Source: a virus | Direction: 5' to 3' (one strand) | DNA length: 64,000 nucleotides | Virus record (IMG/VR): IMGVR_UViG_3300025674_000016 | Location: 91,703-155,702 of that record | Position numbers and translations under genes: made by a program | The notes under the pieces: generated by a model | Databases searched by the model: none | Seen by the model: the letters and a program-made list of their open reading frames with translations, nothing else | Told to the model about the DNA's origin: nothing | Shown here: positions 1 to 64,000 of the stretch, one piece after another | Numbering within the stretch: the stretch's first letter is position 1 | Layout: every line of letters begins with the position of its first letter

Positions 1-309
1 GTTTCCAATGCAAGACTAATTTATACAAACCGTGTGCTGGGGAACGACTCCCTGAATGAGCGACAAAAAGATAAAATTGTCGAAAAGATCTCCGAAGCAC
101 GAACAATTGAAGAAGCCAAAATGATCCATGAGGCACTTCAAAGTGCAGTGGCGGGCACTTCCAAAAAGGAAGGTCCAAAATCACTGAACGAAGCAGTTTC
201 ACGTCAATCAACACAGGTTTTTTCACGTCGTCAACGATCCGAGACCAATCAGGTCAACGATCAATTTTTTAAGAAGATGCAGCGTTTAGCTGGCATCAAA
301 AAGAATTAA
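1..309 (+). CDS. Prohead core/scaffold protein, C-terminal part (ORF open from window start)
   Basis: Frame is open from base 1; helical charged protein with LNE sites ending MQRLAGIKK, directly upstream of the major capsid gene (T4 gp22 position). Confidence 0.65.
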   Translation, partial: VSNARLIYTNRVLGNDSLNERQKDKIVEKISEARTIEEAKMIHEALQSAVAGTSKKEGPKSLNEAVSRQSTQVFSRRQRSETNQVNDQFFKKMQRLAGIKKN

Positions 310-325
310 GGAGATTAAAAAAACA

Positions 326-2065
326 ATGAGCGTTTTACAAAAGTTAACCGAAGGCATTGTTAATCGTAACATCCAGAAAGAGGGCGAAGCTCTTCTCCAG
401 AAGTGGGAGCAGACTGGTCTTCTTGAGGGTATGGATAACGAAAATGCCCGTTCAAACATGGCTGTTCTCTTGGAGAACCAGGCCAAAGAGCTTCTCCGAG
501 AGGCTTCTTCTATGGCGGCTGGTGATGTCGAAGGCTTTGCCAGCGTGGCATTCCCCATCGTCCGCCGAGTCTTTGGTGGTCTTATCGCCAACCAATTGGT
601 CTCAGTCCAACCTATGAGCTTGCCTGCTGGCTTGATTTTCTTCCTTGACTTTACTTATACCGATAGCCGCGCTGGTCAAACTGCCGGTGAGTCGGTATAT
701 GGTGGTAATGTTGTTGGTAAGGGTCTTGTCGATGGTGTGGACCTGTCTCCGACTGGAGATACGCAAGCGGGTGGTTTTTATGACCTTAGCACTGGCTATA
801 GTTCTCCAACTGGCTCTGTTTCTGTTACCACAGCAGCACCAGACGGCTCTACTGGTGATTTGCCAACTGTGCTAACTGATGTTGCAGTTAGTGCTCTATC
901 GGAAGCACAAAAAAAGGCCCTCCAGTACGACCCGGATATCCTAGCAGATGCAAGCTTGAAAGTCACAGTTCACAAGTCGCCTAACGCTGCTACTTCCGAT
1001 TTCCCAAACTTGAATCTAAATGCCCTGACTGCAATTGAGGCATCTGGTATTGATGGTGTTCTAGTGCGAAGGCTAACTAGAATTGATAAAAACGATAGCA
1101 ACAAATTAGTTTTTGTAGTTATTAGGGACGCTGCGACACCAGAGGCGCACGGAGCTATCACCTTTAACTATCCGATGACAGACAAGTATGAAGCTAGTAC
1201 CGCCATTGGTTCTGTTGTTGGTAACGTTCCATTTGGCCTTGAGGGTGCAGATGATGTGTCTGGCGGTGATTTTGACGGTTCAACCCGCGATAGAATCCCA
1301 GAGATTGATATCAAGGTCGATTCTGTCAGCGTGACCGCTGTCACCAAGAAGTTGAAGGCCAAGTGGACCCCTGAGTTGTCTCAGGATCTTAATGCTTTCC
1401 ACAACATGGACGCAGAAGTAGAGCTTACATCGATCCTTTCCGAGCAGATTGCTCTTGAAATCGATCAGGAAATCTTGAATGATCTTGTTAAGGATGCTAC
1501 TGCTGGCACATACTATTGGAGCCGTCGCCCCGGTCGCTTTGTTGATCGCGGCACTGGCGATGATATCAGCGGCCTTTCTAACGAATCTCTCTTGGGTGCA
1601 GATTTCACTGGCACAGTCAGTGAATGGTACGAGACCCTTATTGAGACAATCAACGATGTCTCTGCGCAGATCCACCGCAAGACTCTGCGCGGCGGAGCTA
1701 ACTTCTTGGTCTGTGGTCCTGAGACCGCAAATGTCCTAGAGTTCACCGCTGGTTTCCGCGCTAGCGTTACCCACGATGCAGATACTGGCCAAGCCGGTAC
1801 TGTTAAGATCGGTGCGATCTCCAAGAAGTTCGACGTTTACGTCGATCCTTACTTCCCAAGAAACGTGGTTCTAGTTGGCCGCAAGGGCTCCAGCTTCCTT
1901 GAAAGTGGCTACGTCTACGCACCTTATGTGCCTCTACAGGTCACGCCGACTATCTTCGGTGTTGAGGACTTTGTGCCTCGTAAGGGCGTTATGACGCGCT
2001 ACGCCAAGAAGATGGTGAGGCCCGACATGTACGGCTTGGTTGTTATCAAGGACTTCCTTGGCTGA
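326..2065 (+). CDS. gp23: Major capsid protein, T4 gp23-like
   Basis: KWEQTGLLEG, LLENQ, VSVQPM, KLKAKWTPE..QDL.A.H, EIDQEIL, GYVYAPYVPL, GVMTRYA motifs; SD AAGGAG. Confidence 0.96.
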   Translation: MSVLQKLTEGIVNRNIQKEGEALLQKWEQTGLLEGMDNENARSNMAVLLENQAKELLREASSMAAGDVEGFASVAFPIVRRVFGGLIANQLVSVQPMSLPAGLIFFLDFTYTDSRAGQTAGESVYGGNVVGKGLVDGVDLSPTGDTQAGGFYDLSTGYSSPTGSVSVTTAAPDGSTGDLPTVLTDVAVSALSEAQKKALQYDPDILADASLKVTVHKSPNAATSDFPNLNLNALTAIEASGIDGVLVRRLTRIDKNDSNKLVFVVIRDAATPEAHGAITFNYPMTDKYEASTAIGSVVGNVPFGLEGADDVSGGDFDGSTRDRIPEIDIKVDSVSVTAVTKKLKAKWTPELSQDLNAFHNMDAEVELTSILSEQIALEIDQEILNDLVKDATAGTYYWSRRPGRFVDRGTGDDISGLSNESLLGADFTGTVSEWYETLIETINDVSAQIHRKTLRGGANFLVCGPETANVLEFTAGFRASVTHDADTGQAGTVKIGAISKKFDVYVDPYFPRNVVLVGRKGSSFLESGYVYAPYVPLQVTPTIFGVEDFVPRKGVMTRYAKKMVRPDMYGLVVIKDFLG

Positions 2066-2095
2066 TAACTGATTCCGAACTAGTCTAGGCTAGCA

Positions 2096-2136
2096 AAAAG
2101 CCCCTGCTTCCATGTGAGGTAGGGGCTTTTCCTTTT
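2096..2136 (+). terminator. Intrinsic terminator after the capsid gene
   Basis: AAAAGCCCCTGCTTC-catgt-GAGGTAGGGGCTTTT hairpin followed by a T-rich tract. Confidence 0.85.
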
Positions 2137-2140
2137 GAAA

Positions 2141-2149
2141 AACTATTTA
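2141..2149 (+). promoter_or_regulatory. Late-type promoter motif AACTATTTA
   Basis: The same motif recurs 20-45 nt upstream of structural genes. Confidence 0.65.
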
Positions 2150-2171
2150 CACTACTAGGAGGGCTTTATGA

Positions 2172-3425
2172 ATGTCTGTACCAACTTTAACACCAGCAAG
2201 CCAGACAAGTGCAATCATATTGCCTGTCACGGGCACCCACAGTAATGTAAATTCTGCAACCAATCCGCTTCCATTTGGAGTATACACAACAGATGATTTT
2301 ATCTCTGGTGCTGTTGATCAAGTGGCTTTTACTTATAAAAGTTTGGGTGGTGATGTACTTGATATTGAATTAACAGAATATAATGTTTATGCTGCTTATG
2401 AATGGGCAGTTTTGGAATATTCTTATATTGTCAACATCCATCAATCAAAAAATATTATATCTGATGTGCTTGGAGCGGCCACTGGCACGTTTGACCACGA
2501 TGGTGAAATTAAGACTGGTCCTTCTGGTGTTGCCCTGAAGTTTCCAAGAATGTCTTTCAACTATACAAAGAAAGTTGGAGAAGGAGTTGGAGCGGAAATT
2601 GGTGTCGGAGGAACACAAAATATATATTCAGCATCCTTCAACATCACTGCCAGTGTTCAGGACTATGATCTCCAACAGATTGTAAGTTCGTCTGCAACTG
2701 ATTCAAGCATGCCCTTCTTCAACAAGGTTGGAGATAAAAGAGTCGATATAAGAAAAGTTTATTATAAATCTCCTTATGTTATGTGGAGGTTCTTTGGATA
2801 TTATGGCGGGCTATCAGTTGTTGGGAACCTGCATAACTATGGCCAATGGTCTGATGATTCAACTTTTGAATTAATCCCAACATGGCAAAACAAGTTGCAA
2901 GCTATGGCTTTTGAAGATTCAGTCTATACAAGAATCTCTCATTATTCATACGAGATCAGAAATAATAAATTAAGACTATTCCCAACGCCAAGCCTTCACG
3001 CCTCAGAAAAGATATGGTTTGAGTTCTCGGTTAAAGAAGATCCTTGGGATGAAGATTCTGATAGAGCATCTGGTGTCGATGGTGTAAACAACATGAACAC
3101 CATTCCTCTTGCAAACATACCCTACGCGAACATTAATAGCATTGGGAAGCATTGGATAAGAAGATTTGCTCTGGCGGTTAGCAAAGGCATGTTAGGCAAG
3201 GTTCGTGGAAAATTTAGCACTGTACCTATACCTGGTGAGTCTGTGACTCTGAATTATTCGGAGCTTTCATCTGAGGCAAAAGAAGAAACAGACAAGCTTA
3301 AAGAAGAATTAAAAACAATTCTAGATGAAATGACTTATGCAAAACTGGCGGAACAAGATGCTGCTAAGCTTGAGAACGCAACAAAAGCACAGCAAAATAT
3401 TCCAGTTACTATCTTTGTAGGATAA
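2172..3425 (+). CDS. Neck/head-completion protein (gp13-like)
   Basis: Position after MCP; LGG..LDIELT and W.RR.ALA..K..LG.VRGKF..VP.PG..VTLN neck-protein pattern. Confidence 0.7.
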   Translation: MSVPTLTPASQTSAIILPVTGTHSNVNSATNPLPFGVYTTDDFISGAVDQVAFTYKSLGGDVLDIELTEYNVYAAYEWAVLEYSYIVNIHQSKNIISDVLGAATGTFDHDGEIKTGPSGVALKFPRMSFNYTKKVGEGVGAEIGVGGTQNIYSASFNITASVQDYDLQQIVSSSATDSSMPFFNKVGDKRVDIRKVYYKSPYVMWRFFGYYGGLSVVGNLHNYGQWSDDSTFELIPTWQNKLQAMAFEDSVYTRISHYSYEIRNNKLRLFPTPSLHASEKIWFEFSVKEDPWDEDSDRASGVDGVNNMNTIPLANIPYANINSIGKHWIRRFALAVSKGMLGKVRGKFSTVPIPGESVTLNYSELSSEAKEETDKLKEELKTILDEMTYAKLAEQDAAKLENATKAQQNIPVTIFVG

Positions 3426-3429
3426 ATAA

Positions 3430-3924
3430 ATGAGCGATGATAATCAATGGTCACAGCCACCCCAGCCCCCGCCACCCCTTTTCTTAGGGGAAAAGGAACG
3501 AGATCTTGTAAAACAAGTCAACGATGAGCTTATTGAACGAGTTATCGGGCAACAAGTGGTTTATTATCCTATAAGCGTGGAACACACAAACTACCATCCA
3601 ATTTATGGAGAGGCAATAGAAAAAACATTCCTACCACCAGTTAGAGTGTATGCACTTGTTGAGTGGAACAGTTTTGAGTCTAGCGCAGACACAAGCTTTG
3701 GTATAGATAGAAAATCAGAGATAACTGTTCACTTTCATAAGCGCAGACTAACAGAAGATCAAGATCTTTTTGTAAGAGAAGGCGATTTTGTTTTATATGG
3801 CGACATACATTATGAGATAGTTACTCTAAGCGAGCCAAAGCAATTGTTTGGCCAAGTCGATCATAGAATAGAAATTTCAGCCAAGTGCGTAAGAGCAAGA
3901 AAGGGGTTGTTTGATGGCAGATGA
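3430..3924 (+). CDS. Neck/head-closure protein (gp14-like)
   Basis: Synteny; IYGEA..K.F..PV and GDFV.Y....YEI pattern. Confidence 0.6.
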   Translation: MSDDNQWSQPPQPPPPLFLGEKERDLVKQVNDELIERVIGQQVVYYPISVEHTNYHPIYGEAIEKTFLPPVRVYALVEWNSFESSADTSFGIDRKSEITVHFHKRRLTEDQDLFVREGDFVLYGDIHYEIVTLSEPKQLFGQVDHRIEISAKCVRARKGLFDGR

Positions 3925-4759
3925 ATATTTAAAAGAAGAAACTTTTTCACCATCATCAATTGAAACAATTGATGGATCTTTACTTAAATTGTTTAAAGAA
4001 GATTTGAAAATCTTTTGTACAACACCAGATGGCTGGAAGCGAGTGCCTGTAATCTGGACATCTGCCGAAAGAAATTTTCAGATAAAAGAAAATAAAGATC
4101 TTAGAGATTCAAACGGCACGCTTATAAAGCCAGTAATAACAGTTGAAAGAGCATCGGTAAATAAGGATATTTCAAAAAGAGGTTTTATTCACGGAAATAT
4201 ACCAGACATTAATGATGCAAAAGGCGGAACAATAACTGTTGCAAGAAAAATAAACCAAGATAAAACTGCGAATTTTGCTAATGCTGATTCAAAAAAGATA
4301 TACGGTAAAGATAATTTTAGAACCAGAAACCCAAGTGGCAAGACCGTATACGAAACAGTTACTATACCTTTACCCAATTATATTGAAATTCAATATAGGG
4401 TAACTTTATATTCTGAATATCAACAGCAGATAAATGAAATGCTTTCACCTATAATGCTTGCTGGTGGGTCGGTCAATTATTTATTGATCAAGTCAGAAGA
4501 TGGCCAGCATTCTTATGAAACCTTTATTGAAGGCAACTTCTCAGACCAAAACAATGCTAGCAACTTGGGCTCTGAAGAAAGAAATTTTCAAACAGAAGTA
4601 AACATAAGAGTTCTTGGATATATTATTGGAGCAGGGCCAAACCAAGAAAGACCTAGAATAGTAAGAAGACAAAACTTTGTTGACGTTAAGATACCCAGAG
4701 AAAGAGTGATAACCGAAGATATCAATGAATTTATAAAGAAGGGATTTTATATAGAGTAA
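3914..4759 (+). CDS. Tail terminator/sheath stabiliser (gp15-like)
   Basis: Between neck and sheath genes; VPVIW...ER and P.ITV.R pattern. Confidence 0.6.
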   Translation: MADEYLKEETFSPSSIETIDGSLLKLFKEDLKIFCTTPDGWKRVPVIWTSAERNFQIKENKDLRDSNGTLIKPVITVERASVNKDISKRGFIHGNIPDINDAKGGTITVARKINQDKTANFANADSKKIYGKDNFRTRNPSGKTVYETVTIPLPNYIEIQYRVTLYSEYQQQINEMLSPIMLAGGSVNYLLIKSEDGQHSYETFIEGNFSDQNNASNLGSEERNFQTEVNIRVLGYIIGAGPNQERPRIVRRQNFVDVKIPRERVITEDINEFIKKGFYIE

Positions 4760-4780
4760 TTTTCTTTTGTTAAGTAGCTT

Positions 4781-4789
4781 AACTATTTA
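4781..4789 (+). promoter_or_regulatory. Late-type promoter motif AACTATTTA
   Basis: Upstream of the tail sheath SD/ATG. Confidence 0.65.
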
Positions 4790-4826
4790 CTAGGAATAAA
4801 CACCTGTTAAAAGGAGATATTAGATA

Positions 4827-7790
4827 ATGTCTGTTAAAAAGTTTAAATTTGTCTCTCCCGGCGTATCTGTCGCAGAGATTGATAAAAGTAGATTGGCAAC
4901 TCAAATTTTTAGAAGAGGGCCTATTCTTTTTGGTCGTGCAGAGCGCGGCCCTTCGATGAGGCCAGTGAGGGTTGCTTCTTTCTCTGAGTTCGTTGAAACA
5001 TTTGGGGAGCCGATCCCCGGCGGTAGAGGAGGGGATGTCTGGAGGGATGGTAACTATACTTCCACCACCTATGCCTCCTATGCTGCTCAGGCTTATTTAA
5101 GAAATAATGCTCCTGTTACATTTGTTCGATTGCTGGGGAGTAAGCATGGTGACGTAGATGAAGGTCAAGGCGAAGAGACTCCTGGGTGGGATTCTGGCGC
5201 TCATACTGCCACGGGTGGCGGTGCTTACGGTCTTTTTCTTTTTGATTCTGGCACCATTGGAGAAAGAGTTCCCGGTACTCTAGCCGCTGTCTGGTATACA
5301 AACGATGCTAACACCATTATCACCCTAACTGGTAACTTCGCACATGACAGCGCTAACGCGACTTCTTCTATTGGAGCTTTGGTCCCCTCTGTTGGAGACT
5401 CAAGGGAGTTTAAGGCGGAAATTAGAAACGGAGCAACAGTATCTGAAAAAATAACTTTTAACTTTGACAGAGCTTCTGACAAGTTTATTAGAAAAGTTTT
5501 TAACACAAACCCAACACTAACCAACGGTGCAATGATCGCCTCCAATCAACTTAAAAAATATTGGCTAGGCGAAACCTTTGAGGGTGCATTAGATAAAGTT
5601 GGGACTGGCGCTGGTGGTGTTCTAACCGCCGCCAGCTCTTCTGAGGGCGATACTCACGGTGCTATTCTTGTTTTGAGCAATAACGACACTACCAAGAAGA
5701 GATTTGGAAATCTTAAGCAAGATACAAGTGATTCTAAGAGTGGGTGGGTTATCTGTCAAGATCTAGGAGCACCAGAAAATTATATTGCAGAGAACTCACA
5801 AAAATTATTTAGGTTTATCACAAGAAATTCTGGTGAGTGGGATTCTTCAAACCTAAAAGTTTCCATTCAAGATATCAAGCCTTCGAACAGTGAATTCAAC
5901 CCTTATGGTAGCTTTACTGTGGTGGTTAGAAGCACATCAGATAACGACTATTCGCCTCTAGTTAGAGAAAGATTTGAGAACGTGAATTTAAATCCAAGTT
6001 CTAATAGATATATTTCTAGAGTTATTGGTGATAAGTATGTGCTCTGGGATGAAACAGAAAGAAGGCTAAGAGAATATGGAACTTATGATAATATCTCTAG
6101 CTTTGTTAGAGTGGAAGTGTCAACAGAAGTAGAGGCAGGAGGTGATCCAAGATGGCTTCCTGCTGGCTTCTTTGGCCCACCTAGGTTTAAAAAATTCACA
6201 GTATGCACTGGTTCTGCGCCAATAACATTTGGGGCTTCTTTAACATCGTCTGTAGATCCCAATGCAATGGGGCTCCCAGCCAGCCAGTTAACAGCGCATG
6301 CTCACCTATCATCATCAGCAACAGGGTTCCACCTTGTTCTTTCTAAGAAGCCAAGCGCCTTGGCTGTTGACAACTTCCTTGGAGATATTACTTTTCCCAA
6401 GTTTAATCTTAGAAATTCTAGCGTGGACTCAACTTTAAGAGGCCCCACTACAGCGTATTTTGGAGTTGATACTCGCAGAGGTGCAAATAGCAGGCTCTTT
6501 GATGAAACTTCGATTGATTTGGCGAGACCAAAGCCTCAAGGCGTAGCAAGCCACGACACTGATAGCAATACAGAAAATAGTTTTATCTTTACGCTAGATG
6601 ATCTAAGCGGAAGTAGCGATTTTGGAGACAATACTACAATTATTGATCTAGTTTATGTATCAGGCTCCAGAGCAAGCAACACCTCAGTGACTGCTGTGGG
6701 TCTAAACGGTTCAAAAGCAAGTATCAATGCTTCTTTTACAAGCTTATTGGAGTATGGTTATAACAGATTTACACTACCACTATTTGGTGGCTTTGACGGT
6801 TTCGATGTAACAGAAAGAGAACCCTTAAGAAACTCTTTAATTCAAGATGACGACTCAGACACAACAAACTATGTTGTCAATACCTATAGGCGAGCAATCG
6901 ACATGATCCAAGACGTGGAGAATGTTGATGTTAACTTGGCTGCTGTGCCTGGCTTAACAAATGCAACACTAACATCAAGGCTAATTGATAACTGCGAGCA
7001 GCGCGGGGATGCAATGGCTGTTATTGATGTTGAGGGTGATTATACTCCAATCTATGAAGCTAAATCTGACACCCAAGAAAGAGATAGACTTGGGTCTGTA
7101 AGCACAGCAGTAAGCTCTTTGAAGGCCAGAAACCTCAACACCTCGTATGGTGCGGCGTATTACCCTTGGGTGCTTGTCAGGGATTCTGTTAGCACTGGCC
7201 AGATTATATGGATGCCACCTAGTGTTGTTGCTCTGGGAGTTATCGGAAATAGCGCAAATAGAAGTGAATTATGGTTCGCGCCAGCAGGGTTCAACAGAGG
7301 TGGGCTTACAAACGGAGACTCTGGCTTAACAGTTGTTGGTGTAAGACAAAAACTCTCTGCAAGAGACAGAGACAATCTCTATGAACAACACATCAACCCA
7401 ATCGCTAGCTTCCCTGCGGAGGGCATTGTTATCTTTGGGCAAAAAACCCTTCAAGTAACGCAGTCTGCTCTTGACAGGATCAATGTTAGAAGGTTGATGA
7501 TTTTCCTTAAAAAGGAAATCTCATTCGCAGCCAGCCAGATTCTCTTCGACCAAAACGTCAGAGAAACTTGGTCTAGGTTCACTGGTCAAGTCAAGCCTTT
7601 CCTTGAGAGTGTTAAATCTAGATTTGGTTTGGTTGACTTTAGGCTGGTTTTGGACGAAACCACCACTACCCCCGACCTGATTGATAGAAATACTGTTTAT
7701 GCAAAGGTGTTTATCAAGCCAGCAAGGGCAATTGAATATATTGCACTAGACTTTGTTCTTACGGCAACTGGTGCTTCTTTTGACGAATAA
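4827..7790 (+). CDS. gp18: Contractile tail sheath protein (gp18-like)
   Basis: FVSPGV...EID.S start; WFAPAGFNRG, INPIA.FP..GIVIFGQKTLQ, SALDRINVRRL. Confidence 0.95.
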   Translation: MSVKKFKFVSPGVSVAEIDKSRLATQIFRRGPILFGRAERGPSMRPVRVASFSEFVETFGEPIPGGRGGDVWRDGNYTSTTYASYAAQAYLRNNAPVTFVRLLGSKHGDVDEGQGEETPGWDSGAHTATGGGAYGLFLFDSGTIGERVPGTLAAVWYTNDANTIITLTGNFAHDSANATSSIGALVPSVGDSREFKAEIRNGATVSEKITFNFDRASDKFIRKVFNTNPTLTNGAMIASNQLKKYWLGETFEGALDKVGTGAGGVLTAASSSEGDTHGAILVLSNNDTTKKRFGNLKQDTSDSKSGWVICQDLGAPENYIAENSQKLFRFITRNSGEWDSSNLKVSIQDIKPSNSEFNPYGSFTVVVRSTSDNDYSPLVRERFENVNLNPSSNRYISRVIGDKYVLWDETERRLREYGTYDNISSFVRVEVSTEVEAGGDPRWLPAGFFGPPRFKKFTVCTGSAPITFGASLTSSVDPNAMGLPASQLTAHAHLSSSATGFHLVLSKKPSALAVDNFLGDITFPKFNLRNSSVDSTLRGPTTAYFGVDTRRGANSRLFDETSIDLARPKPQGVASHDTDSNTENSFIFTLDDLSGSSDFGDNTTIIDLVYVSGSRASNTSVTAVGLNGSKASINASFTSLLEYGYNRFTLPLFGGFDGFDVTEREPLRNSLIQDDDSDTTNYVVNTYRRAIDMIQDVENVDVNLAAVPGLTNATLTSRLIDNCEQRGDAMAVIDVEGDYTPIYEAKSDTQERDRLGSVSTAVSSLKARNLNTSYGAAYYPWVLVRDSVSTGQIIWMPPSVVALGVIGNSANRSELWFAPAGFNRGGLTNGDSGLTVVGVRQKLSARDRDNLYEQHINPIASFPAEGIVIFGQKTLQVTQSALDRINVRRLMIFLKKEISFAASQILFDQNVRETWSRFTGQVKPFLESVKSRFGLVDFRLVLDETTTTPDLIDRNTVYAKVFIKPARAIEYIALDFVLTATGASFDE

Positions 7791-7800
7791 AATATATTTC

Positions 7801-7809
7801 AACTATTTA
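7801..7809 (+). promoter_or_regulatory. Late-type promoter motif AACTATTTA
   Basis: Upstream of the tail tube gene. Confidence 0.65.
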
Positions 7810-7840
7810 TTAAGAATGAAATATATCGGAGGATTTTAAG

Positions 7841-8431
7841 GTGGCTTTTTTTACAGAAAAAACACTCAACCCAAAAAGAAAATTTAGATGGGTTGTCGAT
7901 ATCGGTACTGGTAATGATACTAATAGTATTTTAAGAGTGGCTGCAAAGTCTGTTCAGAAACCAAACTATACACTAGAGACGACACAGCATAAATTTTTAA
8001 ATCATCAATTTAATTACCCGAACAGGGTTATCTGGCAGCCTATTGATATCACATTTGTTGATCACCTAGGTCGAGGAGGAACCAGTGTCTCGTCGAGACT
8101 TTACGCCTTGTTACTATCTTCAGGATATCAAATCCCTGCAAACCCCTTCAACTGTGAGCTATCGCCAACTAAAAACAGAGCAGTTGGGGCGCTAGGCAGT
8201 GTAAAGATCGTTCAACTATCAGGTGATGCAGGACGCGCACGATTTACAGTTGATGAAATAGACGGCAGAGCGCCGGGTGCCCCCCAACGGTCTGATGTAA
8301 TTGAAACATGGACCCTAGGTAACGCCTTTATTTCCAAAGTTACTTTTGGAGATTTGTCATATGATGATGATGGATTGGTGGAGATCCAATGCACCTTTAC
8401 TTATGACTATGCTGAATTTCAAGGCAAATGA
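7841..8431 (+). CDS. gp19: Tail tube protein (gp19-like)
   Basis: PKRKFRW, W.PI.ITFVD, ETWTL..AF...V.FGDLSY, F.YDYA; follows the sheath gene. Confidence 0.85.
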   Translation: MAFFTEKTLNPKRKFRWVVDIGTGNDTNSILRVAAKSVQKPNYTLETTQHKFLNHQFNYPNRVIWQPIDITFVDHLGRGGTSVSSRLYALLLSSGYQIPANPFNCELSPTKNRAVGALGSVKIVQLSGDAGRARFTVDEIDGRAPGAPQRSDVIETWTLGNAFISKVTFGDLSYDDDGLVEIQCTFTYDYAEFQGK

Positions 8432-8461
8432 CGCTAGAAACACTTAATATAAGAGGAGAAA

Positions 8462-9301
8462 ATGTCTAGAAACAATCAAGATCGCTTGAGTGTGCAGGCA
8501 CCAAGCGACGATTCAACACCCCAACCTGCAACAAACAATCAATTACAATTTGTAGTACCAACAGAATTTGTAGAGTTACCTTCTAAAGGTTTATTTTACC
8601 CTCCCGATCATCCTTTAAATTGCAAAGAGGAGATAGAGATAAGGTACATGACCGCAAAAGAAGAAGATATCTTGACAGATAAGGTTCTTTTAAAGAAGGG
8701 AATTGCTATCGATAGAATGATGGCGAATATAATTGTCGATAAGACAATTAAGCCACACACTCTTCTTTCTGGCGATAGAACGGCAATTATGATCGCTGCA
8801 AGAAAGTCGGCATATGGTCCTGAGTATGATACAAAGGTTGCATGCCCATCTTGTTTTTCTCAAGGAAGACACACCTTTAATCTTGAGAACGCACAAAATA
8901 AGTTTAATCTAGGCGAAGATGTTGCCCATATAAATAGCAATCTAAATATCACCATAACAACCCCCAGAACAAAGGCGGAGCTTGAGCTTAGACTGATGAC
9001 TGGTGCAGATGAAAAAAGAATTATTGATGACCAGAACAATAATAAAAAACACAATCTACCAGAAAACAATCTTATAAACCAATTAAGGGCAATTATTGTT
9101 TCAGTTAATGGAAACAAAGACAGACAATATATAAATTCTTTTATTGAAGTTGTTCCTGCTTTTGATTCCAAGTATATCAGAGAAGTATATAAGAAAAACT
9201 CACCCAACGCTGTGCTAAAGGAGGAATATGTCTGTGGCGAATGTGGCGCATCTAATACACTTGATGTCCCATTTACCACAGACTTTTTTTGGCCTAAGTG
9301 A
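8462..9301 (+). CDS. Baseplate hub/tail assembly chaperone (gp26-like)
   Basis: VELPSKG..YP, MTAKEEDIL, GDR.AI..AAR, two CxxC motifs, ends FFWP. Confidence 0.8.
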   Translation: MSRNNQDRLSVQAPSDDSTPQPATNNQLQFVVPTEFVELPSKGLFYPPDHPLNCKEEIEIRYMTAKEEDILTDKVLLKKGIAIDRMMANIIVDKTIKPHTLLSGDRTAIMIAARKSAYGPEYDTKVACPSCFSQGRHTFNLENAQNKFNLGEDVAHINSNLNITITTPRTKAELELRLMTGADEKRIIDDQNNNKKHNLPENNLINQLRAIIVSVNGNKDRQYINSFIEVVPAFDSKYIREVYKKNSPNAVLKEEYVCGECGASNTLDVPFTTDFFWPK

Positions 9302-9479
9302 AAAATATCAAGCAAATGTTTATGAAGAGTTTTTTCTTCTTAAACATCATGGAGGTTGGAGCTTTATTGAAGCTTACAACCTGCCAGTAAGCTTGAGAAG
9401 GTGGTTTCTTGAAAGATTAACCAGACAGTTCGAAGAAGAACGAGAACAAATCCAGCAAGCAAAAAACTCTAGTAGCTAG
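9282..9479 (+). CDS. Tail assembly chaperone C-terminal extension (probably reached by frameshift; ORF track starts it at 9228)
   Basis: Overlaps the chaperone end at a T7 run; EEFFLL..HGGWS...YNLP...RRWF. Confidence 0.55.
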   Translation, partial: TFFGLSEKYQANVYEEFFLLKHHGGWSFIEAYNLPVSLRRWFLERLTRQFEEEREQIQQAKNSSS

Positions 9480-9534
9480 AATTAAATATTGTTTTAAACT
9501 AGTTAGTTCAGAACAAACAAGAGAGGTTTATGTT

Positions 9535-9867
9535 TTGGAAAAGCTAAATGAAGACAAATTGCAGCCAGTTATTATTGATCTGACCAAAGCAGATAAATTA
9601 AATGAAAGTTGGTATAGAATGTTTGGAGCCTGGATTAAAATGTTTCTGGGACACACCTTTGATTTAAATGATTATAATTTTAAAGTTAGAGGAACAAAAA
9701 GGCAACTAGATAGCTTGGCAAAAGCCCTAGGGGCTGAGAAGAAATATTTAAAAGCGTTTACAAGATCCGGCCTCAACAGCCCCAGCACCCTTAAAAGTAA
9801 ATCCAAACTTCAAAAAGCAATCTCTATGTTTGAAAAGGCAACCGGTATAAAGTGGCCTTTAAAGTAA
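9535..9867 (+). CDS. Hypothetical late protein
   Basis: TTG start with SD GAGG; AACTAGTTA motif at 9497; two LNE sites at the N-terminus. Confidence 0.6.
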   Translation: MEKLNEDKLQPVIIDLTKADKLNESWYRMFGAWIKMFLGHTFDLNDYNFKVRGTKRQLDSLAKALGAEKKYLKAFTRSGLNSPSTLKSKSKLQKAISMFEKATGIKWPLK

Positions 9868-9887
9868 AATAAAGAGGTTTCTGTTAA

Positions 9888-12443
9888 ATGAGTGATCCTT
9901 TTAGCCAAGATGAATTAGATAGAATTAATGAAGCAGTTCAACAAAAGATTGAACTCATAAAGCAGACCAATATCTATAAAGAGCAATTAAAAAACGTCAA
10001 CAATCAACATGAAAAACAAATCCTCAATTTAAATGTTGAAAAACAAGCTTTTCAAGAGATACTCCAAATGGAGATTGATAGAGTAAAAGCAAGTGCTCAG
10101 GGCGGCAGACTCAATCAACAGCAAATAGAAACCATACAGCATCTAAAAAGAGAACAGTCTCGCCTTAATGGTGTTTTAAACCAAACAGTAGAACTTGAAA
10201 GACAGCGGTTGGAGGCTCTAAAAGAGTCAGAAGCAGCGGCAGAGCAAGTTGTTAAACAAATAGCTGTTGCAACGCTTGGTATGAAAAAGTTCGAAGATAC
10301 CTTTTTAGGTACTTTATCCAAGGCGGATTTTGCTTCTTTATCAAAAAAAATGGGAGAGTATTTTACTCTTCAAAACATTGGATATACAGCAATTGAAAAG
10401 GTTGCGTTTGAAACCTTCAATCTTGCAAGAGAGCAGGAGTCAGCCATAACTGCTTTTAAAATAGCAACAGCCGCAGGGGATAAATATAATGATCTGCTTA
10501 TAAGTTCTCAAATGCAATTAAGAACATTTGGTGTTTCAATGGAGGACACCGCAGATGCCGTTGCAGATTTATATGAAAACACATCTCTATTCACAGAGAT
10601 GTCAGAAAGATCTAAAAAAGTTTTAGTAGAAAATGTGGCTTTATTGGATAAGTTTGGTGTAGATGGCGCTAAAGATATTGAATTTTTAACAAAAGCTCTA
10701 GGAATGAATGCCGATCAGGCTGCAATGGTCACAAGGGATCTAGTCGGTATGTCCAGGGCGATAGGCTTGCCAGCGAAAACTGTCATGAGGGAATTTGGGC
10801 CAGCAATGTCAAAGCTTGCTGCTCATGGTGAAGATTCAATAAAAATTTTCAAAGGCATGGCAGCAGCAGCAAAAGCAACCGGTGTTGAAATAAACACCCT
10901 TATAGGTTTGGCCGGTCAGTTTGATACATTTGAAGATGCAGCGCAAAGCGTAGGAAAATTAAACGCAATCCTTGGTGGGCCTTATCTAAACTCAATTGAA
11001 ATGATAAAGGCCAGCGAAGAAGACAGAATAAGAATGCTAATTGAATCAATAAATCTGTCAGGCAGATCTTTTGAGGATTTGAGCAGATACGAGAGAAAGG
11101 CGGTTGCTTCTGCGGCAGGCATAACTAACATGGCCGAAGCAAACAAAATATTCAATACAAGCTTAGAGGCATATGATATAGCACAGTTTAAAGCTCAACA
11201 GGCAAAAATGTCTCAAGAAGAATTTAAAGAAGCAACAAGAGGGCTGATGAGTCTTTTTGAAAAGTTAAAGCAAATTGCCGCTAATTTTGCAGTTTCCATG
11301 AGACCAGTTATTGATGTCTTTATACAAGCAGCAGACGCAATTTTGGAATTTCAAGAAAACATGGGCGAGTCTTTTGGAATGACTGTCTTGATCGGAGGGG
11401 CAATTTTAATGCTTGTTGGCAGTTTTACTGCTATTATTGGTTCTGTTTTGGCATTCGGTCTTGCCTTAGCAGGCACTTTAGTTACCATGTTTACCTTTGG
11501 GTTATTTGCTCCCAAAATAGGCAAAGGACTTTCTGCTATTTCCACCGGAATGCTCAAGGTATCAGCATCAGCGATTGGCCTTGGAGCAGCAACGCTTTTG
11601 TTTGGTGCCGGTATAGGTTTGGCCGCAACCGGCTTGGCTGCCTTTGTAAGCTCTTTTTCTTTGCTTGACAAAGATCAACTAATTGCTGTAAAAGAAATTT
11701 TATATGACTTTGCAATCGCTGTTGGTGTATTGACTGTTGGTATGGTTGCGGCAGTTGCAGTTATCGCTATGTTTAGTGGTCTTGCGCCGAAGCTTGCAAT
11801 AGGTGTTGCTATAGTGTTTGGACTGGCGCTTGCATTTGCTGCTGTCGCTACAAGTGTTGGAATAGCAGCAGCAGGAATATCCTTGATAGGGTTTAGCGTT
11901 GCCTCCTTGGTAAAGGAGTTGAATAAAGAAAAAGCAATAGAAAATTTAAATCAACTTGGAGCTACCTTGGGCACAATGGCCCTCAAATCCCTCTATATAG
12001 TTCCTGGTATTATAGCCATAACTGCCGCCGTTGCCAGACTAGGCGTTGCCCTTAAAAAGATGGTAGACGATGTTGGTTTAGATGAAATGAAAACACTAGT
12101 AGATCTATTAGAAAATATTGATAAATTTAGTGGAGGCTCCGTTTCAGTAGCTTCTCCAAAGGGAGGCGCAACACCATCATCACCATTCACCAACATGGCA
12201 AGCGCAGTGTCAGGACTAACAAAAGAAAAGGTCGATCAAGCGGAAAGGCTTGTTGGAGTTGCGAAAACATTTAATATTTCAAATAACAACTTTAGTGCGA
12301 CCCAATCAGACAATTTTAAAAATAGTTTAGGCCCTCTTGCCACAGCAAAAGAAGTTTCTTTAGAAATAGACGGAGATCAATTTGCTAGGATTGTGGCTCC
12401 GTATATTGGAAAAAGATTAAATATTAAAGCAAGAATGAAATAG
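9888..12443 (+). CDS. Tape measure protein
   Basis: 851 aa helical Ala-rich protein with a long hydrophobic segment, downstream of tube and chaperone genes. Confidence 0.8.
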   Translation: MSDPFSQDELDRINEAVQQKIELIKQTNIYKEQLKNVNNQHEKQILNLNVEKQAFQEILQMEIDRVKASAQGGRLNQQQIETIQHLKREQSRLNGVLNQTVELERQRLEALKESEAAAEQVVKQIAVATLGMKKFEDTFLGTLSKADFASLSKKMGEYFTLQNIGYTAIEKVAFETFNLAREQESAITAFKIATAAGDKYNDLLISSQMQLRTFGVSMEDTADAVADLYENTSLFTEMSERSKKVLVENVALLDKFGVDGAKDIEFLTKALGMNADQAAMVTRDLVGMSRAIGLPAKTVMREFGPAMSKLAAHGEDSIKIFKGMAAAAKATGVEINTLIGLAGQFDTFEDAAQSVGKLNAILGGPYLNSIEMIKASEEDRIRMLIESINLSGRSFEDLSRYERKAVASAAGITNMAEANKIFNTSLEAYDIAQFKAQQAKMSQEEFKEATRGLMSLFEKLKQIAANFAVSMRPVIDVFIQAADAILEFQENMGESFGMTVLIGGAILMLVGSFTAIIGSVLAFGLALAGTLVTMFTFGLFAPKIGKGLSAISTGMLKVSASAIGLGAATLLFGAGIGLAATGLAAFVSSFSLLDKDQLIAVKEILYDFAIAVGVLTVGMVAAVAVIAMFSGLAPKLAIGVAIVFGLALAFAAVATSVGIAAAGISLIGFSVASLVKELNKEKAIENLNQLGATLGTMALKSLYIVPGIIAITAAVARLGVALKKMVDDVGLDEMKTLVDLLENIDKFSGGSVSVASPKGGATPSSPFTNMASAVSGLTKEKVDQAERLVGVAKTFNISNNNFSATQSDNFKNSLGPLATAKEVSLEIDGDQFARIVAPYIGKRLNIKARMK

Positions 12444-12460
12444 TGGGAGTTTAAAAGCAA

Positions 12461-13936
12461 ATGCCAAGTTATAGAGATCCAGGCGATTTTTCTTTTCTAA
12501 AAAAATGTGATTTAAAAATAAGGTTTACCCACCTTTCATCGGGCAGGCACGCTCATTTTTTGGGAGCCGTAACGGACCTTAAAGATCAATATACATCAAT
12601 TTGGAACGAAGAGCCGGTATACGGAAGAATGGATCCCATAGCAACATTCCAGAGAACTGGAAGAAAAATAAGTTTAAGCTGGCAAATATTAAATGAAAAC
12701 AAAAGAGTTGGCGAGCAAAACATGATCGAGATTCAAAGACTTATAAGCTTTCTTTATCCCAATTATTATAATTCTAGCAATAATGCAAGTACAATTGCTG
12801 GTGGGCCTCTCTTAGCTTTAAAATACACAAACTTGGTTAGTCAAGCAGCGAATCCCGGCGGCCTTATAGGCTATCTTGATGGTTTTACATTTGATCCTCA
12901 AATGGATTCTGGTTTCGCAAACACAGAAGGTGAAAATCTTATTCCAACAGTTATAAACGCTAGTATAAACTTTACTGTGCTTCATACACACAAGCTTGGC
13001 TGGAGGGGGGCCAAAAGAAGAGTGGCGCAGTTCCCTTATGGTATAGCGAGCCAAATAGATAAAAAGGCAGATGATGATGCACAAGCGGCAGAAAACTTGG
13101 CCCAGAAGGCCGCAGAAGACGCGGCGAAGGCAGCGAAGGCAGCGGCTGAGCTTGCAGAAAAAGCAAGACAGGCAAACTTGGCAGCGAAGCAGGGAGAAAA
13201 TGCTCTTAATGAACAAACTATAAATGGCGAAGACCCCGCCCAAAGTGCAGCAGGGGCACAATCAGAAGGATTAAGATTTACGGATGGCGAAGGCGCTCTT
13301 GCCGCACTTCACGAGGAGATGATGCGGACCGACATGGATTATTTCTTGAAGCAGTCAGGTATTGACGGCTTGAGCGATGAAGAGGCCATGGCCGCCATCG
13401 GGGAGGGCGGCTTCTTGGCCGAAGCCGCCGATGCTCAAATAGCAAAAATTAAGCGACAGCAGGCGATGGCCAAGGCGGCGGCGGCCAGAGCAGAACAAGA
13501 AAGAAAACAAGCGGAAGAAAGAGCCAGAGAAGAGCGCGCTAAAGAATTCTATGAAGGCAAAGACCCATTCGGCAGAGACCCAGTCGTGTCAGACGAAGAA
13601 CTCCAGGAAGCAAGAGGAGACGCTCTTGGTCAAATTTATGATGAAACAATTACGCCCCTTGTTCAACCCGTTGTTGGGGCACTCGAAGGACAAAAAAAAG
13701 AAGAAGAATACCAAGATTGGGAAAACGAATACAACAGCGCTCGAAGAGACGGGGCTTCAGTTGAAGAATCCATCAAAATTGCTGGTGAGCGTGTCGTCGG
13801 GTACGTTGACGATGAGGATGATGCATCATCCTCGTCCCCAAGTGGCACTAATTATTACCCATCAGACCCTCAGTCTAAAGTCATATTCTATGACGACGGG
13901 ACCGGCGGGCAGAGTCGTATAGATGATCAGGATTAG
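12461..13936 (+). CDS. Baseplate/tube-initiator-like protein with a long low-complexity C-terminal extension
   Basis: W.EE.VYGRMDPI.TF..T.R.I.L.W N-terminal domain; position after tape measure. Confidence 0.55.
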   Translation: MPSYRDPGDFSFLKKCDLKIRFTHLSSGRHAHFLGAVTDLKDQYTSIWNEEPVYGRMDPIATFQRTGRKISLSWQILNENKRVGEQNMIEIQRLISFLYPNYYNSSNNASTIAGGPLLALKYTNLVSQAANPGGLIGYLDGFTFDPQMDSGFANTEGENLIPTVINASINFTVLHTHKLGWRGAKRRVAQFPYGIASQIDKKADDDAQAAENLAQKAAEDAAKAAKAAAELAEKARQANLAAKQGENALNEQTINGEDPAQSAAGAQSEGLRFTDGEGALAALHEEMMRTDMDYFLKQSGIDGLSDEEAMAAIGEGGFLAEAADAQIAKIKRQQAMAKAAAARAEQERKQAEERAREERAKEFYEGKDPFGRDPVVSDEELQEARGDALGQIYDETITPLVQPVVGALEGQKKEEEYQDWENEYNSARRDGASVEESIKIAGERVVGYVDDEDDASSSSPSGTNYYPSDPQSKVIFYDDGTGGQSRIDDQD

Positions 13937-13984
13937 AGAAAATTATTACCCTAAGCACCCCGAAGACGAGTAGAGTGAATTATA

Positions 13985-14308
13985 ATGAGATATGATAACA
14001 AATTAACATTAATAAATAACAATATTAGGTATAGAAATAAGTTTCTCAAAAAAGGAGTTAACTTTATCGAATATCAACAAGTGCCAGATATAAGATTGCC
14101 TCCCGCAGCAGACCTAGATATCATAACCCATACCTGGGTATCTGGCGATAGGCTTTACAAGCTAGCAAGCAAATACTACGGCGATCCTGAACTCTGGTGG
14201 GTTATTGCGTTTTATAATGCCAAGCCAACTGAATCTTATTATTCTTATGGATCTATTGTTGAAATACCACTACCCTTAGATAGGGTCTTAGAACAGATGG
14301 GGTACTGA
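13985..14308 (+). CDS. LysM-like baseplate wedge protein (gp53-like)
   Basis: GDRL.KLA.KYYGDP.LWWVIA..N motif. Confidence 0.8.
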   Translation: MRYDNKLTLINNNIRYRNKFLKKGVNFIEYQQVPDIRLPPAADLDIITHTWVSGDRLYKLASKYYGDPELWWVIAFYNAKPTESYYSYGSIVEIPLPLDRVLEQMGY

Positions 14309-14309
14309 T

Positions 14310-17276
14310 ATGTCTGATCCTCCAAGTTCAAAACCAACAAAAGACGAAAGAGAAAAAGAAAAACAAGAAGGCGGTGGCAAAAAAAAAGACCCTTTTGTAG
14401 AAAAAGATCAGACCGCAGAAGACGCACAATTAAGGGTCAACAAGCAATGCTTTCTTGTTAGAAATATAGAAGCTCTTATTGGGGCGCAAGCAGCAGCAAG
14501 AGCCGAAGGATACAAGCATTTTTCTTGTGTTACAGGCCCACCAATGGAAATAACAAATGAGCTTGTTTCCGTTAAAGGGCTAGACAAAATGTTCGGCCTT
14601 ACAACAGCCCAGCACGCAGTCTTGCAACCTAGAATACGTTTATATTTAATAAAAAATGGAACAATCATAGAACTGCCATTTGACGCAAGTTTATCACCCG
14701 GAGTGCATACACAAAGGGCAATTTCTGATATGGTCAAATCTTCTAATTTTAGAGGTTATGGAGCAGGAATAAAAAGCTTTTCTTATGAACTAGCAGGCAT
14801 TGACCCGGACACAGCAGATAGACTAATAAATGCAAAATTAACTCTATACTTTAAAACTATTGCAGACTTGTTCCACCCTAGAAATAGCGGCGGAATGTCC
14901 AAGAGCAGACCTTTTCAATACGCAGATTTAATAAACATGAATAAAGCCTCTCTTGCGCCAAAACGGGGAAGAAAAGGCGAGAAAACAATAGCCGATGATG
15001 AAGATAGATATGAATTAAAAGCAGTTGTTGGATGGGGCGATCCCCCTGTTGGGCACCCTTTATTTCCAAAAGCAATAAGAAAATCAATACAAGGTGCAAA
15101 AGCAACATTTTCACTTCAACTTATAGACCATACGATCAAGTATAATCAGGACGGCACTCTTGAGCTAGACATTGATTATATGGCTTCTATTGATTATATT
15201 CTTTCAACTTCTGATTTAGATATTTTCTGGTTACCAGAAACAAACAAAGCAACAGATTTGCAAACAAAAATACAAACAAAAAGAGATGAGCTTTTGCAGT
15301 CTGATCAAGAGCTTGAAAGGCTTATGAATGTGAAGAGAGACGGTGCAATACCAGCGGGTGCGTCTACACCTACTGCCGCTGGTAATCAGCCGGATACACA
15401 GCAGGATGTAATAGCAAGGCATGAAGATAGAAAAAAACAATTAATAGAAGAAGCAGAAGGTTTAGTGGAACAGCTAGATCAATTAGTAAGATTAAGAAAA
15501 ACAATTGCTTACAGTAGAATAACCGATGGTCTTTTGGAAACAGAGGGCATTCTTAAATGTATAGAAGTGTTTCCATCACAATTGGGAGTTGTTGGTGGTA
15601 GAGTGCTAAGGACAGAAAGCATTGTAAAGGGAAACAAGAAAAAGCCGATAGCACAACAAGACAAAGAAGAAAAAGCTAATGCAAAAAAAATACAAGAAAC
15701 CGCGCAGCCAGCATCAGAAGAAGAAAGAAAAGAAATGAAAGAAAGAATGGACGGTGTAAATAAAGACGCTGCTGATGATGGAAAGCTAACGGCTAGTAAA
15801 TTAAAAGGCAACCAAAAAAAACACGTTCAATCTTCTAAGAAGCCAAGCAAAAAACCAAATGGAAAAATAAAAATATTTTATTTCTTTCTAGGGGACTTAA
15901 TTGATATTGTTTTAAGAATTTTAAAATCAGAAGTTGATGGGCAAAAAAATAAAGCAGCAATAGAAACTTTAGAGAGGGTTATTGTTATGATGGGGCCTGC
16001 CGTGCTGAAAGACTCCAGAAGAAGTTCTGGCCTTTTAAAAGTAGGAAACTTAGCAGATATACCTATATCCTATGACTTGTTTGAAAATTGGTTTATTTAT
16101 AATGTTATTAGGCCGCAAAAAGAAACCTATTACTTTAAAAAGTTTGTTATTGATATAATGGATAATTTAATTTCCCCTGTTCTTGGTAGTGGGTGTTATT
16201 CTGGTGAAAGACAAAAAGGAAGAGTTGCATCTATACCCTTAACAGTGCCTAAATTGTCTGGTGGGGGGCCAAGAGTGCCAGTAAGATCAAGGTGTAGCAT
16301 TGCAGGCTTAAAAAACAAGAAAATGTCAAAAACTGGTTTGGGATCTGAGATTGGAACAAGCAGTATAAGAGAATCTAACGATTATTTGTATTTTTATATG
16401 CGCGATAACAATGTAAAGCGCAGGCAAGCAGATTATAAAAAAGACATTAAAAAGGGAATATACCATCTTAGAATCGGTCAAGAAAATGGATTAGTCAAAT
16501 CTGTAGAATTTGAAAAAACAGATATACCTTTCCTGAAGGAACACAGAGTAACTGCTGATGGTGAACATCCAAATGGTTTTTTAAGAGAGAAATATGATGC
16601 AAAAATTAAAATGGTTGGAAACTCTTTTTTTATTCCTGGTCAATATGTCTATATAGCCCCCACAGTGCCAGGATATGATGTAAATAAAAAAATTGGTAAA
16701 ATAAAACAACCAACAAAACAACTTTTGCAAAATTTAGGATTTGGGGGATACTATCTTGTGACCAAGGTTTTTCATAATATATCCCCAGAATCTTATGTAA
16801 CAGAACTTGTTTGCCGATGGGAGTCTTTCGGGGAATCCACAGCAAAAGATATTCAGTCTTATTATGAGAGAATTGAAGATATCAATAATTGCAAAGCGGG
16901 CGCGGCAGAAGCCGCAAGCTCATTTGATTATTCAGAAGTCTTGGACGAGCAATTGCAAAATCTTAATGATGCAGCAGGGAGAACTATATATCAAAACGTA
17001 GGAGAAGCTGTCAAGGATGCGGCGGGCGTGGTGACGCAGGGCGCCGCCTCAGTCGTTGCAGGTTATATACCACCAGGAGCTGCTAGAACCATTGTATTAG
17101 GTATCCTAGGTGCAGGCCAAAGCGTTGTCAATCAGGGTGTAGATGATGCCGTTGACGCTGCACCAGGAGTAATGGACGCAGTTTCGGAACTTGGAGACGA
17201 TATTACTGGGGCGGCTGTGGAGGCCGGTCGGGAGTTTTTTAACCAATTTTTTGACCCAGAAGGAGACGATCAATGA
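14310..17276 (+). CDS. Large baseplate hub-like structural protein
   Basis: Synteny; C-terminal I.M.GN..F.PG..VYI...G.GGYY.V.KV.H.I....Y.T.L hub-type pattern. Confidence 0.55.
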   Translation: MSDPPSSKPTKDEREKEKQEGGGKKKDPFVEKDQTAEDAQLRVNKQCFLVRNIEALIGAQAAARAEGYKHFSCVTGPPMEITNELVSVKGLDKMFGLTTAQHAVLQPRIRLYLIKNGTIIELPFDASLSPGVHTQRAISDMVKSSNFRGYGAGIKSFSYELAGIDPDTADRLINAKLTLYFKTIADLFHPRNSGGMSKSRPFQYADLINMNKASLAPKRGRKGEKTIADDEDRYELKAVVGWGDPPVGHPLFPKAIRKSIQGAKATFSLQLIDHTIKYNQDGTLELDIDYMASIDYILSTSDLDIFWLPETNKATDLQTKIQTKRDELLQSDQELERLMNVKRDGAIPAGASTPTAAGNQPDTQQDVIARHEDRKKQLIEEAEGLVEQLDQLVRLRKTIAYSRITDGLLETEGILKCIEVFPSQLGVVGGRVLRTESIVKGNKKKPIAQQDKEEKANAKKIQETAQPASEEERKEMKERMDGVNKDAADDGKLTASKLKGNQKKHVQSSKKPSKKPNGKIKIFYFFLGDLIDIVLRILKSEVDGQKNKAAIETLERVIVMMGPAVLKDSRRSSGLLKVGNLADIPISYDLFENWFIYNVIRPQKETYYFKKFVIDIMDNLISPVLGSGCYSGERQKGRVASIPLTVPKLSGGGPRVPVRSRCSIAGLKNKKMSKTGLGSEIGTSSIRESNDYLYFYMRDNNVKRRQADYKKDIKKGIYHLRIGQENGLVKSVEFEKTDIPFLKEHRVTADGEHPNGFLREKYDAKIKMVGNSFFIPGQYVYIAPTVPGYDVNKKIGKIKQPTKQLLQNLGFGGYYLVTKVFHNISPESYVTELVCRWESFGESTAKDIQSYYERIEDINNCKAGAAEAASSFDYSEVLDEQLQNLNDAAGRTIYQNVGEAVKDAAGVVTQGAASVVAGYIPPGAARTIVLGILGAGQSVVNQGVDDAVDAAPGVMDAVSELGDDITGAAVEAGREFFNQFFDPEGDDQ

Positions 17277-18427
17277 GTGATATGCCAAAAGGTGAAAATG
17301 GTTTATCTTCAAGAAGTATGCATATACAAAGAAGAAAGTTTGTTAGGAAAGCATATCCTTTGCTAGATAAAAGAAATGGAATTGATTTATGGTATGGTCC
17401 AAAATCTTTATATGGTAAGGTTAACACCAGAAACGTACCTCAATTATTATCAGAAACAAATTTAAAAAGTATTCTTTCTTCTCCTGAGTTGTTTGCTGTG
17501 GATTTTGTTGTCGATGCTTTTGAAGATTTAAGAAGATTTATTTCAAGAGCTTCTCGCAGACGTGTTATTTTTGCACAAGATAGTTTTATGGGGCTCATGA
17601 ATGCCAAGTTAGCTTGGCGCAGCGCCAGAGAAGAATATGATCAGCATATAAGAGATATACACGAAGTTTTTGTTAGCAGTTACTTGATTCATAAAAATAG
17701 AAGTTATAAAATTTTAACTATTGAAGATTTTCTTGATTTATATATTGATCATGCTAGAACAATAGGTAGAATGAGCCCTATAACTTTTGGAGGATATATA
17801 AAATCTAAATATGTAAATCATGCTATTTCTGGCTTAATAATAGAATTAAATACATTTTCATATGACAATGATAGTTTAAAATTTAAAAGATTTTATGAAA
17901 GCGATCATTTTAATTTTTATCAAAATGCAGCAAGAAAACATGGGTTTAGAGTTGATTACAATAGTCCTTGGAGATTGGTTGCTGATATAACAAGCCCAGA
18001 GATGCAAAAATATATGAGCAATTACAGAGTAAACAATCCAGAAGAATTATTCTTTGATTATTATTATGATGCTTATAGGCTTGAAGTTTATATGATTAAA
18101 AAATACCTAGTACAATTTTATAATGATTATGCCAGTGGCAATCCTATTGTTAAGAGAGTTGTATCTGGCAGGTTTGACAGGCCAGAGATTAAAGCTAAAA
18201 TAAAGTATAGACAACAAATAAAAGAAAGTGAGGTTGATGAAAAATATAGTAACTTATTTTGGCTTAAGTTTTATCTTGATCTTAGAGAGGCAGAACTTTC
18301 TAAACCCATGACAAGACAATCTAAAAATAAGAAAATCATGGAAATGGCGCACATCATGAAAACGCTTGACTTCACCAGAGCTTTGGACTATATTAACCGA
18401 GAGTTGATGATTCTAGAGCGAGGTTAA
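17273..18427 (+). CDS. Hypothetical protein at the end of the structural operon
   Basis: 384 aa ORF coupled to the upstream gene (ATGA overlap). Confidence 0.6.
   Translation: MSDMPKGENGLSSRSMHIQRRKFVRKAYPLLDKRNGIDLWYGPKSLYGKVNTRNVPQLLSETNLKSILSSPELFAVDFVVDAFEDLRRFISRASRRRVIFAQDSFMGLMNAKLAWRSAREEYDQHIRDIHEVFVSSYLIHKNRSYKILTIEDFLDLYIDHARTIGRMSPITFGGYIKSKYVNHAISGLIIELNTFSYDNDSLKFKRFYESDHFNFYQNAARKHGFRVDYNSPWRLVADITSPEMQKYMSNYRVNNPEELFFDYYYDAYRLEVYMIKKYLVQFYNDYASGNPIVKRVVSGRFDRPEIKAKIKYRQQIKESEVDEKYSNLFWLKFYLDLREAELSKPMTRQSKNKKIMEMAHIMKTLDFTRALDYINRELMILERG
18366..18394 (+). promoter_or_regulatory. sigma70-type promoter for the replication block
   Basis: TTGACT-N17-TATATT. Confidence 0.65.
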
Positions 18428-18429
18428 AC

Positions 18430-19611
18430 GTGCTTTTCCAAACACTCGATGACAAGAAAGAATGCGTTGGCATCTACGCAAACAACGAGATCCAAAACAC
18501 AATTCCAACAGGCATAACAAAAACCTGGTCATATGCTGGATATCTGGAAGATCTCCAGATTGAGTATGCCAGTCTATACTGCGACGGTAAACCCATAAGC
18601 CAAGTTGTGCCAGAACACTTGCAGCAAGAATGGGCCGAGATCAGCGCCAAGATGAAAGCTTTTTTTAAAGCATTTACAACAGCAAAAATCGACTTAAAAC
18701 TGGTTTGCTTCTATGACATGGTGCCACGAGACGTTCTGCTTGAATGGTGCGATTTAAAGTCGAAAATCTGCGACTACATCTTTGAAAATTATGAAAGACC
18801 AGCCAACTATGAGTTCTTGGTCGAGCTAACCAAGCTAACTGAAAAGATTAAATACCAACAAGTCAATATTGACTTATCAGCAATAAGCTCTCCGCTTGAG
18901 TCTTATCGCTCTAGGTCTTTTATCAACAAGATGAAAAAGGTAAATCCCTTTATCGAGTACAATATCTTTGGAAGCGTTACTGGCAGGCTAAGCACAAAGC
19001 CAAATAGCTTTCCTATCATGACGATGGATAAGAAGTATAGAAAAATAGTTAAGCCTCACAATGATTGGTTTGTGGAACTGGACTTTAATGCTGCTGAGTT
19101 GCGAACTTTTATTGCTCTTAACAAAAGAGATCAGCCTCAAGAGGATTTGCACGAGTGGAACATAAAAAATATCTTTAGGGGTTTCGGCACTCGTGAGGAA
19201 GCCAAGACAAGATTGTTTGCTTGGCTCTATAATCCCAAGTCAGAGGACTATCTGCTCAACAGAGAGTATGATCGAGATGCGATTATTAATGAATATTTCG
19301 ATGGAACCCATGTAAGCACGCCTTATGAGAGAAAAATCAGGGCAATACCAAAAAATGCCCTGAATTACTTGATTCAAAGCACTTCAAGCGACTTATTCTT
19401 GAGGCAAGTTATAAAAATAAACAAGCTTCTGCAAGATAGGGCTAGCTTTATAAGTTGGACCCTTCATGATTCTGTTATGATCGACTTAAAAGATGAAGAT
19501 AAGCCCATTTTAAAAGAAATCATAGCTCAGTTTGGTGATACTGACTTTGGAAAATACTTGGTTAACGTGTCTGCTGGCAAAAACTTTGGAGATTTAAAGA
19601 AAATCAAATGA
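18430..19611 (+). CDS. Minimal family A DNA polymerase-like protein
   Basis: TGRLS; motif A ELDFNAAELR; motif B R..AK..LFAWLY; NYLIQST; motif C LHDS. Confidence 0.8.
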   Translation: MLFQTLDDKKECVGIYANNEIQNTIPTGITKTWSYAGYLEDLQIEYASLYCDGKPISQVVPEHLQQEWAEISAKMKAFFKAFTTAKIDLKLVCFYDMVPRDVLLEWCDLKSKICDYIFENYERPANYEFLVELTKLTEKIKYQQVNIDLSAISSPLESYRSRSFINKMKKVNPFIEYNIFGSVTGRLSTKPNSFPIMTMDKKYRKIVKPHNDWFVELDFNAAELRTFIALNKRDQPQEDLHEWNIKNIFRGFGTREEAKTRLFAWLYNPKSEDYLLNREYDRDAIINEYFDGTHVSTPYERKIRAIPKNALNYLIQSTSSDLFLRQVIKINKLLQDRASFISWTLHDSVMIDLKDEDKPILKEIIAQFGDTDFGKYLVNVSAGKNFGDLKKIK

Positions 19612-20426
19612 ATATCGTAGGATTAGGCAACACAGGCTGCAATGTAGCCAAAATATTTGAAAACTACCCTCAATATAAGGTCTTCCAGATCGATACAGAA
19701 GAGCGCGAGGGCAAAAATACATTTTTATTCCCTCAATTCGACCACCCAGAGGACTATGAAAGGGGGTGCCCTGATTTAAGCGGGTTTCTTGATATTCAAG
19801 GCGATACTTTTTTTATTTTGGGAGGACCAGGTAGCATTACGGGTGCATCCTTAAGAATATTAGAACAAATTAAGCACTGCAATATTAGCATTATTTATTT
19901 TAAGTCTGATCAGAGCCTCTTATCGAACATAGGGCAACTTCATCAAAGGGCTACCTTTCATATTCTACAAGAGTACACCAGATCAGGCGTGTTCAAAGAG
20001 ATTTTTTTGCTTGACAACCAAGTGATCTCTGGTATTATTGGCGATGTTCCGATTGTTGAGTACTACAGCAGGATCAACAACTTGGTTGTGCCGATAATTC
20101 ACTTTATTAATGTGTTTAACAATACAAAACCAGTTATGAGTACCTTTTCAAATTTGGCCGAGACTTCAAAAATAAAAACTCTTTCCATTCTCAACATGGA
20201 AGACGGAACAGAGAAGGCGTTTTTTTCTCTTGACAGCCCAGTTGAATCAAGGTACTATTACGGCATTGGTTCTGAGTCGCTTAAAAACGACTCGACTCTA
20301 AACAACAAAATCAGGAATCAAATGAAGATTAGTGAGGTTAAAACTGGTTTTGGTATCTATGAAACAAGCTACAACTATAACTTTTGTTATGGTGTTCTTT
20401 GTAGCCGAGAGATCGCAACTTTTTGA
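19608..20426 (+). CDS. Divergent tubulin/FtsZ-like (PhuZ-like) protein
   Basis: IVGLGNTGCNVA N-terminus; degenerate signature GGPGSITG; LLDN. Confidence 0.6.
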   Translation: MNIVGLGNTGCNVAKIFENYPQYKVFQIDTEEREGKNTFLFPQFDHPEDYERGCPDLSGFLDIQGDTFFILGGPGSITGASLRILEQIKHCNISIIYFKSDQSLLSNIGQLHQRATFHILQEYTRSGVFKEIFLLDNQVISGIIGDVPIVEYYSRINNLVVPIIHFINVFNNTKPVMSTFSNLAETSKIKTLSILNMEDGTEKAFFSLDSPVESRYYYGIGSESLKNDSTLNNKIRNQMKISEVKTGFGIYETSYNYNFCYGVLCSREIATF

Positions 20427-20434
20427 TTTTTTGC

Positions 20435-20463
20435 TTGACAGGCTGTTTTTGTTCTGTCATACT
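20435..20463 (+). promoter_or_regulatory. sigma70-type promoter of the SSB gene
   Basis: TTGACA-N17-CATACT. Confidence 0.7.
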
Positions 20464-20520
20464 GTTCGCAGATGGTTGAACGCCATCAACTATAGACCCA
20501 TTAACACATAGGAGGAAAAA

Positions 20521-21276
20521 ATGGGACTTAACATGGATAAGATTCGCGCTAAGTACAATGCTCTCAAGAACGGTGGTGCCAAGGGTGAAACCAAGAACAA
20601 CTTCTGGAAGCCTCAAGAAGGTGAGCAGACAATTCGTATTGTGCCTACGCCCGATGGTGATCCGTTCCGAGACTATTGGTTCCACTACAACGTGGGCAAG
20701 GCAATGGGCTTCTTGAGCCCAAAAAAGAACTTTGGCGAGGAAGATCCCTTGAATGACTTTGTTCGTTCTCTCTGGTCCGACTACAACCAAACTCAAGACG
20801 AGGAAACCAAAAAGCTGGCAAAAGACCTGAGCGCCAAGCAACGTTTCTTTGCTCCTGTGCTTGTGCGAGGAGAGGAAGATCAGGGTGTTCGCATCTGGGG
20901 CTTCTCCAAGACTGTCTACGAGGATATTCTGGGCATGATCTTGGACCCTGACTATGGTGATATCACCGACATTGATCGAGGGTTTGACTTGAAGGTCACA
21001 TACGGTAAGCCTGCTGGAGCGCAGTATCCAAAGACCACAATCAAGGCTCGTCGTAACCCTACGCCCCTGAGCGAGGATAGAAACCAGGTGTCTGCTTGGC
21101 TGGACAACATTCCAGACTACAACACCCTGTTCCCTCGCAAGACCCCTCAAGAAGTCCAAGTTATTTTGGACGAGTTCCTGATGGCGGGTTCCAACCCTGA
21201 AGAGGTCTCCTCCGAGACCACCCGCTACTCAAACGGTGCAACCGACGTTGACAAGGCTTTCGACGACCTTCTCTGA
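20521..21276 (+). CDS. Single-stranded DNA-binding protein (gp32-like)
   Basis: FWKP..G...IRIVP, DYGDITD...G.DL, acidic tail AFDDLL. Confidence 0.85.
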   Translation: MGLNMDKIRAKYNALKNGGAKGETKNNFWKPQEGEQTIRIVPTPDGDPFRDYWFHYNVGKAMGFLSPKKNFGEEDPLNDFVRSLWSDYNQTQDEETKKLAKDLSAKQRFFAPVLVRGEEDQGVRIWGFSKTVYEDILGMILDPDYGDITDIDRGFDLKVTYGKPAGAQYPKTTIKARRNPTPLSEDRNQVSAWLDNIPDYNTLFPRKTPQEVQVILDEFLMAGSNPEEVSSETTRYSNGATDVDKAFDDLL

Positions 21277-21296
21277 TCCTTTTTAACCTAACCCAA

Positions 21297-21320
21297 GGGG
21301 GCCATCGTGCCCCCGCTTTT
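21297..21320 (+). terminator. Probable terminator after SSB
   Basis: GGGGGC-catcgt-GCCCCC followed by gcTTTT. Confidence 0.6.
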
Positions 21321-21332
21321 CAAGGAGACAAA

Positions 21333-22421
21333 ATGGTTGACATTGAAGCAATGCGCAAATTGCTTAACAAAAAGGCAGGTATGCCCGTTGCGCACAATCT
21401 TAAACAACAAAACCCAACAGAGGTAAAAGATTGGATTCCAACTGGCTCTCGCTGGTTGGACTCAATTATTTGTCGTGGCAAGTTGGCCGGTATTCCTGTT
21501 GGAAAGGTGGTTGAGATTGCAGGGCTGGAAGCAACTGGCAAGAGCTATATGGCCGCCAAGATCGCAAGCAACGCCCAGCGTCTAGGTCATACTGTAGTTT
21601 ATTTTGACTCAGAGTCAGCGATTGACCCAAGCTTTCTTGCAAATGCTGGGTGCGATGTCGAGACCCTTATCTATGTTCAGGCCCAGACTGTTGAGTTTGT
21701 GTTGGAGTCCATTGAGGAGTTCTTGAAGACCGGAGAACAGTTTTTATTTATTTGGGATTCTCTTGCTCTGACGCCTGCTATTTCCGATGTTGAGGGCGAC
21801 TTTAATCCCCTATCATCTATGGCTGTCAAAGCAAGAATCTTGGCAAAGGCAATGTCAAAGATTACGATCCCAATTGCCAATTCTCAATCAACCTTATTGG
21901 TCCTCAACCAGTTAAAGACGAACATCACTAGGAACCCCAACATGGCCCTCGTTGAGCCCTACGTTACTCCTGGTGGCAAGGCGATGGCTTATACTTACAG
22001 CCTTCGCATCTGGCTAACTGGTCGTAAATCAAAGGCGTCCTATATCAACGACGACAACGGATTCAGAATCGGCTCAGAAGTAAAGGCTACGTTGAAGAAA
22101 TCTCGCTTTGGAACGGCAGGAAGGCAAGCAACGTTTAAGATCCTATGGGGCGATGAGGTGAGGATCTTAGACGAAGAAAGTTGGCTGGAGGCTATTAAAA
22201 AAAGCAAGAACATCACGATCAAGGGCTCGTGGTATTACATGAATATGGGCAACGGAGAGGAAATGAAGTTCCAGCCCGGACGTTGGATGGATATGATGGA
22301 GAATCCAGAGTTCAAAGCTCGCGTACTAGAGATCATGGAAGAAGAGGTTATCCTCAACTTCAAGAACCGCGAAGGAGATTCTCAAGGCTTTTATGATATT
22401 GACGGTGATGAAGATGAATAA
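21333..22421 (+). CDS. recA: RecA/UvsX recombinase
   Basis: WIPTGS..LD, Walker A GLEATGKS, YFDSE, WDS, LNQ, TPGGKA. Confidence 0.93.
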   Translation: MVDIEAMRKLLNKKAGMPVAHNLKQQNPTEVKDWIPTGSRWLDSIICRGKLAGIPVGKVVEIAGLEATGKSYMAAKIASNAQRLGHTVVYFDSESAIDPSFLANAGCDVETLIYVQAQTVEFVLESIEEFLKTGEQFLFIWDSLALTPAISDVEGDFNPLSSMAVKARILAKAMSKITIPIANSQSTLLVLNQLKTNITRNPNMALVEPYVTPGGKAMAYTYSLRIWLTGRKSKASYINDDNGFRIGSEVKATLKKSRFGTAGRQATFKILWGDEVRILDEESWLEAIKKSKNITIKGSWYYMNMGNGEEMKFQPGRWMDMMENPEFKARVLEIMEEEVILNFKNREGDSQGFYDIDGDEDE

Positions 22422-24342
22422 AAACTTTATCTTCATATTGTTCGCAGTCGCCTTCTTGTCTTGTCAAGAGGGTGGCAGGTCCGTTGAAACCCCCTGTGAG
22501 AAGGGGGATATTATGTTGTGTGATGGTGAGACAGTTGGCAACTGCGAGCCTGGATATCGTGTGTGTTTTGAGAATGTTTTGGACAATCCAGTAACAACCT
22601 ATTGGAGCGAATGTATAGACCGCAAAGACCCCGAAGAAGAACGCTGCAACTATAGTGATGACGATTGTGATGGTGAGATAGATGAGGGTGTTGCAAACCT
22701 TTGTGGCAAGTGTGGTCTTGAGCCACAAGAACTTTGCAATAAAAATGATGACGATTGCGATGGTGAGATAGATGAAGGTTTCGCTGGGCAAAGAGAGCTT
22801 TGCAATGGTATTGATGAAGACTGTGACGGGGTAATTGATGAGGGTCTAAGCAAGCGTCAAGCTTGCGAGCCACCAAATGTTCAAGCAGGAATAATTTATA
22901 ATGATGACCCCGGCTCAAGGTCTTCTTGTTTAAGGGGCTGGACAGAGTGCAGAGAAGGCAGTTGGACACCTTGTGCAGAGTGGCAAGGACCAACGCCTGA
23001 AATCTGTGATGGCATCGACAACAATTGTAATGGCGACACAGATGAAATTGACGCACTTAGAAGGCCATGTGGATTTTCTAATATAGGGCAGTGCGAATTT
23101 GGTATTGAGATCTGCTTTGACAACGATATTATCTGTGTTGATAGTGTTGGACCGCAAAATGAAATTTGCGATGGAATCGACAATGACTGCGACTGGTATA
23201 TTGATGAAGAATTAGCTCGTGAGTGTTCAACCATTTGCGGCGAAGGAGTGGAGAGGTGCCAAGAAGGCACTTGGATTGACTGCACTGCCCCACAGCCAGT
23301 TGCTGAAGTTTGTAATGGTGTTGATGATGACTGCGATGGCCTAGTGGATGAAGATATTTTTTGTGAGTGTCAAGCAGGTGCAATGCAGCCTTGTATTGCA
23401 GAGCCTTGTGGCTGGGGCACTCAAGTTTGTTTAGAGGAGGGAGTTTGGGATGTTTGTGTTGGCGGAGTTGTTCAAGCTGAGCTTTGCAATAATCACGATG
23501 ACAATTGCAACCAACAGGTTGATGAGAACCTTTCAAGACCGTGTTATGAAGGGCCTGAGAACACTCAGGGTGTTGGAGTATGCGTTGGAGGCATAGCAGA
23601 GTGCAGAGAGGGGGAGTGGCAAGATTGTGTCGGCCAAGTTGTTCCCAATCAAGAATTATGCGACGGCATCGATAACGACTGTGATGGAAACATTGATAAC
23701 CTTGAAAGATTTTTTGAAAAGGTCGATATGGTCTTCGTTGTTGATGTATCCGGTTCGATGAATAGTTTTATTGATTCTATAGCGACTGGTATCACAAGAT
23801 ATGTGAGCAGTATTCGAGGGCAAAATCATAAATTTGGTTTGATTTTGTATGGATCAAACTTCTATACTGATTATGGAGAATCTATTTTATTTTTACAACT
23901 CTCTGAAATAAGCGATCTCCTGCTTGCTTTGGCTAATATAATTCTTAGTGGACAAGATGAGCCTTCGATTGATGCGATTTTCTTTGCATCCAACCCATCG
24001 AATGAGTTACAATTGGCCTGGAGATCAGACGCAACTCCAATTATTATTTTGCTTAGCGATGAGGAACCACAAACTAGGCTGTTTTTAACTCAACAAGATT
24101 TACAGGGCTTAACAAGAACTTGTTTGCTGCCTGGTTGCAATTCGCAAACAAACGATAATTGGACAGACGGAGACCCACTTGAACTTTTTGCTTTTGTTGA
24201 GTCATCATCGATTATCTTTTGGGAAAGTGCAATATTCGCAGAAGGCAACAGAGTATTCAACATTCAGAGATTGCTCTTTGACGACATGCTTGAGGCAGAT
24301 TTAGAACTAATTTTCAGGGAGGTGTGCAGAGAAACAGAATGA
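22414..24342 (+). CDS. Lipoprotein with many E.C(N/D)G.D(N/D)DCDG..DE repeats (MopE-type metal-binding motif) and a C-terminal vWA domain
   Basis: Signal peptide ending FLSC; about 8 Cys/Asp repeats; MIDAS motif DVSGS and LLSDE. Confidence 0.8.
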   Translation: MNKNFIFILFAVAFLSCQEGGRSVETPCEKGDIMLCDGETVGNCEPGYRVCFENVLDNPVTTYWSECIDRKDPEEERCNYSDDDCDGEIDEGVANLCGKCGLEPQELCNKNDDDCDGEIDEGFAGQRELCNGIDEDCDGVIDEGLSKRQACEPPNVQAGIIYNDDPGSRSSCLRGWTECREGSWTPCAEWQGPTPEICDGIDNNCNGDTDEIDALRRPCGFSNIGQCEFGIEICFDNDIICVDSVGPQNEICDGIDNDCDWYIDEELARECSTICGEGVERCQEGTWIDCTAPQPVAEVCNGVDDDCDGLVDEDIFCECQAGAMQPCIAEPCGWGTQVCLEEGVWDVCVGGVVQAELCNNHDDNCNQQVDENLSRPCYEGPENTQGVGVCVGGIAECREGEWQDCVGQVVPNQELCDGIDNDCDGNIDNLERFFEKVDMVFVVDVSGSMNSFIDSIATGITRYVSSIRGQNHKFGLILYGSNFYTDYGESILFLQLSEISDLLLALANIILSGQDEPSIDAIFFASNPSNELQLAWRSDATPIIILLSDEEPQTRLFLTQQDLQGLTRTCLLPGCNSQTNDNWTDGDPLELFAFVESSSIIFWESAIFAEGNRVFNIQRLLFDDMLEADLELIFREVCRETE

Positions 24343-24566
24343 AGAAAAATAAAGAATGGGTCAACAGTCCAGACCACTACAATCAATCTAAAAAAGAGTT
24401 GTGGGATATTTTCCTTGACTTGGGTTGCGCAGAAGGGTATTGTGTTTCAAGTATCTACAAGTATGTCTATAGACACAAAGAAAAGAACGGAGTCCAAGAC
24501 TTAAAGAAAGCGAGAGCATGCTTGGACTTTTTAATCGAACACTATGACGAAATATTTGAGGAGTGA
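24339..24566 (+). CDS. DUF3310-family phage protein
   Basis: VNSPDHY, KY.YR...KNG.QDL.KA. Confidence 0.85.
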   Translation: MKKNKEWVNSPDHYNQSKKELWDIFLDLGCAEGYCVSSIYKYVYRHKEKNGVQDLKKARACLDFLIEHYDEIFEE

Positions 24567-24868
24567 AAATGGTAACACAAAAAGACGTAAAACATTTAAA
24601 GTCTCTTTACAAGTTGCCTAAGCATCAAATCAAAAAACACCCTGAGTTTAAGGCATTTGAGCTGGTTCCGAAGATCCCCAAGCGAGGGACAAATATCGAC
24701 GTTATTCTTATGGAGGAGGACAAAGAAAAAACAATTCGCTTTCTCTTCAGCAAGAACAATGAATCCTTTGTTAGCGTAGACATGAACACTAGCGAGGATA
24801 AGACCTGGGAAGAGTTTATCGTTGAGAACAAAAGCTTTTTTGATTATCTAAGGAGGACAAAGAAATGA
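24563..24868 (+). CDS. Hypothetical protein
   Basis: Coupled ORF with SD GAGGAG. Confidence 0.55.
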   Translation: MKMVTQKDVKHLKSLYKLPKHQIKKHPEFKAFELVPKIPKRGTNIDVILMEEDKEKTIRFLFSKNNESFVSVDMNTSEDKTWEEFIVENKSFFDYLRRTKK

Positions 24869-25158
24869 ATTACGGAGAGATTAAGCTAGAAACGGATAGC
24901 GTTAGCGCACTAACAGATAGTAGTGGAAACGAACTAGAAGGGTTATATCTTCTCAGGCTCGCCAAGTGGGTCCATCTTCTTGATGAGGACAAGTGGGTCA
25001 AACTTGATGCGCCTCTTGTTGAGGGAGGGGTGGTTAGGGAAGTCGAGCCACACACCGAAGGTGCAATGAGAATTATATTGCATGATACAAGTGAAGAATT
25101 CTTTAACCCCCACCATCACTGGTTTGTTCCACTTGAGGGAGGACAAAAAAATGAGTGA
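24865..25158 (+). CDS. Hypothetical protein
   Basis: SD AGGAGG; ATGA coupling. Confidence 0.6.
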   Translation: MNYGEIKLETDSVSALTDSSGNELEGLYLLRLAKWVHLLDEDKWVKLDAPLVEGGVVREVEPHTEGAMRIILHDTSEEFFNPHHHWFVPLEGGQKNE

Positions 25159-25489
25159 AAAAGAGATTATGATTGGCATTTGGGACTGCGACTTGCCGCC
25201 GGATGAGTTAGGTAGAAGATTTATTGCTATGCCTGACACTTTCTTTAAAGAATATACAGAGGTATATATCGACACAATAAATAAACCATCCATGCTTGTA
25301 CATGGCCCCAATGACGATGGATTTAGAAGAAACTATAGGGGAATACGCCAGGTTGGCCCACCCGATAATGGTTTCGATCAGTATTTTCATAGCTTGGGCT
25401 ATAAGGAGGGAGATCAGTTCCCGATAACTGTAGAGTGTTGTGACAACCAGTTCTGGCTTGTGAACCCAGGAGAGTTAGGCCGAGAATGA
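25151..25489 (+). CDS. Hypothetical protein
   Basis: SD GGAGG before MSEKE. Confidence 0.55.
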   Translation: MSEKEIMIGIWDCDLPPDELGRRFIAMPDTFFKEYTEVYIDTINKPSMLVHGPNDDGFRRNYRGIRQVGPPDNGFDQYFHSLGYKEGDQFPITVECCDNQFWLVNPGELGRE

Positions 25490-25505
25490 AGGATTTTTAC
25501 AAAAT

Positions 25506-25727
25506 ATGCGAAATATGAAAGTTAGAGGGGACTTTTGCCCTAGTTGCAAGAAAATAACAGAGTGGCACCCCATTCCTGATTCGCTAGCTTCTTTCTGTGA
25601 GTGCGGCTTTGTTCGGTGCGGATGGGGCAAGAAGGATGAAAGCGGGACAAGAATTTATGATGCGGGCGTCACAATACAAGAGTGGCTGGAGTGGCTACAT
25701 AAGAGATCTGAGGAGGAAGAGGAATGA
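25506..25727 (+). CDS. Small zinc-ribbon protein
   Basis: CPSC...CECG. Confidence 0.5.
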   Translation: MRNMKVRGDFCPSCKKITEWHPIPDSLASFCECGFVRCGWGKKDESGTRIYDAGVTIQEWLEWLHKRSEEEEE

Positions 25728-26050
25728 GCGATGAATTTGCAGATAAGAAAGGGATTCGTTGGAATCCCAAAGAAATGCTCAATGACCTGTGGCAGCGTCT
25801 CGAAACTGCAAAAGCATTTCACAAGGTTGCCGTAGAAGAAAGAGACTATGAAAGAGCCCTCTGTGACCGATACAAAAAAGAACTGTACGAACTTCGCTCA
25901 CTTTATGAGGGTGTTCTTTCTCGCATCAACAAGTTGGAAGACGACACAAGAGCAGCAATAGAGTTTAATGAAGATGTGTTGCATGATGATACTGCTACCC
26001 TGATGATCTTAGAGTTTTGCGAGGACATTACAAAGTTGGTTGGAGAATAA
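25724..26050 (+). CDS. Hypothetical coiled-coil protein
   Basis: SD GAGGA; coupled. Confidence 0.55.
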   Translation: MSDEFADKKGIRWNPKEMLNDLWQRLETAKAFHKVAVEERDYERALCDRYKKELYELRSLYEGVLSRINKLEDDTRAAIEFNEDVLHDDTATLMILEFCEDITKLVGE

Positions 26051-26051
26051 A

Positions 26052-26291
26052 ATGAGCGCAGACATTGAACTTTTTAGAGACACTCATTATGGCTTAGAAA
26101 CTTCTTTATCTATGGAAATAAAGGCGCAAGGCTGGGTTTCTTTATGTATTGAAAACGATCATGTAAAAGCCCCCGGCGATTCTCAAATCTCTGAGGTGTG
26201 GCTAAACTTGCAAGAAGAAGAACATAGAAATGTCGCCAAAAACCTTATCAAACATCTACAACACCAACTAAACATTTGGGATGAGAAATGA
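26052..26291 (+). CDS. Hypothetical protein, paralog of 26830..27054
   Basis: Shared W..L...E.R.....LI.HLQHQL.I C-terminus. Confidence 0.55.
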   Translation: MSADIELFRDTHYGLETSLSMEIKAQGWVSLCIENDHVKAPGDSQISEVWLNLQEEEHRNVAKNLIKHLQHQLNIWDEK

Positions 26292-26355
26292 GTGAAAACA
26301 ACAACTACACAACAAAGGACAAAGAAATGAGTGAAAACAACAACTACACAACAAA
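26284..26355 (+). repeat. 33-nt direct repeat (39-nt period) duplicating the start of ORF 26288
   Basis: AGAAATGAGTGAAAACAACAACTACACAACAAA occurs twice. Confidence 0.9.
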
Positions 26356-26833
26356 AGAAAAATGGGAAAAGACCGGCCTACTTGATTCTCTTTCTGACGA
26401 GAAAGCAAGCAAAATTGCACATCTATTCGAGAACCAGGCCCGATACCTAATGAGCACTTTTAGTGATCGAGACATTCCTAGCGAGTTTGGATTTTTAAAT
26501 AGATCCTTTGCGATAATTCGGGATGTCTTTGAAGGGGATGACTTGTCTTTTACATTTGAAGCAACCAACCTCCCTGCCTTTATTTACGCAAAAGAAGGAC
26601 AAACTGATGAAGAGGGGGCGGCCATGACAACCACGCCCCATCAGTTCGACACCCAGCCCACGAGTGAAGACGACGCCACTATTGCTGAAATTGTGAGAAA
26701 AGAACTTAATAGTAGGTACGCTGGCAAACATTTGATCTTTGGTGCGCCGCTTGTGGATGTTAACGGTTTTGGCTGTGTCTGCGCGGCTGTTGACGGCGGC
26801 TCAAGATTGGTTTTTGGAGGATATGAGAAATGA
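26288..26833 (+). CDS. Protein containing a homolog of the major capsid protein N-terminus
   Basis: KWEKTGLLDSL...IAHLFENQARYL...F.IIRDVF aligns with MCP KWEQTGLLEGM...MAVLLENQAKEL...FPIVRRVF. Confidence 0.75.
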   Translation: MSENNNYTTKDKEMSENNNYTTKEKWEKTGLLDSLSDEKASKIAHLFENQARYLMSTFSDRDIPSEFGFLNRSFAIIRDVFEGDDLSFTFEATNLPAFIYAKEGQTDEEGAAMTTTPHQFDTQPTSEDDATIAEIVRKELNSRYAGKHLIFGAPLVDVNGFGCVCAAVDGGSRLVFGGYEK

Positions 26834-27054
26834 GTAGTAGCGTCGAAATAAAAGATGATGGTTGTAAATCTCTTTCTCTCGACATAAGAACATCTGGTGT
26901 CGGACTTGAGGTTTGGAGAGAGGACGCCGAAGGGACGGAACTTATTACGATCTGGTTTGGTCTAAGGCGTAAGGAAGACAGAGAAGAATTACAAAAACTT
27001 ATTTTTCATCTCCAACATCAATTGGAGATTCATGAGAGGTTAGGTTGGGAATGA
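26830..27054 (+). CDS. Hypothetical protein, paralog of 26052..26291
   Basis: HLQHQL motif; SD GGAGG. Confidence 0.55.
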   Translation: MSSSVEIKDDGCKSLSLDIRTSGVGLEVWREDAEGTELITIWFGLRRKEDREELQKLIFHLQHQLEIHERLGWE

Positions 27055-27365
27055 ACGAGGCAAAGAGAATAAAAAAGTTCCTGCGAAACAAAGACAATAA
27101 AGTTATTGTAAAAATTGTTGAGACAGACCCTTGGGGTGGAGATGTGGTCTTGACCACTACATTGACTTATGATGATCTGGTAAAAGAAACCTTGCTATGG
27201 GAACAAAAGTTCAAGCAGGACTACGGATGCTTACCGGGAATTGTTATGGATGCCCCCTGGCTTATCTACTTTGTCACAATAGAGAATAAAGAAGGCGAGG
27301 AGCTTTATAAAAAAACTTTCTGGAAGAAGGAAGAAACAAGAGAATTCCTTAATGACGAGGGATGA
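27051..27365 (+). CDS. Hypothetical protein
   Basis: Coupled ORF. Confidence 0.5.
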   Translation: MNEAKRIKKFLRNKDNKVIVKIVETDPWGGDVVLTTTLTYDDLVKETLLWEQKFKQDYGCLPGIVMDAPWLIYFVTIENKEGEELYKKTFWKKEETREFLNDEG

Positions 27366-27769
27366 TGATGAATAGGTTTTACCAGAGACTTGTGGACATT
27401 ACGTCTAATGAGCGGTATTTTTACAGTGATTTCGATATCACTTTCGGAAAGCAGAAAGGGCCAAACCCAGATCCCATCGAGGTTCGTTGTAGTTTTCAAG
27501 ATTTGGTAAAGCTTTGTGATGACATTGAATCTGAAGGGTTCACGGGAATCATTGAGTTGGACCCTAGAAGGCTTTTGTTTGGAGTTCGCTTCGTGACCCA
27601 TGTCGGAGATCCCGATGAGATTGTAAAGGTTTTTTGTGACGTGAGGGGTATCCACCTCATCATCCAAAGCCTTAAATTGAGTTATCCCGATGTAGTCGAA
27701 GAATTTAACACTCTTTTTTCATCTGAAGGTGAGCCTTTCTTTTCCAAGTTGGCTTTGAGGTGGAGGTGA
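27362..27769 (+). CDS. Hypothetical protein
   Basis: Coupled ORF with SD GAGG. Confidence 0.5.
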   Translation: MMMNRFYQRLVDITSNERYFYSDFDITFGKQKGPNPDPIEVRCSFQDLVKLCDDIESEGFTGIIELDPRRLLFGVRFVTHVGDPDEIVKVFCDVRGIHLIIQSLKLSYPDVVEEFNTLFSSEGEPFFSKLALRWR

Positions 27770-27773
27770 TAAA

Positions 27774-27962
27774 ATGAAACCAGGTAATTTGGTAAAGCCT
27801 AAACACAAATACTCCTACAACGAAGCGGGGATTGGGGTATTGCTTGAAATAGAAAAAGGCTTTTATAGACATAATGATTATTTCCAAGATCGTTTGACAA
27901 TATATTGGCTCCACGGGGAGGTAACTAGAGAACCTGATTCTTATGTGGAGGTGATAAAATGA
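27774..27962 (+). CDS. Small KOW/SH3-like protein (K.GDLV family)
   Basis: MKPGNLVK...GVLL...IYW; SD GGAGG. Confidence 0.6.
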   Translation: MKPGNLVKPKHKYSYNEAGIGVLLEIEKGFYRHNDYFQDRLTIYWLHGEVTREPDSYVEVIK

Positions 27963-28192
27963 ATTGTGAAGATTGTGAAAAAGAAGTAAGGGCGGCAACT
28001 GCTCCTATGTGGGTGACAATTGAACACCAAGCATTACAACTACGACAGATCTCTCAACTATGCTGGGAGATCGTAAATGAGTTGCAAGAAGCAGACAACC
28101 TCCTAGTTGGTGAATACCCAGACGAGTTTTCAAAAGTCTTTGATATTGCAGGTGAAATCGAGGATTGGTTAGTGAGGACAAAGAAAAAATAA
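27959..28192 (+). CDS. Hypothetical protein
   Basis: SD GGAGG. Confidence 0.5.
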   Translation: MNCEDCEKEVRAATAPMWVTIEHQALQLRQISQLCWEIVNELQEADNLLVGEYPDEFSKVFDIAGEIEDWLVRTKKK

Positions 28193-28223
28193 CTATTTAT
28201 ATTCACCACAGGAGGGTAAGAAG

Positions 28224-28520
28224 TTGAAGATAATAAAGTCAAAACTAATACAAATAATTAAAGAAGAGCTTGATAAAGAGGCGGTGAGGTCAGAAAAGGA
28301 GGCGGCTGTCGATTCCTTGCTGGGCAGTAGGCCACTTACCATTCCTCAACTAGAGCTTCTTTTTCCAAATTCTGAAGCTGAAGATATAAAAAATATAGAA
28401 ACAGAACTTAAAAAGTTTGAAGAATTTGACCGCGAAGGGTACAGAGAAGCCTTGCTTGACCTTCTTTATCAACAGAAACCTATTGACCCCGAAGGAAACC
28501 CCTTGGAATTCTCCTCTTGA
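28224..28520 (+). CDS. Probable internal head protein with capsid-targeting-type leader
   Basis: AACTATTTA at 28191; N-terminus MKIIKSKLIQIIKEE. Confidence 0.55.
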   Translation: MKIIKSKLIQIIKEELDKEAVRSEKEAAVDSLLGSRPLTIPQLELLFPNSEAEDIKNIETELKKFEEFDREGYREALLDLLYQQKPIDPEGNPLEFSS

Positions 28521-28545
28521 CATCCCACCCCTAATCGTCTATAAT
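28517..28545 (+). promoter_or_regulatory. Consensus sigma70 promoter
   Basis: TTGACA-N17-TATAAT. Confidence 0.85.
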
Positions 28546-28576
28546 CCTCCTTACCTCAAGCAACTAAGGAGGAGCA

Positions 28577-29530
28577 ATGAGTAGAATTTTAATTGTAGAC
28601 GCACAAAACATGCTTGTAAGAAATTGGGTCGTTGACCCTAGCCTAGCCCTTAATGGGGCTCCGATTGGAGGACTAAAGGGTTTTCTCAAGAGTTTGCAAA
28701 AAGTCTCCAGAGAGACCAATCCAGATAAGATCGTTATTTGCTGGGATGGAGAGGGAGGGTCAAAAAGGAGAAAAACGCAAAACAAAAATTACAAGAAAGG
28801 TCGAAAACCAATAAGATTGAATAGATCTTCTAATAATTTAAATCAAGCAGAGATAGACCAGAACAGAATCTGGCAGCAGTTGCGGCTTGTTGAGTACCTT
28901 AATGAGATGCCAGTATATCAACTTATGCTAAAGCATGTTGAGGCTGACGACTTGATTGCCTTTACAACACAATTTCAAGACTTTAAAGATGATCAAAAAG
29001 TTATTGTGTCCTCGGACAAAGACTTCTTTCAACTTTGCAACAAAAACACCATCTTGATAAGACCAATTCAAAAGGTCATCTTAAATGAAAGCAAGATAGT
29101 TGAGGAATACAACATCCACCCAAACAACTTTGCTCTTGCTCGTGCTATTTGCGGCGACAAATCAGATAACATTGAGGGCATCCAGGGTGCGGGCTTGCCA
29201 ACGGTTGCAAAGCGTTTTCCTTTTTTGAAAGAAGAGAAGTCTTATACCGTGTCTGATATCGTGAATCACTGCGAAGAACAAGAAAAAAAGCTTGTTGTCC
29301 ATGAAAGAATCCTCAAGGGCAAGGATAAAGTGCTTGACAACTATAAGCTTATGCAACTATACTCTCCAACAATGTCGCCACAGGGCGCAGGACTTCTCAG
29401 AGAAGAGTTAAGAAATAAAAAGTTAATTTTCAACAAAACCAAACTCACAACAATGATGTTTAAGGATGGAATCGGTGAATACAACTGGACAGATCTCTGG
29501 AATTGCTACAACAACATCGTCTGGGGCTGA
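28577..29530 (+). CDS. 5'-3' exonuclease/flap endonuclease (PolI N-domain / T4 RNase H-like)
   Basis: LIVDAQN, WDG, YK.GR, EADD, SSDKDF.QL, GDKSDNI.G. Confidence 0.92.
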   Translation: MSRILIVDAQNMLVRNWVVDPSLALNGAPIGGLKGFLKSLQKVSRETNPDKIVICWDGEGGSKRRKTQNKNYKKGRKPIRLNRSSNNLNQAEIDQNRIWQQLRLVEYLNEMPVYQLMLKHVEADDLIAFTTQFQDFKDDQKVIVSSDKDFFQLCNKNTILIRPIQKVILNESKIVEEYNIHPNNFALARAICGDKSDNIEGIQGAGLPTVAKRFPFLKEEKSYTVSDIVNHCEEQEKKLVVHERILKGKDKVLDNYKLMQLYSPTMSPQGAGLLREELRNKKLIFNKTKLTTMMFKDGIGEYNWTDLWNCYNNIVWG

Positions 29531-29531
29531 A

Positions 29532-30239
29532 GTGGAATTGAAAACCTGCTCAAATTGCAAAACAGAAAAGCCCCTAACAGAATTTTCTAAAGATAGAAGC
29601 AAAAAAGACGGCACCAGAAATTATTGCAAGTGCTGCGCAAAAGCCAGAAACAAAGCTTACTACGAGGCCAACCGAGAAAAGGAAAAGGCCAGAAAAAAAG
29701 CTTGGCGCGAGGCCAATCCAGAAAAGATAAAAGCTTGGCGCGAGGCCAACCGAGAAAAGATAAGAGCCAGAGAAAAAGCTTGGCAGGAGGCCAACCGAGA
29801 AAAGGAAAAGGCCAGAAAAAAAGCTTACTACGAGGCCAACCGAGAAAAGGTAAAGGACAGAGTAAAAGCTTACCGCGAGGCCAACCGAGAAAAGGTAAAG
29901 GCATATGGAAAAGCTTACCGCGAGGCCAACCGAGAAAAGCTTAAAGCCAAGCTCAAAGCTCTGCGCAAGACACCTCGTGGCAAATTTTTTAGAGTCAGGG
30001 ACTCCGCAAAGCAGAGGGGAATAGAGTTTCTATTGACAGAGGGGCAGGCCGCTGAAATGATAAAAAAGCCCTGCACATATTGTGGAAAGCCGGGACTATC
30101 AGGGATTGATAGGATCGACTCCAATGGTGTCTATACTATAGAAAACTGCGAGCCATGCTGTTATTCTTGCAACACTCGAAAGGGAACTAAATCAAAAGAA
30201 GTTTTCTTGCAAGAAATAAAGGAAGGAAAATGGAATTGA
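29532..30239 (+). CDS. HNH-type homing endonuclease-like protein with zinc ribbon and tandem helical repeats
   Basis: KTCSNC...YCKCC; about 8 (K)AxxEANxEK repeats; CTYCG..GIDRIDS...CC..CN..KG; GTG start inferred from the paralog. Confidence 0.75.
   Translation: MELKTCSNCKTEKPLTEFSKDRSKKDGTRNYCKCCAKARNKAYYEANREKEKARKKAWREANPEKIKAWREANREKIRAREKAWQEANREKEKARKKAYYEANREKVKDRVKAYREANREKVKAYGKAYREANREKLKAKLKALRKTPRGKFFRVRDSAKQRGIEFLLTEGQAAEMIKKPCTYCGKPGLSGIDRIDSNGVYTIENCEPCCYSCNTRKGTKSKEVFLQEIKEGKWN
29652..29940 (+). repeat. Coding tandem repeat with 33- and 45-nt units
   Basis: GAGGCCAA(C/T)C(G/C)AGAAAAG occurs about 8 times. Confidence 0.9.
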
Positions 30240-30901
30240 AAACTTGTAGGAAGTGTAAAACAGAAAAACCCCTAGCAGAGTTTCATAAAGATAGGGGCAA
30301 AAAAGATGGCATCAGAAATTATTGCAAGTGCTGCGCAAAATCCTATAAAAAAGCTTACCGCGAGGCCAACATAGAAAAGGAAAAGGCTTGGGGTAGGGTT
30401 TACCGCAAAACACCTCGCGCCAGGCTTCTTAAAATGAGGGAGAACGCAAAGAAAAGAGGAATAGAGTTTCTTTTAACAGACGATCAGGCTTTTGAAGCAA
30501 TGAAGAAACCTTGCACATACTGTGGAAAGCCGGGACTATCAGGGATTGATAGAAAAGACAGTACCCGCGATTATACTCTTGACAACTCAGTTCCATGCTG
30601 TTATTCTTGCAACACTCGAAAGGGCGCAACGAAATCCCCAGAAGCTTATATCTTAGAACTAAAGCAGGAGAAAGGCATGATTGAAAGTTTTCCTTTTATC
30701 GATGAACAAACCAAAGAAAGCTTGGAGAAATGGCTCAACAAACAAAAAGCAGAAGAGCTTTCACAAGCTTATAAGTACGAGTCCTGCGGCAACTTGGACA
30801 TGGCACAGCGTTGCAGGTATAAAGCTTCCACCTTTGAGAACATTTTAATTCACATCAAATATCACATGGAAAAACAAGTAGATACAGCACAGAGCAACTA
30901 G
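30230..30901 (+). CDS. Tandem paralog of the HNH-like endonuclease
   Basis: MELKTC..C, CTYCGKPGLSGIDR, CCYSCNTRKG; identical DNA stretches shared with the upstream copy. Confidence 0.75.
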   Translation: MELKTCRKCKTEKPLAEFHKDRGKKDGIRNYCKCCAKSYKKAYREANIEKEKAWGRVYRKTPRARLLKMRENAKKRGIEFLLTDDQAFEAMKKPCTYCGKPGLSGIDRKDSTRDYTLDNSVPCCYSCNTRKGATKSPEAYILELKQEKGMIESFPFIDEQTKESLEKWLNKQKAEELSQAYKYESCGNLDMAQRCRYKASTFENILIHIKYHMEKQVDTAQSN

Positions 30902-31005
30902 ACAATGGAAATTTTTGAAATTTTTGGAAACTGTTGTCTTCTTTCACTCATAGTTAGTGGCACGATTATATTCATTGCCTCTAACCTAAACTACGGAGGC
31001 GAACA

Positions 31006-32451
31006 ATGAGTATCGCATCGTATTCCATTAACTACAACGGAACATCACAACCCGTGAATACTTTAAGTTTTTCAAAACAAGAGGACTTTTCTCGCTTTGG
31101 CAAGTCCTTTCAAGAGAGTCTTTGTCGCTTGATCCTGCTTGATCGTCCCTTTGCGGACCAGATTGGCGAGGTCTTAGATGTAAACTTTTTTGAACTTAAA
31201 TACCTGCAAGTGTTCTGCAAAAAGATCTACGACTACAAGAATAAATACAAGACTCATCCCACCCCTGAGATCATGACTTCTATTTTGAGATCTGAACTGG
31301 GCTCTGATGATTCTGATCCCCTTGCTGGTCAAGTTAGAAACTATTTTGCAAGAATCTTGGCAAAGTCGGGACAAGATGCCTCCGATTACATAAAAGAAAC
31401 AAGCTTGGACTTTTGCAAAAAGCAAAAGTTTAAAGAAGCTATTATCAAAAGCGCAAAACTCCTTCAGAACAGCAGTTTTGATGAAATAAAAGGGGTGATC
31501 GACCAGGCTCTCAAGCTTGGCGCAGACAACAACTTTGGCCACGATTATATTAAAGATTTCGAAGCCAGATTTGTTCCAAAGTTTCGTTTTCCTGTTTCTA
31601 CTGGCTGGAAGCAGATGGATAATATAAGCGGTGGTGGTCTTGGCAAGGGGGAGTTGGGTGTTGTTATTGCTCCCACAGGAGCCGGTAAATCTATGGTACT
31701 GGCACATCTGGGCGCTCAAGCAATCGAAGTTGGTAAGTGTGTTGTCCACTATACTCTTGAACTTCAGGATACCGTAACAGCAAATCGTTATGATAGTTGC
31801 CTTACCGGCATCGAGATTAAGAATTTGCTGAAACACAAAGAAGAAGTTCTTGAAAAGATTAGTGGCATCGAAGGCAGGCTGATTGTAAAAGAATACCCAA
31901 CTAAGACCGCTACAACGCAAACGATTATGAACCATCTTGAAAAGCTAGTCTGTAGAGGCATTGACATTGGTATGGTTATTGTAGATTATGCCGATCTACT
32001 AAGACCAGTTCGCCAGAGGAACGAGAAGAGGACCGAACTAGAATCTATTTATGAGGAACTAAGAGCGGTGGCACAAACATATGAATGTCCCGTGTGGACC
32101 GCCTCTCAGACAAATAGATCAGGACTCAACGCCGAAGTAGTAACAATGGAGTCCATCTCAGAAGCATTTAATAAATGTTTTGTTGCAGATTTCATCTTTT
32201 CCTTATCGAGAACAGTTGAAGACAAAAACACCAACACAGGCCGAGTTTATATTGCAAAAAATAGAAATGGTCCTGATGGCTTAGTTTTCCCTATCTTTAT
32301 GGACCCATCTCGTGTTAAGATTGAGGTTCTGGAGAGCGATGAAAGCTCACAGCAGTCTGCTTATAAAAATAAAAAAGATGCTCTTGAAGACCTGAAAGAA
32401 AAGTACAAGAAATTTAGAAAGAAAGGAAAAGAAGATGACCAACCAAACTGA
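31006..32451 (+). CDS. dnaB: Replicative DnaB-like helicase (gp41-like)
   Basis: APTGAGKS, HYTLE, IVDYADLL, WTASQTNR, KNRNG. Confidence 0.92.
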   Translation: MSIASYSINYNGTSQPVNTLSFSKQEDFSRFGKSFQESLCRLILLDRPFADQIGEVLDVNFFELKYLQVFCKKIYDYKNKYKTHPTPEIMTSILRSELGSDDSDPLAGQVRNYFARILAKSGQDASDYIKETSLDFCKKQKFKEAIIKSAKLLQNSSFDEIKGVIDQALKLGADNNFGHDYIKDFEARFVPKFRFPVSTGWKQMDNISGGGLGKGELGVVIAPTGAGKSMVLAHLGAQAIEVGKCVVHYTLELQDTVTANRYDSCLTGIEIKNLLKHKEEVLEKISGIEGRLIVKEYPTKTATTQTIMNHLEKLVCRGIDIGMVIVDYADLLRPVRQRNEKRTELESIYEELRAVAQTYECPVWTASQTNRSGLNAEVVTMESISEAFNKCFVADFIFSLSRTVEDKNTNTGRVYIAKNRNGPDGLVFPIFMDPSRVKIEVLESDESSQQSAYKNKKDALEDLKEKYKKFRKKGKEDDQPN

Positions 32452-34306
32452 CGCAAAGCAGATACTCTCAGATATTACCGTACATATGAAGTACGCCAAG
32501 TATAGGCCAGAACTCGAAAGACGAGAAACATTTAATGAGATTGTTGATCGTAACAAGGCTATGCATATCAAGAAGTTCCCCAGTCTCAAAGAAGAGATTG
32601 AGGCAACCTATCAATACGTTTACGATAAAAAAGTTCTACCTTCCATGCGCTCTATGCAATTTGGTGGTAAGCCAATTGAAGTTGCCCCTAATAGGGTTTT
32701 TAACTGCGCCTACATGCCAATTGACGATGTTCGCGCCTTTTCAGAGACAATGTTCTTGCTCCTAGGTGGCACTGGTGTGGGCTTCTCTGTTCAGAACCAC
32801 CACGTCGAAAAGCTACCAGAAATCAAGCGCCCCAATTCAAAGAGAACACGTCGTTTTCTTGTTGGGGATAGTATCGAGGGGTGGGCTGATGCTGTTAAAG
32901 CCCTTGTTCACTCCTACTTCAACGGCTCATCAAGAATAAGATTTGATTTTTCTGATGTCCGGCCAAAGGGCTCAAGGCTTGTTACCTCTGGGGGGAAAGC
33001 TCCTGGCCCTCAACCCCTCAAGGAGTGTCTTATCAAGGTTGAGGGCATCCTTGATTCAAAGGAAAATGGAGAAAAGTTGAGCCCAATTGAGGTTCACGAT
33101 ATGGTTTGCCATATTGCTGATGCTGTCTTGGCAGGTGGAATCCGCAGAGCAGCACTTATTTCTCTTTTTAGTGCTGATGACGACGAGATGCTGGGAGCTA
33201 AGTCGGGCAACTGGTGGGAAATCAACCCACAGCGCGGCAGAGCAAACAACTCTGTCGTTCTTATGCGCCACAAGGTTACAAAAGAGTTTTTTAAGAACCT
33301 TTGGGAGCGCGTTAAGGCGTCTGGAGCAGGTGAGCCTGGCTTTTATTTCACCTTCGACAAGGACTGGGGCACTAATCCTTGCTGCGAGATCGCTCTAAGG
33401 CCATTCCAGTTCTGTAACCTGACAGAAGTCAATGTCAGCAACGTCCAGAACCAAGAAGACTACGAGGCTCGCGTTCGAGCTGCCGCGTTTATTGGCACGC
33501 TTCAGGCTAGTTACACCGACTTCCACTATCTCCGCCCCGTGTGGCAGAGAAACACAGAAAAAGATTCTCTTATTGGCGTCTCAATGACCGGAATTGCATC
33601 CGGTGCTGTTCTCGGCCTAGACATGAGCGCAGGTGCGAGAGTCGTGAGAGAAGAAAATAAAAGAGTTGCTGCACTGATCGGCATCAAACCAGCAGCAAGA
33701 ACCACTTGTGTTAAGCCAGCAGGAACAACTTCATTGACTTTGGGAACAAGTTCGGGTATTCATGCTTGGCACAACGACTATTACATCAGGCGTATCAGGG
33801 TAGGCAAGAACGAGCCGATCTACTCCTACTTGAGCATCATGCACCCTGAGTTGATTGAGGACGAGTTCTTTAGGCCACACGATACAGCAGTAATCTCAGT
33901 ACCTCAGAAGGCTCCTGAAGGCGCAATCACCCGCGTAGAGAGTGCTTTAGAGATGTTAGAGCGCGTCAAGAGGGTAAGCCAAGAATGGATTAAGCCTGGT
34001 CACAGCAAGGGCCAAAACTCCCATAATGTCTCTGCTACCGTTACCCTAAAAGAGGACGAGTGGGAATCTGTTGGAGAATGGATGTGGGAAAACCGACAGC
34101 ACTATAATGGTCTTTCCGTTCTGCCTCATTCTGACCACACCTACAAGCAAGCCCCTTTTGAGGACTGCACTGAAGAAGTTTATAATGAGCTTATGAAAAG
34201 CTTGTCGAGCGTTGACTTGACCAAGGTCGTCGAACTCGACGACAACACCGATCTCAAGGGCGAGGTTGCGTGTTCTGGTGGAAGTTGCACTGTTGAGAGT
34301 TTTTGA
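32435..34306 (+). CDS. nrdJ: Class II (B12-dependent) ribonucleotide reductase
   Basis: FNCAY, GGIRRAA, TNPCCEI, FCNL, VKPAGT, C-terminal CSGGSC; no beta subunit adjacent. Confidence 0.9.
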   Translation: MTNQTDAKQILSDITVHMKYAKYRPELERRETFNEIVDRNKAMHIKKFPSLKEEIEATYQYVYDKKVLPSMRSMQFGGKPIEVAPNRVFNCAYMPIDDVRAFSETMFLLLGGTGVGFSVQNHHVEKLPEIKRPNSKRTRRFLVGDSIEGWADAVKALVHSYFNGSSRIRFDFSDVRPKGSRLVTSGGKAPGPQPLKECLIKVEGILDSKENGEKLSPIEVHDMVCHIADAVLAGGIRRAALISLFSADDDEMLGAKSGNWWEINPQRGRANNSVVLMRHKVTKEFFKNLWERVKASGAGEPGFYFTFDKDWGTNPCCEIALRPFQFCNLTEVNVSNVQNQEDYEARVRAAAFIGTLQASYTDFHYLRPVWQRNTEKDSLIGVSMTGIASGAVLGLDMSAGARVVREENKRVAALIGIKPAARTTCVKPAGTTSLTLGTSSGIHAWHNDYYIRRIRVGKNEPIYSYLSIMHPELIEDEFFRPHDTAVISVPQKAPEGAITRVESALEMLERVKRVSQEWIKPGHSKGQNSHNVSATVTLKEDEWESVGEWMWENRQHYNGLSVLPHSDHTYKQAPFEDCTEEVYNELMKSLSSVDLTKVVELDDNTDLKGEVACSGGSCTVESF

Positions 34307-34315
34307 TCTTTCCCC

Positions 34316-34344
34316 TTGACACCCCGCCCCACCCGTGCTATTGT
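34316..34344 (+). promoter_or_regulatory. sigma70 promoter overlapping an RBS-sequestering hairpin
   Basis: TTGACA-N17-TATTGT (with TG extension); 12-bp inverted repeat 34341-34352/34366-34377. Confidence 0.75.
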
Positions 34345-34379
34345 TGCCTCCTAACTTGCTGACTAAGGAGGCAACAAAC

Positions 34380-34613
34380 ATGAAACTAATTTTTGAAGGC
34401 AGAAATGACAACCAAACTGGTTCTGGCTGGAAATACCCACTGGAAACAGATCCAGTGGAGTTCGAAACTCTACAAGAGTTTGTTGAGTGGGCACATAAAG
34501 TAGAACTGGGCAGATTTGAGTTCATCCCGCCGAACACAGGATGGCGCGATAGATTAGCCACTACCAATCATACACCCTACTGGATGGTCTATACCCAAAA
34601 CGGTTACGACTGA
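34380..34613 (+). CDS. Hypothetical protein
   Basis: SD AAGGAGG; own promoter. Confidence 0.6.
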   Translation: MKLIFEGRNDNQTGSGWKYPLETDPVEFETLQEFVEWAHKVELGRFEFIPPNTGWRDRLATTNHTPYWMVYTQNGYD

Positions 34614-34619
34614 AAAGCC

Positions 34620-34648
34620 TTGACATCGCACTTAACCTGTGGTAATCT
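34620..34648 (+). promoter_or_regulatory. sigma70-type promoter
   Basis: TTGACA-N17-TAATCT. Confidence 0.65.
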
Positions 34649-34693
34649 TCTCTCTCAAGTGGTTGATTGCCACCCCAACTAATAGGAGAAAAA

Positions 34694-34969
34694 ATGTTTC
34701 GACCTGTCAATGGATACGTTTGGGTTGAACGACCCATTCAAGAAAAAGAAGAGATGTTGGTTTATGTCCCCTCGGACTATTCACCAAAGGGCGAGCAGTA
34801 CATCAAACTAGAAGTCTTAAGCCTGCGAGAAGACAACCCACTTAATATTAAGTGCGGAGACTTCATAATTACACGAGAGGCTGTCATTGAGGACGTGCAG
34901 TTAGGCGATAGAATCTATAGTCTTGTAAGCAAAAACCATATCTTTGGAGTGCTAAATGAGGAGAATTGA
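34694..34969 (+). CDS. GroES-like co-chaperonin
   Basis: FRPVNGYVWVE...GD.I......I.G pattern; about 91 aa. Confidence 0.6.
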   Translation: MFRPVNGYVWVERPIQEKEEMLVYVPSDYSPKGEQYIKLEVLSLREDNPLNIKCGDFIITREAVIEDVQLGDRIYSLVSKNHIFGVLNEEN

Positions 34970-35684
34970 GTTATACGACGATGGCATCGGCCACGTTGAG
35001 TTGGTCGAATCTATGGGGTCGGATCTTACTGTTGTGAACAGCGCACGAGTAAGCTTTGGTGTTCACAAGGATAAGTTGGATGAGAGAGATAGAAAACTTA
35101 TTAAGTATCTTGTCGAGCACCGACACACCTCAACACTTGAGCACTGCGTGATGACCTTTCGCTTTAAAGTTCCGCTTTATGTGAGGAGCCAACATCACAG
35201 GCATCGCACCTGGAGTTACAACGAGATCTCAAGGAGATACACAGACTCAAATATAGAGTTTTATGAGCCGACAGCGTTCAGGACACAACACAAGAGCAAC
35301 CGCCAAGCCAGCAATGAAAACGAGTTGATCAACCCTCACGTCAATTTTCAGTGGGACGAGTCAACTGGAGGCTACAGTGCAGTTCAGGCAATGAAAGAGA
35401 TGCATGAAGGCGCATTGTATTTGTACGAAAGTATGATCGAAGCAGGCGTTTGCAGGGAGCAGGCACGCGGTGTGTTGCCTCAAAACATGTATACTGAGTA
35501 TTATGGAACAGTAAACTTGAATAATCTTTTAAAGTTTATTGATCTCCGCACACATGAAGGCGCGCAATGGGAAATCCAAAGGGTTGCTGAAGCCTGCCTA
35601 GAGCTTGCTCACGAGACTTGGCCCGTTGCTGTTGGAGCGTGGCTTGAGTGCCACGGTTTCCAAGAGATAAAGAAGCTAACTTAA
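34956..35684 (+). CDS. thyX: Flavin-dependent thymidylate synthase
   Basis: H.S.LEH, RHRTWSYNEISRRY, AR.VLP, R...AQWEI. Confidence 0.95.
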   Translation: MRRIELYDDGIGHVELVESMGSDLTVVNSARVSFGVHKDKLDERDRKLIKYLVEHRHTSTLEHCVMTFRFKVPLYVRSQHHRHRTWSYNEISRRYTDSNIEFYEPTAFRTQHKSNRQASNENELINPHVNFQWDESTGGYSAVQAMKEMHEGALYLYESMIEAGVCREQARGVLPQNMYTEYYGTVNLNNLLKFIDLRTHEGAQWEIQRVAEACLELAHETWPVAVGAWLECHGFQEIKKLT

Positions 35685-35694
35685 GGAGGAATAA

Positions 35695-36711
35695 GTGAAA
35701 GAAGCATTGACCTATAACGACGTGCTATTGGTGCCACAATATTCAAATATTAGAAGCAGGTCCGAAGTCTCACTCAGAAACAATTTGGGCTTTCTATGGC
35801 TTGATCTACCCATTATCTCGGCTCCAATGGATACCGTGACTGAGGAGAACATGGCCTATGCTATCGCAGAAGAAGGTGGTTTGGGGATCATTCACAGATA
35901 TAATTCTATTTGTGAGCAAGTATCCATCGCTAGAAACGTGCTTAAAACATCTGATGGCCAAGTTGGAGCCGCCGTTGGCGTGACCGGCGATTACCTTCAG
36001 CGTGCCATTGAACTTGTCGATGAAGGAGTCAAAGTTATTTGCGTGGACGTGGCTCATGGGCATCACATTTCAGCAAAGGAAGCTATTATCGCCCTGAGAA
36101 AGGCTGTTGGCCACGATGTTCACATCATGGCGGGGAATGTAGCTACTAAGGCTGGCTTTGATTACTTGGCAGAAGCTGGTGCAGACAGCATCAGGGTCGG
36201 TATCGGCGGAGGTTCGATCTGCTCGACTAGAATTAAAACTGGTCATGGTCTGCCCAATATTTATTCTATTACGGAGTGCGCTAGTTCTGAGTGGGCTGGC
36301 GATGTCAACATCATTGCTGATGGCGGCATCAGGACATCGGGCGATATCGTTAAGGCTCTTGCAGCAGGTGCCGACTTTGTTATGTTAGGTTCCATCCTGG
36401 CCGGAACAAGTCAGGCTCCTGGGGAGATCCTGAATATCAAAGATGGAAAATTTAAATCATACAGGGGCATGGCCTCGAAAGACGCCCAGATGGATTGGCG
36501 CGGTAGGGCTTCTTCTCTTGAGGGAGTCGCAACAACAATTAAATATAAAGGAGATGTGCTCCCAATTCTCAATGATCTGCGAGGGGGCATTGCATCCGGC
36601 CTATCTTACTCAGGAGCTAGGACAATCGCTGAATTGCAAAACCGAGCAAAGTTTGTGCGGCAAACACAAAGCGGCCAGATGGAGAGCGATACGCATATTC
36701 TCTACACATGA
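35695..36711 (+). CDS. guaB: IMP dehydrogenase / GMP reductase (no CBS domains)
   Basis: SAPMDTVT, DVAHGH, GIGGGSICSTR, ADGGI, YRGMAS. Confidence 0.88.
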   Translation: MKEALTYNDVLLVPQYSNIRSRSEVSLRNNLGFLWLDLPIISAPMDTVTEENMAYAIAEEGGLGIIHRYNSICEQVSIARNVLKTSDGQVGAAVGVTGDYLQRAIELVDEGVKVICVDVAHGHHISAKEAIIALRKAVGHDVHIMAGNVATKAGFDYLAEAGADSIRVGIGGGSICSTRIKTGHGLPNIYSITECASSEWAGDVNIIADGGIRTSGDIVKALAAGADFVMLGSILAGTSQAPGEILNIKDGKFKSYRGMASKDAQMDWRGRASSLEGVATTIKYKGDVLPILNDLRGGIASGLSYSGARTIAELQNRAKFVRQTQSGQMESDTHILYT

Positions 36712-36820
36712 ACTTATTTGACTTAGAAAAACTAATTACCTTTGCAGTGGTGCTATTCTTGTTGTTCCCTTGGACCTTTTTTATCACCACTGTCTTGCTG
36801 CTTATAAGGTCTAAGATGAA

Positions 36821-37318
36821 ATGAAAAAATGTCTTGTTCTAAATTGTAGCTATGAGCCTCTCTCGATAATCGGATGGCGCAAAGCCTTTGTTCTTTGCAA
36901 TTTTAGTGTTGACGATAAACCATCTGCGAGGGTAGAAAAAGAATATGATGAAACTTTCAACACGATTAGTGATACTTTTAAGAAGCCGTCAGTTATCGTG
37001 TTGAGAAAACAAATACCAATAAGACCTAGAAGGGTAAGGCTATCAAGCGAGGCAGTATTTAAAAGAGACAATAACTTTTGCCAATATTGCGGGGTAAAGT
37101 GTAATTCTAAGAATATCTCAGTTGATCACATCATACCTAAAAGCAAAGGAGGCAAAAACACTTGGAGTAATCTGGTTACTGCTTGTTTTTCTTGCAACAA
37201 CAAGAAAGGCAGCAAAACCTTAGACGAGTGCGGAATGGAATTAAATAGACTACCATTTACACCTGTTTGGCCAAATGACCCAGATACTCCAGAGGAATGG
37301 GAAGACTATTTATTCTGA
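36821..37318 (+). CDS. HNH endonuclease (McrA-like)
   Basis: LVLN.SYEP, RDN..CQYCG, DHIIP.SKGG...W.NLV.AC..CN. Confidence 0.9.
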   Translation: MKKCLVLNCSYEPLSIIGWRKAFVLCNFSVDDKPSARVEKEYDETFNTISDTFKKPSVIVLRKQIPIRPRRVRLSSEAVFKRDNNFCQYCGVKCNSKNISVDHIIPKSKGGKNTWSNLVTACFSCNNKKGSKTLDECGMELNRLPFTPVWPNDPDTPEEWEDYLF

Positions 37319-37327
37319 GGTATCAAT

Positions 37328-37747
37328 ATGTCAAACTTTAATTATAAATCAGGTATAGGCCACACAGCGCCATACCAAGTATCAGGAAAGCCATTTGCAT
37401 CGGGCAATATAACAGCACCAGCAGTCACAGGAGACCCAGTAAAAGTTGAGTTTCCTTCTGTGACTCGCTGGGTCAAAGTGATCCCGATAACAGGTTCCGC
37501 AGCAACCCACCTGCGCATTGGTTTCTCAGAAAATGGGGTCAAGGGATCTAATTTTTTTAGATATCTTGCAGGAAACAACTTTAACCATGAGCAAGCAGGA
37601 CCAGAGCCACTTGAATTAAAAGTTAAAGAGCTTTGGTTTATCGGTGACAACGGAGAAACAGTAAATTTTGATGTTGTTGCTGGACTTACCACCATACCTT
37701 CTGGTACAATACCGACTAACTGGTCTGGCTCAATGGGAGTCGGATAA
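37328..37747 (+). CDS. Probable virion structural protein (beta-rich)
   Basis: GACTATTTA late motif at 37304; Gly/Thr/Pro-rich. Confidence 0.5.
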   Translation: MSNFNYKSGIGHTAPYQVSGKPFASGNITAPAVTGDPVKVEFPSVTRWVKVIPITGSAATHLRIGFSENGVKGSNFFRYLAGNNFNHEQAGPEPLELKVKELWFIGDNGETVNFDVVAGLTTIPSGTIPTNWSGSMGVG

Positions 37748-37763
37748 ACTATAAGGAGGCTAA

Positions 37764-38402
37764 ATGCCAATCGAAGTACAAGTTCTATGTCTCGCGTTTT
37801 TTTCTTTGTGGCCCACCAAGTGGGATAGGCCGGTTGAGGCTTGCCACACAATCAACCACACACACCAGGTTCTTCAACAGGAAAAGTCCGATTATGATAT
37901 TGAGTTGCTGGTGGCTCTTTTTAAAAAGGAAAGCAATTTCAAACACGATATCGGACCAAACAAGGCAGGAGCATGCGGATTGGGACAACAGATCCCAAAA
38001 TATACGCATTTTTACACAGACAAGACTTATACCTGCCAAGAGATCAAAGCAGATCCCAAAGTGTCTATTGCCCTTACAATTAAGGCTCTAGACTATCTAA
38101 AAAAGGAAAGTGCGCGCCAGTGGGAAGACCACCCACCAGCAAAGCCACTAACAGAAAACGGACTTTATCATGTCCTGTGTATGTACAACCAAGGCACCCG
38201 CTCAACATGCAAGGAGTGGCGAGGTTCTTTCTATGGAACAAGCTATACAAGGTCGATTATCTCAACAAGAAACAAGTTGAGAGAAAAGAAAGAAGAAATT
38301 TATGCTTGTCTTGCACAAGGCGACTTCTGCGAGCTTGAAGTAGACTTCCCAGATGAAATTGAAATCAATGTAATCAATGAGTGGCCACCCGTAGCTGAAT
38401 GA
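37764..38402 (+). CDS. Lytic transglycosylase (SLT-like) with an N-terminal hydrophobic segment
   Basis: ALFKKESNF, GACGLGQ, YNQG motifs. Confidence 0.7.
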   Translation: MPIEVQVLCLAFFSLWPTKWDRPVEACHTINHTHQVLQQEKSDYDIELLVALFKKESNFKHDIGPNKAGACGLGQQIPKYTHFYTDKTYTCQEIKADPKVSIALTIKALDYLKKESARQWEDHPPAKPLTENGLYHVLCMYNQGTRSTCKEWRGSFYGTSYTRSIISTRNKLREKKEEIYACLAQGDFCELEVDFPDEIEINVINEWPPVAE

Positions 38403-39316
38403 AGTTTTATGACTACGCTTTTGAGTATGAAAGGGTTGTTATAGGATCTAGCCTAAAAGCTCTTTTGTACTCATACTGCAACGACCTACCTATATTATTT
38501 CCCACCATTCAGAAGCCCTGTTATTTTGAATTTATAAATCCAGAGGTTGATTTGGCGAAGTTTGGGATTCAAAATGAATCCTTTACTTTGCCCACAGCCG
38601 ATAAAGAAAAAAAGTTTGGCCACTTTCAAAGGGATTTATGGAGAGACTTGGCAGGCATGATTGGTCTTCGCGGGAATATGCCAATGCTTGATAAAACTCT
38701 AGCACTAAGACTAGAGGACGAAAAAACCCTAAAAGCCACGACGAACAATTCAAGGTTCGCTAGGTTTAAGTTTGAGGAACTAATCGTTTTTGACGATAAT
38801 ATCTCAGGACTAGACTGCGAATTAATCAAACCTGCACCTGATCTCTTTAGGGTTGTTGACTGGATCGAGATCAAATCAGGCAAGTCACAAAAAATAAACT
38901 ACTTTCAAACCAACGATGATTTGGTAAGAGAGATATTTCTCTACCCTTCGGACAAAGTAGATGGGCTCAATCAAGACAACCTTGATGCCGCGTCTATATC
39001 CTACCTCAACAGAGAACAATTATCACAATTTGAATACTCAGATACCTACGCTAAGTTTAAAGTGTTTAAGATCTTTAAGGAAGCGGGGTTTAAAGGCACT
39101 TCAAATGGCTGGTCTAAAGAGAACCCTCTTCTTAAGAAGTATTATGCTTTAAAGATAGAAACAACAAAGAGAGAGGTAAGACAAGAAGGTAGAAGTATTT
39201 ACAAGGATACTGATAACATAAAGTTTAACTATCAAACTTTAGAAGAACTTTTAAGCATGGAGATTATCCCGAACAATGAAACGGATAGGCTGCGTGCTTT
39301 TTTTATTAAGGAGTAG
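38399..39316 (+). CDS. Hypothetical protein with a degenerate Rossmann-like N-terminus
   Basis: ERVVIGSSLKAL. Confidence 0.5.
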   Translation: MKFYDYAFEYERVVIGSSLKALLYSYCNDLPILFPTIQKPCYFEFINPEVDLAKFGIQNESFTLPTADKEKKFGHFQRDLWRDLAGMIGLRGNMPMLDKTLALRLEDEKTLKATTNNSRFARFKFEELIVFDDNISGLDCELIKPAPDLFRVVDWIEIKSGKSQKINYFQTNDDLVREIFLYPSDKVDGLNQDNLDAASISYLNREQLSQFEYSDTYAKFKVFKIFKEAGFKGTSNGWSKENPLLKKYYALKIETTKREVRQEGRSIYKDTDNIKFNYQTLEELLSMEIIPNNETDRLRAFFIKE

Positions 39317-39317
39317 T

Positions 39318-40235
39318 ATGAAACACGAAGGTGGTGCCTTTCACTTGGCAGGTATCGTTCCTGTCGCAGGACAACAATTAGATTTTAATTTTCCTTGGCA
39401 TGACTCACTTCAGCCTATTGCCAGGGACTATCTTGCAGTAGAAAGGGCTGTTATTGACTGCCTTTATGCTGGGTGTAAAACAATCTGGGTTATCTGCAAT
39501 GATGACATGCAACCCCTAATAAGACATCGCTTGGGTGACTGGGGTGTTGATCCTCTTTCTATTTATAGAGCAACATTTTCTAAATTTCCTTCTAACTATC
39601 ACAGAAGAGTACCCATCCAATATGTCCCCATTCATCCAAACGATAGAGATAAAAGAGATTGCTTAGCTTGGTCTGTTATCCACGGTGCTTTTATTGCAGA
39701 CTGGGTGTCCAGATCACTCAGCAGGTGGATAACTCCTGCTAAGTTCTTTGTTTCTTGGCCATATGGCGTAAATCATACTATGGATATAGAGAAGCGTAGA
39801 AAAATAGTTAACTCAAAAGGTAGAGCCGTATTCAAATATAAAGGAAAGACTGTTTGCGATGGCGAGTACTTACCTTTTACCTTTACTTTAGAAGAAATGA
39901 AGAAGTTTAAGAATATTATTCGTAAGAAAGGAACAGGTAAATATGAAATAGATGAAGATGCTGTTACTAATAATCCTTGGCATTTAAAATTAAGGCCAAT
40001 AGAAGAAAGATTCTCAGCTAGATTCTTTAATTTAGAAGACGTTTTTTATTTTGAAGACCTGAAAGAAGAGGAACTATTTGAAATGGATTGGTATTATAAT
40101 ATATCTTCTTGGGATGGCCTATGCGAATACTTAGGCTCAGAAGAAAGAAAGATAATGAAGAAGCCGCCCAAGTCTATATTAAGCTACCATGAGTTTTCTC
40201 CTATCGGTGTCGATATAAACGAAGAAACCTCTTGA
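39318..40235 (+). CDS. Nucleotidyltransferase-like (GT-A fold) protein
   Basis: GIVPVAG...L.PI.....ERAV.....AG...IWVI. Confidence 0.55.
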   Translation: MKHEGGAFHLAGIVPVAGQQLDFNFPWHDSLQPIARDYLAVERAVIDCLYAGCKTIWVICNDDMQPLIRHRLGDWGVDPLSIYRATFSKFPSNYHRRVPIQYVPIHPNDRDKRDCLAWSVIHGAFIADWVSRSLSRWITPAKFFVSWPYGVNHTMDIEKRRKIVNSKGRAVFKYKGKTVCDGEYLPFTFTLEEMKKFKNIIRKKGTGKYEIDEDAVTNNPWHLKLRPIEERFSARFFNLEDVFYFEDLKEEELFEMDWYYNISSWDGLCEYLGSEERKIMKKPPKSILSYHEFSPIGVDINEETS

Positions 40236-40260
40236 CCTTGCCTGCCTTTTGATATAGTAT
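40232..40260 (+). promoter_or_regulatory. sigma70-type promoter of dnaE
   Basis: TTGACC-N17-TAGTAT. Confidence 0.55.
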
Positions 40261-40287
40261 CGGTGACGGATTTTGATGGGAGAACAA

Positions 40288-43200
40288 ATGACAACAACAC
40301 ATTCAAAAATTCCTTTTGTTGGACTTCACGCACATGACGGCTTTTCGATTGGTGATGGCCTCGGCTTCCCCTCAGAGCACTATGACTTTGCTTTTGAGAA
40401 TGGCCTCCAAGCACATGCCATCACCAACCACGGTAACATGAACAGCGTTCCCCATGTTGTCCAGCATGTAAAGAAGATGCGGGACGGCGGCAAGAACATT
40501 AAGCCTATCTTTGGTGTTGAGGCTTACTTTATTCCTTCACTTCAGGAGTGGAAGGAAGAATACGAGAAGGCCAAAGAGAACAAGAAAAATAAAAGCGCAA
40601 TCAAGGACGACCGTTCTGCAACAGTTATCGAAGATGAAAACCGCAAGATCAAGAACATTCTCAACCGTCGTCGCCACTTGGTCCTACTTGCTCAGAACCA
40701 ACAGGGCTTGAACGATCTCTTTGAACTTATCTCTGAGAGTTATGGAGAAGGTAATTTTTATCGTTACCCTCGCGTGGATTATGACGCCCTCAGAAAGTAT
40801 GGCTCCAACTTGATTGCCACTAGTGCTTGTCTTGGCGGAGTCTACGCAGGGAATTATTGGGAAAACAGGGAAGAAGGCGATGAAGCCGTGCTCCAAGCCA
40901 TGAGAGAAACATCACGCACGATGTTGTCTATTTTTGGTGATCGTTGGTATGGCGAAGTCCAGTGGAACAATATTCCTGAGCAGCACGAGCTTAACCAGTA
41001 CGTTATTAAAGTTTGTGAAGAGTTCGGCATTGAACTGGTCTCAACTGCTGATAGCCATTACCCTCGCCCTGACTCTTGGAAGGACCGTGAGCTTTACAAG
41101 AGGATGGCTTGGCTTGGTAAGAAAGCTCCTGATTGGATGTCCAATGAGCTTCCAGGCTCTGTTGAAGAAATTGGGTACGAGCTTTACCCAAAGAACGGAG
41201 ATCAGATGTGGGAGGCATATAAAAAATATTCTCAACAGCAAGGTCAAGAGTATGATGATCAGTTGATCCTTGACTCCATCAAGCGCACTCATCACATCGC
41301 AATGAACAGGATTGAAAGTTACTTGCCTGACTCTACTGTTCGATTGCCTAAGTTTGTTTTGCCTGAAGGTTTCAGCACTGCCGACTCAGCACTCAAAGAG
41401 CTTTGCGTCTCCGCTTTGCATGACGCAGGACTTTACGATAACAAAGAGTATTTTAATCGTCTTATGAAAGAATTGGAGGTTATCAGTGAGCGTGGTTTCT
41501 CTGAATATTTCTTGACAATGAAGGCTATTGCAGATGAAGCTGTCCAGCTCTCTCTTGTTGGTCCTGCTCGCGGATCTGCTGCTGGCTCTTTGATTGCTTA
41601 TTTGCTTGGCATCACTCAGGTTGACCCTATGAAGTATGGTCTGCTATTTGAGAGGTTCTTGACAAGAAAGGGCAAGGGGTATCCTGATATTGACTATGAC
41701 GTAGCAAACCCGATGCGTTTAAAAGAGCATTTGATTGAGAAATGGGGTCGCAACACGGTTGTTCCTATTTCCAACTTTAACACTTTAAAATTGAGATCCT
41801 TGATTAAGGATATCTCAAAGTTTTATGATATTCCTTTTACTGAGGTGAACGCAGTCACAAGCAAGATGCTCCAAGAAGCTACACCTGCTGCAAAGCAAAA
41901 GCACGGCATCAAAGCCGGTGTTTACACTCCGACATTTGAAGAGGTGATGGAGTTCAGCGAGAGTCTTCAAAAGTTTTTGAAAAAGTATCCTCATGTAAAG
42001 ACTCACGTTGTTGCCTTGCATGGCCAAAACAGGTCGGTGTCTAGGCACGCTGGTGGTGTTGTGATCGGTGAGAACCTGAATCGTTATATGCCTTTGATTA
42101 ACTCTGGTGGCGTCACTCAGACTCCTTGGACGGAGGGCATGAATGCAAGACACTTGGAGCCGATGGGTTTCATTAAATTTGACTTGCTTGGTCTCTCAAC
42201 AGTAGAGATGATTGAGGCAGCAATAATAAACATCTTGAAGAACAAAAAGGGAATATTTAATCCACAACACAAGGATGTGCGGGCTTTCTATGATGAATAT
42301 CTGCACCCTGATGTAATAGATTTTGAAGATCAAAAGGTCTGGAAAAATATTTTTCATAACGGTAGGTTTGCTGGTATTTTTCAGTTTACCCAGCAAGGGG
42401 CACAGGACTTTTGTGTGAGAGCAAAGCCAACAAACCCTGTTGGCCTTTCAGTAATCACTTCTATCTATAGACCTGGGCCTCTATCTGCAAACGTCGATAA
42501 AGATTATGTGGACGCAAAGCAGCAGCCACAATACATTAAATATATCCACCCCATCGTAAGAAAATACACAGAAGACACATATGGGTTCTTGATCTTTCAG
42601 GAGCAAATTGCTATACTAGCGCACAAGCTTGGAAAGGATATCTCTCTTGATGAGGGTAACATGCTTCGCAAGCTCCTGACCAAGAAGGGAACAGATAAGG
42701 GCGTGGAAGAAAAACTAAAAATTGAAAGCAAGTTTATTGAGGGTTGTGTCGAGAAGGGTATTGACAAACTTAAAGCCCAAAAGCTCTGGAACACGTTTGA
42801 ATATTTCTCAAGCTACGGGTTCAATAAAAGTCACGCTATATCTTATAGCATGATCTCGTTCCAGTGTGCTTGGCTGTTTCACTATTATCCGGCAGAGTGG
42901 ATGGCTGCTTTCTTGGATAAGGAACCAGAGAAGCGTAAGGAGCTTGCAGTCAATATTGCCAAAAGCTTTGGGTTTAAGATCGAGCCTATGAATATTAATA
43001 CTTCTGGTACGTCTTGGACCGCCTTGGCTGACGGCAAAACCCTTGTTCAGCCCCTTACTTCGATCAAAGGCTTGGGTGAAAAGGCTGTCGAGCAGATTAT
43101 GAACAACAGGCCATTTCAAACAATTGATGATTTTTTATTTGATGAGAATGTTGTTTACAGTAAGTTGAATAAAAAAGCAATTGATGTCCTGGTTAGGAGT

Positions 43201-43707
43201 CAGGCCCTCAATTGTTTGATGGACGAGCGGTTTTCTGGACTCAAACACTACTGGTCTGCTGTTGCGCTAGACCGCCCAAGAACGCTCAAAAAGTTCTTGG
43301 AGAATGTTGAACTATACGAACCCGAAGGAGACTTTACGGAGGAGGAAAAGATTGAATTTTTGACTGACTTGACTGGAGTTTTTCCAATTAGAATGGTGGC
43401 TGATGAAAAGCTCTTAAAGAAGTTTGAAGAAAAGTATATTCCCCCTCTTGGGGAGTATGATCCTGACTTGGGCGTCTCTTGGTTTATCCCAAGGCATGTG
43501 GAAGTCAAGAAAACAAAAAAAGGTAAAGAGTATTGGATAGTGGACGTGATCGACATCACAAGCAAGATCACCAAGATTAAGTGTTGGGGAATCAGAAAAG
43601 AAGACAAAATATTTATCAACAGGCCATACATGGCAAGACTCGACTATGATGAGCAGTGGGGCTTCTCAACCCGCTCAGTAAGAAAAAACTTTAGACTTGT
43701 AGGATAG
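40288..43707 (+). CDS. dnaE: DNA polymerase III alpha subunit (family C)
   Basis: PHP domain (HAH, TNHG, ADSHY), RGSAAGSL, PDIDYD, HAGGVV, KFDLLGL, YGFNKSH. Confidence 0.96.
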   Translation: MTTTHSKIPFVGLHAHDGFSIGDGLGFPSEHYDFAFENGLQAHAITNHGNMNSVPHVVQHVKKMRDGGKNIKPIFGVEAYFIPSLQEWKEEYEKAKENKKNKSAIKDDRSATVIEDENRKIKNILNRRRHLVLLAQNQQGLNDLFELISESYGEGNFYRYPRVDYDALRKYGSNLIATSACLGGVYAGNYWENREEGDEAVLQAMRETSRTMLSIFGDRWYGEVQWNNIPEQHELNQYVIKVCEEFGIELVSTADSHYPRPDSWKDRELYKRMAWLGKKAPDWMSNELPGSVEEIGYELYPKNGDQMWEAYKKYSQQQGQEYDDQLILDSIKRTHHIAMNRIESYLPDSTVRLPKFVLPEGFSTADSALKELCVSALHDAGLYDNKEYFNRLMKELEVISERGFSEYFLTMKAIADEAVQLSLVGPARGSAAGSLIAYLLGITQVDPMKYGLLFERFLTRKGKGYPDIDYDVANPMRLKEHLIEKWGRNTVVPISNFNTLKLRSLIKDISKFYDIPFTEVNAVTSKMLQEATPAAKQKHGIKAGVYTPTFEEVMEFSESLQKFLKKYPHVKTHVVALHGQNRSVSRHAGGVVIGENLNRYMPLINSGGVTQTPWTEGMNARHLEPMGFIKFDLLGLSTVEMIEAAIINILKNKKGIFNPQHKDVRAFYDEYLHPDVIDFEDQKVWKNIFHNGRFAGIFQFTQQGAQDFCVRAKPTNPVGLSVITSIYRPGPLSANVDKDYVDAKQQPQYIKYIHPIVRKYTEDTYGFLIFQEQIAILAHKLGKDISLDEGNMLRKLLTKKGTDKGVEEKLKIESKFIEGCVEKGIDKLKAQKLWNTFEYFSSYGFNKSHAISYSMISFQCAWLFHYYPAEWMAAFLDKEPEKRKELAVNIAKSFGFKIEPMNINTSGTSWTALADGKTLVQPLTSIKGLGEKAVEQIMNNRPFQTIDDFLFDENVVYSKLNKKAIDVLVRSQALNCLMDERFSGLKHYWSAVALDRPRTLKKFLENVELYEPEGDFTEEEKIEFLTDLTGVFPIRMVADEKLLKKFEEKYIPPLGEYDPDLGVSWFIPRHVEVKKTKKGKEYWIVDVIDITSKITKIKCWGIRKEDKIFINRPYMARLDYDEQWGFSTRSVRKNFRLVG

Positions 43708-43719
43708 GAGAAAAGAAGA

Positions 43720-44190
43720 ATGATTTTAGAGTATTACAAGACACACGGTAATGTTTTTTCGCCCTTTAGGGCAAATCCAAGCGATGCTGGACTAGATATA
43801 TGCTACAGCCCAGAGGTGGCAAAAAACATTGAGATACCACCTAACAGCAGTGCAGTGATTCCAACTGGCTTAAAGTTCGGCGTTCCACATGGTTACATGC
43901 TGGAAGTTAAGAACAGGTCTGGGGTTGCTGCCAAGCGAGGGCTCTTGGTAGGAGCATGCGTGGTGGATTCAGGATATGATGGTGAAGTATTTATTAATTT
44001 GCATAATGTTGGGACTAATAATCAAACTATTAGTCCAGGAGATAGAATCGCGCAAGTAGTCTTGATACCAGTCGTACACTTCAGGGCTATCGAAACAGCA
44101 GAAGACGATCTATACGGATGGTATCCAATTACCATCAGTGACCGAGGTGAAGGCAAGCTGGGGAGCACAGATGAAAAGACTAACGACTGA
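43720..44190 (+). CDS. dut: Trimeric dUTPase
   Basis: AGLD, RSG, VDSGYDGE, RIAQ, RGEGKLGST. Confidence 0.95.
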   Translation: MILEYYKTHGNVFSPFRANPSDAGLDICYSPEVAKNIEIPPNSSAVIPTGLKFGVPHGYMLEVKNRSGVAAKRGLLVGACVVDSGYDGEVFINLHNVGTNNQTISPGDRIAQVVLIPVVHFRAIETAEDDLYGWYPITISDRGEGKLGSTDEKTND

Positions 44191-44506
44191 GAACTTTAAG
44201 GATGAGATTCTAGACTCCATTGAACCTTGTTTGGTTCTTTTTAAGAATAAGCACTGTGGCCTTTGCGATGGCATGATTTCTGTTATGTTTAGAATCAAAG
44301 CAAGGTATGGAAGTAAAATTAAGTTTGGCTATGTGGAAACCACTCAAGAGGAAGACTTGTCTGATATGTTTGAAATAGAAGGCGTGCCAACTCTTTTCTT
44401 TTTTAGAGACGGAGATGGTGTGGAGTTGCAGTATCCCGCAAGGCCAGATATCTACTCTGGATATTCCGAGGAGCATATCAGGGAACACCTAGATAAACTG
44501 TTATGA
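44171..44506 (+). CDS. Thioredoxin-like protein
   Basis: CGLC; F.I.GVPTL.FF. Confidence 0.8.
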   Translation: MKRLTTENFKDEILDSIEPCLVLFKNKHCGLCDGMISVMFRIKARYGSKIKFGYVETTQEEDLSDMFEIEGVPTLFFFRDGDGVELQYPARPDIYSGYSEEHIREHLDKLL

Positions 44507-44820
44507 ACAATAAAAAGAAAATAACTTATTATGAACACCCCAAGGTTCATGCTGATCTTAAGATTCGTTGGCAATATGATAGCTTGGGGCAATCTGAGTT
44601 CTTTAGGGTTCTTTGTACTGCCTACCTCAACAAAGATCAAAGGATTCTGGACATACTCAGCGAGTACAAAAAAGAAAACAAGATCCAGAACCAGACCAAA
44701 AGAAATAAAACTCAAAAGCTATACGAAGAGGGCAGAGAAGTAGAATCTAAATTTTCACTAAAAGAAGATGAGATAGAAAGCATCTTCGACTTACTAGAAA
44801 AGGAACATCCAGACTTATGA
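44503..44820 (+). CDS. Hypothetical protein
   Basis: Coupled ORF. Confidence 0.55.
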   Translation: MNNKKKITYYEHPKVHADLKIRWQYDSLGQSEFFRVLCTAYLNKDQRILDILSEYKKENKIQNQTKRNKTQKLYEEGREVESKFSLKEDEIESIFDLLEKEHPDL

Positions 44821-45053
44821 AGTGTTATGATATGTGCAAAGTTACAAACCGCAAGTGCTCCAAGGAAGAGTGCAGAATGTGGATGGACTTTAAAGAAGAT
44901 TTAAATTGTTCAATTATAGCCTCAAATAAAAACCCAGACGGCATGAGCTTAAGGGAAATAGGCGAAAGATTAAAGCTTACATGCACCAGAGTAAAGCAAA
45001 TTCAAGACAAGGCATTAGAAAAACTAAGCGAATCAGTGCGAATCATTAACTGA
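44817..45053 (+). CDS. Stand-alone sigma70 region-4 HTH protein with a Cys-rich N-terminus
   Basis: MSLREIGERL.LT..RV.QIQ.KAL.KL. Confidence 0.75.
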   Translation: MKCYDMCKVTNRKCSKEECRMWMDFKEDLNCSIIASNKNPDGMSLREIGERLKLTCTRVKQIQDKALEKLSESVRIIN

Positions 45054-45117
45054 TCTGGTTATTTCGAGCAAAAACTACTATTTATTACACAAAGACACTT
45101 TAAAGGAGACTTTTAAA

Positions 45118-45732
45118 ATGAGTAAGAAACTTCTCAAAGAAGGAACAGTTCGCAAGTTTATGAAGTTGGCTAACCTCTCTAGCTTTTCTAACAACTTTGT
45201 TAACGAAAAATACGACAAGGAAGAGATGGGAGATCTTGAAGAAGCTGGTTTCAACGCAGGAGTTGGCCTGAATTTTAAGAGGGATGAAGAGTTAGAAGAG
45301 GGCGGCATGGCATACAAGAGAGACGACCTTTACGAAGAAGAAGACGACGAAGAGGGCATGGATCTTGGCGATGAAGACGATGAGCCAATGGGCGATAAAG
45401 AAGAACTCTTTAAGCGCATTGTTGAGGCCGTTGCTGACGTGCTCGGCGTTGAAGTTGATCTTGAAGATGCAACTGGCGGCGACGAAGACATGGACATGGG
45501 CGACGAAGACATGGACATGGGCGACGAAGACATGGACATGGGCGACGAAGACATGGACATGGGCGACGAAGGTGACGAAGAGGGTGGTGAAGAGGAAGCC
45601 CTTAACGAAGCTATTCTAAACCTTCTTAACCGCTCCAACATTCAAGTTGTTGATGACAGTGTGATGACCGAGGCGCTAGTCAAAAGAGTTGCTGCTCGCG
45701 TTGCACGCAGGTTACTAAAAGAGTCTCTATGA
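45118..45732 (+). CDS. Very acidic probable internal head/scaffold-like protein
   Basis: TACTATTTA at 45076; LLKE..VRKFMKLA leader; many L/V.E sites; DEDMDMG repeats. Confidence 0.6.
   Translation: MSKKLLKEGTVRKFMKLANLSSFSNNFVNEKYDKEEMGDLEEAGFNAGVGLNFKRDEELEEGGMAYKRDDLYEEEDDEEGMDLGDEDDEPMGDKEELFKRIVEAVADVLGVEVDLEDATGGDEDMDMGDEDMDMGDEDMDMGDEDMDMGDEGDEEGGEEEALNEAILNLLNRSNIQVVDDSVMTEALVKRVAARVARRLLKESL
45478..45570 (+). repeat. Perfect 21-nt coding tandem repeat (4+ copies)
   Basis: GGCGACGAAGACATGGACATG. Confidence 0.92.
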
Positions 45733-46412
45733 AATATTGGCATCAGCACAAAGATTATGAAAAGGCTGGTGTCAGGAAAATCTTAGAAGAGTACGTTGAA
45801 GAGAAGATCCCTGGCTTCGCTGTTCATCAAAAGTCTAGCAGCCGAGTGATGCGTTTCCTTGGAAGCGTACTCTTTTTTGTTCCTACCTTTATGACCAGTT
45901 TTGTTACGACGCTTTACCCTAAGATTTATGTCCCAGACTTAAGTCGCTGGAAAAGTAACCACACTGGTACACTTAAAACTCTTTCACACGAGTATGTTCA
46001 CTTATCCGATAGAAAAAGATTAGGATTCTTGTTTAATTTAATTTACTTGTCTCCTCAAGTCTTTGCCTTGCTGGCCTTGTTGTCCTTTTATAACCTTTGG
46101 TTTTTGTTCGCTCTTTTTCTCTTGCTTCCCCTGCCCAGCATAGGGCGAACCTGGGCAGAGGTCCGAGGTTATAGAATGACAATGGCAGTTCACTTCTGGC
46201 TTACTTCAAAGAAATATAATATTGAACACTTAACATATCATTTTATCGGATCAAATTATTATTGGATGTGGCCTTTCAAAAGCCATATCAAGAATATACT
46301 AGAGAAAGAATATAAAAAAATACAAAACAACGATCTCGCCCCAGAGCTAGCAGAAGTAAGGGAAGTCTTGACAAAGGCAGGAGTCATATGCTATGATGCT
46401 TCTAGGAGGTGA
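45729..46412 (+). CDS. Membrane-associated zinc metallopeptidase-like protein
   Basis: HEYVH motif, downstream E (WAEVRGY), hydrophobic segments. Confidence 0.6.
   Translation: MKYWHQHKDYEKAGVRKILEEYVEEKIPGFAVHQKSSSRVMRFLGSVLFFVPTFMTSFVTTLYPKIYVPDLSRWKSNHTGTLKTLSHEYVHLSDRKRLGFLFNLIYLSPQVFALLALLSFYNLWFLFALFLLLPLPSIGRTWAEVRGYRMTMAVHFWLTSKKYNIEHLTYHFIGSNYYWMWPFKSHIKNILEKEYKKIQNNDLAPELAEVREVLTKAGVICYDASRR
46368..46397 (+). promoter_or_regulatory. sigma70-type promoter
   Basis: TTGACA-N18-TATGAT with TG extension. Confidence 0.55.
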
Positions 46413-46415
46413 GAT

Positions 46416-46787
46416 ATGTTATCTGCATTATTATGGGCCTTTACAGGCGCTCTAGTCTACAAAGTGCTGGCAACCATGATGGCTGTCGGCCATGCTTCTA
46501 TTTTCACAAAAAAAGTTATCAAACAAACCCTGTTCTTGCTTAACAGTGCTGCAAGCGATGTTGCTTTTATAAAACAACTCAAAAACAAAGTGGCACATGA
46601 AGCCCTGTCCCCTGAGCAAGCAGAGTGGATCAAAAAGGTTGATGATAAACTTTTTGATGATTGGAAGTCAAATTCTATTCGCATGTTCCACAATACTTTT
46701 ACAGGAAATACGTCTTCTCTTGTCGAGTTTAAGGATTGGCAGGAAGCTATGGCCTATTTAGATAAAGAAACCAAGGAGAACAAATGA
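46416..46787 (+). CDS. Hypothetical protein with an N-terminal membrane anchor
   Basis: SD AGGAGGT. Confidence 0.55.
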   Translation: MLSALLWAFTGALVYKVLATMMAVGHASIFTKKVIKQTLFLLNSAASDVAFIKQLKNKVAHEALSPEQAEWIKKVDDKLFDDWKSNSIRMFHNTFTGNTSSLVEFKDWQEAMAYLDKETKENK

Positions 46788-47341
46788 CGGAAGAAAAGCA
46801 GCAAGAAGTACAAGAAATCGAGATTGATGAGCCTGGTATCCGAATTATGAGCCTCTATGGCCCGGTTGATGAAGAGTTGGTCGAGAAAACAATTTCTTCA
46901 CTGCTTGCAGTGTCCTACATGGACGCAGATCCAATTCAGTTGATTATTTCAACTGGTGGTGGCTTGGCCACTGAAATGTTTGCTCTTTATGATGTAATGC
47001 GAAATATCAGAGAAGATATTGAAATTTTAACACTTGGCTTGGGCAAGGTTATGTCAGCAGGCGTTTTGCTTTTGGCTGCTGGCACCAAAGGAAAAAGAAA
47101 GATTGGAAAGCATACAAGGGTGATGATTCACGGTATGAAGACCGATTTGGGTGGATATCTCAACGATATCAAAAATGATTATGATGAATTAAAGCAAATT
47201 GAAAAGATTTATATTGATGCCCTGTCAAAAGAAACCAATTTGACAAAAACAAAACTAAGGGAAATGTTTGCAGAACGCAGGGATATCTTTCTCTCAGCAG
47301 AAGAGGCTGTTGAATATGGGATTGCAGACGAGGTAATCTAA
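46784..47341 (+). CDS. clpP: ClpP-like serine protease
   Basis: IST.GG, G.VMSAG, R.MIH, RD.FLSAEEAVEYG..D. Confidence 0.9.
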   Translation: MTEEKQQEVQEIEIDEPGIRIMSLYGPVDEELVEKTISSLLAVSYMDADPIQLIISTGGGLATEMFALYDVMRNIREDIEILTLGLGKVMSAGVLLLAAGTKGKRKIGKHTRVMIHGMKTDLGGYLNDIKNDYDELKQIEKIYIDALSKETNLTKTKLREMFAERRDIFLSAEEAVEYGIADEVI

Positions 47342-47342
47342 A

Positions 47343-49514
47343 ATGAGTAAAAAATTAGTTGAAGAAATTATCTGGGAGCAACTTGCTCCCATACTGGAAG
47401 AGCTTGCGCCCATTGATGCCGAGCTTTTGGTTGAGGGCGAAGGGCTTGCGAGCGCAGACCCCAAAAAACTTCTTAAATCGATTCAAGCATTGAAAATAAG
47501 CCCAGATAACTGGGGTAAGTCCTTGGAAGAAGGTATTACAAACAAAGACAGAGAAATCTTTCGAATGCACGCGCAAAGAATACCTGGAAGCTCTGTAGAA
47601 GGCAAGCTAAAGAGCCTCGGAGCTTTTATGGAGCAAAGTGAAGAGATCAGAACAAACTGGGGCATGCAAGCAGACCCTTTAAGCAACTTAAACAACATTG
47701 GTCAACTTATTTCCAATGTTGTATTGGTTAAAACAATATCAAAAATCCTAAACCAGTTTGAAGATACTTCTGCTGGATTTATTATGGAATCTTTTTTTGC
47801 TGCTTTGGGGGGAGGTGTGAGAGAGGGCGGCAAGGGTACTATAGTGGATTTTCAAATAGGCAATGCACTTTATAGTTCCAAACTCTATAGTCCCTCCCAG
47901 AGGTATATAACAGGTTCTTTCGATTATTTAAAAGAGGCGCTACTAGCTGGTAAGACAATCACTTATTTTATTGCCTTAAAAAGACCAATCGGGGGCCAAA
48001 TTTCTTTACAGTTTTTTAAACAAGAGATTAAAATAGATAATTTATTTAAATGGATGAAGGATGGTCGTCAAAAACCTATAAAATTTCTTTATAAAAAAGA
48101 ACTAAAGACCACAAATTCAGATGCCACCACAAATTCAGATGCCACCACAAAATCAGACGCCACCGCCGACCCCCTAGGGGATGCTGCGGATAATTTGTTG
48201 AATTTTTTATATTCGACAGATTCTGCCTACAAGAAAAAATTAGGGAAAAGGGGTATGGAAGCTAAAGGTGTTAGTTCCCCGGTCATAAGAACAATATTAT
48301 TATACATTGTTACCTCTATCTATAAAAAAGATCTTGGAGGAATACATAAAATTCTTGAAGGAGAGATAAACAGCGTTCTCGAAGCAGAGGATGTTTCTAA
48401 AGATGAATTTAAAAACATTCTTGGTAACGATAGTCTGTTAAGAGCAATAGGCGAGAACTTATTTAAGCTTGAAAATAAAAATTTTCAACCAGAGAAAATT
48501 AAAACAGGAGATGGGAAGCGGGAGGAACGTTCACCCCTAGAAGGCATAGGAAAATCCCCTAAAAATATGACCCACCTAAAGACGTTAGCGGATAACATTA
48601 TCAGCATATTTCAATCGAATGAAGGCCAAGACCACGAATCTAACAGAGGCAGAGCTGTGTTTCATTTAAACAATTTGTTTACAGTAAAGGGTGCTGGAAG
48701 AGGATTTCAAGAAAATGTTGAAAAATTTTTGTCGAATGTCCTTCTCGGAGAGCGTCTCGCAGGAAAACTTAATGCTGGTAGTACAGCCAATCTTAGGGAC
48801 TCTCTACGGGATCTTGAAAACACTGAAGAAGATAAGGAATTTCTAGCTCTTATTTTACTTAATTACCTCAACTCAACCAATAAAACCTCCTTATTTACCA
48901 AGGTAGCTAAGGCGTTGCTAAGCCTTAGTAGATCTAGAAGGGATATCAAGGACGATAAACTTGTCAAATTTCTGCCTGCGCTAGAAGAGGCAAACAAAAA
49001 TTTTACCCCTATAATTGAGAATGTTTCGTTTGAAGACATCAAAACCATGATCGATCAGCAATTTCAAGATGGAGAAGTTGGAAAAGATGGAGAAGATGGA
49101 GAAGTGAAATATAACATAGACAAGGTGGAAAACCTGTACGATGAAATAAAGATGGACGCTAGAGCTGTTAAGTATCTATTTTCAAATTTAAAATTTGATT
49201 CCACGGAATTAGCTAAAATAAACCTATCGGCAAAAGACATGGACGCTGTTGCATCAATAAACATTGGAGAAAATTATTTACTTGCAACTGTGCAAAAAGC
49301 CTTAGAAGCGAAGAAAGACGTATTAGAAGAAAACATCAAGTTGATTCAGGAATTGCAAACTCAATTATCCAATATTACAGTAAATCTAAATAAGTTTTAC
49401 GAAGACTACGACACTCAATCAGCCTCAGATGCAAAGGGTAATGCAGATAATATCTCTAATGCACTCAAGGGAATACTCCCAGAGTCCTCCAAGCAAACAA
49501 CGCCACCAGAATAA
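47343..49514 (+). CDS. Large hypothetical protein, possible PD-(D/E)xK-like nuclease with a processed acidic leader
   Basis: LVEE/ILEE/LVE sites at the N-terminus; GFIMESF.A...G....IVD.......SSKL. Confidence 0.45.
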   Translation: MSKKLVEEIIWEQLAPILEELAPIDAELLVEGEGLASADPKKLLKSIQALKISPDNWGKSLEEGITNKDREIFRMHAQRIPGSSVEGKLKSLGAFMEQSEEIRTNWGMQADPLSNLNNIGQLISNVVLVKTISKILNQFEDTSAGFIMESFFAALGGGVREGGKGTIVDFQIGNALYSSKLYSPSQRYITGSFDYLKEALLAGKTITYFIALKRPIGGQISLQFFKQEIKIDNLFKWMKDGRQKPIKFLYKKELKTTNSDATTNSDATTKSDATADPLGDAADNLLNFLYSTDSAYKKKLGKRGMEAKGVSSPVIRTILLYIVTSIYKKDLGGIHKILEGEINSVLEAEDVSKDEFKNILGNDSLLRAIGENLFKLENKNFQPEKIKTGDGKREERSPLEGIGKSPKNMTHLKTLADNIISIFQSNEGQDHESNRGRAVFHLNNLFTVKGAGRGFQENVEKFLSNVLLGERLAGKLNAGSTANLRDSLRDLENTEEDKEFLALILLNYLNSTNKTSLFTKVAKALLSLSRSRRDIKDDKLVKFLPALEEANKNFTPIIENVSFEDIKTMIDQQFQDGEVGKDGEDGEVKYNIDKVENLYDEIKMDARAVKYLFSNLKFDSTELAKINLSAKDMDAVASINIGENYLLATVQKALEAKKDVLEENIKLIQELQTQLSNITVNLNKFYEDYDTQSASDAKGNADNISNALKGILPESSKQTTPPE
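48108..48165 (+). repeat. 18-nt coding tandem repeat (3 copies)
   Basis: ACCACAAA(T/A)TCAGA(T/C)GCC encoding TT(N/K)SDA. Confidence 0.8.
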
Positions 49515-49529
49515 AACTAAACTTTCCCC

Positions 49530-49558
49530 TTGACAAACCCCGCCAAAGCGACTATATT
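49530..49558 (+). promoter_or_regulatory. sigma70 promoter of groEL
   Basis: TTGACA-N17-TATATT. Confidence 0.75.
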
Positions 49559-49581
49559 GTACCTCAACCCAAGAGGAGAAT

Positions 49582-51156
49582 ATGTCAAAACAATACCTTT
49601 CAAAACAATCACTTCAAGAAAAGCTTACATCAGGAGTAAACAAACTCACTGACAACGTGGCTGCAACCTATGGACCAAGAGGAAGAAATGTTATCTTGCA
49701 CAAAGCAGGCAAGAACCCGGTCATCACCAAGGATGGTGTCACGGTCGCGGAGTTCGTTGACCTGGAAGACCCGTTCGAGAACACTGCCGCCCAAATCATT
49801 AAGCAAGCCTCTGCGAAAACCGCTCAAGATGCAGGCGACGGCACAACAACATCGACAATCCTTGCACGCTCAATATACGAGAACGCTCAAAAGTATATTG
49901 CCTCTGGCGTACCACCAACAGAAATTAAAAGGGGCGTCGATAAAGCAGTTGAAGCTGTTGTTAAAAACCTTGCCGAGATTGCAACAAAAATTAAAAGCAA
50001 GGATGATATCCAGAACATTGCTACGATCTCTGCTAACGGTGATCGCGTAATTGGCGAGCTTATTGCCAAGGCAGTTGACCTTGTTGGAAAGGACGGTGCC
50101 ATTACAATTCAAGAGGCCCGCTCAGTTGAAACAAGCCTTGATCTGGTTGAAGGCTTCCGCTTCGATTCAGGCTATTTATCTTCAAAGTTTATCACAGATG
50201 AACGACGCAATGTTGTAAAGTATGAAGACCCCTTGGTCCTCGTCACAGACAACAACATTGAGCACGTCGAAGATATGCTGCCTGTTCTTGAGATGGTGGC
50301 AAGAGACGGCAGGCCCCTTCTTATCGTTGCAGAAAACGTGGAAGGCCAAGCACTTGCAGCCTTAATTATGAACTCGATCCGAGGCTCACTTAAGGTGGCA
50401 GCAGTCAAGGCTCCAAAGTACGGAGAAGAAAGAAGAAATGTTTTAAAAGATCTCTCCATTGCAATCGGCGCAACTTTTGTTAGCAGAGAATCAGGACTAA
50501 CCCTTAAAACAACAAAACTCGAACACTTGGGCACTGTTAAAACAGCAGAAGTCACCAAGTATTGGACAACACTGGTAGGTGGAAATGGAAACCTCGACGA
50601 AATCAATAATCGAATTAGTAATCTTAAGGCGGAAATTGAGCAGACTGATAGCCTGCACGAATGTGAACGCATACAAGAAAGAATCACTCGCCTTGCTAGT
50701 GGCGTGGCTATCATTAGAGTTGGAGGTACGACAGAAATTGAAGCGATTGAAAAACGTCATCGCATCGAAGATGCACTTGAGGCTGTAAAGTCGGCACAGC
50801 AAGAAGGTATTGTCCCAGGCGGAGGCACAGCCCTGCTCCTGGCCAGCAAGAAATTAAAAGTTAATGTTGAGAATGCAGATCAAAAAATTGGAATAAAAAT
50901 CGTTCAAGAGTCCTGCGAGGCTCCCATTAGGCAAATGGCAGAGAACGCTGGCAAATCTCCAGATTTGATCACCGACTCTGTGAAAAAAACAAAGAAAGCA
51001 GGCTATGGATACGATTTCAAAAATGACTGCTTGACAAACCTCATGGACAAAGGTATAGTTGATCCTGTCAAAGTAACACGCTGCGCGTTACAAAACGCGG
51101 CAAGTGTTGCCACGACCCTGTTTACAACCAACCATGCAATTGTGGAGGAAACATGA
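49582..51156 (+). CDS. groEL: Chaperonin GroEL
   Basis: GPRGRNV, TKDGVTVA, AGDGTTT, GIVPGGG, DP.KV.R.AL.NA. Confidence 0.96.
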   Translation: MSKQYLSKQSLQEKLTSGVNKLTDNVAATYGPRGRNVILHKAGKNPVITKDGVTVAEFVDLEDPFENTAAQIIKQASAKTAQDAGDGTTTSTILARSIYENAQKYIASGVPPTEIKRGVDKAVEAVVKNLAEIATKIKSKDDIQNIATISANGDRVIGELIAKAVDLVGKDGAITIQEARSVETSLDLVEGFRFDSGYLSSKFITDERRNVVKYEDPLVLVTDNNIEHVEDMLPVLEMVARDGRPLLIVAENVEGQALAALIMNSIRGSLKVAAVKAPKYGEERRNVLKDLSIAIGATFVSRESGLTLKTTKLEHLGTVKTAEVTKYWTTLVGGNGNLDEINNRISNLKAEIEQTDSLHECERIQERITRLASGVAIIRVGGTTEIEAIEKRHRIEDALEAVKSAQQEGIVPGGGTALLLASKKLKVNVENADQKIGIKIVQESCEAPIRQMAENAGKSPDLITDSVKKTKKAGYGYDFKNDCLTNLMDKGIVDPVKVTRCALQNAASVATTLFTTNHAIVEET

Positions 51157-51533
51157 TCGTTGGAATTAATTACCAAGTCGAGTTCGATGAGATTCCTGAG
51201 TTGATTGAACGACTAAACGATGAAGCATTTGATATTGCTCAGGATGAACTGGTTGAAGAAATCCACATGGCGACCAAGATGCTTCAAGAAGAAAACTTTG
51301 TTAAGTCTTTGGAGTTTCTTGCAAGAGTCCAAGAGGTTCTTGTTAGAATCAACATGAAGGTATCCAACTCAACAGATATCCTCAAGGCTTATACAAAGCA
51401 ACTGGTTGACCCACAAGAGCCAGAGCAGGATCATGCTCAAATGGGAGCACCACCAGACTTTGCAGAAATGCAAGAAAAGCTAGCGCAGATTAAAGAAAAC
51501 CTAAAGGAGACAGCAGTTGGAGAACAAGGATAA
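51153..51533 (+). CDS. Hypothetical protein
   Basis: SD GGAGG; coupled. Confidence 0.6.
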   Translation: MIVGINYQVEFDEIPELIERLNDEAFDIAQDELVEEIHMATKMLQEENFVKSLEFLARVQEVLVRINMKVSNSTDILKAYTKQLVDPQEPEQDHAQMGAPPDFAEMQEKLAQIKENLKETAVGEQG

Positions 51534-51747
51534 TTTTATTGCTTGGCTCCCACAAGGCTCTTGGCTCTGGCACGCCAGCTCAGGATCACACCAGATGTTA
51601 GAATCACCTGGTATCTGTCTTGTTCTGGGCAAAAGCCAGAGCGACTTATATGAAGTTCTTTATGAAGATAGAGTCTGGAGCGTAAGACAAAAATACGTTA
51701 AACCTTATAACAAAATGGGAGATGAAAATGATAGTAAAACTAGTTGA
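51517..51747 (+). CDS. Hypothetical protein
   Basis: TTG start with SD AAGGAG. Confidence 0.5.
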   Translation: MENKDNFIAWLPQGSWLWHASSGSHQMLESPGICLVLGKSQSDLYEVLYEDRVWSVRQKYVKPYNKMGDENDSKTS

Positions 51748-52015
51748 AGTATTCTTAACAAATCAACCCTCGCAGGAAAGCAAGACGGGCTACAGCCTAA
51801 AGGAAGTATTTATAAACCCAAAGCACGTTACCTTTCTAAGAGAAGACGACCTTTATCAGGCAAAGCTAAGCGCAGGGCTGCTTCCTGAGAATCTGGATAA
51901 GCGACAGAGATTTACAAGGATTCACCTTGAGCGAGGCGAAATTGTTGTTGTCGGAGATCCAAGCACGATTAAAGAAAAGCTCAACATTGACAACCGAACA
52001 CTACTAAAGGGGTGA
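51722..52015 (+). CDS. Hypothetical protein (FlbD-like INP..V motif)
   Basis: EVFINPKHV..LRE...VVG.P..I.EKL. Confidence 0.5.
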   Translation: MKMIVKLVEVFLTNQPSQESKTGYSLKEVFINPKHVTFLREDDLYQAKLSAGLLPENLDKRQRFTRIHLERGEIVVVGDPSTIKEKLNIDNRTLLKG

Positions 52016-52018
52016 AAC

Positions 52019-52300
52019 ATGATTGATAATCACTATGTCTTGATCACGCAGGGCTCCTGCCCATTCTGTCAGGATGCAATTAAGTTGCTCAAGGAGAAAA
52101 ACTTAAAGTTTATCTATACAGACATGGAAGGAGCACCAGAGGTCTTGGAACTAACCAAGATGACATCAGGACACAAAACCGTTCCTATTATCTATGAAGT
52201 TGTTATCGGGAAAGATATGCAACAGCCAGCACAAAACAATTTTATTGGAGGCTTCGATGAGCTAAAGAAACACTTGGGGGTTGAGGGTGGCGCGTCGTAA
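52019..52300 (+). CDS. Glutaredoxin
   Basis: CPFC, TVP, IGGFDEL. Confidence 0.9.
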   Translation: MIDNHYVLITQGSCPFCQDAIKLLKEKNLKFIYTDMEGAPEVLELTKMTSGHKTVPIIYEVVIGKDMQQPAQNNFIGGFDELKKHLGVEGGAS

Positions 52301-52619
52301 GCAAAACGCAATAAGTGCCAATTCTTTGTCGAGCACAAGAAAAGATAAGCAACAATATCTCAATGTTGCTTACAAGATCCTTGTCGAGCAGTGCAAGAAA
52401 GAAGAACCAGAAGAAGTGGCAGTTATAACTCTTTGTAGTTATATAAACACTCTCAGGGTCTTAATCAGCATTATCGACAATCTTTTGGAAAAAGAAACTG
52501 GCGGCGCAGTTGTCGTGAAAAACACAGAAGTCGCACTTATAAAGTCCTACCTAGACATGCTTGCATTCTACAAAGAAGAAATCAGTACAAAATTTGGCTT
52601 AAGTGTCGAACTTCACTGA
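52287..52619 (+). CDS. Hypothetical protein
   Basis: Coupled ORF. Confidence 0.5.
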   Translation: MARRKQNAISANSLSSTRKDKQQYLNVAYKILVEQCKKEEPEEVAVITLCSYINTLRVLISIIDNLLEKETGGAVVVKNTEVALIKSYLDMLAFYKEEISTKFGLSVELH

Positions 52620-52656
52620 AAGTTTTACTACTTAATACAAAGGCTAAAACCTACCA

Positions 52657-53775
52657 ATGAAACTTAAAATAAACCATAAAAGGATTATGAAAGAAAATCA
52701 AGATCCAATAGGCGAGTTTGAGATTGGCCCAGCACAAAATTGGCCTCCAAAGGTTGCTGTTTTGTTTGATGGCGCTGGCTATGCGCGCTTGGGTCTGGAG
52801 GCTGCTGGTTTTGATTGTTATGGCTTTGAACTAAACCCTCTAGCCCACTGGCTTTCAAGCCATCTAGGCAACAAAAACAGATCTATCCTTGCAGATGTAA
52901 GAAACGTAGATCTCAGCGGCTTTGATGCTGTCTGGGCCAGCCCTCCCTGCCAGAGATTTTCAGCAGCAACTCAGGGCTCAGGAAACCAGGTTACAGGTAA
53001 ATATAAAGATGATCTTCTTGAGTGGTCCCTGACTATTCCAGAGAGATATCCAAACATCAGGGTGATTTGGGTTGAGAATGTCTTAACAAGAAAAAAAGAA
53101 CTTGATACATGGGGCATCAAGTATAATGCCGCACAGTTCTCGGACCAACCTCTTCAGCAGCGCCAGAGAATGATTGGCGGTCAATACCCTCTTCCTAAGA
53201 CATACAGAGATTATAAGCCTCACTATGTTGAATTAACAGATGTCTCTTGTCCTGCTATCACAGCATCAGAATGGAAGTGGAGCAAGAACGATAAAAGAAG
53301 AGCATCACGCTGGTGGTATAAGAAATACGGCAGAAGACCAACTTGGCAGGAGCTTGTAAATTATATGGGCCTGCCAACAGAGTCGATACCTAAAGAATGG
53401 TACAGAGGCTTTCAAATCTTCGACATTAAAGACGAAGAAGAAAAGAAAGCCGCTCGCTTAGCTTTTGAAAAAGAAATAGGTTGGGAAGTTGATAACCCTG
53501 GTAAGAGATTAACGCCGACACGCTGGAGAAATACTCTTATGCGTGCTGCTGGTAATGGTGTTGTGGTTTCGATGGCTAAGGGTTTGGGTGAGGCTGCTAT
53601 GAGAGAATTTGAAGCAGCAAAACAAAAACAAGAAGAACTTGATCAAGAGGTAGAATTACCTAATCAAGTCTACAGAAACGGAAGGTGGACAACCGAGCCA
53701 CCAGAACAAAATAACAATCTACAAGAAACAATGTTCAGACAAGTTGGAAAAGGACTATTCAGAACAAACAAATAG
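52657..53775 (+). CDS. C5-cytosine DNA methyltransferase
   Basis: LFDGAG, ASPPCQ, VENV, Q.R.R, GNGV; TACTACTTA late-type motif at 52626. Confidence 0.85.
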   Translation: MKLKINHKRIMKENQDPIGEFEIGPAQNWPPKVAVLFDGAGYARLGLEAAGFDCYGFELNPLAHWLSSHLGNKNRSILADVRNVDLSGFDAVWASPPCQRFSAATQGSGNQVTGKYKDDLLEWSLTIPERYPNIRVIWVENVLTRKKELDTWGIKYNAAQFSDQPLQQRQRMIGGQYPLPKTYRDYKPHYVELTDVSCPAITASEWKWSKNDKRRASRWWYKKYGRRPTWQELVNYMGLPTESIPKEWYRGFQIFDIKDEEEKKAARLAFEKEIGWEVDNPGKRLTPTRWRNTLMRAAGNGVVVSMAKGLGEAAMREFEAAKQKQEELDQEVELPNQVYRNGRWTTEPPEQNNNLQETMFRQVGKGLFRTNK

Positions 53776-53883
53776 GATAAAAAATGGAAACGCTAGTTAT
53801 CGTAGCTCTTATTCTGGGATGTTTGGGGTCTTCAATTGGTCTTGGCGTTGCCCTCAGACAATTAGGGGATTAGGAGAAACAAA

Positions 53884-54417
53884 ATGATAACTACACTCAG
53901 TGCGCTTGCGTTGATTTCGATTGGACTTATTTACTGCAACGGACTTGAGTGGGTTATACATAAAAAACTTCTCCATGAATGGGGCAAAGCCAAGAACAGC
54001 AAATTTAGATTTCATTGGGAACATCACAACTTAACAAAGAAGCATAACGGAATAGATCCAGATTATGAAACACACAGCATAACCAGAGAATCTTATTTTG
54101 TCTTGCTTCTTGTCCTGCTTCACTCTCCTATCTTTCTCATTTCCCCCCTATTTTATCTTACAATGGTTGCACATGGTGCATACTATTTATATGTGCATAG
54201 AAAATTCCATATGGATTTGCATTGGGCGAAAGTCAGCACCCCCTGGCATTGGGATCATCACATGGGTCCACGAGAATGCGTCGAAGCTAACTGGTGCGTG
54301 ACTTTTCCTCTTTTCGATTACATTATGGGAACTAGAAAGCCATATTATAATACAAACAGATACTTTATGGATATGGCAAAGAAATCCGTGAGGGCTATAA
54401 ATGAAAAAGATAATTGA
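53884..54417 (+). CDS. Fatty-acid hydroxylase/sterol desaturase family protein
   Basis: His boxes HKKLLH, HWEHH, HRKFH, HWDHH; membrane segments. Confidence 0.85.
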   Translation: MITTLSALALISIGLIYCNGLEWVIHKKLLHEWGKAKNSKFRFHWEHHNLTKKHNGIDPDYETHSITRESYFVLLLVLLHSPIFLISPLFYLTMVAHGAYYLYVHRKFHMDLHWAKVSTPWHWDHHMGPRECVEANWCVTFPLFDYIMGTRKPYYNTNRYFMDMAKKSVRAINEKDN

Positions 54418-54772
54418 AAGTTGGAATGATTATCTAAATGAAGATAGGATTAACGAAGATAGAATTAGAATATTCTCCACACAATGTAAGTTTGTTCTCA
54501 AGAAACCAGAAGGAGCAGCAGCAGTTATTGATGATACCCTGGCTCTTATCAGAGCTATTCCTGATGTCACAGTTGTTAACTCCCTGACTGATAAATTAAG
54601 AACCACAGAAAGAAGAGCTTATATTGATTTGGAGTTTAAGTTTGTTCCAAGATCAACTTCAATTAAGAACGATCTTAAAAACATGAGAGAAGAGATCCTC
54701 GGCGTCTCCAACCTTGTTCTCTCAGTGAGCCCTACAAGGTTCTTTTTAAAGACTTTAAGGAGAGTTCAGTGA
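54401..54772 (+). CDS. Probable internal head protein
   Basis: MKKIIESWNDYLNE leader; TACTATTTA at 54181. Confidence 0.5.
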   Translation: MKKIIESWNDYLNEDRINEDRIRIFSTQCKFVLKKPEGAAAVIDDTLALIRAIPDVTVVNSLTDKLRTTERRAYIDLEFKFVPRSTSIKNDLKNMREEILGVSNLVLSVSPTRFFLKTLRRVQ

Positions 54773-55389
54773 ACAAGTGCAGAGCAGGGATTTTGCTTTA
54801 CAAACAAGAGAATGACGGAATAAAAGTGCTTCTAGGCTTTCCTGGTGGACCAAAATATAAAGACAACGGCTTCTGGCATATCCCAAAAGGCAAAGTCGAA
54901 GAAGGCGAAGATTTATTTTCTGCTGCAAAGAGAGAGTTTAATGAAGAAACTGGAATTACCCCAGCAGGCGAGTTTACAGAATTAGGAAGTTGCCCTTACA
55001 AAGGCGATACTTGTTATATCTGGGGGATGAAGGGTGATTGGAATCCAGAAGACGGTTTCACAAGCAATACTGTTGTAATGCAGTGGCCTCCCGGCACGGG
55101 TAAAATGCATGAGTTTGGAGAATTGTCTGATTTAAGATTCTTTAACATTGAAGATGCAAAGAAGATTATCATGCCAAGACAGAAAGTATTTCTTTCCAAT
55201 TTGGAAAATAAGCTGAGCCCAGCCAGGCTTAACGAAGTCGAGCCGTTCCAGAGAGCCGTAAAAAAAAAGCATAGAAAAATGAAGTTTAGACTTATTGGCA
55301 TGGGCGGAAACAAGAAAAGAGAGCGTGGACATAAAAAACCTTCCTTTAAGAGATCTAAGAGTGCCCCACCAGGCTTCGGCGGCTCCTGA
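54769..55389 (+). CDS. NUDIX hydrolase with a basic C-terminal extension
   Basis: Nudix box PKG..E.GED...AAKREFNEETG; LNE followed by a Lys/Arg-rich tail. Confidence 0.88.
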   Translation: MNKCRAGILLYKQENDGIKVLLGFPGGPKYKDNGFWHIPKGKVEEGEDLFSAAKREFNEETGITPAGEFTELGSCPYKGDTCYIWGMKGDWNPEDGFTSNTVVMQWPPGTGKMHEFGELSDLRFFNIEDAKKIIMPRQKVFLSNLENKLSPARLNEVEPFQRAVKKKHRKMKFRLIGMGGNKKRERGHKKPSFKRSKSAPPGFGGS

Positions 55390-55396
55390 CTTCACC

Positions 55397-55427
55397 CCTT
55401 TGACAAGCCAATCCAGAAAATTATTCA
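55397..55427 (-). promoter_or_regulatory. Antisense copy of the ECF-like promoter
   Basis: Minus strand reads TGAATAA-N14-TTGTCAAAGG, same spacing as the plus-strand copies. Confidence 0.5.
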
Positions 55428-55529
55428 ACTTTTTTCACCTCACCAAACAAAACCTCCTTGACTATTAAAAGGGCGTGAATAATTTTTCTTTATAAGGCAA
55501 TAGCCTATAAGCATAAGGAGGAATTAATA

Positions 55530-55889
55530 ATGCTTTACAAAAGATTTAACAACCAAACAGTATTTGATGAGTTATTTGGAACTGGTTTTAACAAGAAGAC
55601 TAGTGTTAGAGAGTTAAAAGATAGATTCCAAATAAAAGTAGTTGCACCTGGGCTAAGAAAGAAAGACTTTAAGATTGATTTTGAAGATGGTCTGATCAAG
55701 ATTGAATTTAAAAGAGACGCAGATAGAGAAGGTCTGTTTACAAAAGAAAAGTTCTTTAAGTCTTGGATATTGCCAGAAGGAACCGAGCCTGAGCATATCT
55801 CAGCATCATATGATGCAGGTGTTCTTTCAATTTCTATTGACAAAACAGAAGCACACAAGCCCAAGACACAAAATATCCCAATCCAGTGA
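55530..55889 (+). CDS. Small heat-shock protein (Hsp20)
   Basis: APGL.K.DF.I, F.KS..LP, I.ASY..GVL.I.I. Confidence 0.9.
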   Translation: MLYKRFNNQTVFDELFGTGFNKKTSVRELKDRFQIKVVAPGLRKKDFKIDFEDGLIKIEFKRDADREGLFTKEKFFKSWILPEGTEPEHISASYDAGVLSISIDKTEAHKPKTQNIPIQ

Positions 55890-55917
55890 ATAAACCCTGG
55901 CCCTGCTCTGTCTAAGG
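55887..55917 (+). promoter_or_regulatory. ECF-like promoter/stem-loop cassette, copy 1
   Basis: TGAATAAA-N13-CTGTCTAAGG. Confidence 0.8.
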
Positions 55918-55936
55918 GACGTAGGAGGGCAACAAG

Positions 55937-57015
55937 ATGTTCAGCAAAGGTCAGCTCGTCAAGTATCGTGTAGATAGAAAATGGAGCTTCCCAACATTCC
56001 ATACTAAAAAGAATGAAGCCTGGAAGTTTGAATGCATTGGCGTTCTCTTAGGTGAAAAGCTTCTTACAAACAAAAACCTCAATTCTTATTCAGTCTGCAC
56101 AGTTTACTGGAGCGACATGAAAATAAGAAAACACTTCTTAATTGAACTGGACCCTATCAATGAATAAGCGTGAATTTGAAAAAGGCGACCTTGTAAGGAT
56201 ACCTCGTCATATTGCGCAGAATGTTTACCTCACTCGTGATGAAGACACAAAATATTTCCAATTTGGTGTTGTTATTAGAACTATCCCCTCTCCCGTCTCT
56301 ATGACCGCCGAGGTATTTTGGCCACAATTGAAGAAATCTAGTTTTTACTTCTTTCAGCATCTCGTGAGGATTAAATGAGAAAGCATAAATTTAAAAAAGG
56401 TGATCTTGTAAGAGTCGGCCAGTTGTACGGAGGGGCTATTTTTAAACAACCCCTCGAAAGTGATGTTGGGATCGTGGTTAATACCGCTCCCCATCCACGC
56501 TGGCCACATCTGATATCTGTATACTGGTCTATTTTGCAAAAAGAAGTAGAACTTCAGAGAGTGTATCTGGAGCCCATCAATGAAAAAGCATAGTTTTAAA
56601 GAGGGTGATCTTGTAGGAATCCATCCTTCGCATAGGGATTCTATTTTTATAGGACTCCAAGATGATATTGGGGTTGTAGTTGATTCTGAGCCTTGGGGAG
56701 GGAGAAATCGTACTTTGTTGCGTATACACTGGGTTGTGCGACAAACAGAGACGCTTATGTCTGGCAACTATTTATGCCCTCTTGCAAAGGAAGAAGGTCA
56801 TGCATCTTAAAAAAGGAACCTTAGTAAGAATAAGTGAGTATGGCAAGTCAAGACTGACCAAGTACGGGACTCTAAAAAATGTGTTAGAAAAGCCTGATCA
56901 AATCGGCGTTGTTATGTCCACAAAAAAGAATGGCTTTTGGCATAGAGTCTTTTGGGTAGAAACACAAAAAGAAGAGAACATGTATAACGGATTTATAGAG
57001 AGGGTTGAAACATGA
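55937..57015 (+). CDS. Five tandem small KOW/SH3-like paralogs (55937-56167, 56160-56378, 56375-56593, 56580-56810, 56800-57015)
   Basis: Shared (F/L)xxG(D/Q/T)LV...G(V/I)(V/L)...(V/I).W pattern; overlapping start/stop codons. Confidence 0.7.
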
Positions 57016-57257
57016 AATATATTATATATCAACAAAGGGGTGAAGAAAAGGTTGCCCTAACCTTCCCAGGCACCAAGGTACAAGCAGAAAATACATTTAA
57101 TAGAATGTCAAGACTTGGGATTCAGGACATAATTCTTGAAAAGCAGAATAAAGAAAAAACAAAGAAACAAAAAGAAGTAGAGACTTTAAGAAAGAAAGCA
57201 AAGAGGGACTTCCAACGCTACCTCAACGAAAAAAGTGTGAATAACCTTGACGACTAG
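57012..57257 (+). CDS. Hypothetical basic protein
   Basis: Coupled ORF. Confidence 0.5.
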   Translation: MKYIIYQQRGEEKVALTFPGTKVQAENTFNRMSRLGIQDIILEKQNKEKTKKQKEVETLRKKAKRDFQRYLNEKSVNNLDD

Positions 57258-57268
57258 CCTGTCTAAGG
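57238..57268 (+). promoter_or_regulatory. ECF-like promoter/stem-loop cassette, copy 2
   Basis: TGAATAA-N14-CTGTCTAAGG. Confidence 0.8.
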
Positions 57269-57297
57269 GTTGAACGAGGCAAACAACGGAGGAGACG

Positions 57298-58130
57298 ATG
57301 ACTTTCTATATTATTCAAGATAGAATCAGCGGAGATTATTTAACTGACCCTTCCAAAGGAGAATGGCAGTTCTTTGAATGGGAAGGTTATAATCTTGTGA
57401 CTTGTGAGATTGAAGAATGCTCTGGACTCTTTTTGACAATCGAAGATGCAATTGAGGAGCTTGAAAATCTTCAAGAGCAAAAAGAATTAAGGATAGATTC
57501 CCAGCAAGAAGATCTAAGAGTTCTCAGAATAGAGCCTGAGACAAACTACCGATGGTTTAAGGAGGATATCAATGAAGATTGAAAATGGGGACGAGTTGGA
57601 CTTGGAAGGCAAATATTGCTGGATTACTGTTGACAGTATATCAATCTTGATTTCCAAGAAGGATGAAGGTGTCTCAGTTTCTCTCTACCCGCTTGATGGT
57701 GAGAGTGAAGAAAGTCTGGCAGAGACTTGGCTAACATATGCGGAGGCAGAGTGCAATGAGCGATTATGGCCTGAAGAAGTTTAAAACATTTGCAAAAGCA
57801 AACAGGCTGCGACTTGAGAGGTCTGAGGATGGCTTACCTATTGTCGCTGCCCGTGGCAAAAAGTTCCAGGGTTGGCACCTATATGAAGGTTTTGGGGATG
57901 ATTTCGTCGCTCTGTATATAACCAGGGATACACCCGCGAAACTAAAACACTCAGTTCGTTTTGTTAAAAAACTGGGCCTTACCCTCATACAAGAGGGAGA
58001 TCTGGAGGCGGTGTTCAAAGTTCCATATAATCAACTCTGGAGAGTAGCAAAGGAACTTAAAATGGTCAAGAAGTCGCCATCAAATCAAAACTTGTCTGGC
58101 TTAGCTCAGTACAGGGAAGCCAATATATAG
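57298..58130 (+). CDS. Three small hypothetical genes (57298-57582, 57572-57784, about 57756-58130)
   Basis: SD GGAGG sites; coupled ORFs behind cassette 2. Confidence 0.55.
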
Positions 58131-58133
58131 AGT

Positions 58134-58296
58134 AAAGTTAAGAGGTTGGGTTTATTATTGCGACTCATTGTCTATAATGAGCGTTCCTTCCATATAGGGT
58201 ATCATACTTTATTATTTTACATGATACCTGGAGGGAGATTAAAAGTAGGCTAGCATGGGACTCACTGCGAAAACTAGTCCTACCCAATCTCACTTT
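58134..58296 (+). ncRNA. Candidate structured ncRNA (about 160 nt)
   Basis: ORF-free; closing stem GAGGTTGGGT/ACCCAATCTC plus AAAGT/ACTTT; long apical hairpin; core shared with 63413-63450. Confidence 0.55.
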
Positions 58297-58299
58297 CCC

Positions 58300-58330
58300 T
58301 GAATAAAACCGGAAGCTAGACTGTCTAAGG
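58300..58330 (+). promoter_or_regulatory. ECF-like promoter cassette, copy 3
   Basis: TGAATAAA-N13-CTGTCTAAGG. Confidence 0.8.
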
Positions 58331-58349
58331 AACACAACGGGAGGCTGAC

Positions 58350-58619
58350 ATGACAACAAGACAAGAGGCAAGCAAGATGGCTCACATCCACAACCTGTCG
58401 AGAGATAAAAAAATTAATGGCAAGTCTTTGATCCACGCCCTGAACCAGGCTTTCAAGCGTCACGGTATCATGTGGCAGGAACCCAACAGCGTATTCAAGG
58501 GAGATATTGTTGAAGAACTCTTTTCAAGCATGGACTTTTCTTCAAGAGAAAACCCAACGCTTTCTATCGAAGAGTTTTTCGATATTGTAGCAGAAGACCT
58601 GCAAGACTATGTGGAGTGA
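58350..58619 (+). CDS. Hypothetical protein
   Basis: SD GGAGG behind cassette 3. Confidence 0.55.
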   Translation: MTTRQEASKMAHIHNLSRDKKINGKSLIHALNQAFKRHGIMWQEPNSVFKGDIVEELFSSMDFSSRENPTLSIEEFFDIVAEDLQDYVE

Positions 58620-58623
58620 GAAA

Positions 58624-59283
58624 ATGAAAGTTCTTATTGCTTGTGAGGAAAGCCAAGAAGTCACAAAAGCTTTCCGAAGCTTGGGAATAGAGGCATACTC
58701 ATGTGATGTCCAGCCTTGTTCGGGTGGACACCCTGAGTGGCATATCCAGGGCTGTGCCCTGGAGCAAGCCTATAGTGGCGAGTATAGCCTGATGATTGGG
58801 CACCCGCCTTGTACCTTCCTTTCTAAAGCTGGTGCTCGTTGGATGTTTCCAAAGGGCGAGCTTAGTACAGAGAGGTATGAGAAGGCCAAGAAAGCAAAAG
58901 AATTTTTTATGAAACTGATGGAAGCTCCAATCGACCACATCGCACTAGAGAACCCAGTGCCTCTAAAGGTTGTGGAGTTGCCCCAGTTCACACAGGCAAT
59001 TCAGCCTTACCAGTTCGGGCACCCTTTCTCGAAAAAGACCTTGCTCTGGTTGAAGGGGTTGCCGCCCCTGGAGCCGACCAACATTGTAGAGAGACAAGGA
59101 ACTTATCTTCCTTCTAACACAGGCGGAGCCAAGAGGGGTTTATCAAGCGATCAAGGGGTTAGAAAAGCCCAAGGGTCTAAACTAAAACAACATAGAAGTA
59201 AAACATTTTCTGGTATTGCTGAAGCGATGGCAGATCAGTGGTCGAGATTTTTGCTGAATAAACCAGCAGCCTCAACTGTCTAA
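58624..59283 (+). CDS. Phage DNA cytosine methyltransferase-like protein
   Basis: VLIACEES, HPPCT, LENP, K.T.LWL, RSKTF.GIA.AMA.QW. Confidence 0.8.
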   Translation: MKVLIACEESQEVTKAFRSLGIEAYSCDVQPCSGGHPEWHIQGCALEQAYSGEYSLMIGHPPCTFLSKAGARWMFPKGELSTERYEKAKKAKEFFMKLMEAPIDHIALENPVPLKVVELPQFTQAIQPYQFGHPFSKKTLLWLKGLPPLEPTNIVERQGTYLPSNTGGAKRGLSSDQGVRKAQGSKLKQHRSKTFSGIAEAMADQWSRFLLNKPAASTV

Positions 59284-59285
59284 GG
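59255..59285 (+). promoter_or_regulatory. ECF-like promoter/stem-loop cassette, copy 4
   Basis: TGAATAAA-N13-CTGTCTAAGG; CCTCA/TGAGG stem. Confidence 0.8.
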
Positions 59286-59310
59286 GGTGAGGGCAACAAT
59301 GGAGGGCAAA

Positions 59311-59697
59311 ATGGGAATCGAGGTTACACTAGACATCACAGATAGTTTGCAGGTTCAAGAATTAATGGAGATCTTGGATGAAAAACAACTCCTTAAAAAT
59401 ATTTGTTTCAATCAGATGACCTTTGAAAGATGTTCTTTCTCCAATGCTACTTTTGAAGAGTCGGACTTTGACTGCGCTTCCTTTAAAGGTGCAATTTTTG
59501 AGTTTGCTTATATTGAGGCTCCCGACTTCGGCAACGCCCTATTCAAGGGTGGGGCCTGGGATTCAGCACACTTTATGGATGTTGAGTTTCAAGACTGCCA
59601 TTTCACAGATACCGACCCGCCCAATAAAAAAGTTGTTATTGACTTGACAAGGGCGAAGGATGACGAGACTTACATCGACTTGACAAAAAGTGAATAA
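59311..59697 (+). CDS. Pentapeptide-repeat protein
   Basis: CSFSNATFEESDFDCASFKGAIF repeats. Confidence 0.75.
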   Translation: MGIEVTLDITDSLQVQELMEILDEKQLLKNICFNQMTFERCSFSNATFEESDFDCASFKGAIFEFAYIEAPDFGNALFKGGAWDSAHFMDVEFQDCHFTDTDPPNKKVVIDLTRAKDDETYIDLTKSE

Positions 59698-59721
59698 ACC
59701 AGTTACCTCAACTGTCTAAGG
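59691..59721 (+). promoter_or_regulatory. ECF-like promoter/stem-loop cassette, copy 5
   Basis: TGAATAAA-N13-CTGTCTAAGG; CCTCA/TGAGG stem. Confidence 0.8.
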
Positions 59722-59746
59722 TGTGAGGACAGCAACGGAGGACAAT

Positions 59747-60007
59747 ATGAAGATCGAAGAAGAAAAGACTTGGACAATCACTTTTTCTAAGGCTGATATC
59801 AACGGCGTGTTGGCGTTCTTCATTAAAGAGGGGCTCCTTCGCGGCGCAGACCTCAGTGGAGCCGACCTTCAAGGAGCCAATTTGGAGGACGCCGACCTCA
59901 CTGGCGCCAACTTCTCAAGCGCCAACCTCACTGGCGCGAGCTTGGAGCACGCCAACTTGGAGAACGCAGACTTCACAGGGGCGCTACTCGATGGAAGCAA
60001 GTTTTGA
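59747..60007 (+). CDS. Pentapeptide-repeat protein
   Basis: ADLSG/ANLED repeats. Confidence 0.88.
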
Positions 60008-60110
60008 TTGATGATTTATGAGACATGATTCCGAAAATACTCCTTAAAAAATAAACACCATTATTTTTCACCTTCGGAATCACCCTGACCACTTGGGATA
60101 AAGTGGCTTT

Positions 60111-60184
60111 GCACCCATAGCTCAATCGGATAGAGCACCGGCCTTCTAAGCCGTAGGTTCCAGGTTCGAGTCCTGGTGGGTGTG
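60111..60184 (+). tRNA. tRNA-Arg(UCU)
   Basis: Cloverleaf; anticodon loop CT-TCT-AA; T-loop TTCGAGT. Confidence 0.92.
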
Positions 60185-60213
60185 CTGGTTGTGAGACAAC
60201 AACGGAGGATGAG

Positions 60214-60543
60214 ATGAAAGTCGAAGAAAAAAGAATGTGGACAATTACATTTACCACTGACGAAGTGCAGGAGGTTATCAATCTCCTTGTTGAGGAGAAC
60301 CTCTTCAGAGGCGTAGACCTAAGTCGCGCAAATCTCTTTGAGGCAAACCTTCATGGCGCAAACCTCAGTTGCGCAATTCTCAGTTGCGCAAACCTCACTG
60401 GCGCAGGTCTAAGCGCCGCAGACCTCACCAGCGCAGACCTCCGTGAGGCAAACCTCACCAACGCAAAGCTCACAGACGCCGATATAGAAGAATCGGCTCT
60501 GCGACAAGCAAACATTTGTGAATGCGATCCAAGCGATGTCTAG
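60214..60543 (+). CDS. Pentapeptide-repeat protein, paralog of 59747
   Basis: Shared MK.EE...WTITF N-terminus; ANL repeats. Confidence 0.88.
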   Translation: MKVEEKRMWTITFTTDEVQEVINLLVEENLFRGVDLSRANLFEANLHGANLSCAILSCANLTGAGLSAADLTSADLREANLTNAKLTDADIEESALRQANICECDPSDV

Positions 60544-60562
60544 GAACACAATAGGAGACGCC

Positions 60563-61462
60563 ATGAAACTAGGCTATGCCTGCATCAATACAGAGTTGAC
60601 AGAAAGAGGTGTCTCTTCAAACAGAGGCATGATCAAGCGAACCTTTCAGGCCAAGGGCGTTAACTACGCATCAGAGATCGCCCTTGCAAACGTGAGGGCA
60701 CTGAAGGAAATTATTCAGTGGAATGCAGATAACGACATTCATGTATACAGAATGTCAAGCCTTTTGTTTCCTTGGATGTCCGAGTATGAGATTCAAGACC
60801 TCCCAGATATTGATCTCATCAAGACTACCCTGCTGGCCTGCGGCAAACTTGCCAGACAACACGCCCAGCGCCTCAGTTTTCACCCAGGACCGTACAACGT
60901 CCTGTGCAGTCCCAAAGATAATGTCGTAGATAAAACAATAAAAGAACTAAATCAACACAGCGAGATCATGGACTTGATGGGCCTGCCACGCTCGCCATAT
61001 GCCAAGATAAATATTCACTTGGGTGGCGCATACGGCGACCACGCAGGTTCAATGGCGCGGTTCTGCACCAATTTCCAGCGCCTTGACGAAGGCACCAGGG
61101 CTCGCCTCACCGTTGAGAATGACGACAAGCCCTCTATGTATTCCACTAAGATGCTGTATGAAGGTGTCCATAAGGTAATTGGAACACCAATTGTCTTCGA
61201 CTCGCACCATTTCAGTCTCGGCCCACAAGACCAGACATACGAAGAAGCTTTCTATCTTGCTCGCAAGACTTGGGAAGGCACTGGAGTCAAGCAGATTTGC
61301 CATCATTCTAACTCTAGGCGCAAATATGACGACCCAAAGGCCAAGCCTGTCGCACATAGCGACCTTATTCACGAGAGATTCGAGAACTTCGGAGAAGATA
61401 TTGATCTTGTCTTGGAGGCAAAGAAAAAAGAATTAGCGATCAAACACTATCCAAAAAGCTGA
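60563..61462 (+). CDS. uvsE: UV damage endonuclease
   Basis: LGYACIN, R.SS..FP, HPG, IH.GG, ENDD, D.HH, H.S, HSD, EAK.KE. Confidence 0.93.
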   Translation: MKLGYACINTELTERGVSSNRGMIKRTFQAKGVNYASEIALANVRALKEIIQWNADNDIHVYRMSSLLFPWMSEYEIQDLPDIDLIKTTLLACGKLARQHAQRLSFHPGPYNVLCSPKDNVVDKTIKELNQHSEIMDLMGLPRSPYAKINIHLGGAYGDHAGSMARFCTNFQRLDEGTRARLTVENDDKPSMYSTKMLYEGVHKVIGTPIVFDSHHFSLGPQDQTYEEAFYLARKTWEGTGVKQICHHSNSRRKYDDPKAKPVAHSDLIHERFENFGEDIDLVLEAKKKELAIKHYPKS

Positions 61463-61490
61463 ATAAATCGGCAGCCTGCCCTGTCTAAGG
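61460..61490 (+). promoter_or_regulatory. ECF-like promoter/stem-loop cassette, copy 6
   Basis: TGAATAAA-N13-CTGTCTAAGG. Confidence 0.8.
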
Positions 61491-61517
61491 TACGAGGCAG
61501 CAACAACGGAGGAAACA

Positions 61518-61763
61518 ATGCGACTCAAACTTGGTGATCTCGTAGAACTCAACTACGCAGGGAAAGGTACTCAATGGCTTTATCAAGCAAAAGGAAAGAT
61601 TGGGGTTTTAACAGAGATGTGTGACAGGCAGCTTTATAAAGAAGGCGCTGCTTATATTTCTTGGATTGATGTTCCCCCTCCTGAATATTGGGGATACCTC
61701 AATCTCAACAAAGTGGCTATTCCACTCTACTGCCTCAAGAAAGTAAGGAGAAAGAAGAAATGA
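61518..61763 (+). CDS. Small KOW/SH3-like protein
   Basis: LKLGDLVEL...GVL...ISW. Confidence 0.6.
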   Translation: MRLKLGDLVELNYAGKGTQWLYQAKGKIGVLTEMCDRQLYKEGAAYISWIDVPPPEYWGYLNLNKVAIPLYCLKKVRRKKK

Positions 61764-61984
61764 AAGTAAAGAATCTAAAGCCTGGGCAGATGTTTTTGCG
61801 TGGCCAACAACTATTTCTTAAACTAGATATTGAAGATCCCAGGTTTAGAGATTATTTAACCCTAAACTATGAGATGTGCGAGCCCACGTTTGATATCTCA
61901 ACTGGGGTGTTCCACCCCTTCTTTTCAGAAGAAGAAGTAATTCCTGTGTCCACGGGTATTGAGATCACAAGGATGGGAGCATGA
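61760..61984 (+). CDS. Hypothetical protein
   Basis: SD AAGGAG; MKVKNLKPGQMF. Confidence 0.55.
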   Translation: MKVKNLKPGQMFLRGQQLFLKLDIEDPRFRDYLTLNYEMCEPTFDISTGVFHPFFSEEEVIPVSTGIEITRMGA

Positions 61985-61999
61985 TTTTTTGAGAAAGTG

Positions 62000-62030
62000 T
62001 GAATAAACCTCTCGGCTGAACTGTCTAAGA
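62000..62030 (+). promoter_or_regulatory. ECF-like promoter, copy 7 (upstream of tRNAs)
   Basis: TGAATAAA-N13-CTGTCTAAGA. Confidence 0.8.
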
Positions 62031-62036
62031 GGTGAT

Positions 62037-62108
62037 GCTAGCGTAGCTCAACGGTAGAGCAACTGCCTTGTAAGCAGTAGGTTATGGGTTCAAATCCCTT
62101 CGCTAGCT
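62037..62108 (+). tRNA. tRNA-Thr(UGU)
   Basis: GCTAGCG/CGCTAGC acceptor; anticodon loop CT-TGT-AA. Confidence 0.92.
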
Positions 62109-62113
62109 TATCA

Positions 62114-62186
62114 GGGGAATTAGCTCAGTTGGTAGAGCACCGCCTTTGCACGGCGGGTGTCATCGGTTCGAGTCCGATATTCTCCA
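62114..62186 (+). tRNA. tRNA-Ala(UGC)
   Basis: G3:U70 pair; anticodon loop TT-TGC-AC. Confidence 0.93.
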
Positions 62187-62210
62187 TTCTTGGCCAAGAT
62201 TCGTTTTTTG

Positions 62211-62241
62211 TGAATAAACACACCACCTCACCTGTCTAAGG
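62211..62241 (+). promoter_or_regulatory. ECF-like promoter/stem-loop cassette, copy 8
   Basis: TGAATAAA-N13-CTGTCTAAGG; CCTCAC/GTGAGG stem. Confidence 0.8.
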
Positions 62242-62271
62242 AGTGAGGGCAACACAACAGAGGAGTTAGAA

Positions 62272-62508
62272 ATGTCTGAAAAAACTCTTAACCTTATTCG
62301 TGAAAACCAAGTTGTTAACTTTGTTGCAAGCAGGCGAGGACGCAAGGGCGGTAAGATTCAGGCCAATACCTTTGAAGAAGTTGCTGCCCAGGCAGCAGCA
62401 AAAGGCTGGACTGGAGATCTCGTGGTATCAAAGATTTTTGTTTCTAATACAAAGTCCACGCCCACGATTTCCAGTGAAGAATCTGGGGTCGCAGTTGCAG
62501 AAATGTGA
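62272..62508 (+). CDS. Hypothetical protein
   Basis: SD GAGGAG behind cassette 8. Confidence 0.55.
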   Translation: MSEKTLNLIRENQVVNFVASRRGRKGGKIQANTFEEVAAQAAAKGWTGDLVVSKIFVSNTKSTPTISSEESGVAVAEM

Positions 62509-62535
62509 ATAAGCACACTTCCACCCCCGTTAGGG
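62506..62535 (+). promoter_or_regulatory. Degenerate cassette, copy 9
   Basis: TGAATAA-N14-CCGTTAGGG. Confidence 0.45.
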
Positions 62536-62559
62536 CGTGAAACAACAAAGGAAGATAAC

Positions 62560-62823
62560 ATGAAACAAAAGCTTTATCTAGTTACTGCTAGTTGTTGGGG
62601 CCACCCGTTCCCTGGGGACGGGGACTGGATTGAGTGTTTTGAGACTCGTGAAGAGGCTCAAGACTTCATTGACAGGGCGAAAACCGATGCAGAGGAGTCC
62701 AATGAGTATAATTGGGCCAAATACTATTTCAAAGATTTTGGCCACCCGAAGGATGTGGCGTACATCATAGACCTTAAACAATGGATTGAAGGAATAAACC
62801 CCCAGCCTCAATCGTTATATTAG
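62560..62823 (+). CDS. Hypothetical protein
   Basis: ORF behind cassette 9. Confidence 0.55.
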   Translation: MKQKLYLVTASCWGHPFPGDGDWIECFETREEAQDFIDRAKTDAEESNEYNWAKYYFKDFGHPKDVAYIIDLKQWIEGINPQPQSLY

Positions 62824-62855
62824 CGAACGAGGGGCTGGCAAGCAAAAGAAAATGG

Positions 62856-62886
62856 TGAATAAAACACCAGCCTCTCCTGTCTAAGG
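62856..62886 (+). promoter_or_regulatory. ECF-like promoter/stem-loop cassette, copy 10
   Basis: TGAATAAA-N13-CTGTCTAAGG; CCAGCCTC/GAGGCTGG stem. Confidence 0.8.
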
Positions 62887-62901
62887 GATGAGGCTGGCAG
62901 A

Positions 62902-62985
62902 GCATCAGTGGCGGAAACGGTAGACGCGCTGGGTTTAGGTTCCAGTGCCCATTTGGGCATGGGGGTTCGAGTCCCCCCTGATGCA
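62902..62985 (+). tRNA. tRNA-Leu(UAG)
   Basis: Long variable arm; anticodon loop TT-TAG-GT. Confidence 0.92.
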
Positions 62986-62986
62986 T

Positions 62987-63230
62987 GACGCGCCCCCTGA
63001 CAAGGGCTAGTAGGGGTGGTCCCTCTATGATTGAACTGGACTAGTCATCCAGAATAAAAACTCCTCCTCGGATGAGGCGGGTCGTCAACAGCCCGTTAGT
63101 AACGACAAGCGAAGGTAGTAAGAGAGGTTGGGGGTAGGCCCCTGGCCGACAACGGGAAACCCGAAAGGGAGTCTCCTTCGCCAAAACACTTAAATATAAG
63201 TGTGCCGTGCAGCGTTACTGTTGACCGTTC
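62987..63230 (+). ncRNA. Candidate multi-stem pseudoknotted ncRNA (about 240 nt)
   Basis: ORF-free and GC-rich; GNRA-type hairpins; long-range GTCAACA/TGTTGAC and GTAACG/CGTTAC pairings. Confidence 0.6.
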
Positions 63231-63304
63231 GCATCCATAGCTCAGTTGGTCAGAGCCACCCGCTCATAACGGGTTGGTCCTCGGTTCGAGTCCGAGAGGG
63301 TCCA
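63231..63304 (+). tRNA. tRNA(CAU), Ile2/Met type, with a mismatched acceptor stem
   Basis: D, anticodon (CT-CAT-AA) and T arms are intact; acceptor GCATCCA/AGGGTCC has C:C and A:A mismatches. Confidence 0.7.
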
Positions 63305-63324
63305 TAGACTTTAAATAATAGTAT

Positions 63325-63408
63325 GCCGTGGTGGTGGAATCGGTAGACACAGGAGACTTAAAATCTCCCGTCCGTATGGACGTGCGGGTTCGACTCCCGC
63401 TCGCGGTA
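63325..63408 (+). tRNA. tRNA-Leu(UAA)
   Basis: Long variable arm; anticodon loop CT-TAA-AA. Confidence 0.92.
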
Positions 63409-63412
63409 TTAT

Positions 63413-63510
63413 CTCATTGCCTATAATGAGCTTTAATGAAAGTAGGCTAGTACCAGTCTTGTATTAAAAGAGGCGACGGCCCATTCAAGGCCCACCCGTG
63501 CTCATAGACT
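63413..63510 (+). ncRNA. Candidate pseudoknot RNA, short version of the 58.2 kb element
   Basis: CTCATTGCCTATAATGAGC...AAAGTAGGCTAG shared with 58164-58253. Confidence 0.5.
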
Positions 63511-63512
63511 TT

Positions 63513-63587
63513 CTGCTTGTAGCTCAACCAGGTTAGAGCACTGGCCTTATAAGCCAGAGGTTGTGGGTTCGATCCCCACCAGGCAGA
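63513..63587 (+). tRNA. tRNA-Ile(UAU)
   Basis: CTGCTTG/CAGGCAG acceptor; anticodon loop CT-TAT-AA. Confidence 0.88.
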
Positions 63588-63592
63588 TTTCT

Positions 63593-63623
63593 TGAATAAA
63601 CCAACGACTTGTGCTGTCCAAGG
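63593..63623 (+). promoter_or_regulatory. ECF-like promoter/stem-loop cassette, copy 11
   Basis: TGAATAAA-N13-CTGTCCAAGG; CTTGTGC/GTACGAG stem. Confidence 0.75.

Positions 63624-64000: not shown

What the first reader, a model, noticed from the sequence alone, without database searches (positions are those of the whole stretch)
26288..26833. Stand-alone capsid-protein N-terminus: possible capsid decoy or assembly interferer
Seen: residues about 24-82 (KWEKTGLLDSL-x8-IAHLFENQARYL...SFAIIRDVF) align with the phage's own MCP residues about 26-83 (KWEQTGLLEGM-x9-MAVLLENQAKEL...AFPIVRRVF). The rest of the 181 aa protein diverges. It sits 24 kb from the head genes in a small-ORF accessory cluster with no late motif. 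Known: some defence systems (CapRel, Lit) sense the MCP, and the gp23 N-terminal region acts in prohead assembly and is protease-processed. Inference: an early decoy for capsid sensors, a dominant-negative against competing relatives, or a chaperone/protease adaptor.
Basis: partly seen in the sequence, partly recalled or inferred. Interest (0 to 1): 0.75.

Follow-up and report, generated by a model that had tools for sequence, protein, structure and literature searches.

The report
Cut-down capsid-protein copy among early genes
An uncultured T4-like phage carries, among its early replication genes, a small intact relative of its own shell protein that lacks the parts needed to build a shell, so it probably acts as a soluble look-alike of unassembled capsid protein, though its role is unproven.

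Summary
ORF 26288-26833 matches the N-terminus of the phage's gp23-type capsid protein (326-2065): 36% identity, E 3e-11; profile-profile E 4e-21.

It is more than a stand-alone N-terminus. It belongs to an undescribed family of 168-226 aa proteins from uncultured phages, absent from Pfam and PHROGs. The family profile also matches the capsid protein's E-loop and spine helix (E 1e-10), and weakly its C-terminal strands.

AlphaFold models (pLDDT 88) resemble HK97-fold capsid proteins, best T4 gp24 (Z 6.1). The insertion domain and A-domain are missing.

The gene is under purifying selection (dN/dS about 0.2). It lies in the gp32-UvsX-RNaseH block, away from the late motif ACTATTTA, and one relative has its own sigma-70-type promoter.

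It is accessory and mobile. Five relatives and two complete cultured relatives lack it, it sits in a different slot in a near-identical phage, and nearly identical copies occur in phages with different capsid proteins. The capsid protein's invariant L-x-E site is not conserved.

Best reading: a non-assembling capsid mimic that titrates a capsid-binding partner. Decoy versus assembly modulator is unresolved.

Earlier notes from this scan report other cut-down capsid paralogs on other DNA; none shares sequence with this family.

The parts
26288..26326 (+). Duplicated 39-nt leader: the first ATG plus 12 codons, in frame, probably a recombination scar
   Evidence: Tandem Repeats Finder reports 26284-26362, period 39, 2 copies, 95% match. 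The 95%-identical homolog P0004 and the L004 copy lack it. An orphan copy of the same leader precedes a different gene in L004 at 5854-5892. pLDDT is below 50 for residues 1-15.
26327..26833 (+). Conserved coding sequence of the mini capsid-protein paralog (168 aa from the second ATG, with stop codon)
   Evidence: The family alignment starts at this Met. AAGGA lies 9 nt upstream, and the L004 ortholog has AGGAGG at the same spacing. blastn homology to L004 begins at 26316. dN/dS against L004 is 0.20.
26357..26536 (+). gp23-like delta-domain helices and N-arm (residues 24-83; motifs KWEKTGLL, ENQA, F.IIR.VF)
   Evidence: BLASTP E 3e-11 against the phage's own MCP. hhalign E 4.4e-21. Helices 19-27, 37-58 and 65-82 in the model.
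26537..26647 (+). Plain E-loop-like beta hairpins (residues 84-120), without the about 215-aa insertion domain that the MCP carries here
   Evidence: Strands 89-93, 97-101, 111-114 and 116-119. The profile of the family's C-terminal part (alignment columns from P0001 residue 84 onward), positions 9-95, aligns to MCP 322-409, probability 97%, E 1e-10.
26672..26719 (+). Spine-helix equivalent (residues 129-144), shortened in this subfamily
   Evidence: Helix 129-144. The family motif DAEVE....L.E....ELN aligns with the MCP's MDAEVELTSILSEQIALEIDQEIL. P0001 and P0004 lack about 25 residues here relative to other members.
26726..26815 (+). P-domain-like beta strands (residues 147-176; GKHLIFG.P ... 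GGSRLV). The A-domain is replaced by a tight turn.
   Evidence: Strands 147-157, 161-169 and 173-176. There is a weak collinear hhalign match to MCP 529-559, E 0.015. VIA-align pairs model residues 51-172 with T4 gp24 residues 10-384 using only 111 aligned residues.
326..2065 (+). The phage's gp23-type major capsid protein, the full-length relative
   Evidence: Pfam Gp23 1.1e-71 and phrog_138. It follows a portal, gp21-like protease and 334-aa ORF head module. No gp24-like second copy occurs in the 155.7-kb record.
20521..24342 (+). Upstream genes of the same block: gp32, RecA/UvsX, and a MopE-repeat/VWA protein
   Evidence: Pfam gp32 2e-13, RecA 1.2e-35, MopE 2.7e-29 plus VWA. A TTGACA-17-CATACT promoter-like site lies in the gap before 20521.
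25724..26050 (+). 108-aa ORF whose homolog lies directly upstream of the mini gene in the 192-aa subfamily
   Evidence: 54-68% identity to ORFs lying upstream of the mini gene in L095, L096 and L099 (abutting it in L095 and L099). No Pfam match.
26040..26291 (+). 83-aa ORF whose stop overlaps the mini's first ATG; a paralog of the ORF on the other side
   Evidence: 35% identity over 75 aa to 26830-27054, E 8e-7. No Pfam match.
26830..27054 (+). 74-aa ORF overlapping the mini's stop; a paralog of 26040-26291
   Evidence: Its L004 ortholog (8190-8408, 67% identity) is not adjacent to the mini gene there.
28517..28545 (+). Perfect sigma-70 consensus promoter that closes the small-ORF cluster and precedes the 5'-3' exonuclease gene (28577-29530)
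   Evidence: TTGACA-17-TATAAT, 12 of 12. Homologous contigs carry 5_3_exonuc in the same relative position.

Best explanation
Shown: the ORF encodes an intact, selected member of an undescribed family of miniature gp23-type capsid-protein paralogs. The protein keeps the delta-domain helices, N-arm, a plain E-loop, the spine helix and the P-domain strands. It lacks the insertion domain and the whole A-domain, so it cannot form capsomers the way the MCP does. The gene is accessory and moves between phages, and it lies in the early/middle replication-recombination block. Inferred: it is made before or alongside the capsid protein as a soluble, non-assembling mimic of unassembled MCP, and it works by competing for something that normally binds the MCP's delta/N-arm/P-domain module. 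My preferred partner is a host factor that recognises newly made capsid protein, such as an immune sensor. In that case the mini protein would be a decoy or antagonist that can be carried between phages whatever their exact capsid protein.
For: Identity: N-terminal homology; second collinear block matching the MCP E-loop and spine helix: E 1e-10 profile-profile, about 1e-7 in each of five relatives' MCPs, 7e-5 pairwise. Two AlphaFold models have pLDDT 87.6 and 88.4 and pTM 0.83 and 0.85. Their best structural matches are HK97-fold proteins: T4 gp24 at Z 4.0 and 6.1, with the first 31 rows of the second search all capsid or encapsulin proteins. Functional gene: dN/dS 0.20 against L004 and 0.2-0.3 in the 192-aa subfamily; 25 representative hits in the exhaustive search (23 short, two full-length MCPs), with conserved full-length motifs in the 22 aligned members. 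Not a virion necessity: five relatives carry both the MCP and the exonuclease gene 25-31 kb apart but no mini gene, and the complete genomes of Mel-JY01 and RM378 have none. Portable: it sits in a different slot in L004, whose flanks are 98% identical. G006 and G007 share nearly identical mini genes (dN 0.022, dS 0.044) but have different MCPs of 637 and 583 aa, and no mini protein matches its own MCP best. Early setting: it sits downstream of gp32 and UvsX in one gap-free run of ORFs with no late motif. The G007 copy has a TTGACA-17-TATAGT promoter 97 nt upstream. Many defence systems are reported to sense capsid proteins (review PMC13728456).
Against: There is no direct evidence of any binding partner, expression time or phenotype. 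No phage-encoded capsid decoy is known from the literature searched. The segment best conserved between the mini protein and the MCP is the delta domain, which in T4-type phages faces the scaffolding core; that points at least as much to a prohead partner as to a host partner. A mimic of an activating ligand could trigger a sensor rather than block it. The conserved motifs may simply be needed for folding, since the model packs the delta helices onto the P-domain. Read-through from upstream late transcripts cannot be excluded in this window. A 120-aa variant without the N-terminal part is common (at least 19 contigs), so the gp23-like N-terminus is dispensable in some lineages.
Confidence: 0.35

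Rival explanations
1. Prohead-associated accessory protein. The retained delta domain docks the mini protein onto the scaffolding core or protease. It would then be incorporated into, or modulate, the phage's own prohead, acting as an assembly timer, a size or shape modulator, a minor internal component, or injected cargo that uses the delta domain as a capsid-targeting signal.
For: The strongest similarity to the MCP is in the delta-domain motifs KW..TGLL and ENQA. The phage has a T4-type head module with a gp21-like protease and a probable scaffold protein. From knowledge of T4 (from memory, not checked here), non-essential internal proteins are encoded in variable regions and are targeted to the core by an N-terminal signal. 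The MCP homolog Ccm co-assembles with a helper phage's coat protein and redirects capsid shape (PMC8569155).
Against: The gene is absent from five relatives with 62-66% identical MCPs and from complete cultured relatives. It lies in the replication block with host-type promoters and no late motif. The MCP's invariant L-x-E site is not conserved, at 6 of 25 members. Mini genes do not co-vary with their cognate MCPs. The E-loop strand motif that all MCPs share is replaced.
Confidence: 0.25
2. Weapon against competitors. A capsid look-alike that interferes with head assembly of co-infecting related phages, or soaks up capsid-redirecting proteins of satellites, while the phage's own MCP is insensitive.
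For: This window's mini protein resembles other phages' MCP N-termini more closely (47.5% to the G007 MCP, 48-49% to L006, L010 and L013) than its own (36%). The gene is accessory and mobile. Satellites are known to use capsid homologs and external scaffolds (PMC8569155; 8g1r).
Against: The identity differences rest on about 60 residues and alignments of different lengths. The lattice-contact motif of the E-loop strand is not conserved. There is no evidence of satellites or co-infection. Without an A-domain it cannot join capsomers in the usual way.
Confidence: 0.1
3. Exapted fold. The P-domain/E-loop module has been recruited for a job unrelated to capsid mimicry, for example as an adaptor or partner for neighbouring accessory enzymes. 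The similarity to the MCP would then be only ancestry.
For: Neighbours vary across subfamilies. Examples are two glycosyltransferases and an epimerase around P0017, Dam, SLT and HSP20 near P0008, and an M23 peptidase and a lysozyme near the truncated variant. The N-terminally truncated 120-aa form persists in many contigs. A-domain-only HK97 derivatives pair with enzymes in archaea (PMC8346489).
Against: No neighbour is conserved across subfamilies. The delta-domain motifs stay close to the MCP consensus over large evolutionary distances, which is unexpected if the MCP-like surface no longer mattered.
Confidence: 0.2
4. Decaying remnant of a duplicated capsid gene with no function.
For: The gene is small and carries internal deletions relative to the MCP. 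A leader duplication sits at its 5' end. This subfamily lacks about 25 residues that others keep. A truncated variant exists elsewhere.
Against: The frame is open in all members and dN/dS is 0.2-0.3. Conserved motifs run along the whole length across members that share 23-49% identity with this protein. The models are confident and compact. The domain deletions are precise and shared by the whole family.
Confidence: 0.03

Closest known systems
gp23-type major capsid protein (Pfam PF07068; T4 gp23, and this phage's own MCP at 326-2065)
   Same: It shares the delta-domain helices and N-arm motifs (E 3e-11 pairwise, 4e-21 profile-profile). It shares the E-loop return strand and spine helix (E 1e-10), and the C-terminal P-domain strands weakly. 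The model has an HK97-type core.
   Different: It is a third of the size. It has no insertion domain (MCP about 105-320) and no A-domain (MCP about 390-528). It gives no Pfam hit. The E-loop strand motif VSVQPM..P.G is replaced by L.FT.E...P.F. The L-x-E site is not conserved. The gene lies in the replication block rather than the head module, and is accessory and mobile.
T4 gp24 head vertex protein (PDB 1yue)
   Same: It is the best structural match for both models (Z 4.0 with 111 residues aligned; Z 6.1 with 129 residues aligned, rmsd 3.9). Both are paralogs of the major capsid protein.
   Different: gp24 is a full-length HK97 protein with A and insertion domains. It forms pentamers at the vertices and is encoded in the head module. 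This phage's held record has no gp24-like gene.
SaPIbov5 Ccm, a capsid-protein homolog that redirects helper capsid shape (PMC8569155; PDB 7rwz)
   Same: It is a capsid-protein homolog encoded outside the normal head-gene role, and it acts through its resemblance to the coat protein. It appears among the structural matches (rank 34).
   Different: Ccm has the complete HK97 fold including the A-domain, forms the pentamers of the shell, has a cleaved delta domain, and is encoded by a satellite rather than by the phage itself.
Family 4 'A-domain' encapsulins (PMC8346489)
   Same: They set a precedent for a stand-alone, heavily truncated HK97-fold protein that has left capsid building.
   Different: They are the complementary piece. 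They keep only the A-domain, whereas this family keeps everything except the A-domain. They are cellular, mostly archaeal, and paired with enzymes.
Gol region of T4 gp23, the trigger of the Lit protease through EF-Tu (PMC3014915)
   Same: The mini protein covers the equivalent first quarter of the capsid protein, which the review says binds EF-Tu and is the most conserved part of gp23.
   Different: The segment that aligns with the conserved gp23 stretch RR..P.LIA....GVQPM..P.G keeps only RR.F, one L and one P in the family. A Gol-like activity is therefore doubtful. The exact Gol residue numbers are from memory and were not verified.

Membership tests
gp23-type major capsid protein (Pfam PF07068) | Scores above the Pfam Gp23 gathering threshold | tested here: not met
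   P0001 gives no Pfam family at E up to 1. Only 1 of 22 family members gives a weak Gp23 hit, E 0.005.
gp23-type major capsid protein (Pfam PF07068) | N-terminal delta domain and N-arm with the KW..LLEG / ENQ / VRR motifs | tested here: met
   BLASTP E 3e-11, hhalign E 4.4e-21, and the joint alignment.
gp23-type major capsid protein (Pfam PF07068) | E-loop return strand and P-domain spine helix | tested here: met
   hhalign probability 97%, E 1e-10 to MCP 322-409. Profile hits of about 1e-7 in five MCPs. Pairwise E 7e-5 to 2.5e-4 for G006 and G007. In P0001 itself this block is shortened.
gp23-type major capsid protein (Pfam PF07068) | A-domain forming the capsomer centre | tested here: not met
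   After the spine helix the chain turns directly into the C-terminal strands. The hhalign blocks skip MCP 410-528.
gp23-type major capsid protein (Pfam PF07068) | Insertion domain within the E-loop | tested here: not met
   About 215 residues of the MCP (about 105-320) have no counterpart; the mini protein has a short hairpin there.
gp23-type major capsid protein (Pfam PF07068) | Gene in the head module next to the scaffold and protease genes, under late control | tested here: not met
   It lies 24 kb downstream of the MCP, after gp32 and UvsX, with no ACTATTTA motif nearby. The head module is at L111 9758-18012.
gp23-type major capsid protein (Pfam PF07068) | Conserved prohead-protease site (L-x-E) between the delta domain and the N-arm | tested here: not met
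   E is invariant in 16 of 16 MCPs but present in only 6 of 25 mini proteins, and it is T in P0001. That this E is the cleavage site is inferred by analogy with T4.
HK97 fold | Structural similarity of the N-arm, E-loop and P-domain core | tested here: met
   VIA-align: 9 of the top 10 rows for P0001 (best Z 4.0) and the first 31 rows for the 192-aa member (best Z 6.1) are HK97-fold proteins. The Z values are modest and Foldseek finds nothing. The structural evidence is supportive only together with the sequence profiles.
Ccm-type capsid-redirecting MCP homolog | Complete HK97 fold able to form pentamers; encoded by a satellite | tested here: not met
   There is no A-domain. The gene is in a phage genome with a full head, tail and replication gene set.
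T4-type internal head protein with capsid-targeting sequence | Short N-terminal targeting peptide ending in a protease site; presence in virions | not testable with these tools
   No conserved L-x-E occurs near the N-terminus, but targeting through the delta domain and presence in the virion cannot be assessed from sequence.
Phage anti-defence decoy or sensor antagonist | Binds and neutralises a host sensor of capsid protein | not testable with these tools
   Only circumstantial evidence exists: the accessory, mobile, early-region character. The host is unknown.

The most novel reading that the evidence does not exclude
Large T4-like phages carry portable capsid look-alikes, made early, that neutralise host immune sensors recognising newly made major capsid protein. 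This family (everything but the A-domain) would be one of several capsid-derived mini-protein families doing so, making capsid mimicry a general anti-defence strategy.
Probability: 0.22. Interest if true: 0.9.

Novelty: new variant of a known kind. Interest (0 to 1): 0.64.

Why it matters
Capsid proteins are now known to be common triggers of bacterial immunity (review PMC13728456). How phages cope with that, other than by point mutation, is open. A conserved, selected, horizontally mobile capsid-protein derivative that cannot build a shell and sits among early genes is a concrete candidate for a capsid mimic. It can be tested by expression, pull-down and deletion.

Whatever its function, the family shows a clean natural dissection of the HK97 fold: delta domain, N-arm, E-loop and P-domain fold confidently in prediction without the A-domain. 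This complements the A-domain-only encapsulins and is useful for understanding capsid folding and assembly.

Earlier unchecked notes from this scan describe other cut-down capsid paralogs in other uncultured phages. Such derivatives may therefore be a recurrent and so far undescribed feature of large phages.

Tried and rejected
- **Family libraries.** Pfam and PHROGs scans of P0001 and of all 22 family members gave no family, only weak major-head-protein hits.
- **Solved structures by sequence.** The family profile gave only chance-level eS7 hits and T4 gp23 at E 0.17.
- **Foldseek.** Searches against PDB (both models) and BFVD (first model only) gave nothing at E below 0.001. The discontinuous match was recovered only by VIA-align.
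- **Cultured phages.** tblastn with five family members against 50,697 phage records found only MCP N-termini.
- **ESM Atlas.** No usable hit.
- **Prokaryote genomes.** The scan gave five loci, all short N-terminal matches in MAG contigs, and none was examined further; it gave no host information.
- **Recent duplicate of this phage's MCP: rejected.** The protein is closer to other mini proteins (37-44% over its full length) and to other phages' MCP N-termini than to its own MCP.
- **Pseudogene: rejected** by dN/dS and family-wide conservation.
- **The 39-nt leader as a shared address tag: rejected.** Only two copies exist in the 155.7-kb record, both at this gene. It looks like a recombination scar.
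- **Gol/Lit-type mimic and protease substrate or adaptor: judged unlikely** because the relevant motifs are not conserved.
- **Conserved partner gene.** None is shared across subfamilies.
It is seen only around P0017, not in this window.

Full report
**Observation.** The ORF at 26288-26833 (+) encodes 181 aa. The phage's major capsid protein (MCP) is the 579-aa product of 326-2065, with Pfam Gp23 at 1.1e-71. BLASTP aligns ORF residues 24-109 with MCP residues 25-122 at 36% identity, E 3e-11. A six-frame search of the whole 155.7-kb virus record, of which the window is the last 64 kb, finds only the ORF itself and the MCP N-terminus.

**Gene model.** The first 39 nt of the ORF are a tandem duplicate of the next 39 nt (26284-26362, period 39). 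A 95%-identical homolog (P0004, 168 aa) and the ortholog in the closely related contig L004 start at the second Met. That ATG (26327) has AAGGA upstream, where L004 has AGGAGG. blastn homology to L004 begins at 26316. The conserved protein is thus 168 aa (26327-26833), and the extra 13 codons are in frame and probably harmless. An orphan copy of the same leader sits in front of a different gene in L004 (5854-5892). No further copy exists in this genome. I read the leader as a scar of recombination between similar gene starts (…AAAGAAATGAGTGAAAA…).

**A conserved family.** The word-index search found four 211-226-aa proteins covering 92-97% of the query at 37-44% identity. An exhaustive HMMER search of 1.84 billion representatives found 25 hits, of which 23 are 115-226 aa long and two are full-length MCPs. 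A pattern scan of IMG/VR built on the C-terminal motif found ten loci, nine with an intact 189-192-aa gene and one (L098) cut off by its contig end.
- The 22-sequence alignment has conserved positions along its whole length: KW..TGLL, ENQ, FP.IRR.F, L.FT.E, PAF, DAEVE, ELNEK..GKH.IF.TP.
- dN/dS is 0.20 between the window and L004, and 0.2-0.3 within the 192-aa subfamily, in both halves of the protein.
- The family is not in Pfam or PHROGs.
- tblastn with five members did not find it in 50,697 phage records.

**More than an N-terminus.** hhalign of the whole family against an alignment of 16 MCPs reports only the N-terminal 66 columns (E 4.4e-21). When the family's C-terminal part is compared alone, its positions 9-95 align with MCP 322-409, the return strand of the E-loop and the spine helix, at 97% probability and E 1e-10. 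A third collinear block aligns weakly with MCP 529-559, E 0.015.
- Independently, the family profile hits each of five relatives' MCP genes twice, about 960 nt apart: positions 8-72 at about 1e-18 and positions 96-147 at about 1e-7.
- Pairwise BLAST of the 192-aa members against their own MCPs gives the same second block, E 7e-5 to 2.5e-4.

**Structure prediction.** AlphaFold2 models of P0001 and of the 192-aa member from a 281-kb phage are confident: pLDDT 87.6 and 88.4, pTM 0.83 and 0.85. They show three N-terminal helices, two short hairpins, one long helix and a three-stranded sheet.
- Foldseek finds nothing.
- The exhaustive VIA-align search ranks HK97-fold proteins first. For P0001 the best match is T4 gp24 at Z 4.0, and 9 of the top 10 rows are HK97-type.
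- For the 192-aa member the best match is gp24 at Z 6.1, with 129 residues aligned, rmsd 3.9, model 35-184 against chain 12-385. The first 31 rows are all capsid or encapsulin proteins.
- The Z values are modest, so I rest the claim on sequence and structure together.

**Architecture.** The family is a gp23-type MCP from which the insertion domain (MCP about 105-320, inside the E-loop) and the A-domain (about 390-528) have been cleanly removed. P0001 and P0004 additionally lack about 25 residues before the spine helix.

**Context and timing.** Upstream lie gp32 (20521-21276), RecA/UvsX (21333-22421) and a MopE-repeat/VWA protein (22393-24342). These are followed by a gap-free run of small ORFs with overlapping stops and starts, which contains the gene. 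The run ends at a perfect TTGACA-17-TATAAT promoter in front of the 5'-3' exonuclease gene.
- Homologs on other contigs sit in the same kind of small-ORF cluster upstream of the exonuclease and ligase genes.
- The motif ACTATTTA occurs eight times, always on the + strand, in front of structural and some other genes (0 of 100 shuffles reach 8). It has no copy between 7802 and 28192.
- In the 88-kb contig G007 the mini gene has its own TTGACA-17-TATAGT promoter 97 nt upstream, followed by a stem-loop.
- Early or middle expression is thus the likely inference, but it is not shown for this window.

**Accessory and mobile.** Five IMG/VR relatives with 62-66% identical MCPs carry both the MCP and the exonuclease gene 25-31 kb apart, as here, but no mini gene. 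The complete genomes of Microcystis phage Mel-JY01 and Rhodothermus phage RM378 have only the MCP hits.
- L004 is 98% identical to the window over gp32 through the 101-aa ORF, yet its accessory modules are shuffled. There the mini gene directly follows the 101-aa ORF.
- G006 (281 kb) and G007 (88 kb) carry nearly identical mini genes (dN 0.022, dS 0.044) but different MCPs of 637 and 583 aa. No mini protein is most similar to its own MCP.
- A 120-aa variant lacking the N-terminal part occurs on at least 19 contigs, behind an unrelated ORF.

**Motifs kept and lost.** In a joint alignment the delta-domain motifs are close to the MCP consensus.
- The glutamate of an L-x-E triplet is invariant in 16 of 16 MCPs. 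By analogy with T4 gp21 sites it is the likely maturation cleavage site. It is present in only 6 of 25 mini proteins and not in this one.
- The MCP's invariant E-loop strand (LIA..LVSVQPM.LP.G) is replaced by a different, family-specific motif.
- That strand corresponds to the T4 gp23 stretch around residues 91-125. I recall this as the Gol region, but the coordinates were not verified.

**Mechanism.** Shown: an intact, selected, non-assembling derivative of the capsid protein that is dispensable, portable and placed among non-late genes. Inferred: it acts through resemblance to unassembled MCP, by occupying a partner of the delta/N-arm/P-domain module.
- I rank a host partner, such as an immune sensor, first (0.35). 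The gene travels between phages with different capsid proteins and is not needed for virions.
- A prohead partner (scaffold or protease) comes second (0.25), because the delta domain is the best-kept part.
- Interference with competitors or satellites (0.1), an exapted unrelated role (0.2) and decay (0.03) follow.

**Comparison with known systems.** T4 gp24 and SaPIbov5 Ccm are MCP paralogs with complete HK97 folds that enter the shell. Family 4 encapsulins keep only the A-domain. The present family is the complementary truncation and is phage-encoded. I found no description of it in the literature searches.

**Earlier scan notes.** Unchecked notes of this scan report other cut-down capsid paralogs in other uncultured phages. 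None shares sequence with this family.

Noticed in passing
window 24869-28520 versus L004 4642-9600: Two phages that are 98% identical across gp32, UvsX, the MopE/VWA gene and the 101-aa ORF have their small accessory ORFs in different orders, with module boundaries exactly at gene junctions. The junctions share the motif AGGAGGACAAA(G/A)AAATGA (24855, 25141, 26317). This looks like modular shuffling by recombination at similar gene starts.
   Followed up: partly
window 2142, 4782, 7802, 28192, 37305, 45077, 54182, 56767 (+): The motif ACTATTTA occurs 8 times, always on the + strand and mostly 25-40 nt upstream of structural-gene starts (2.4 expected; no shuffle reaches 8). It is probably this phage's late-promoter element, and it differs from T4's TATAAATA.
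   Followed up: partly
window 22393-24342 (+): A 649-aa protein with an N-terminal lipoprotein-like signal (…FLSCQ), five or more MopE-type Cys-rich metal-binding repeats and a VWA domain sits between UvsX and the small-ORF cluster. This is an unusual phage protein and may be envelope-associated.
   Followed up: partly
window 26040-26291 and 26830-27054 (+): The two small ORFs flanking the mini capsid gene are paralogs of each other (35% identity over 75 aa, E 8e-7; shared motif L..HLQHQL.I). Their function is unknown, and in L004 the ortholog is not next to the mini gene.
   Followed up: partly
L110 1373-1497 (contig G007): A sigma-70-type promoter (11 of 12) is followed by a 9-bp stem-loop with a T-run, immediately upstream of the mini capsid gene. 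It resembles the promoter-plus-stem-loop cassettes described around variable genes of T4-type phages (from memory).
   Followed up: no
L114 4645-5007 (also L115, L116): A 120-aa variant of the family lacks the gp23-like N-terminal part, sits behind an unrelated 188-aa ORF, and is found on at least 19 metagenome contigs next to an M23 peptidase, a tubulin-like gene and a lysozyme.
   Followed up: partly
LR756508.1 438101-438433 and 69502-69720: A 484-kb uncultured phage gives, besides its MCP, two weak separate family-profile hits (E 2e-4 each). One is a 143-aa ORF matching the C-terminal two thirds and the other a 118-aa ORF matching the N-terminal part. They may be distant or split relatives.
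   Followed up: no
L117 7362-11538: The 168-aa family member P0017 lies directly between two glycosyltransferase genes and an NAD-dependent epimerase on an 88-kb contig. An earlier scan note reported another cut-down capsid copy paired with a glycosyltransferase.
   Followed up: no
window 29466-30239 (+): A 257-aa ORF has a run of near-identical K(A)YREANREK repeats followed by a Cys-rich HNH-like C-terminus. The repeats produce three identical terminator-like hairpins on the minus strand (29702-29794).
   Followed up: no
window 60111-63588 (+): A cluster of seven tRNA genes (Arg-tct, Thr-tgt, Ala-tgc, Leu-tag, Met-cat, Leu-taa, Ile-tat) lies near the end of the record.
   Followed up: no
window 20427-21332: The gp32 gene is bracketed by a TTGACA-17-CATACT promoter-like site and a GC-rich hairpin with a T-run, so it looks like a self-contained transcription unit.
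   Followed up: no

What the first reader, a model, noticed from the sequence alone, without database searches (positions are those of the whole stretch)
58134..58296. Candidate new ncRNA, long form: pseudoknot core within a closed rod
Seen: an ORF-free 160 nt segment closed by AAAGT/ACTTT and GAGGTTGGGT/ACCCAATCTC. Inside is hairpin CTCATT-GTCTAT-AATGAG (58164-58181), whose loop can pair with GTAGGC (58245-58250). A long hairpin (TTCCTTCCA/TGGAGGGAG, GGTATCAT/ATGATACC) lies between them. GTAGG-CTAG can alternatively pair with CTAG-T-CCTAC downstream, so two conformations are possible. Inference: a switch, a ribozyme or a 6S-like RNAP decoy (rod with a central bubble containing UAUAAU). I do not recognise the family.
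Basis: partly seen in the sequence, partly recalled or inferred. Interest (0 to 1): 0.7.

Follow-up and report, generated by a model that had tools for sequence, protein, structure and literature searches.

The report
New pseudoknotted RNA family in marine phages
The 163-base gene-free stretch is a real folded RNA, one of three copies in this phage of an uncatalogued RNA family that usually sits just ahead of phage tRNA or tmRNA genes in uncultured marine phages; its job is unknown.

Summary
Window 58134-58296 folds far better than shuffles (z -4.05).

It belongs to a family absent from Rfam 15. The architecture is a closing helix P0, hairpin P1, an optional hairpin P1a, and hairpin P2 with a 7-nt GYGARRA loop. 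The six-base P1 loop pairs with a junction further on to form a pseudoknot.

- **Copies.** The phage has three: the finding, 63398-63512 abutting tRNA-Ile, and one 13 nt before its tmRNA.
- **Covariation.** About 31 metagenome members and 48 members collected only through a neighbouring gene show compensatory changes in P1 and the pseudoknot. P0 and P2 use unrelated sequences in different members.
- **Orthologues.** The finding's own locus keeps the element in three diverged relatives, with compensated helices. A fourth relative lacks it.
- **Setting.** The usual order is a small basic HTH-protein gene, often a sigma70-type promoter, the element, a U-run, then a tmRNA or tRNA (37 of 48).

My reading: a discrete stable RNA released by termination or RNase P. 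A conditional terminator is the main rival. The 6S-like and switch ideas are not supported.

An earlier scan note (e1-5377234) may describe the same kind of RNA before a freshwater phage tmRNA; I did not check it.

The parts
58134..58151 (+). P0 5' strand: AAAGU (58134-58138), a 3-nt bulge, then GAGGUUGGGU (58142-58151)
   Evidence: Pairs with 58282-58296. Orthologues keep the helix with other sequences: GAGAACG/CGUUCUC, GGCAACG/CGUUGCC and GACAACGGA/UCCGUUGUC. A P0 helix is found in most family members.
58152..58159 (+). J0/1, an A/U-rich linker (UUAUUAUU)
   Evidence: A/U-rich linkers of about 8-30 nt occupy this place in all classes.
58160..58184 (+). P1 hairpin: GCG-A-CUCAUU, loop GUCUAU (58170-58175), AAUGAG-CGU
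   Evidence: On A7, P1 pairs show CG21/UA19, UA31/AU6 and CG15/GC8/UA4/AU2. The synteny set A11 shows further changes. Most members carry an A.C mismatch at the position where this copy has A-U.
58185..58237 (+). P1a, a variable inserted hairpin (UCCUUCCA/UGGAGGGA and GGUAUCAU/AUGAUACC)
   Evidence: Orthologue L180 has UCUAUUC/GAAUAGA and GGCAUCAU/AUGAUGCU, which are compensatory. Other classes have short, unrelated hairpins or none.
58238..58253 (+). Junction AUUAAAA, pseudoknot 3' strand GUAGGC (58245-58250) and the conserved UAG
   Evidence: It pairs with loop 58170-58175. PK pairs on A7 are AU27/CG11 and UG19/CG11/GC3/UA3/AU1. On A11 they are GC18/UG7/AU6/CG4/UA3 and CG32/AU5/UA1. RNAalifold on the plain MAFFT alignment predicts exactly this helix.
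58256..58282 (+). P2 hairpin: (U)GGGACU / AGUCC(UA), with loop CACU-GCGAAAA-CU
   Evidence: There are 32 distinct P2 stems in the family, with a conserved 7-nt GYGARRA apical loop. Orthologues have GGGGCUU/AAGCUCC and GGAAUC/GAUUCC.
58282..58296 (+). P0 3' strand ACCCAAUCUC-ACUUU
58300..58330 (+). Phage-specific promoter-like cassette TGAATAAA-N13-CTGTCTAAGG, starting 4 nt after the element
   Evidence: Eight to ten copies lie in 55.8-63.6 kb. The cassette is also present after the element in orthologues, and in the relative that lacks the element.
63398..63512 (+). Second, reduced copy: P1 63413-63430 (loop GCCUAU), PK partner GUAGGC 63442-63447, with a different 3' hairpin. It lies between tRNA-Leu and tRNA-Ile(UAU).
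   Evidence: R1 scores 37.4 bits, E about 1e-11. A related contig, L066, keeps it with a different 3' hairpin. It abuts tRNA-Ile.
57738..58130 (+). Upstream ORF (130 aa, no known family) whose homologues mark the orthologous loci

Best explanation
**What is shown.** The stretch encodes one copy of an uncatalogued, independently folding RNA module. A closing helix P0 encloses a junction of P1, an optional P1a and P2. The six-base loop of P1 pairs with the junction before P2 to form a pseudoknot. P2 carries a conserved GYGARRA loop. The family is common in a lineage of large uncultivated marine myophages.

**Canonical setting.** The module lies just downstream of a conserved small basic HTH-protein gene, often behind a sigma70-type promoter. 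It ends in a U-run 1-20 nt before the mature 5' end of a phage tmRNA or tRNA.

**What I infer.** The module is itself the product. Its 5' and 3' ends are locked together by P0. Its 3' end is made either by termination at the U-run after P0 or by RNase P cutting at the adjoining tRNA or tmRNA. This would give a stable RNA of about 110-170 nt. I think it works by binding a protein; the neighbouring basic HTH protein is the obvious candidate.

**The copy in the finding.** It is a transposed copy of the module. It sits at the end of an mRNA unit, directly before a phage-specific promoter.
For: **Fold.** z -4.05.

**Family and copies.**
- Three copies in the genome at E <= 1e-11.
- About 31 distinct metagenome members.
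- 48 of 79 loci collected only through the neighbouring protein carry the element. It is on the same strand, starting from directly after the gene's stop codon to about 190 nt beyond it.

**Covariation.**
- P1 plus PK cells are 89% and 88% paired, against at most 57% when the partner is slid. Both-sided changes occur in 54 and 48 cells; 0 of 500 shuffles reach that.
- RNAalifold finds the PK helix on its own.
- P0 is present with unrelated sequences; 16 of 35 members have z < -2.
- P2 has 32 distinct stems under one conserved loop.

**Orthologues of this copy.** They keep all helices through compensatory changes.

**A discrete product.**
- sigma70-like promoters lie within 110 nt upstream in 19 of 36 members, against 9.3% background. 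Near-consensus promoters (11-12 of 12 matches) occur in eight of them.
- A U-run of 4 or more sits at the 3' end in 35 of 48, against 10.7% background.
- A tmRNA (19) or tRNA (18) follows 37 of 48; all but one begin within 42 nt, median about 7 nt.
- P0 pairs the two ends of the RNA.
Against: - No 5' or 3' end is mapped.
- The finding's own copy has no sigma70-like promoter by the scan and only a weak U-run. In this phage it may exist only as the 3' part of an mRNA.
- The U-run could be a spacer preferred by RNase P. In the copy-1 locus it could be an UP-like element of the next promoter, because a relative without the element keeps a U8 run there.
- Nothing tests binding to the HTH protein. 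Its fold gives only weak matches to DNA-binding HTH domains.
- A cis-regulatory role fits the same anatomy.
Confidence: 0.45

Rival explanations
1. **Conditional terminator (riboswitch-like or protein-responsive attenuator).** P0 followed by the U-run is an intrinsic terminator. Its two strands meet only when the P1/pseudoknot/P2 core is folded. A ligand or protein that stabilises or melts the core would set how much transcription passes into the tmRNA, tRNA or genes behind it.
For: - It is promoter-proximal in many members.
- A U-run follows P0 or P2 in 73%.
- The cargo begins 1-20 nt later with no room for its own promoter, so read-through must occur.
- The topology is that of junction riboswitches such as SAM-I: a closing helix, with a hairpin loop pairing to a junction (my knowledge).
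- Some members are followed by a separate canonical terminator and then a gene (L041, L052).
- A paper reports a predicted glutamine riboswitch at the tmRNA gene of the marine phage Melnitz, and GSII-like genes lie in several of these operons (PMC9004378).
Against: - The regulated genes would mostly be tRNA and tmRNA, which is unusual for riboswitches.
- Several classes have no U-run at all (L004, L048, L043, L107, and L180, an orthologue of the finding's copy).
- No conserved alternative pairing was seen.
- No ligand is suggested by the varied cargo.
Confidence: 0.25
2. **nut/put-like processive antitermination signal.** The nascent RNA, perhaps with the neighbouring protein bound through its basic N-terminus, modifies RNA polymerase so that it reads through terminators into untranslated tRNA and tmRNA genes and later genes.
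For: - Tight synteny with a small protein that has a Lys/Arg-rich N-terminus.
- Some P2 loops contain GAAAA or GAAGA, the lambda boxB pentaloops (boxB sequences from my knowledge).
- There are three sites per genome, as with nutL and nutR.
- Terminator-like U-runs lie directly behind it.
- The order HTH gene, RNA site, terminator recalls cro-nutR-tR1 (my knowledge).
Against: - The element is much more elaborate than nut or put.
- No boxA-like element is conserved.
- The protein's ordered part looks like a DNA-binding HTH.
- Copy 2 lies inside a tRNA cluster, not at its start.
- A single 75-nt tRNA hardly needs antitermination.
Confidence: 0.1
3. **Self-cleaving ribozyme.** The RNA separates the leader from the cargo.
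For: It has a compact pseudoknotted fold with invariant junction and loop nucleotides. A hairpin whose six-base loop is fully engaged in a pseudoknot also occurs in pistol ribozymes (my knowledge). Ribozymes are common in phages.
Against: No match to any Rfam ribozyme model, even at E <= 10. The strand order differs from pistol. RNase P already accounts for processing at the tRNA or tmRNA end.
Confidence: 0.04
4. **6S-like decoy of RNA polymerase.** This is the first reader's idea: a rod with a central bubble mimicking an open promoter.
For: It has closed ends, and this copy contains UAUAAU.
Against: UAUAAU is not conserved in the family. The architecture is a multi-helix junction with a pseudoknot, not a long rod with a bubble. 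No 6S model matches.
Confidence: 0.02
5. **A DNA-level element, or a chance structure in a spacer.** For example a promoter, a protein-binding site or a hairpin promoter.
For: -10-like hexamers occur in the P1 loop and in J0/1. An HTH protein gene is the neighbour.
Against: G.U pairs in the pseudoknot and in P2 would be A.C mismatches on the other strand. Long-range loop-to-junction covariation across a variable insert of 10-67 nt has no DNA-level explanation. Four helices are compensated in orthologues.
Confidence: 0.02

Closest known systems
Phage T4 species 1 and species 2 stable RNAs (rnaC, rnaD) of the tRNA cluster
   Same: They are small stable phage RNAs of unknown function, co-transcribed with tRNA genes and released from the same precursors (my knowledge).
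   Different: No sequence or structural relation was tested or seen. This family has a defined P0/P1/pseudoknot/P2 fold and a fixed neighbour gene. It also occurs away from tRNA genes, as in the finding.
P4 CI RNA and P1/P7 C4 antisense RNAs (Rfam 'C4')
   Same: They are regulatory phage RNAs cut out of a leader transcript by RNase P (my knowledge).
   Different: No Rfam match. Those RNAs act by antisense pairing to repeated target sites, and no such targets were sought or seen here.
Junction riboswitch aptamers of SAM-I type topology
   Same: A closing helix encloses a multi-helix junction, and one hairpin loop pairs with a junction strand. The position is 5'-proximal and a U-run follows.
   Different: No sequence or covariance-model similarity to any riboswitch class. 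The cargo is mostly tRNA or tmRNA. No ligand is known.
Glutamine riboswitches (glnA / Downstream-peptide) predicted at the tmRNA gene of marine phage Melnitz
   Same: The ecological and genomic setting is similar: marine myophages, a tmRNA, and GS genes nearby (PMC9004378).
   Different: The published aptamer sequences (PMC5393176, PMC6698751) have a different architecture. Rfam models RF01739 and RF01704 do not match. This phage lineage has no relative among GenBank phages.
lambda nut (boxB) and HK022 put antitermination RNAs
   Same: They are promoter-proximal RNA signals next to a small regulator gene and ahead of terminators. boxB-like GAAAA and GAAGA loops occur in some P2 hairpins.
   Different: This element is far larger and pseudoknotted. 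No boxA is present, and the partner protein is not N-like apart from a basic N-terminus.
6S RNA
   Same: Paired 5' and 3' ends.
   Different: There is no central bubble architecture, no conserved -10-like sequence and no model match.

Membership tests
   The finding scores 58.5 bits, E about 3e-20, with R1, although it was in the seed. Its orthologues L188, L180 and L190, which were not in the seed, score 56, 42.9 and 39.6 bits.
The new family itself | Closing helix P0 around the whole module | tested here: met
   A 15-bp P0 in this copy. It is compensated in orthologues and present in most classes.
The new family itself | Canonical context: downstream of the conserved basic HTH gene and abutting a tmRNA or tRNA | tested here: not met
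   This copy lies between an unrelated 130-aa ORF and a promoter cassette. The other two copies in the genome meet part of the context: genome 18662-18785 follows the HTH gene and precedes the tmRNA, and window 63398-63512 abuts tRNA-Ile.
6S RNA (Rfam RF00013 and clan) | Match to the covariance model; a long rod with a central bubble | tested here: not met
   No Rfam match at E <= 10. The architecture is a junction with a pseudoknot.
Known self-cleaving ribozymes (pistol, hatchet, twister, twister-sister, hammerhead, HDV-like) | Match to the Rfam models | tested here: not met
   cmscan at E <= 10 on the window region and on canonical members gives nothing over the element.
Known self-cleaving ribozymes | Self-cleavage activity | not testable with these tools
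   This needs an in vitro transcription and cleavage assay.
Glutamine riboswitch I / II (RF01739, RF01704) | Model match; the CGUUC...GGAACG pseudoknot or E-loop three-way junction | tested here: not met
   No match. The published aptamer sequences differ in architecture.
Permuted (two-piece) tmRNA acceptor piece (RF04321) | A match at gathering score, with a T-arm and a 3' acceptor strand ending in CCA upstream of the coding piece | tested here: not met
   Sub-threshold hits of 30-46 bits (gathering score 47) are driven by the 5' part of the one-piece tmRNA. The upstream part aligns with many non-pairs and has no T-loop and no CCA. The tmRNAs are complete one-piece genes.
Intrinsic terminator | A G+C-rich stem directly followed by a U-run | tested here: inconclusive
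   The family as a whole has a U-run of 4 or more in 35 of 48 members. This copy has only CUUU after P0, and the consensus scan finds no terminator here. Orthologues L188 and L190 have P0 followed by U8.

The most novel reading that the evidence does not exclude
The family is a new class of conditional terminator: a riboswitch-like or protein-responsive RNA whose closing helix plus U-run terminates transcription only when the pseudoknotted core is folded. Marine phages would use it to meter the output of their own tmRNA and tRNA genes, and of a few early proteins, perhaps in response to a nutrient signal or to the neighbouring basic HTH protein.
Probability: 0.2. Interest if true: 0.85.

Novelty: new variant of a known kind. 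Interest (0 to 1): 0.62.

Why it matters
Complex pseudoknotted RNAs kept across many diverged genomes have usually turned out to be riboswitches, ribozymes or parts of RNA-protein machines.

This one is abundant in uncultivated ocean phages. The neighbouring protein alone has 205 relatives in IMG/VR, and 48 of the 79 loci searched carry the RNA. It is tied to a fixed protein partner and to phage tRNA and tmRNA genes, whose expression and purpose in phages are poorly understood.

The report gives a defined sequence, a tested secondary structure and clear constructs, so the question of how phages make and control their own translation RNAs becomes directly testable. If the RNA proves to be only a processed leader with no function of its own, it is still a useful annotation for thousands of 'intergenic' phage regions.

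Tried and rejected
- **Closing-stem pattern scan** of viral contigs. It found only two unrelated chance matches.
- **Flanking proteins as probes** in viral contigs. Nothing was found.
- **The exact 18-mer scan.** Half the hits were chance matches in coding DNA. The looser bipartite pattern in viral contigs mostly hit a DNA polymerase gene and a coding gene end.
- **The genome-contig scan.** It gave six chance hits in bacterial MAGs and none with the fold.
- **BLAST of leader plus tmRNA against GenBank phages.** Only the tmRNA 3' ends matched. The HTH protein has no relative there.
- **Long-insert pattern** in viral contigs. No hits.
- **Permuted-tmRNA reading** of the sub-threshold RF04321 hits. 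Rejected after reading the alignments.
- **Glutamine-riboswitch reading.** Rejected on model and sequence comparison.
- **A promoter reading of TATAAT in the P1 loop.** Rejected because the hexamer is not conserved and the loop covaries with its distant partner.
- **Structure-fitted alignment of P2 by R1.** It stayed out of register between classes. P2 was therefore judged by per-sequence helix extraction. The 63% figure for P2 understates it.
- **A strict hairpin-plus-pseudoknot regular expression** on the synteny loci. It was too narrow and noisy: 13 loci against 6 on the reverse strand.
- **The Fremin 2023 catalogue** of 10,006 phage RNA candidates could not be checked because no supplement is held.
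- **Fold search of the HTH protein.** It gave no significant match.

Full report
**1. The observation**

The window is the last 64 kb of a 155.7-kb IMG/VR virus record. The virus is a large myovirus with a tail sheath, major head protein, DnaB-like helicase, ribonucleotide reductase and GroEL.

Positions 58134-58296 lie between the stop codon of a 130-aa ORF (57738-58130) and a repeated promoter-like cassette that starts at 58300. The 163-nt RNA folds at -50.1 kcal/mol against -34.3 for shuffles, z -4.05. No Rfam 15 family matches the region, even at E <= 10.

**2. It is a repeated and widespread element**

A note of the first stage (e1-5826951) pointed to a second copy. I confirmed three copies in the genome:
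- the finding itself;
- window 63398-63512, between tRNA-Leu and tRNA-Ile(UAU);
- genome 18662-18785, ending 13 nt before a phage tmRNA.

Pattern scans then recovered the same hairpin and partner in IMG/VR contigs and in about 31 distinct marine metagenome contigs. None of the bacterial genome hits was real. A covariance model, R1, was built from 28 of these.

**3. Architecture and covariation**

*P1.* A 6-9 bp hairpin with a 6-nt loop. Its pairs change on both sides: CG21/UA19, UA31/AU6 and CG15/GC8/UA4/AU2. One position is an A.C mismatch in most members and A-U in the copies of this window.

*Pseudoknot.* The loop pairs with a strand 10-67 nt downstream that is followed by U-R-G. RNAalifold on the plain MAFFT alignment predicts exactly this long-range helix.

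My first set was selected with a pattern that fixed most of these bases. I therefore collected a second set through the neighbouring protein only.
- R1 found diverged copies with loop/partner pairs GUCUCU/AGAGGC, GGCUCU/GAGCC, GACUCU/GGAGUC and GUCUAC/GUAGGC.
- A second model, R2, found the element in 48 of 79 such loci.
- On that set the second pseudoknot pair is GC18, UG7, AU6, CG4, UA3, and the fifth is CG32, AU5, UA1.
- P1 plus pseudoknot are 88% paired, against at most 57% when the partner is slid. 0 of 500 shuffles reach the observed covariation (similar on A7).
- The sixth pseudoknot pair is weak.

*P2.* It has 32 different stems under a conserved 7-nt loop GYGARRA.

*P0.* This helix closes the module. 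It uses unrelated sequences in different classes, for example GCGAUCCACGAG/CUCGUGGAUCG in L040, ACCCAUGAAG/CUUCAUGGGU in L107 and CCUAUAGAGUGU/ACACUCUAUAGG in L116. 16 of 35 members have duplex z < -2.

*Strand.* G.U pairs in the pseudoknot and in P2 identify the + strand as the RNA strand.

**4. The finding's own copy is under selection**

Homologues of the 130-aa ORF (63-82% identity) mark orthologous loci. Contigs with P0003, P0007 and P0008 carry the element between the same two genes.

| Helix | Window | Orthologues |
|---|---|---|
| P0 | GAGGUUGGGU/ACCCAAUCUC | GAGAACG/CGUUCUC; GGCAACG/CGUUGCC; GACAACGGA/UCCGUUGUC |
| P2 | GGGACU/AGUCCU | GGGGCUU/AAGCUCC; GGAAUC/GAUUCC |
| P1a | as in the finding | compensated or replaced |
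| P1 loop / partner | GUCUAU/GUAGGC | GUCUAC/GUAGGC; GUCUAA/AUAGAC |

The MFE fold of L188 reproduces P0, P1 and P2 unaided.

Contigs with P0004 (74% identity) lack the element. They have a 71-nt spacer with a U8 run before the same promoter cassette. The element therefore behaves as a cassette that is gained or lost.

**5. Context**

In the family at large, the element follows a conserved gene for a 114-129-aa protein, starting from directly after the stop codon to about 190 nt beyond it. The protein has a Lys/Arg-rich N-terminus and a C-terminal helix-turn-helix that resembles Fis-type HTH only weakly. It has no Pfam or PHROG family and no relative in GenBank phages. It has 205 relatives in IMG/VR.

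- sigma70-like promoters lie within 110 nt upstream of P1 in 19 of 36 members, against 9.3% of control windows. Eight are near-consensus, for example TTGACA-16-TATAAT. In one class the -35 box is built into the last codons of the protein gene.
- The element ends in a run of four or more U in 35 of 48, against a background of 10.7%.
- In 37 of 48 it is followed by a tmRNA (19) or a tRNA (18); all but one begin within 42 nt, median about 7 nt.
- Other cargos are a GSII-type glutamine synthetase, a NUDIX-like ORF and small SH3-like ORFs.
- The finding's copy is atypical. No sigma70-like promoter is detected, only CUUU follows P0, and the next feature is the phage-specific promoter cassette.

**6. 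Interpretation**

*Shown:* this is a conserved, independently folding, pseudoknotted RNA domain of a family not in Rfam.

*Inferred:* it is a product in its own right. The two ends are paired. In many members a promoter sits just before P0. A U-run, or an RNase P site at the adjoining tRNA or tmRNA, would define the 3' end. The same module is kept where no tRNA follows. I put this at 0.45.

*Main rival (0.25):* the same anatomy works as a conditional terminator that meters read-through into the cargo. The cargo has no room for its own promoter, so read-through must happen. The junction-plus-pseudoknot topology is that of riboswitch aptamers.

*Other readings:*
- A nut/put-like antitermination site served by the basic HTH protein is possible (0.1).
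- A ribozyme (0.04) is untested.
- The 6S-like decoy (0.02) is contradicted by the lack of conservation of UAUAAU and by the architecture.

**7. Novelty**

No Rfam family matches. The sub-threshold tmRNA_permuted hits are explained by the tmRNA itself.

The papers I could search do not describe the element. PMC9004378 reports a glutamine riboswitch with the tmRNA of a different, cultured marine phage. PMC10690425 lists 10,006 unnamed candidates whose supplement I could not read.

It may be the same kind, but I could not compare sequences.

Noticed in passing
window 55881-63623: There is an array of promoter-like cassettes, TGAATAAA-N13-CTGTCTAAGG, often followed by CAACRR-GGAGG and a start codon or a tRNA. 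The spacing and hexamers look ECF-sigma-like. One copy starts 4 nt after the element.
   Followed up: partly
L014:1799-2105 (genome 18798-19104, outside the window): A phage one-piece tmRNA with tag DESQFEYAMAA, preceded by the third copy of the element. Many relatives carry tmRNAs with tags such as DEDYFEYAMAA and ANIDVENAVALAA.
   Followed up: partly
L014:1267-1647 and alignment A5: A conserved protein of about 120 aa with a Lys/Arg-rich N-terminus and a Fis-type-like C-terminal HTH. It has no Pfam or PHROG family, 205 relatives in IMG/VR and none in GenBank phages. Its gene is the fixed upstream neighbour of the RNA.
   Followed up: partly
window 63303-63312 and 63503-63512: The 10-mer CATAGACTTT occurs just before tRNA-Leu(UAA) and again just before tRNA-Ile(UAU). 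In other family members YUCAUAG is the 3' strand of P0, but here no 5' partner was found.
   Followed up: no
window 62987-63230: A 244-nt ORF-free stretch lies between tRNA-Leu(UAG) and tRNA-Met and has no Rfam match. I did not examine it.
   Followed up: no
L059:1964 onward; L045; L042: A eukaryote-like type II glutamine synthetase gene (protein starts MRKAEYIWLDG...) lies downstream of the element, or of the element plus tmRNA, in several relatives.
   Followed up: no
L184:9-350 and L190:1-254: A gene with a Pfam Acb5 hit (PF26761, an anti-CBASS family) lies a few genes upstream of the orthologous copy-1 locus in related phages.
   Followed up: no
L098 (G004:27891-27981) and L099 (G001:48971-49061): Weak R1 hits (11 bits) fall at the same place in two related contigs. 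They could be a very diverged extra copy.
   Followed up: no
P2 loops across the family: Several P2 loops contain GAAAA or GAAGA, the lambda boxB pentaloops. Others read GCGAGAGA or GCGAGGAGGACC, which recalls the sarcin-ricin loop sequence. These are resemblances from memory only.
   Followed up: no

What the first reader, a model, noticed from the sequence alone, without database searches (positions are those of the whole stretch)
62987..63230. Large pseudoknotted RNA candidate embedded in the tRNA operon
Seen: about 240 nt without an ORF between tRNA-Leu and tRNA(CAU). Hairpin GCGGGT/GCCCGT has a loop GTCAACA (63084-63090) complementary to TGTTGAC (63219-63225). The adjacent GTAACG (63099-63104) pairs with CGTTAC (63213-63218). 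These enclose a domain closed by GCGAAG/CTTCGC and GAGA/TCTC with a GTAGTAA bulge, GGGG/CCCC and CCC-GAAA-GGG hairpins, and an ACACTTA/TAAGTGT hairpin. Known: phage tRNA clusters host unusual ncRNAs (GOLLD, ROOL, theta ribozymes), but the size and motifs here match none I recognise. Inference: a new structured RNA released by tRNA processing.
Basis: partly seen in the sequence, partly recalled or inferred. Interest (0 to 1): 0.75.

Follow-up and report, generated by a model that had tools for sequence, protein, structure and literature searches.

The report
Pseudoknotted RNA inside phage tRNA operon
The 245-base gap between two tRNA genes of this uncultured marine or estuarine phage encodes a real, evolutionarily conserved folded RNA with a pseudoknot; it matches no known RNA family and its job is still unknown.

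Summary
Window 62986-63230 (+) has no credible ORF and lies in a tRNA operon driven by a repeated promoter-like cassette at 62856. It matches no Rfam 15 family.

Near-identical strains were uninformative. Diverged homologs were found in two related phage lineages (UvdE 68% identical): L191/L192/L193 and L208, at 237-242 nt. A 106-nt short form occurs in a more distant relative (L195).

Window versus L191 across 62 proposed base pairs: 27 unchanged, 10 changed on one side, 24 changed on both sides with pairing kept, 1 broken. Slid controls pair only 20-30 of 62.

Only GAGA/TCTC stays ambiguous.

It is the best-conserved part and the only part kept in the short form.

The RNA always fills the whole gap between two tRNAs, so release by tRNA-processing enzymes is likely. 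That is inferred, not shown. Function is unknown. It is a new RNA family of a known kind (phage tRNA-array RNAs such as T4 rnaC/rnaD, GOLLD, ROOL). Earlier scan notes concern only this same window.

The parts
62856..62886 (+). Promoter-like cassette TGAATAA-N16-GTCTAAGG that heads the tRNA operon
Evidence: 8 exact copies in the window against 0 expected in shuffles.
62902..62985 (+). Upstream tRNA-Leu(TAG); the RNA starts at the next base
   Evidence: ARAGORN and Rfam. In lineage B the same RNA instead follows tRNA-Lys(TTT).
62986..63230 (+). Whole structured RNA, 245 nt
   Evidence: No credible ORF and no Rfam match. Full-length homologs: L168, L182, L181/186/189, L191-193, L208.
62992..63007 (+). 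H1 hairpin (GCCC/GGGC) with a UGAY-containing loop
   Evidence: Invariant in the W and D lineages. Extended by two G-U pairs in the short form L195.
63010..63028 (+). H2 hairpin, 7 bp, loop UGGNN
   Evidence: The loop varies (UC/AA/CU) while the stem is kept. Against L195: one double and two one-sided changes, none broken.
63029..63035 (+). Conserved single-stranded linker GAWUGAA
   Evidence: Alignments A2 and A4.
63036..63052 (+). H3 hairpin, 5 bp
   Evidence: 3 double changes versus L191, 3 versus L195 and 1 more in L208; never broken.
63053..63080 (+). A-rich linker (RAUAAA) and conserved CCUCCUCGGA(U)GAGGCGG segment
   Evidence: Nearly identical in the W and D lineages and absent from the short form. 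Its pairing is unresolved.
63077..63096 (+). PA hairpin (GCGGGU/GCCCGU); its loop carries the 5' strand of the pseudoknot
   Evidence: One double and one one-sided change versus L191, none broken.
63084..63090 (+). Pseudoknot 5' strand (loop of PA)
   Evidence: Pairs with 63219-63225. 3 of 7 pairs change on both sides in L191. The terminal pair 63084:63225 is lost in lineages B and D.
63219..63225 (+). Pseudoknot 3' strand, 5 nt before the next tRNA
63099..63104 (+). PB helix 5' strand (GUAACG), pairs with 63213-63218
   Evidence: 2 double and 2 one-sided changes, none broken. The L168 A-to-G change and the L208 G-to-A change also keep pairing.
63213..63218 (+). PB helix 3' strand (CGUUAC), contiguous with the pseudoknot 3' strand
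63109..63181 (+). Pc-closed three-way domain (Pc 63109-15/63175-81)
   Evidence: 5 of 7 Pc pairs change on both sides versus L191.
63117..63122 (+). Conserved unpaired AGUAAG in the junction
   Evidence: Identical in W, L191 and L208 while the flanking helices differ.
63126..63147 (+). Pd hairpin, 9 bp, loop NAGG
   Evidence: 4 double and 5 one-sided changes versus L191, none broken. L208 adds one more double change and one U-U mismatch.
63154..63174 (+). Pe hairpin with conserved GAAA tetraloop (63163-66)
Evidence: Inner stem: 2 double changes.
63186..63203 (+). Pf hairpin (ACACUUA/UAAGUGU)
   Evidence: 4 double changes versus L191. Loop changes only in L208.
63231..63304 (+). Downstream tRNA, here a Val/Met chimera; marks the 3' boundary of the RNA
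   Evidence: Relatives carry separate tRNA-Val(TAC) and tRNA-Met(CAT). The window and L175 lack the stretch between the two shared D-arms.

Best explanation
This is a phage-encoded structured non-coding RNA of a previously undescribed family, built into a tRNA operon. SHOWN: (1) It is a conserved unit of 237-245 nt that always fills the whole space between two tRNA genes. (2) It folds into a 5' module of three hairpins (H1-H3) joined by highly conserved single-stranded linkers, followed by a 3' domain. (3) In the 3' domain, hairpin PA presents its loop to the 3' tail to form a pseudoknot. This stacks on helix PB and encloses a three-way junction (Pc, Pd, Pe with a GAAA tetraloop) plus hairpin Pf. 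(4) A 106-nt short form keeps only the 5' module plus a plain hairpin. INFERRED: it is transcribed from the ECF-like cassette at 62856 together with the tRNAs. It is then cut out as a discrete molecule by the enzymes that mature its neighbours: cleavage after the upstream discriminator (the tRNAs encode no CCA, which points to an RNase Z-type cut) and RNase P at the 5' end of the downstream tRNA. Both ends sit within a few nucleotides of stable helices, which would protect the released RNA. I think it most likely acts in trans during infection as a stable RNA that binds a protein or another RNA of the translation or tRNA machinery. In this reading the 5' module is the functional core and the pseudoknotted domain is an accessory or second functional module. 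The molecular target is unknown.
For: No credible ORF and no Rfam match for either the W or the D copy. It lies on the same strand as the tRNAs, downstream of a cassette that occurs 8 times against 0 expected, with no promoter-like or terminator-like site inside it on the + strand. Covariation: 24 double and 10 single pairing-preserving changes in 62 pairs against 1 break, with slid controls at 20-30 of 62. Tool counts: 9 double-change pairs against 0-2 in slid controls, and 11 of 22 pairs on the 5' part including the short form (alignment fitted to the model). An independent lineage, L208, adds further compensatory pairs in H3 and Pd. The plus strand of the diverged copy folds better than the minus strand (z -2.2 versus -1.2). 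Sequence constraint: between lineages whose coding DNA is 72-86% identical, the RNA differs at 3 of 245 positions, while nine shared tRNAs differ at 23 of 690. Unpaired motifs (GAWUGAA, RAUAAA, AGUAAG, GAAA, NAGG) persist while the helices around them change. The flanking tRNAs vary (Leu-TAG, Lys, Val or Leu-TAA upstream; Val or Met downstream), but the RNA's boundaries always coincide with tRNA ends.
Against: The family is narrow. It was found in three lineage groups only and not in 49 of the 50 larger related phage records, including 7 that are at least 90% complete. The near-identity between lineages A and B could partly reflect recent exchange of the block RNA+Val+Met, which has only 4 differences in about 400 nt. 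The inner-domain alignment for W versus D was curated by hand, because MAFFT and the single-sequence model misalign parts of it. A purely cis role in precursor folding or processing would produce the same conservation pattern.
Confidence: 0.6

Rival explanations
1. It is a cis-acting processing or insulator element. In this reading the folded spacer exists to keep neighbouring tRNAs from misfolding in the polycistronic precursor, or to position or time RNase P / RNase Z / RNase E cuts. It would then be degraded and have no trans function.
For: It always abuts tRNAs exactly and is always within one gene of tRNA-Met(CAT). A second, unrelated structured spacer ('element 2', 124-161 nt) occupies the same kind of slot, upstream of tRNA-Val or tRNA-Met, in sister lineages. 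That suggests the slot, rather than one specific RNA, may be what matters. The 3' half is replaceable by a plain hairpin.
Against: Most tRNA pairs in the same arrays are 2-20 nt apart with no such element, so processing does not need one. The conserved single-stranded motifs, a GAAA tetraloop and a 245-nt multi-domain fold with a pseudoknot are far more than an insulator requires. Sequence conservation equals or exceeds that of the tRNAs.
Confidence: 0.2
2. It is a catalytic RNA that matures its neighbours, i.e. a self-cleaving ribozyme acting at one of its own ends. This would be functionally like the theta (HDV-like) ribozymes proposed to cut tRNA 3' trailers in gut phages.
For: The position is the same as for theta ribozymes: directly after a tRNA that lacks an encoded CCA (PMC10879173). 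It has a pseudoknotted fold and strongly conserved unpaired nucleotides.
Against: No match to any Rfam self-cleaving ribozyme family, even at E<=10. The first helix after the tRNA is a simple hairpin with a 5-8 nt loop, not an HDV-type P1 that encloses P2/P3. The nucleotides at both junctions are not conserved: UGACG / UUCAC / UGAG at the 5' end and CCGUUC / CCGCAU / GACCG at the 3' end. No hammerhead CUGAUGA...GAAA core is present.
Confidence: 0.07
3. It is a selfish or decaying element, for example the relic of a mobile intron or another insertion in a recombination hotspot, kept by hitch-hiking with tRNA-Val/Met rather than by function.
For: The array is an insertion hotspot. A sister lineage has a group I intron with an HNH gene in tRNA-Leu(TAA). 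Small ORFs come and go between tRNAs, and tRNA order is rearranged. The RNA moves together with tRNA-Val/Met, and that block is unusually uniform.
Against: Relics do not accumulate 24 compensatory pair changes with 1 break. There is no similarity to the resident group I intron or to Rfam Intron_gpI. It has been retained with the same architecture at 68% UvdE identity.
Confidence: 0.08

Closest known systems
Phage T4 small stable RNAs rnaC and rnaD (species 1 and 2 RNAs)
   Same: They are non-coding RNAs of 119-139 nt encoded inside the phage tRNA cluster on the tRNA strand. rnaD starts 1 nt after tRNA-Arg. They are annotated as small stable RNAs. To my knowledge their function is still unknown and they are matured with the tRNAs.
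   Different: No sequence or structure similarity: the 5'-module model scores 8.5 bits or less on the T4 region and does not hit rnaC or rnaD. The T4 RNAs are shorter. The host and phage group differ (T4 is a Straboviridae coliphage; here an uncultured GroEL/DnaE-encoding myovirus group).
GOLLD and ROOL RNAs
   Same: They are large, elaborately folded, pseudoknotted RNAs of unknown function, encoded by phages and prophages and often near tRNA islands. One GOLLD lies downstream of a Met-tRNA in a marine metagenome (10.1101/2024.12.08.627333).
   Different: They are roughly 580 nt and over 800 nt long, against 245 nt here. No Rfam match to either. Multimeric cage formation is known for them and is untested here.
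Theta (minimal HDV-like) ribozymes next to phage tRNAs
   Same: They sit immediately downstream of phage tRNAs and are proposed to process the 3' trailer (PMC10879173).
   Different: They have the HDV nested double-pseudoknot topology, are small, and occur in gut phages. Here the topology does not fit and there is no Rfam HDV-type match.

Membership tests
Any Rfam 15 family (4227 models, including GOLLD, ROOL, HEARO, raiA, OLE, RNase P, tmRNA, Y RNA-like, group I/II introns, all self-cleaving ribozymes and riboswitches) | Covariance-model score at or near the family's gathering threshold | tested here: not met
   Only the flanking tRNAs match. Nothing inside 62986-63230 at E<=10. The same holds for the diverged copy in L191, where the best inside hit is Whalefall-1 at 11 bits against a threshold of 37.
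HDV-like / theta ribozyme | P1 starts at +1 and its strands are separated by P2 and P3 (nested double pseudoknot); catalytic C in J4/2 | tested here: not met
   The first conserved helix (H1) is a local hairpin with a 5-8 nt loop. The 5' terminal nucleotides are not conserved.
Hammerhead ribozyme | Conserved CUGAUGA and GAAA cores between three helices | tested here: not met
   The linkers read (C)UA and GAWUGAA, with no CUGAUGA. No Rfam hammerhead hit.
Group I intron (present in the same array of a sister lineage) | Match to Intron_gpI / the P3-P9 core; insertion within a gene whose exons are rejoined | tested here: not met
   The real intron in L168 scores 46 bits. The element gives no hit at E<=10 and lies between complete tRNAs rather than inside one.
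T4 rnaC / rnaD | Sequence or structure homology to the T4 species 1 and 2 RNAs | tested here: not met
   Model R2 on T4 69000-75000 finds nothing at rnaC or rnaD, 8.5 bits or less anywhere.
T4 rnaC / rnaD (functional analogy) | Accumulates as a stable RNA processed from the tRNA precursor | not testable with these tools
   No read data could be obtained.
tRNA / tRNA-like pseudogene | Cloverleaf with T-loop and D-loop signatures | tested here: not met
   ARAGORN and the Rfam tRNA model find nothing in 62986-63230.

The most novel reading that the evidence does not exclude
The RNA is a new functional class rather than another orphan motif. One possibility is an RNA that intervenes directly in translation or tRNA metabolism during infection. 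Its invariant CCUCCUC stretch (63063-69) has the anti-Shine-Dalgarno core sequence, and these phage genes carry strong GGAGG sites. It might also bind tRNA ends or a host nuclease as a decoy. Another possibility is a new ribozyme that matures CCA-less phage tRNAs.
Probability: 0.12. Interest if true: 0.85.

Novelty: new variant of a known kind. Interest (0 to 1): 0.62.

Why it matters
Phage tRNA arrays repeatedly harbour elaborate RNAs whose roles are unsolved (T4 rnaC/rnaD for decades; GOLLD and ROOL now with structures but no function). This one is small enough (245 nt, with a 106-nt natural minimal form) for probing, crystallography or cryo-EM, and genetics. It has a secondary structure already supported by compensatory changes and natural modular variants: the 5' module alone, or with the pseudoknot domain. 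It could therefore be a tractable entry point into why phages place structured RNAs among their tRNAs. It also adds a family that current Rfam-based annotation cannot see.

Tried and rejected
1. Rfam at gathering threshold and at E<=10 found only tRNAs.

2. blastn 'distant' against 50,697 phage records matched only the tRNAs. blastn and nhmmer against 163 related loci found nothing.

3. Exact-pattern scans of IMG/VR:
- An 18-mer from the GAAA region gave 3 chance hits inside coding genes.
- Patterns from the junction, the tRNA-Leu 3' end and the conserved 5' motif gave nothing.
- The gapped 5'-core pattern found only the already known L195 contig.
- The same pattern gave one chance hit in a Syntrophomonas MAG, which the model does not support.

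4. Neighbour-protein routes:
- The 87-aa ORF has no relatives in IMG/VR.
- Its 71-80% relatives have a different gene order.
- Contigs carrying the 223-aa ORF start downstream of the RNA.

5. The single-sequence model R1 found nothing in 50 related records.

6. Weak model hits all lie in coding sequence and were rejected: L196, L202, L215.

7. L190 (UvdE 68%) has tRNA spacers of similar length, but they hold small ORFs and not this RNA.

8. Helices proposed only by energy minimisation are not conserved and were dropped:
- the CGUU/AGCG and GUA/UGC pairs of the window MFE;
- the GAGUAA/UUACUC helix of L191;
- the 5'-3' closing stem of the 5' part, which clashes with PA.

9. Reading the 5' part as a degenerate class II tRNA, a box C/D k-turn, a loop E motif or an 11-nt GAAA receptor did not hold or could not be tested.

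10. Near-identical strains (L172-L175) and the 97% relative L168 could not show excess conservation, because their flanks are equally similar.

Full report
CONTEXT. The window is the last 64 kb of a 155.7-kb IMG/VR virus record. The phage is a myovirus with a major head protein, tail sheath, DnaE-type polymerase, ribonucleotide reductase, GroEL and UvdE. All genes near the finding are on the + strand. Seven tRNAs are present. Four of them lie between a promoter-like cassette at 62856-62886 and the next, variant cassette at about 63593: Leu-TAG 62902-62985, 'Met'-CAT 63231-63304, Leu-TAA 63324-63409 and Ile-TAT 63512-63588. The cassette reads TGAATAA-N16-GTCTAAGG and has 8 exact copies in the window against 0 expected. 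None of the tRNAs encodes CCA.

THE OBSERVATION. By energy alone the case is modest:
- whole spacer, z = -1.45;
- 3' domain 63082-63228, z = -2.9 (0 of 200 shuffles as good);
- 5' part, z = -0.4;
- the minus strand folds about as well.
Rfam 15 gives nothing but the tRNAs, even at E<=10.

FINDING HOMOLOGS. Sequence searches of phage genomes and of 163 loci around UvdE and GroEL relatives found nothing. Neither did a single-sequence covariance model on 50 whole related records.

The neighbouring 87-aa ORF led to near-identical contigs (L172-L175) and a 97% relative (L168). These carry the same RNA with 0-5 changes, but their flanks are just as similar, so they say little.

A metagenome scan anchored on the 5' half of the downstream tRNA gave lineage B (L181/L186/L189). 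Here the same 245-nt RNA follows tRNA-Lys(TTT) instead of tRNA-Leu(TAG), and similarity starts at the first base after the tRNA. Between this lineage and the window lineage:
- coding DNA is 72-86% identical;
- nine shared tRNAs differ at 23 of 690 positions;
- the RNA differs at only 3 of 245 positions.
This means either strong constraint or recent exchange of the RNA+Val+Met block.

The UvdE protein search showed a gap from 98% to 68% identity. Contigs of the 68% clusters are syntenic. In them the single-sequence model gave a full-length match (21.6 bits, E about 0.002) ending 2 nt before tRNA-Met, in a 237-nt spacer after tRNA-Val (L191:8939-9175; also L192 and L193). A further variant, 88% identical to L191, lies in a TARA scaffold (L208:11069-11310).

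A model of the 5' part then found a 106-nt spacer between tRNA-Leu(TAA) and tRNA-Met in a more distant GroEL relative (L195, minus strand; 32 bits, E about 1e-7). After this sequence itself was added to the model it scores 80 bits, so that higher score is not independent.

STRUCTURE FROM COMPARISON. The 5' 98 columns are 78% invariant across all copies, against 39% for the rest. Yet the helices change in a pairing-preserving way.

Window versus L191 over 62 pairs:
- 27 identical;
- 10 changed on one side;
- 24 changed on both sides;
- 1 broken, the terminal pseudoknot pair 63084:63225, which is also lost in lineage B.
Sliding the 3' strands by 1-3 nt leaves only 20-30 of 62 pairs.

Per helix, as double / single changes:

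| Helix | Double | Single |
|---|---|---|
| H3 | 3 | 0 |
| PA | 1 | 1 |
| PK | 3 | 0 |
| PB | 2 | 2 |
| Pc | 5 | 0 |
| Pd | 4 | 5 |
| Pe inner | 2 | 0 |
| Pe outer | 0 | 2 |
| Pf | 4 | 0 |

H1 and H2 are invariant between these two lineages. Against L195, H2 shows one double and two single changes and H3 three doubles.

The independent tool count covers H1-H3, PA, PK and PB on the unedited MAFFT alignment. It gives 98.8% of cells paired and 9 pairs with double changes, against 0-2 in slid controls. In the shuffle control, 0 of 500 shuffles reach the observed pairing or covariation score, and 2 of 500 reach 9 double-change pairs.

L208 versus L191 adds new compensatory pairs in H3 and Pd, and pairing-preserving single changes in Pc, Pd and PB. 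It also has one U-U mismatch in Pd.

Because both PA and PK covary, the pseudoknot is real, or else a conserved switch between the two. Its geometry is that of a standard H-type knot: a 6-bp stem, a 1-nt first loop and a 6-7-bp second stem.

The one reader element I cannot confirm is GAGA/UCUC. Its 3' strand (63172-75) can pair either with the junction purines or with GGG 63154-56, and the three lineages do not discriminate between the two.

Unpaired nucleotides that stay fixed while the helices drift: UGAY in the H1 loop, UGG in the H2 loop, GAWUGAA, RAUAAA, CCUCCUCGGA(U)GAGGCGG, AGUAAG, NAGG and GAAA. This suggests tertiary contacts or a bound partner.

CAVEAT. For the inner 3' domain I assigned the L191 helices by coordinates, guided by the conserved junction motifs. 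MAFFT and the single-sequence model misalign parts of this region.

ANATOMY AND LIKELY MECHANISM. In every lineage the RNA occupies the entire inter-tRNA gap:
- Upstream partner: Leu-TAG, Lys-TTT, Val-TAC or Leu-TAA.
- Downstream partner: Val-TAC or Met-CAT.
- It is always at most one gene away from tRNA-Met(CAT).
No promoter-like or terminator-like site lies inside it on the + strand.

Established tRNA biology (my knowledge) then predicts two cuts: RNase P at 63230/63231, and an endonucleolytic cut after the discriminator at 62985/62986. Because CCA is not encoded, the second cut is likely RNase Z-type. Together they would free a 245-nt RNA whose ends are 4-6 nt from stable helices. That step is inferred, not shown.

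The short form shows that the 5' three-hairpin module can stand alone. The pseudoknotted domain is a second module, itself under structural selection between the W and D lineages.

I favour a stable trans-acting RNA (0.6) over a purely cis processing or insulator role (0.2), a ribozyme (0.07) or a selfish relic (0.08).

COMPARISON WITH KNOWN SYSTEMS. The closest analogues are T4 rnaC and rnaD, which are stable RNAs inside the T4 tRNA cluster; rnaD starts 1 nt after tRNA-Arg. They show no homology to this RNA. GOLLD and ROOL are phage RNAs often near tRNA islands and of unknown function (10.1101/2024.12.08.627333). They are far larger and do not match. Theta ribozymes share the position after a tRNA (PMC10879173) but not the topology.

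NOVELTY AND SCOPE. This is a new RNA family of a known kind. It is rare. It is present in three lineage groups of estuarine/marine GroEL-encoding myoviruses and absent from 49 of the 50 larger related records searched with the improved models. It was not found in 185,579 prokaryotic species genomes by the core pattern. The scan's earlier notes contain only same-window entries.

Noticed in passing
window 63231-63304: The tRNA(CAT) with C2:C71 and A7:A66 acceptor mismatches is a chimera. It joins the 5' acceptor strand and D-arm of tRNA-Val(TAC) to the rest of tRNA-Met(CAT). Near-identical strains (L172, L173, L174/L188) and other lineages carry both tRNAs 3-6 nt apart. The window and L175 lack exactly the stretch between the two shared D-arm sequences. 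This is either a real deletion variant that lost tRNA-Val or an assembly collapse.
   Followed up: yes
L168:2083-2775 (relative; corresponds to window about 63359/63360 in tRNA-Leu(TAA)): A sister lineage has a roughly 690-nt insertion in the anticodon loop of tRNA-Leu(UAA), between U and AA. This is the classic site of the cyanobacterial and plastid tRNA-Leu group I intron. It scores 46 bits on Rfam Intron_gpI (gathering threshold 50) and carries an HNH_3 ORF (L168:2089-2595).
   Followed up: partly
L168:1245-1374, L182:628-757, L183-L185, L187 (relatives): A second, unrelated structured inter-tRNA spacer ('element 2', 124-161 nt). It has a GCGUGA/UCACGC closing helix around three hairpins, with optional extra hairpins. 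It sits upstream of tRNA-Met or tRNA-Val in sister lineages, and in lineage C it occupies the slot of the RNA studied here.
   Followed up: partly
window 63470-63500: In the Leu-TAA/Ile spacer, the hairpin GGCGACGGCCC...GGCCCACCCGTGCTC is replaced in L173/L174 by a different hairpin-forming sequence, while the upstream half of the spacer is identical.
   Followed up: no
window 55887-62886, L191:8826, L195 (minus) about 1720: The TGAATAA-N16-GTCTAAGG cassette occurs 8 times exactly in the window (0 expected). Related forms head the tRNA arrays of the 68% and more distant relatives, so it is a conserved lineage-wide promoter-like signal with ECF-type spacing.
   Followed up: partly
L195:771-1106 (minus), L209:8335-8668, L211:11582-11919 (relatives): Several related phages encode a tmRNA next to their tRNAs or UvdE (ARAGORN tag peptides ANNN...LAA; Rfam tmRNA 120 bits in L195). 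No tmRNA was found in the window.
   Followed up: no
L173:2942-3103, L168:1469-2041 (relatives; between tRNA-Met and tRNA-Leu-TAA): Small ORFs come and go between the same two tRNAs in different strains: a 53-aa ORF, and a 130-aa ORF whose translated sequence looks pentapeptide-repeat-like (not checked against Pfam). The array is an insertion hotspot.
   Followed up: no
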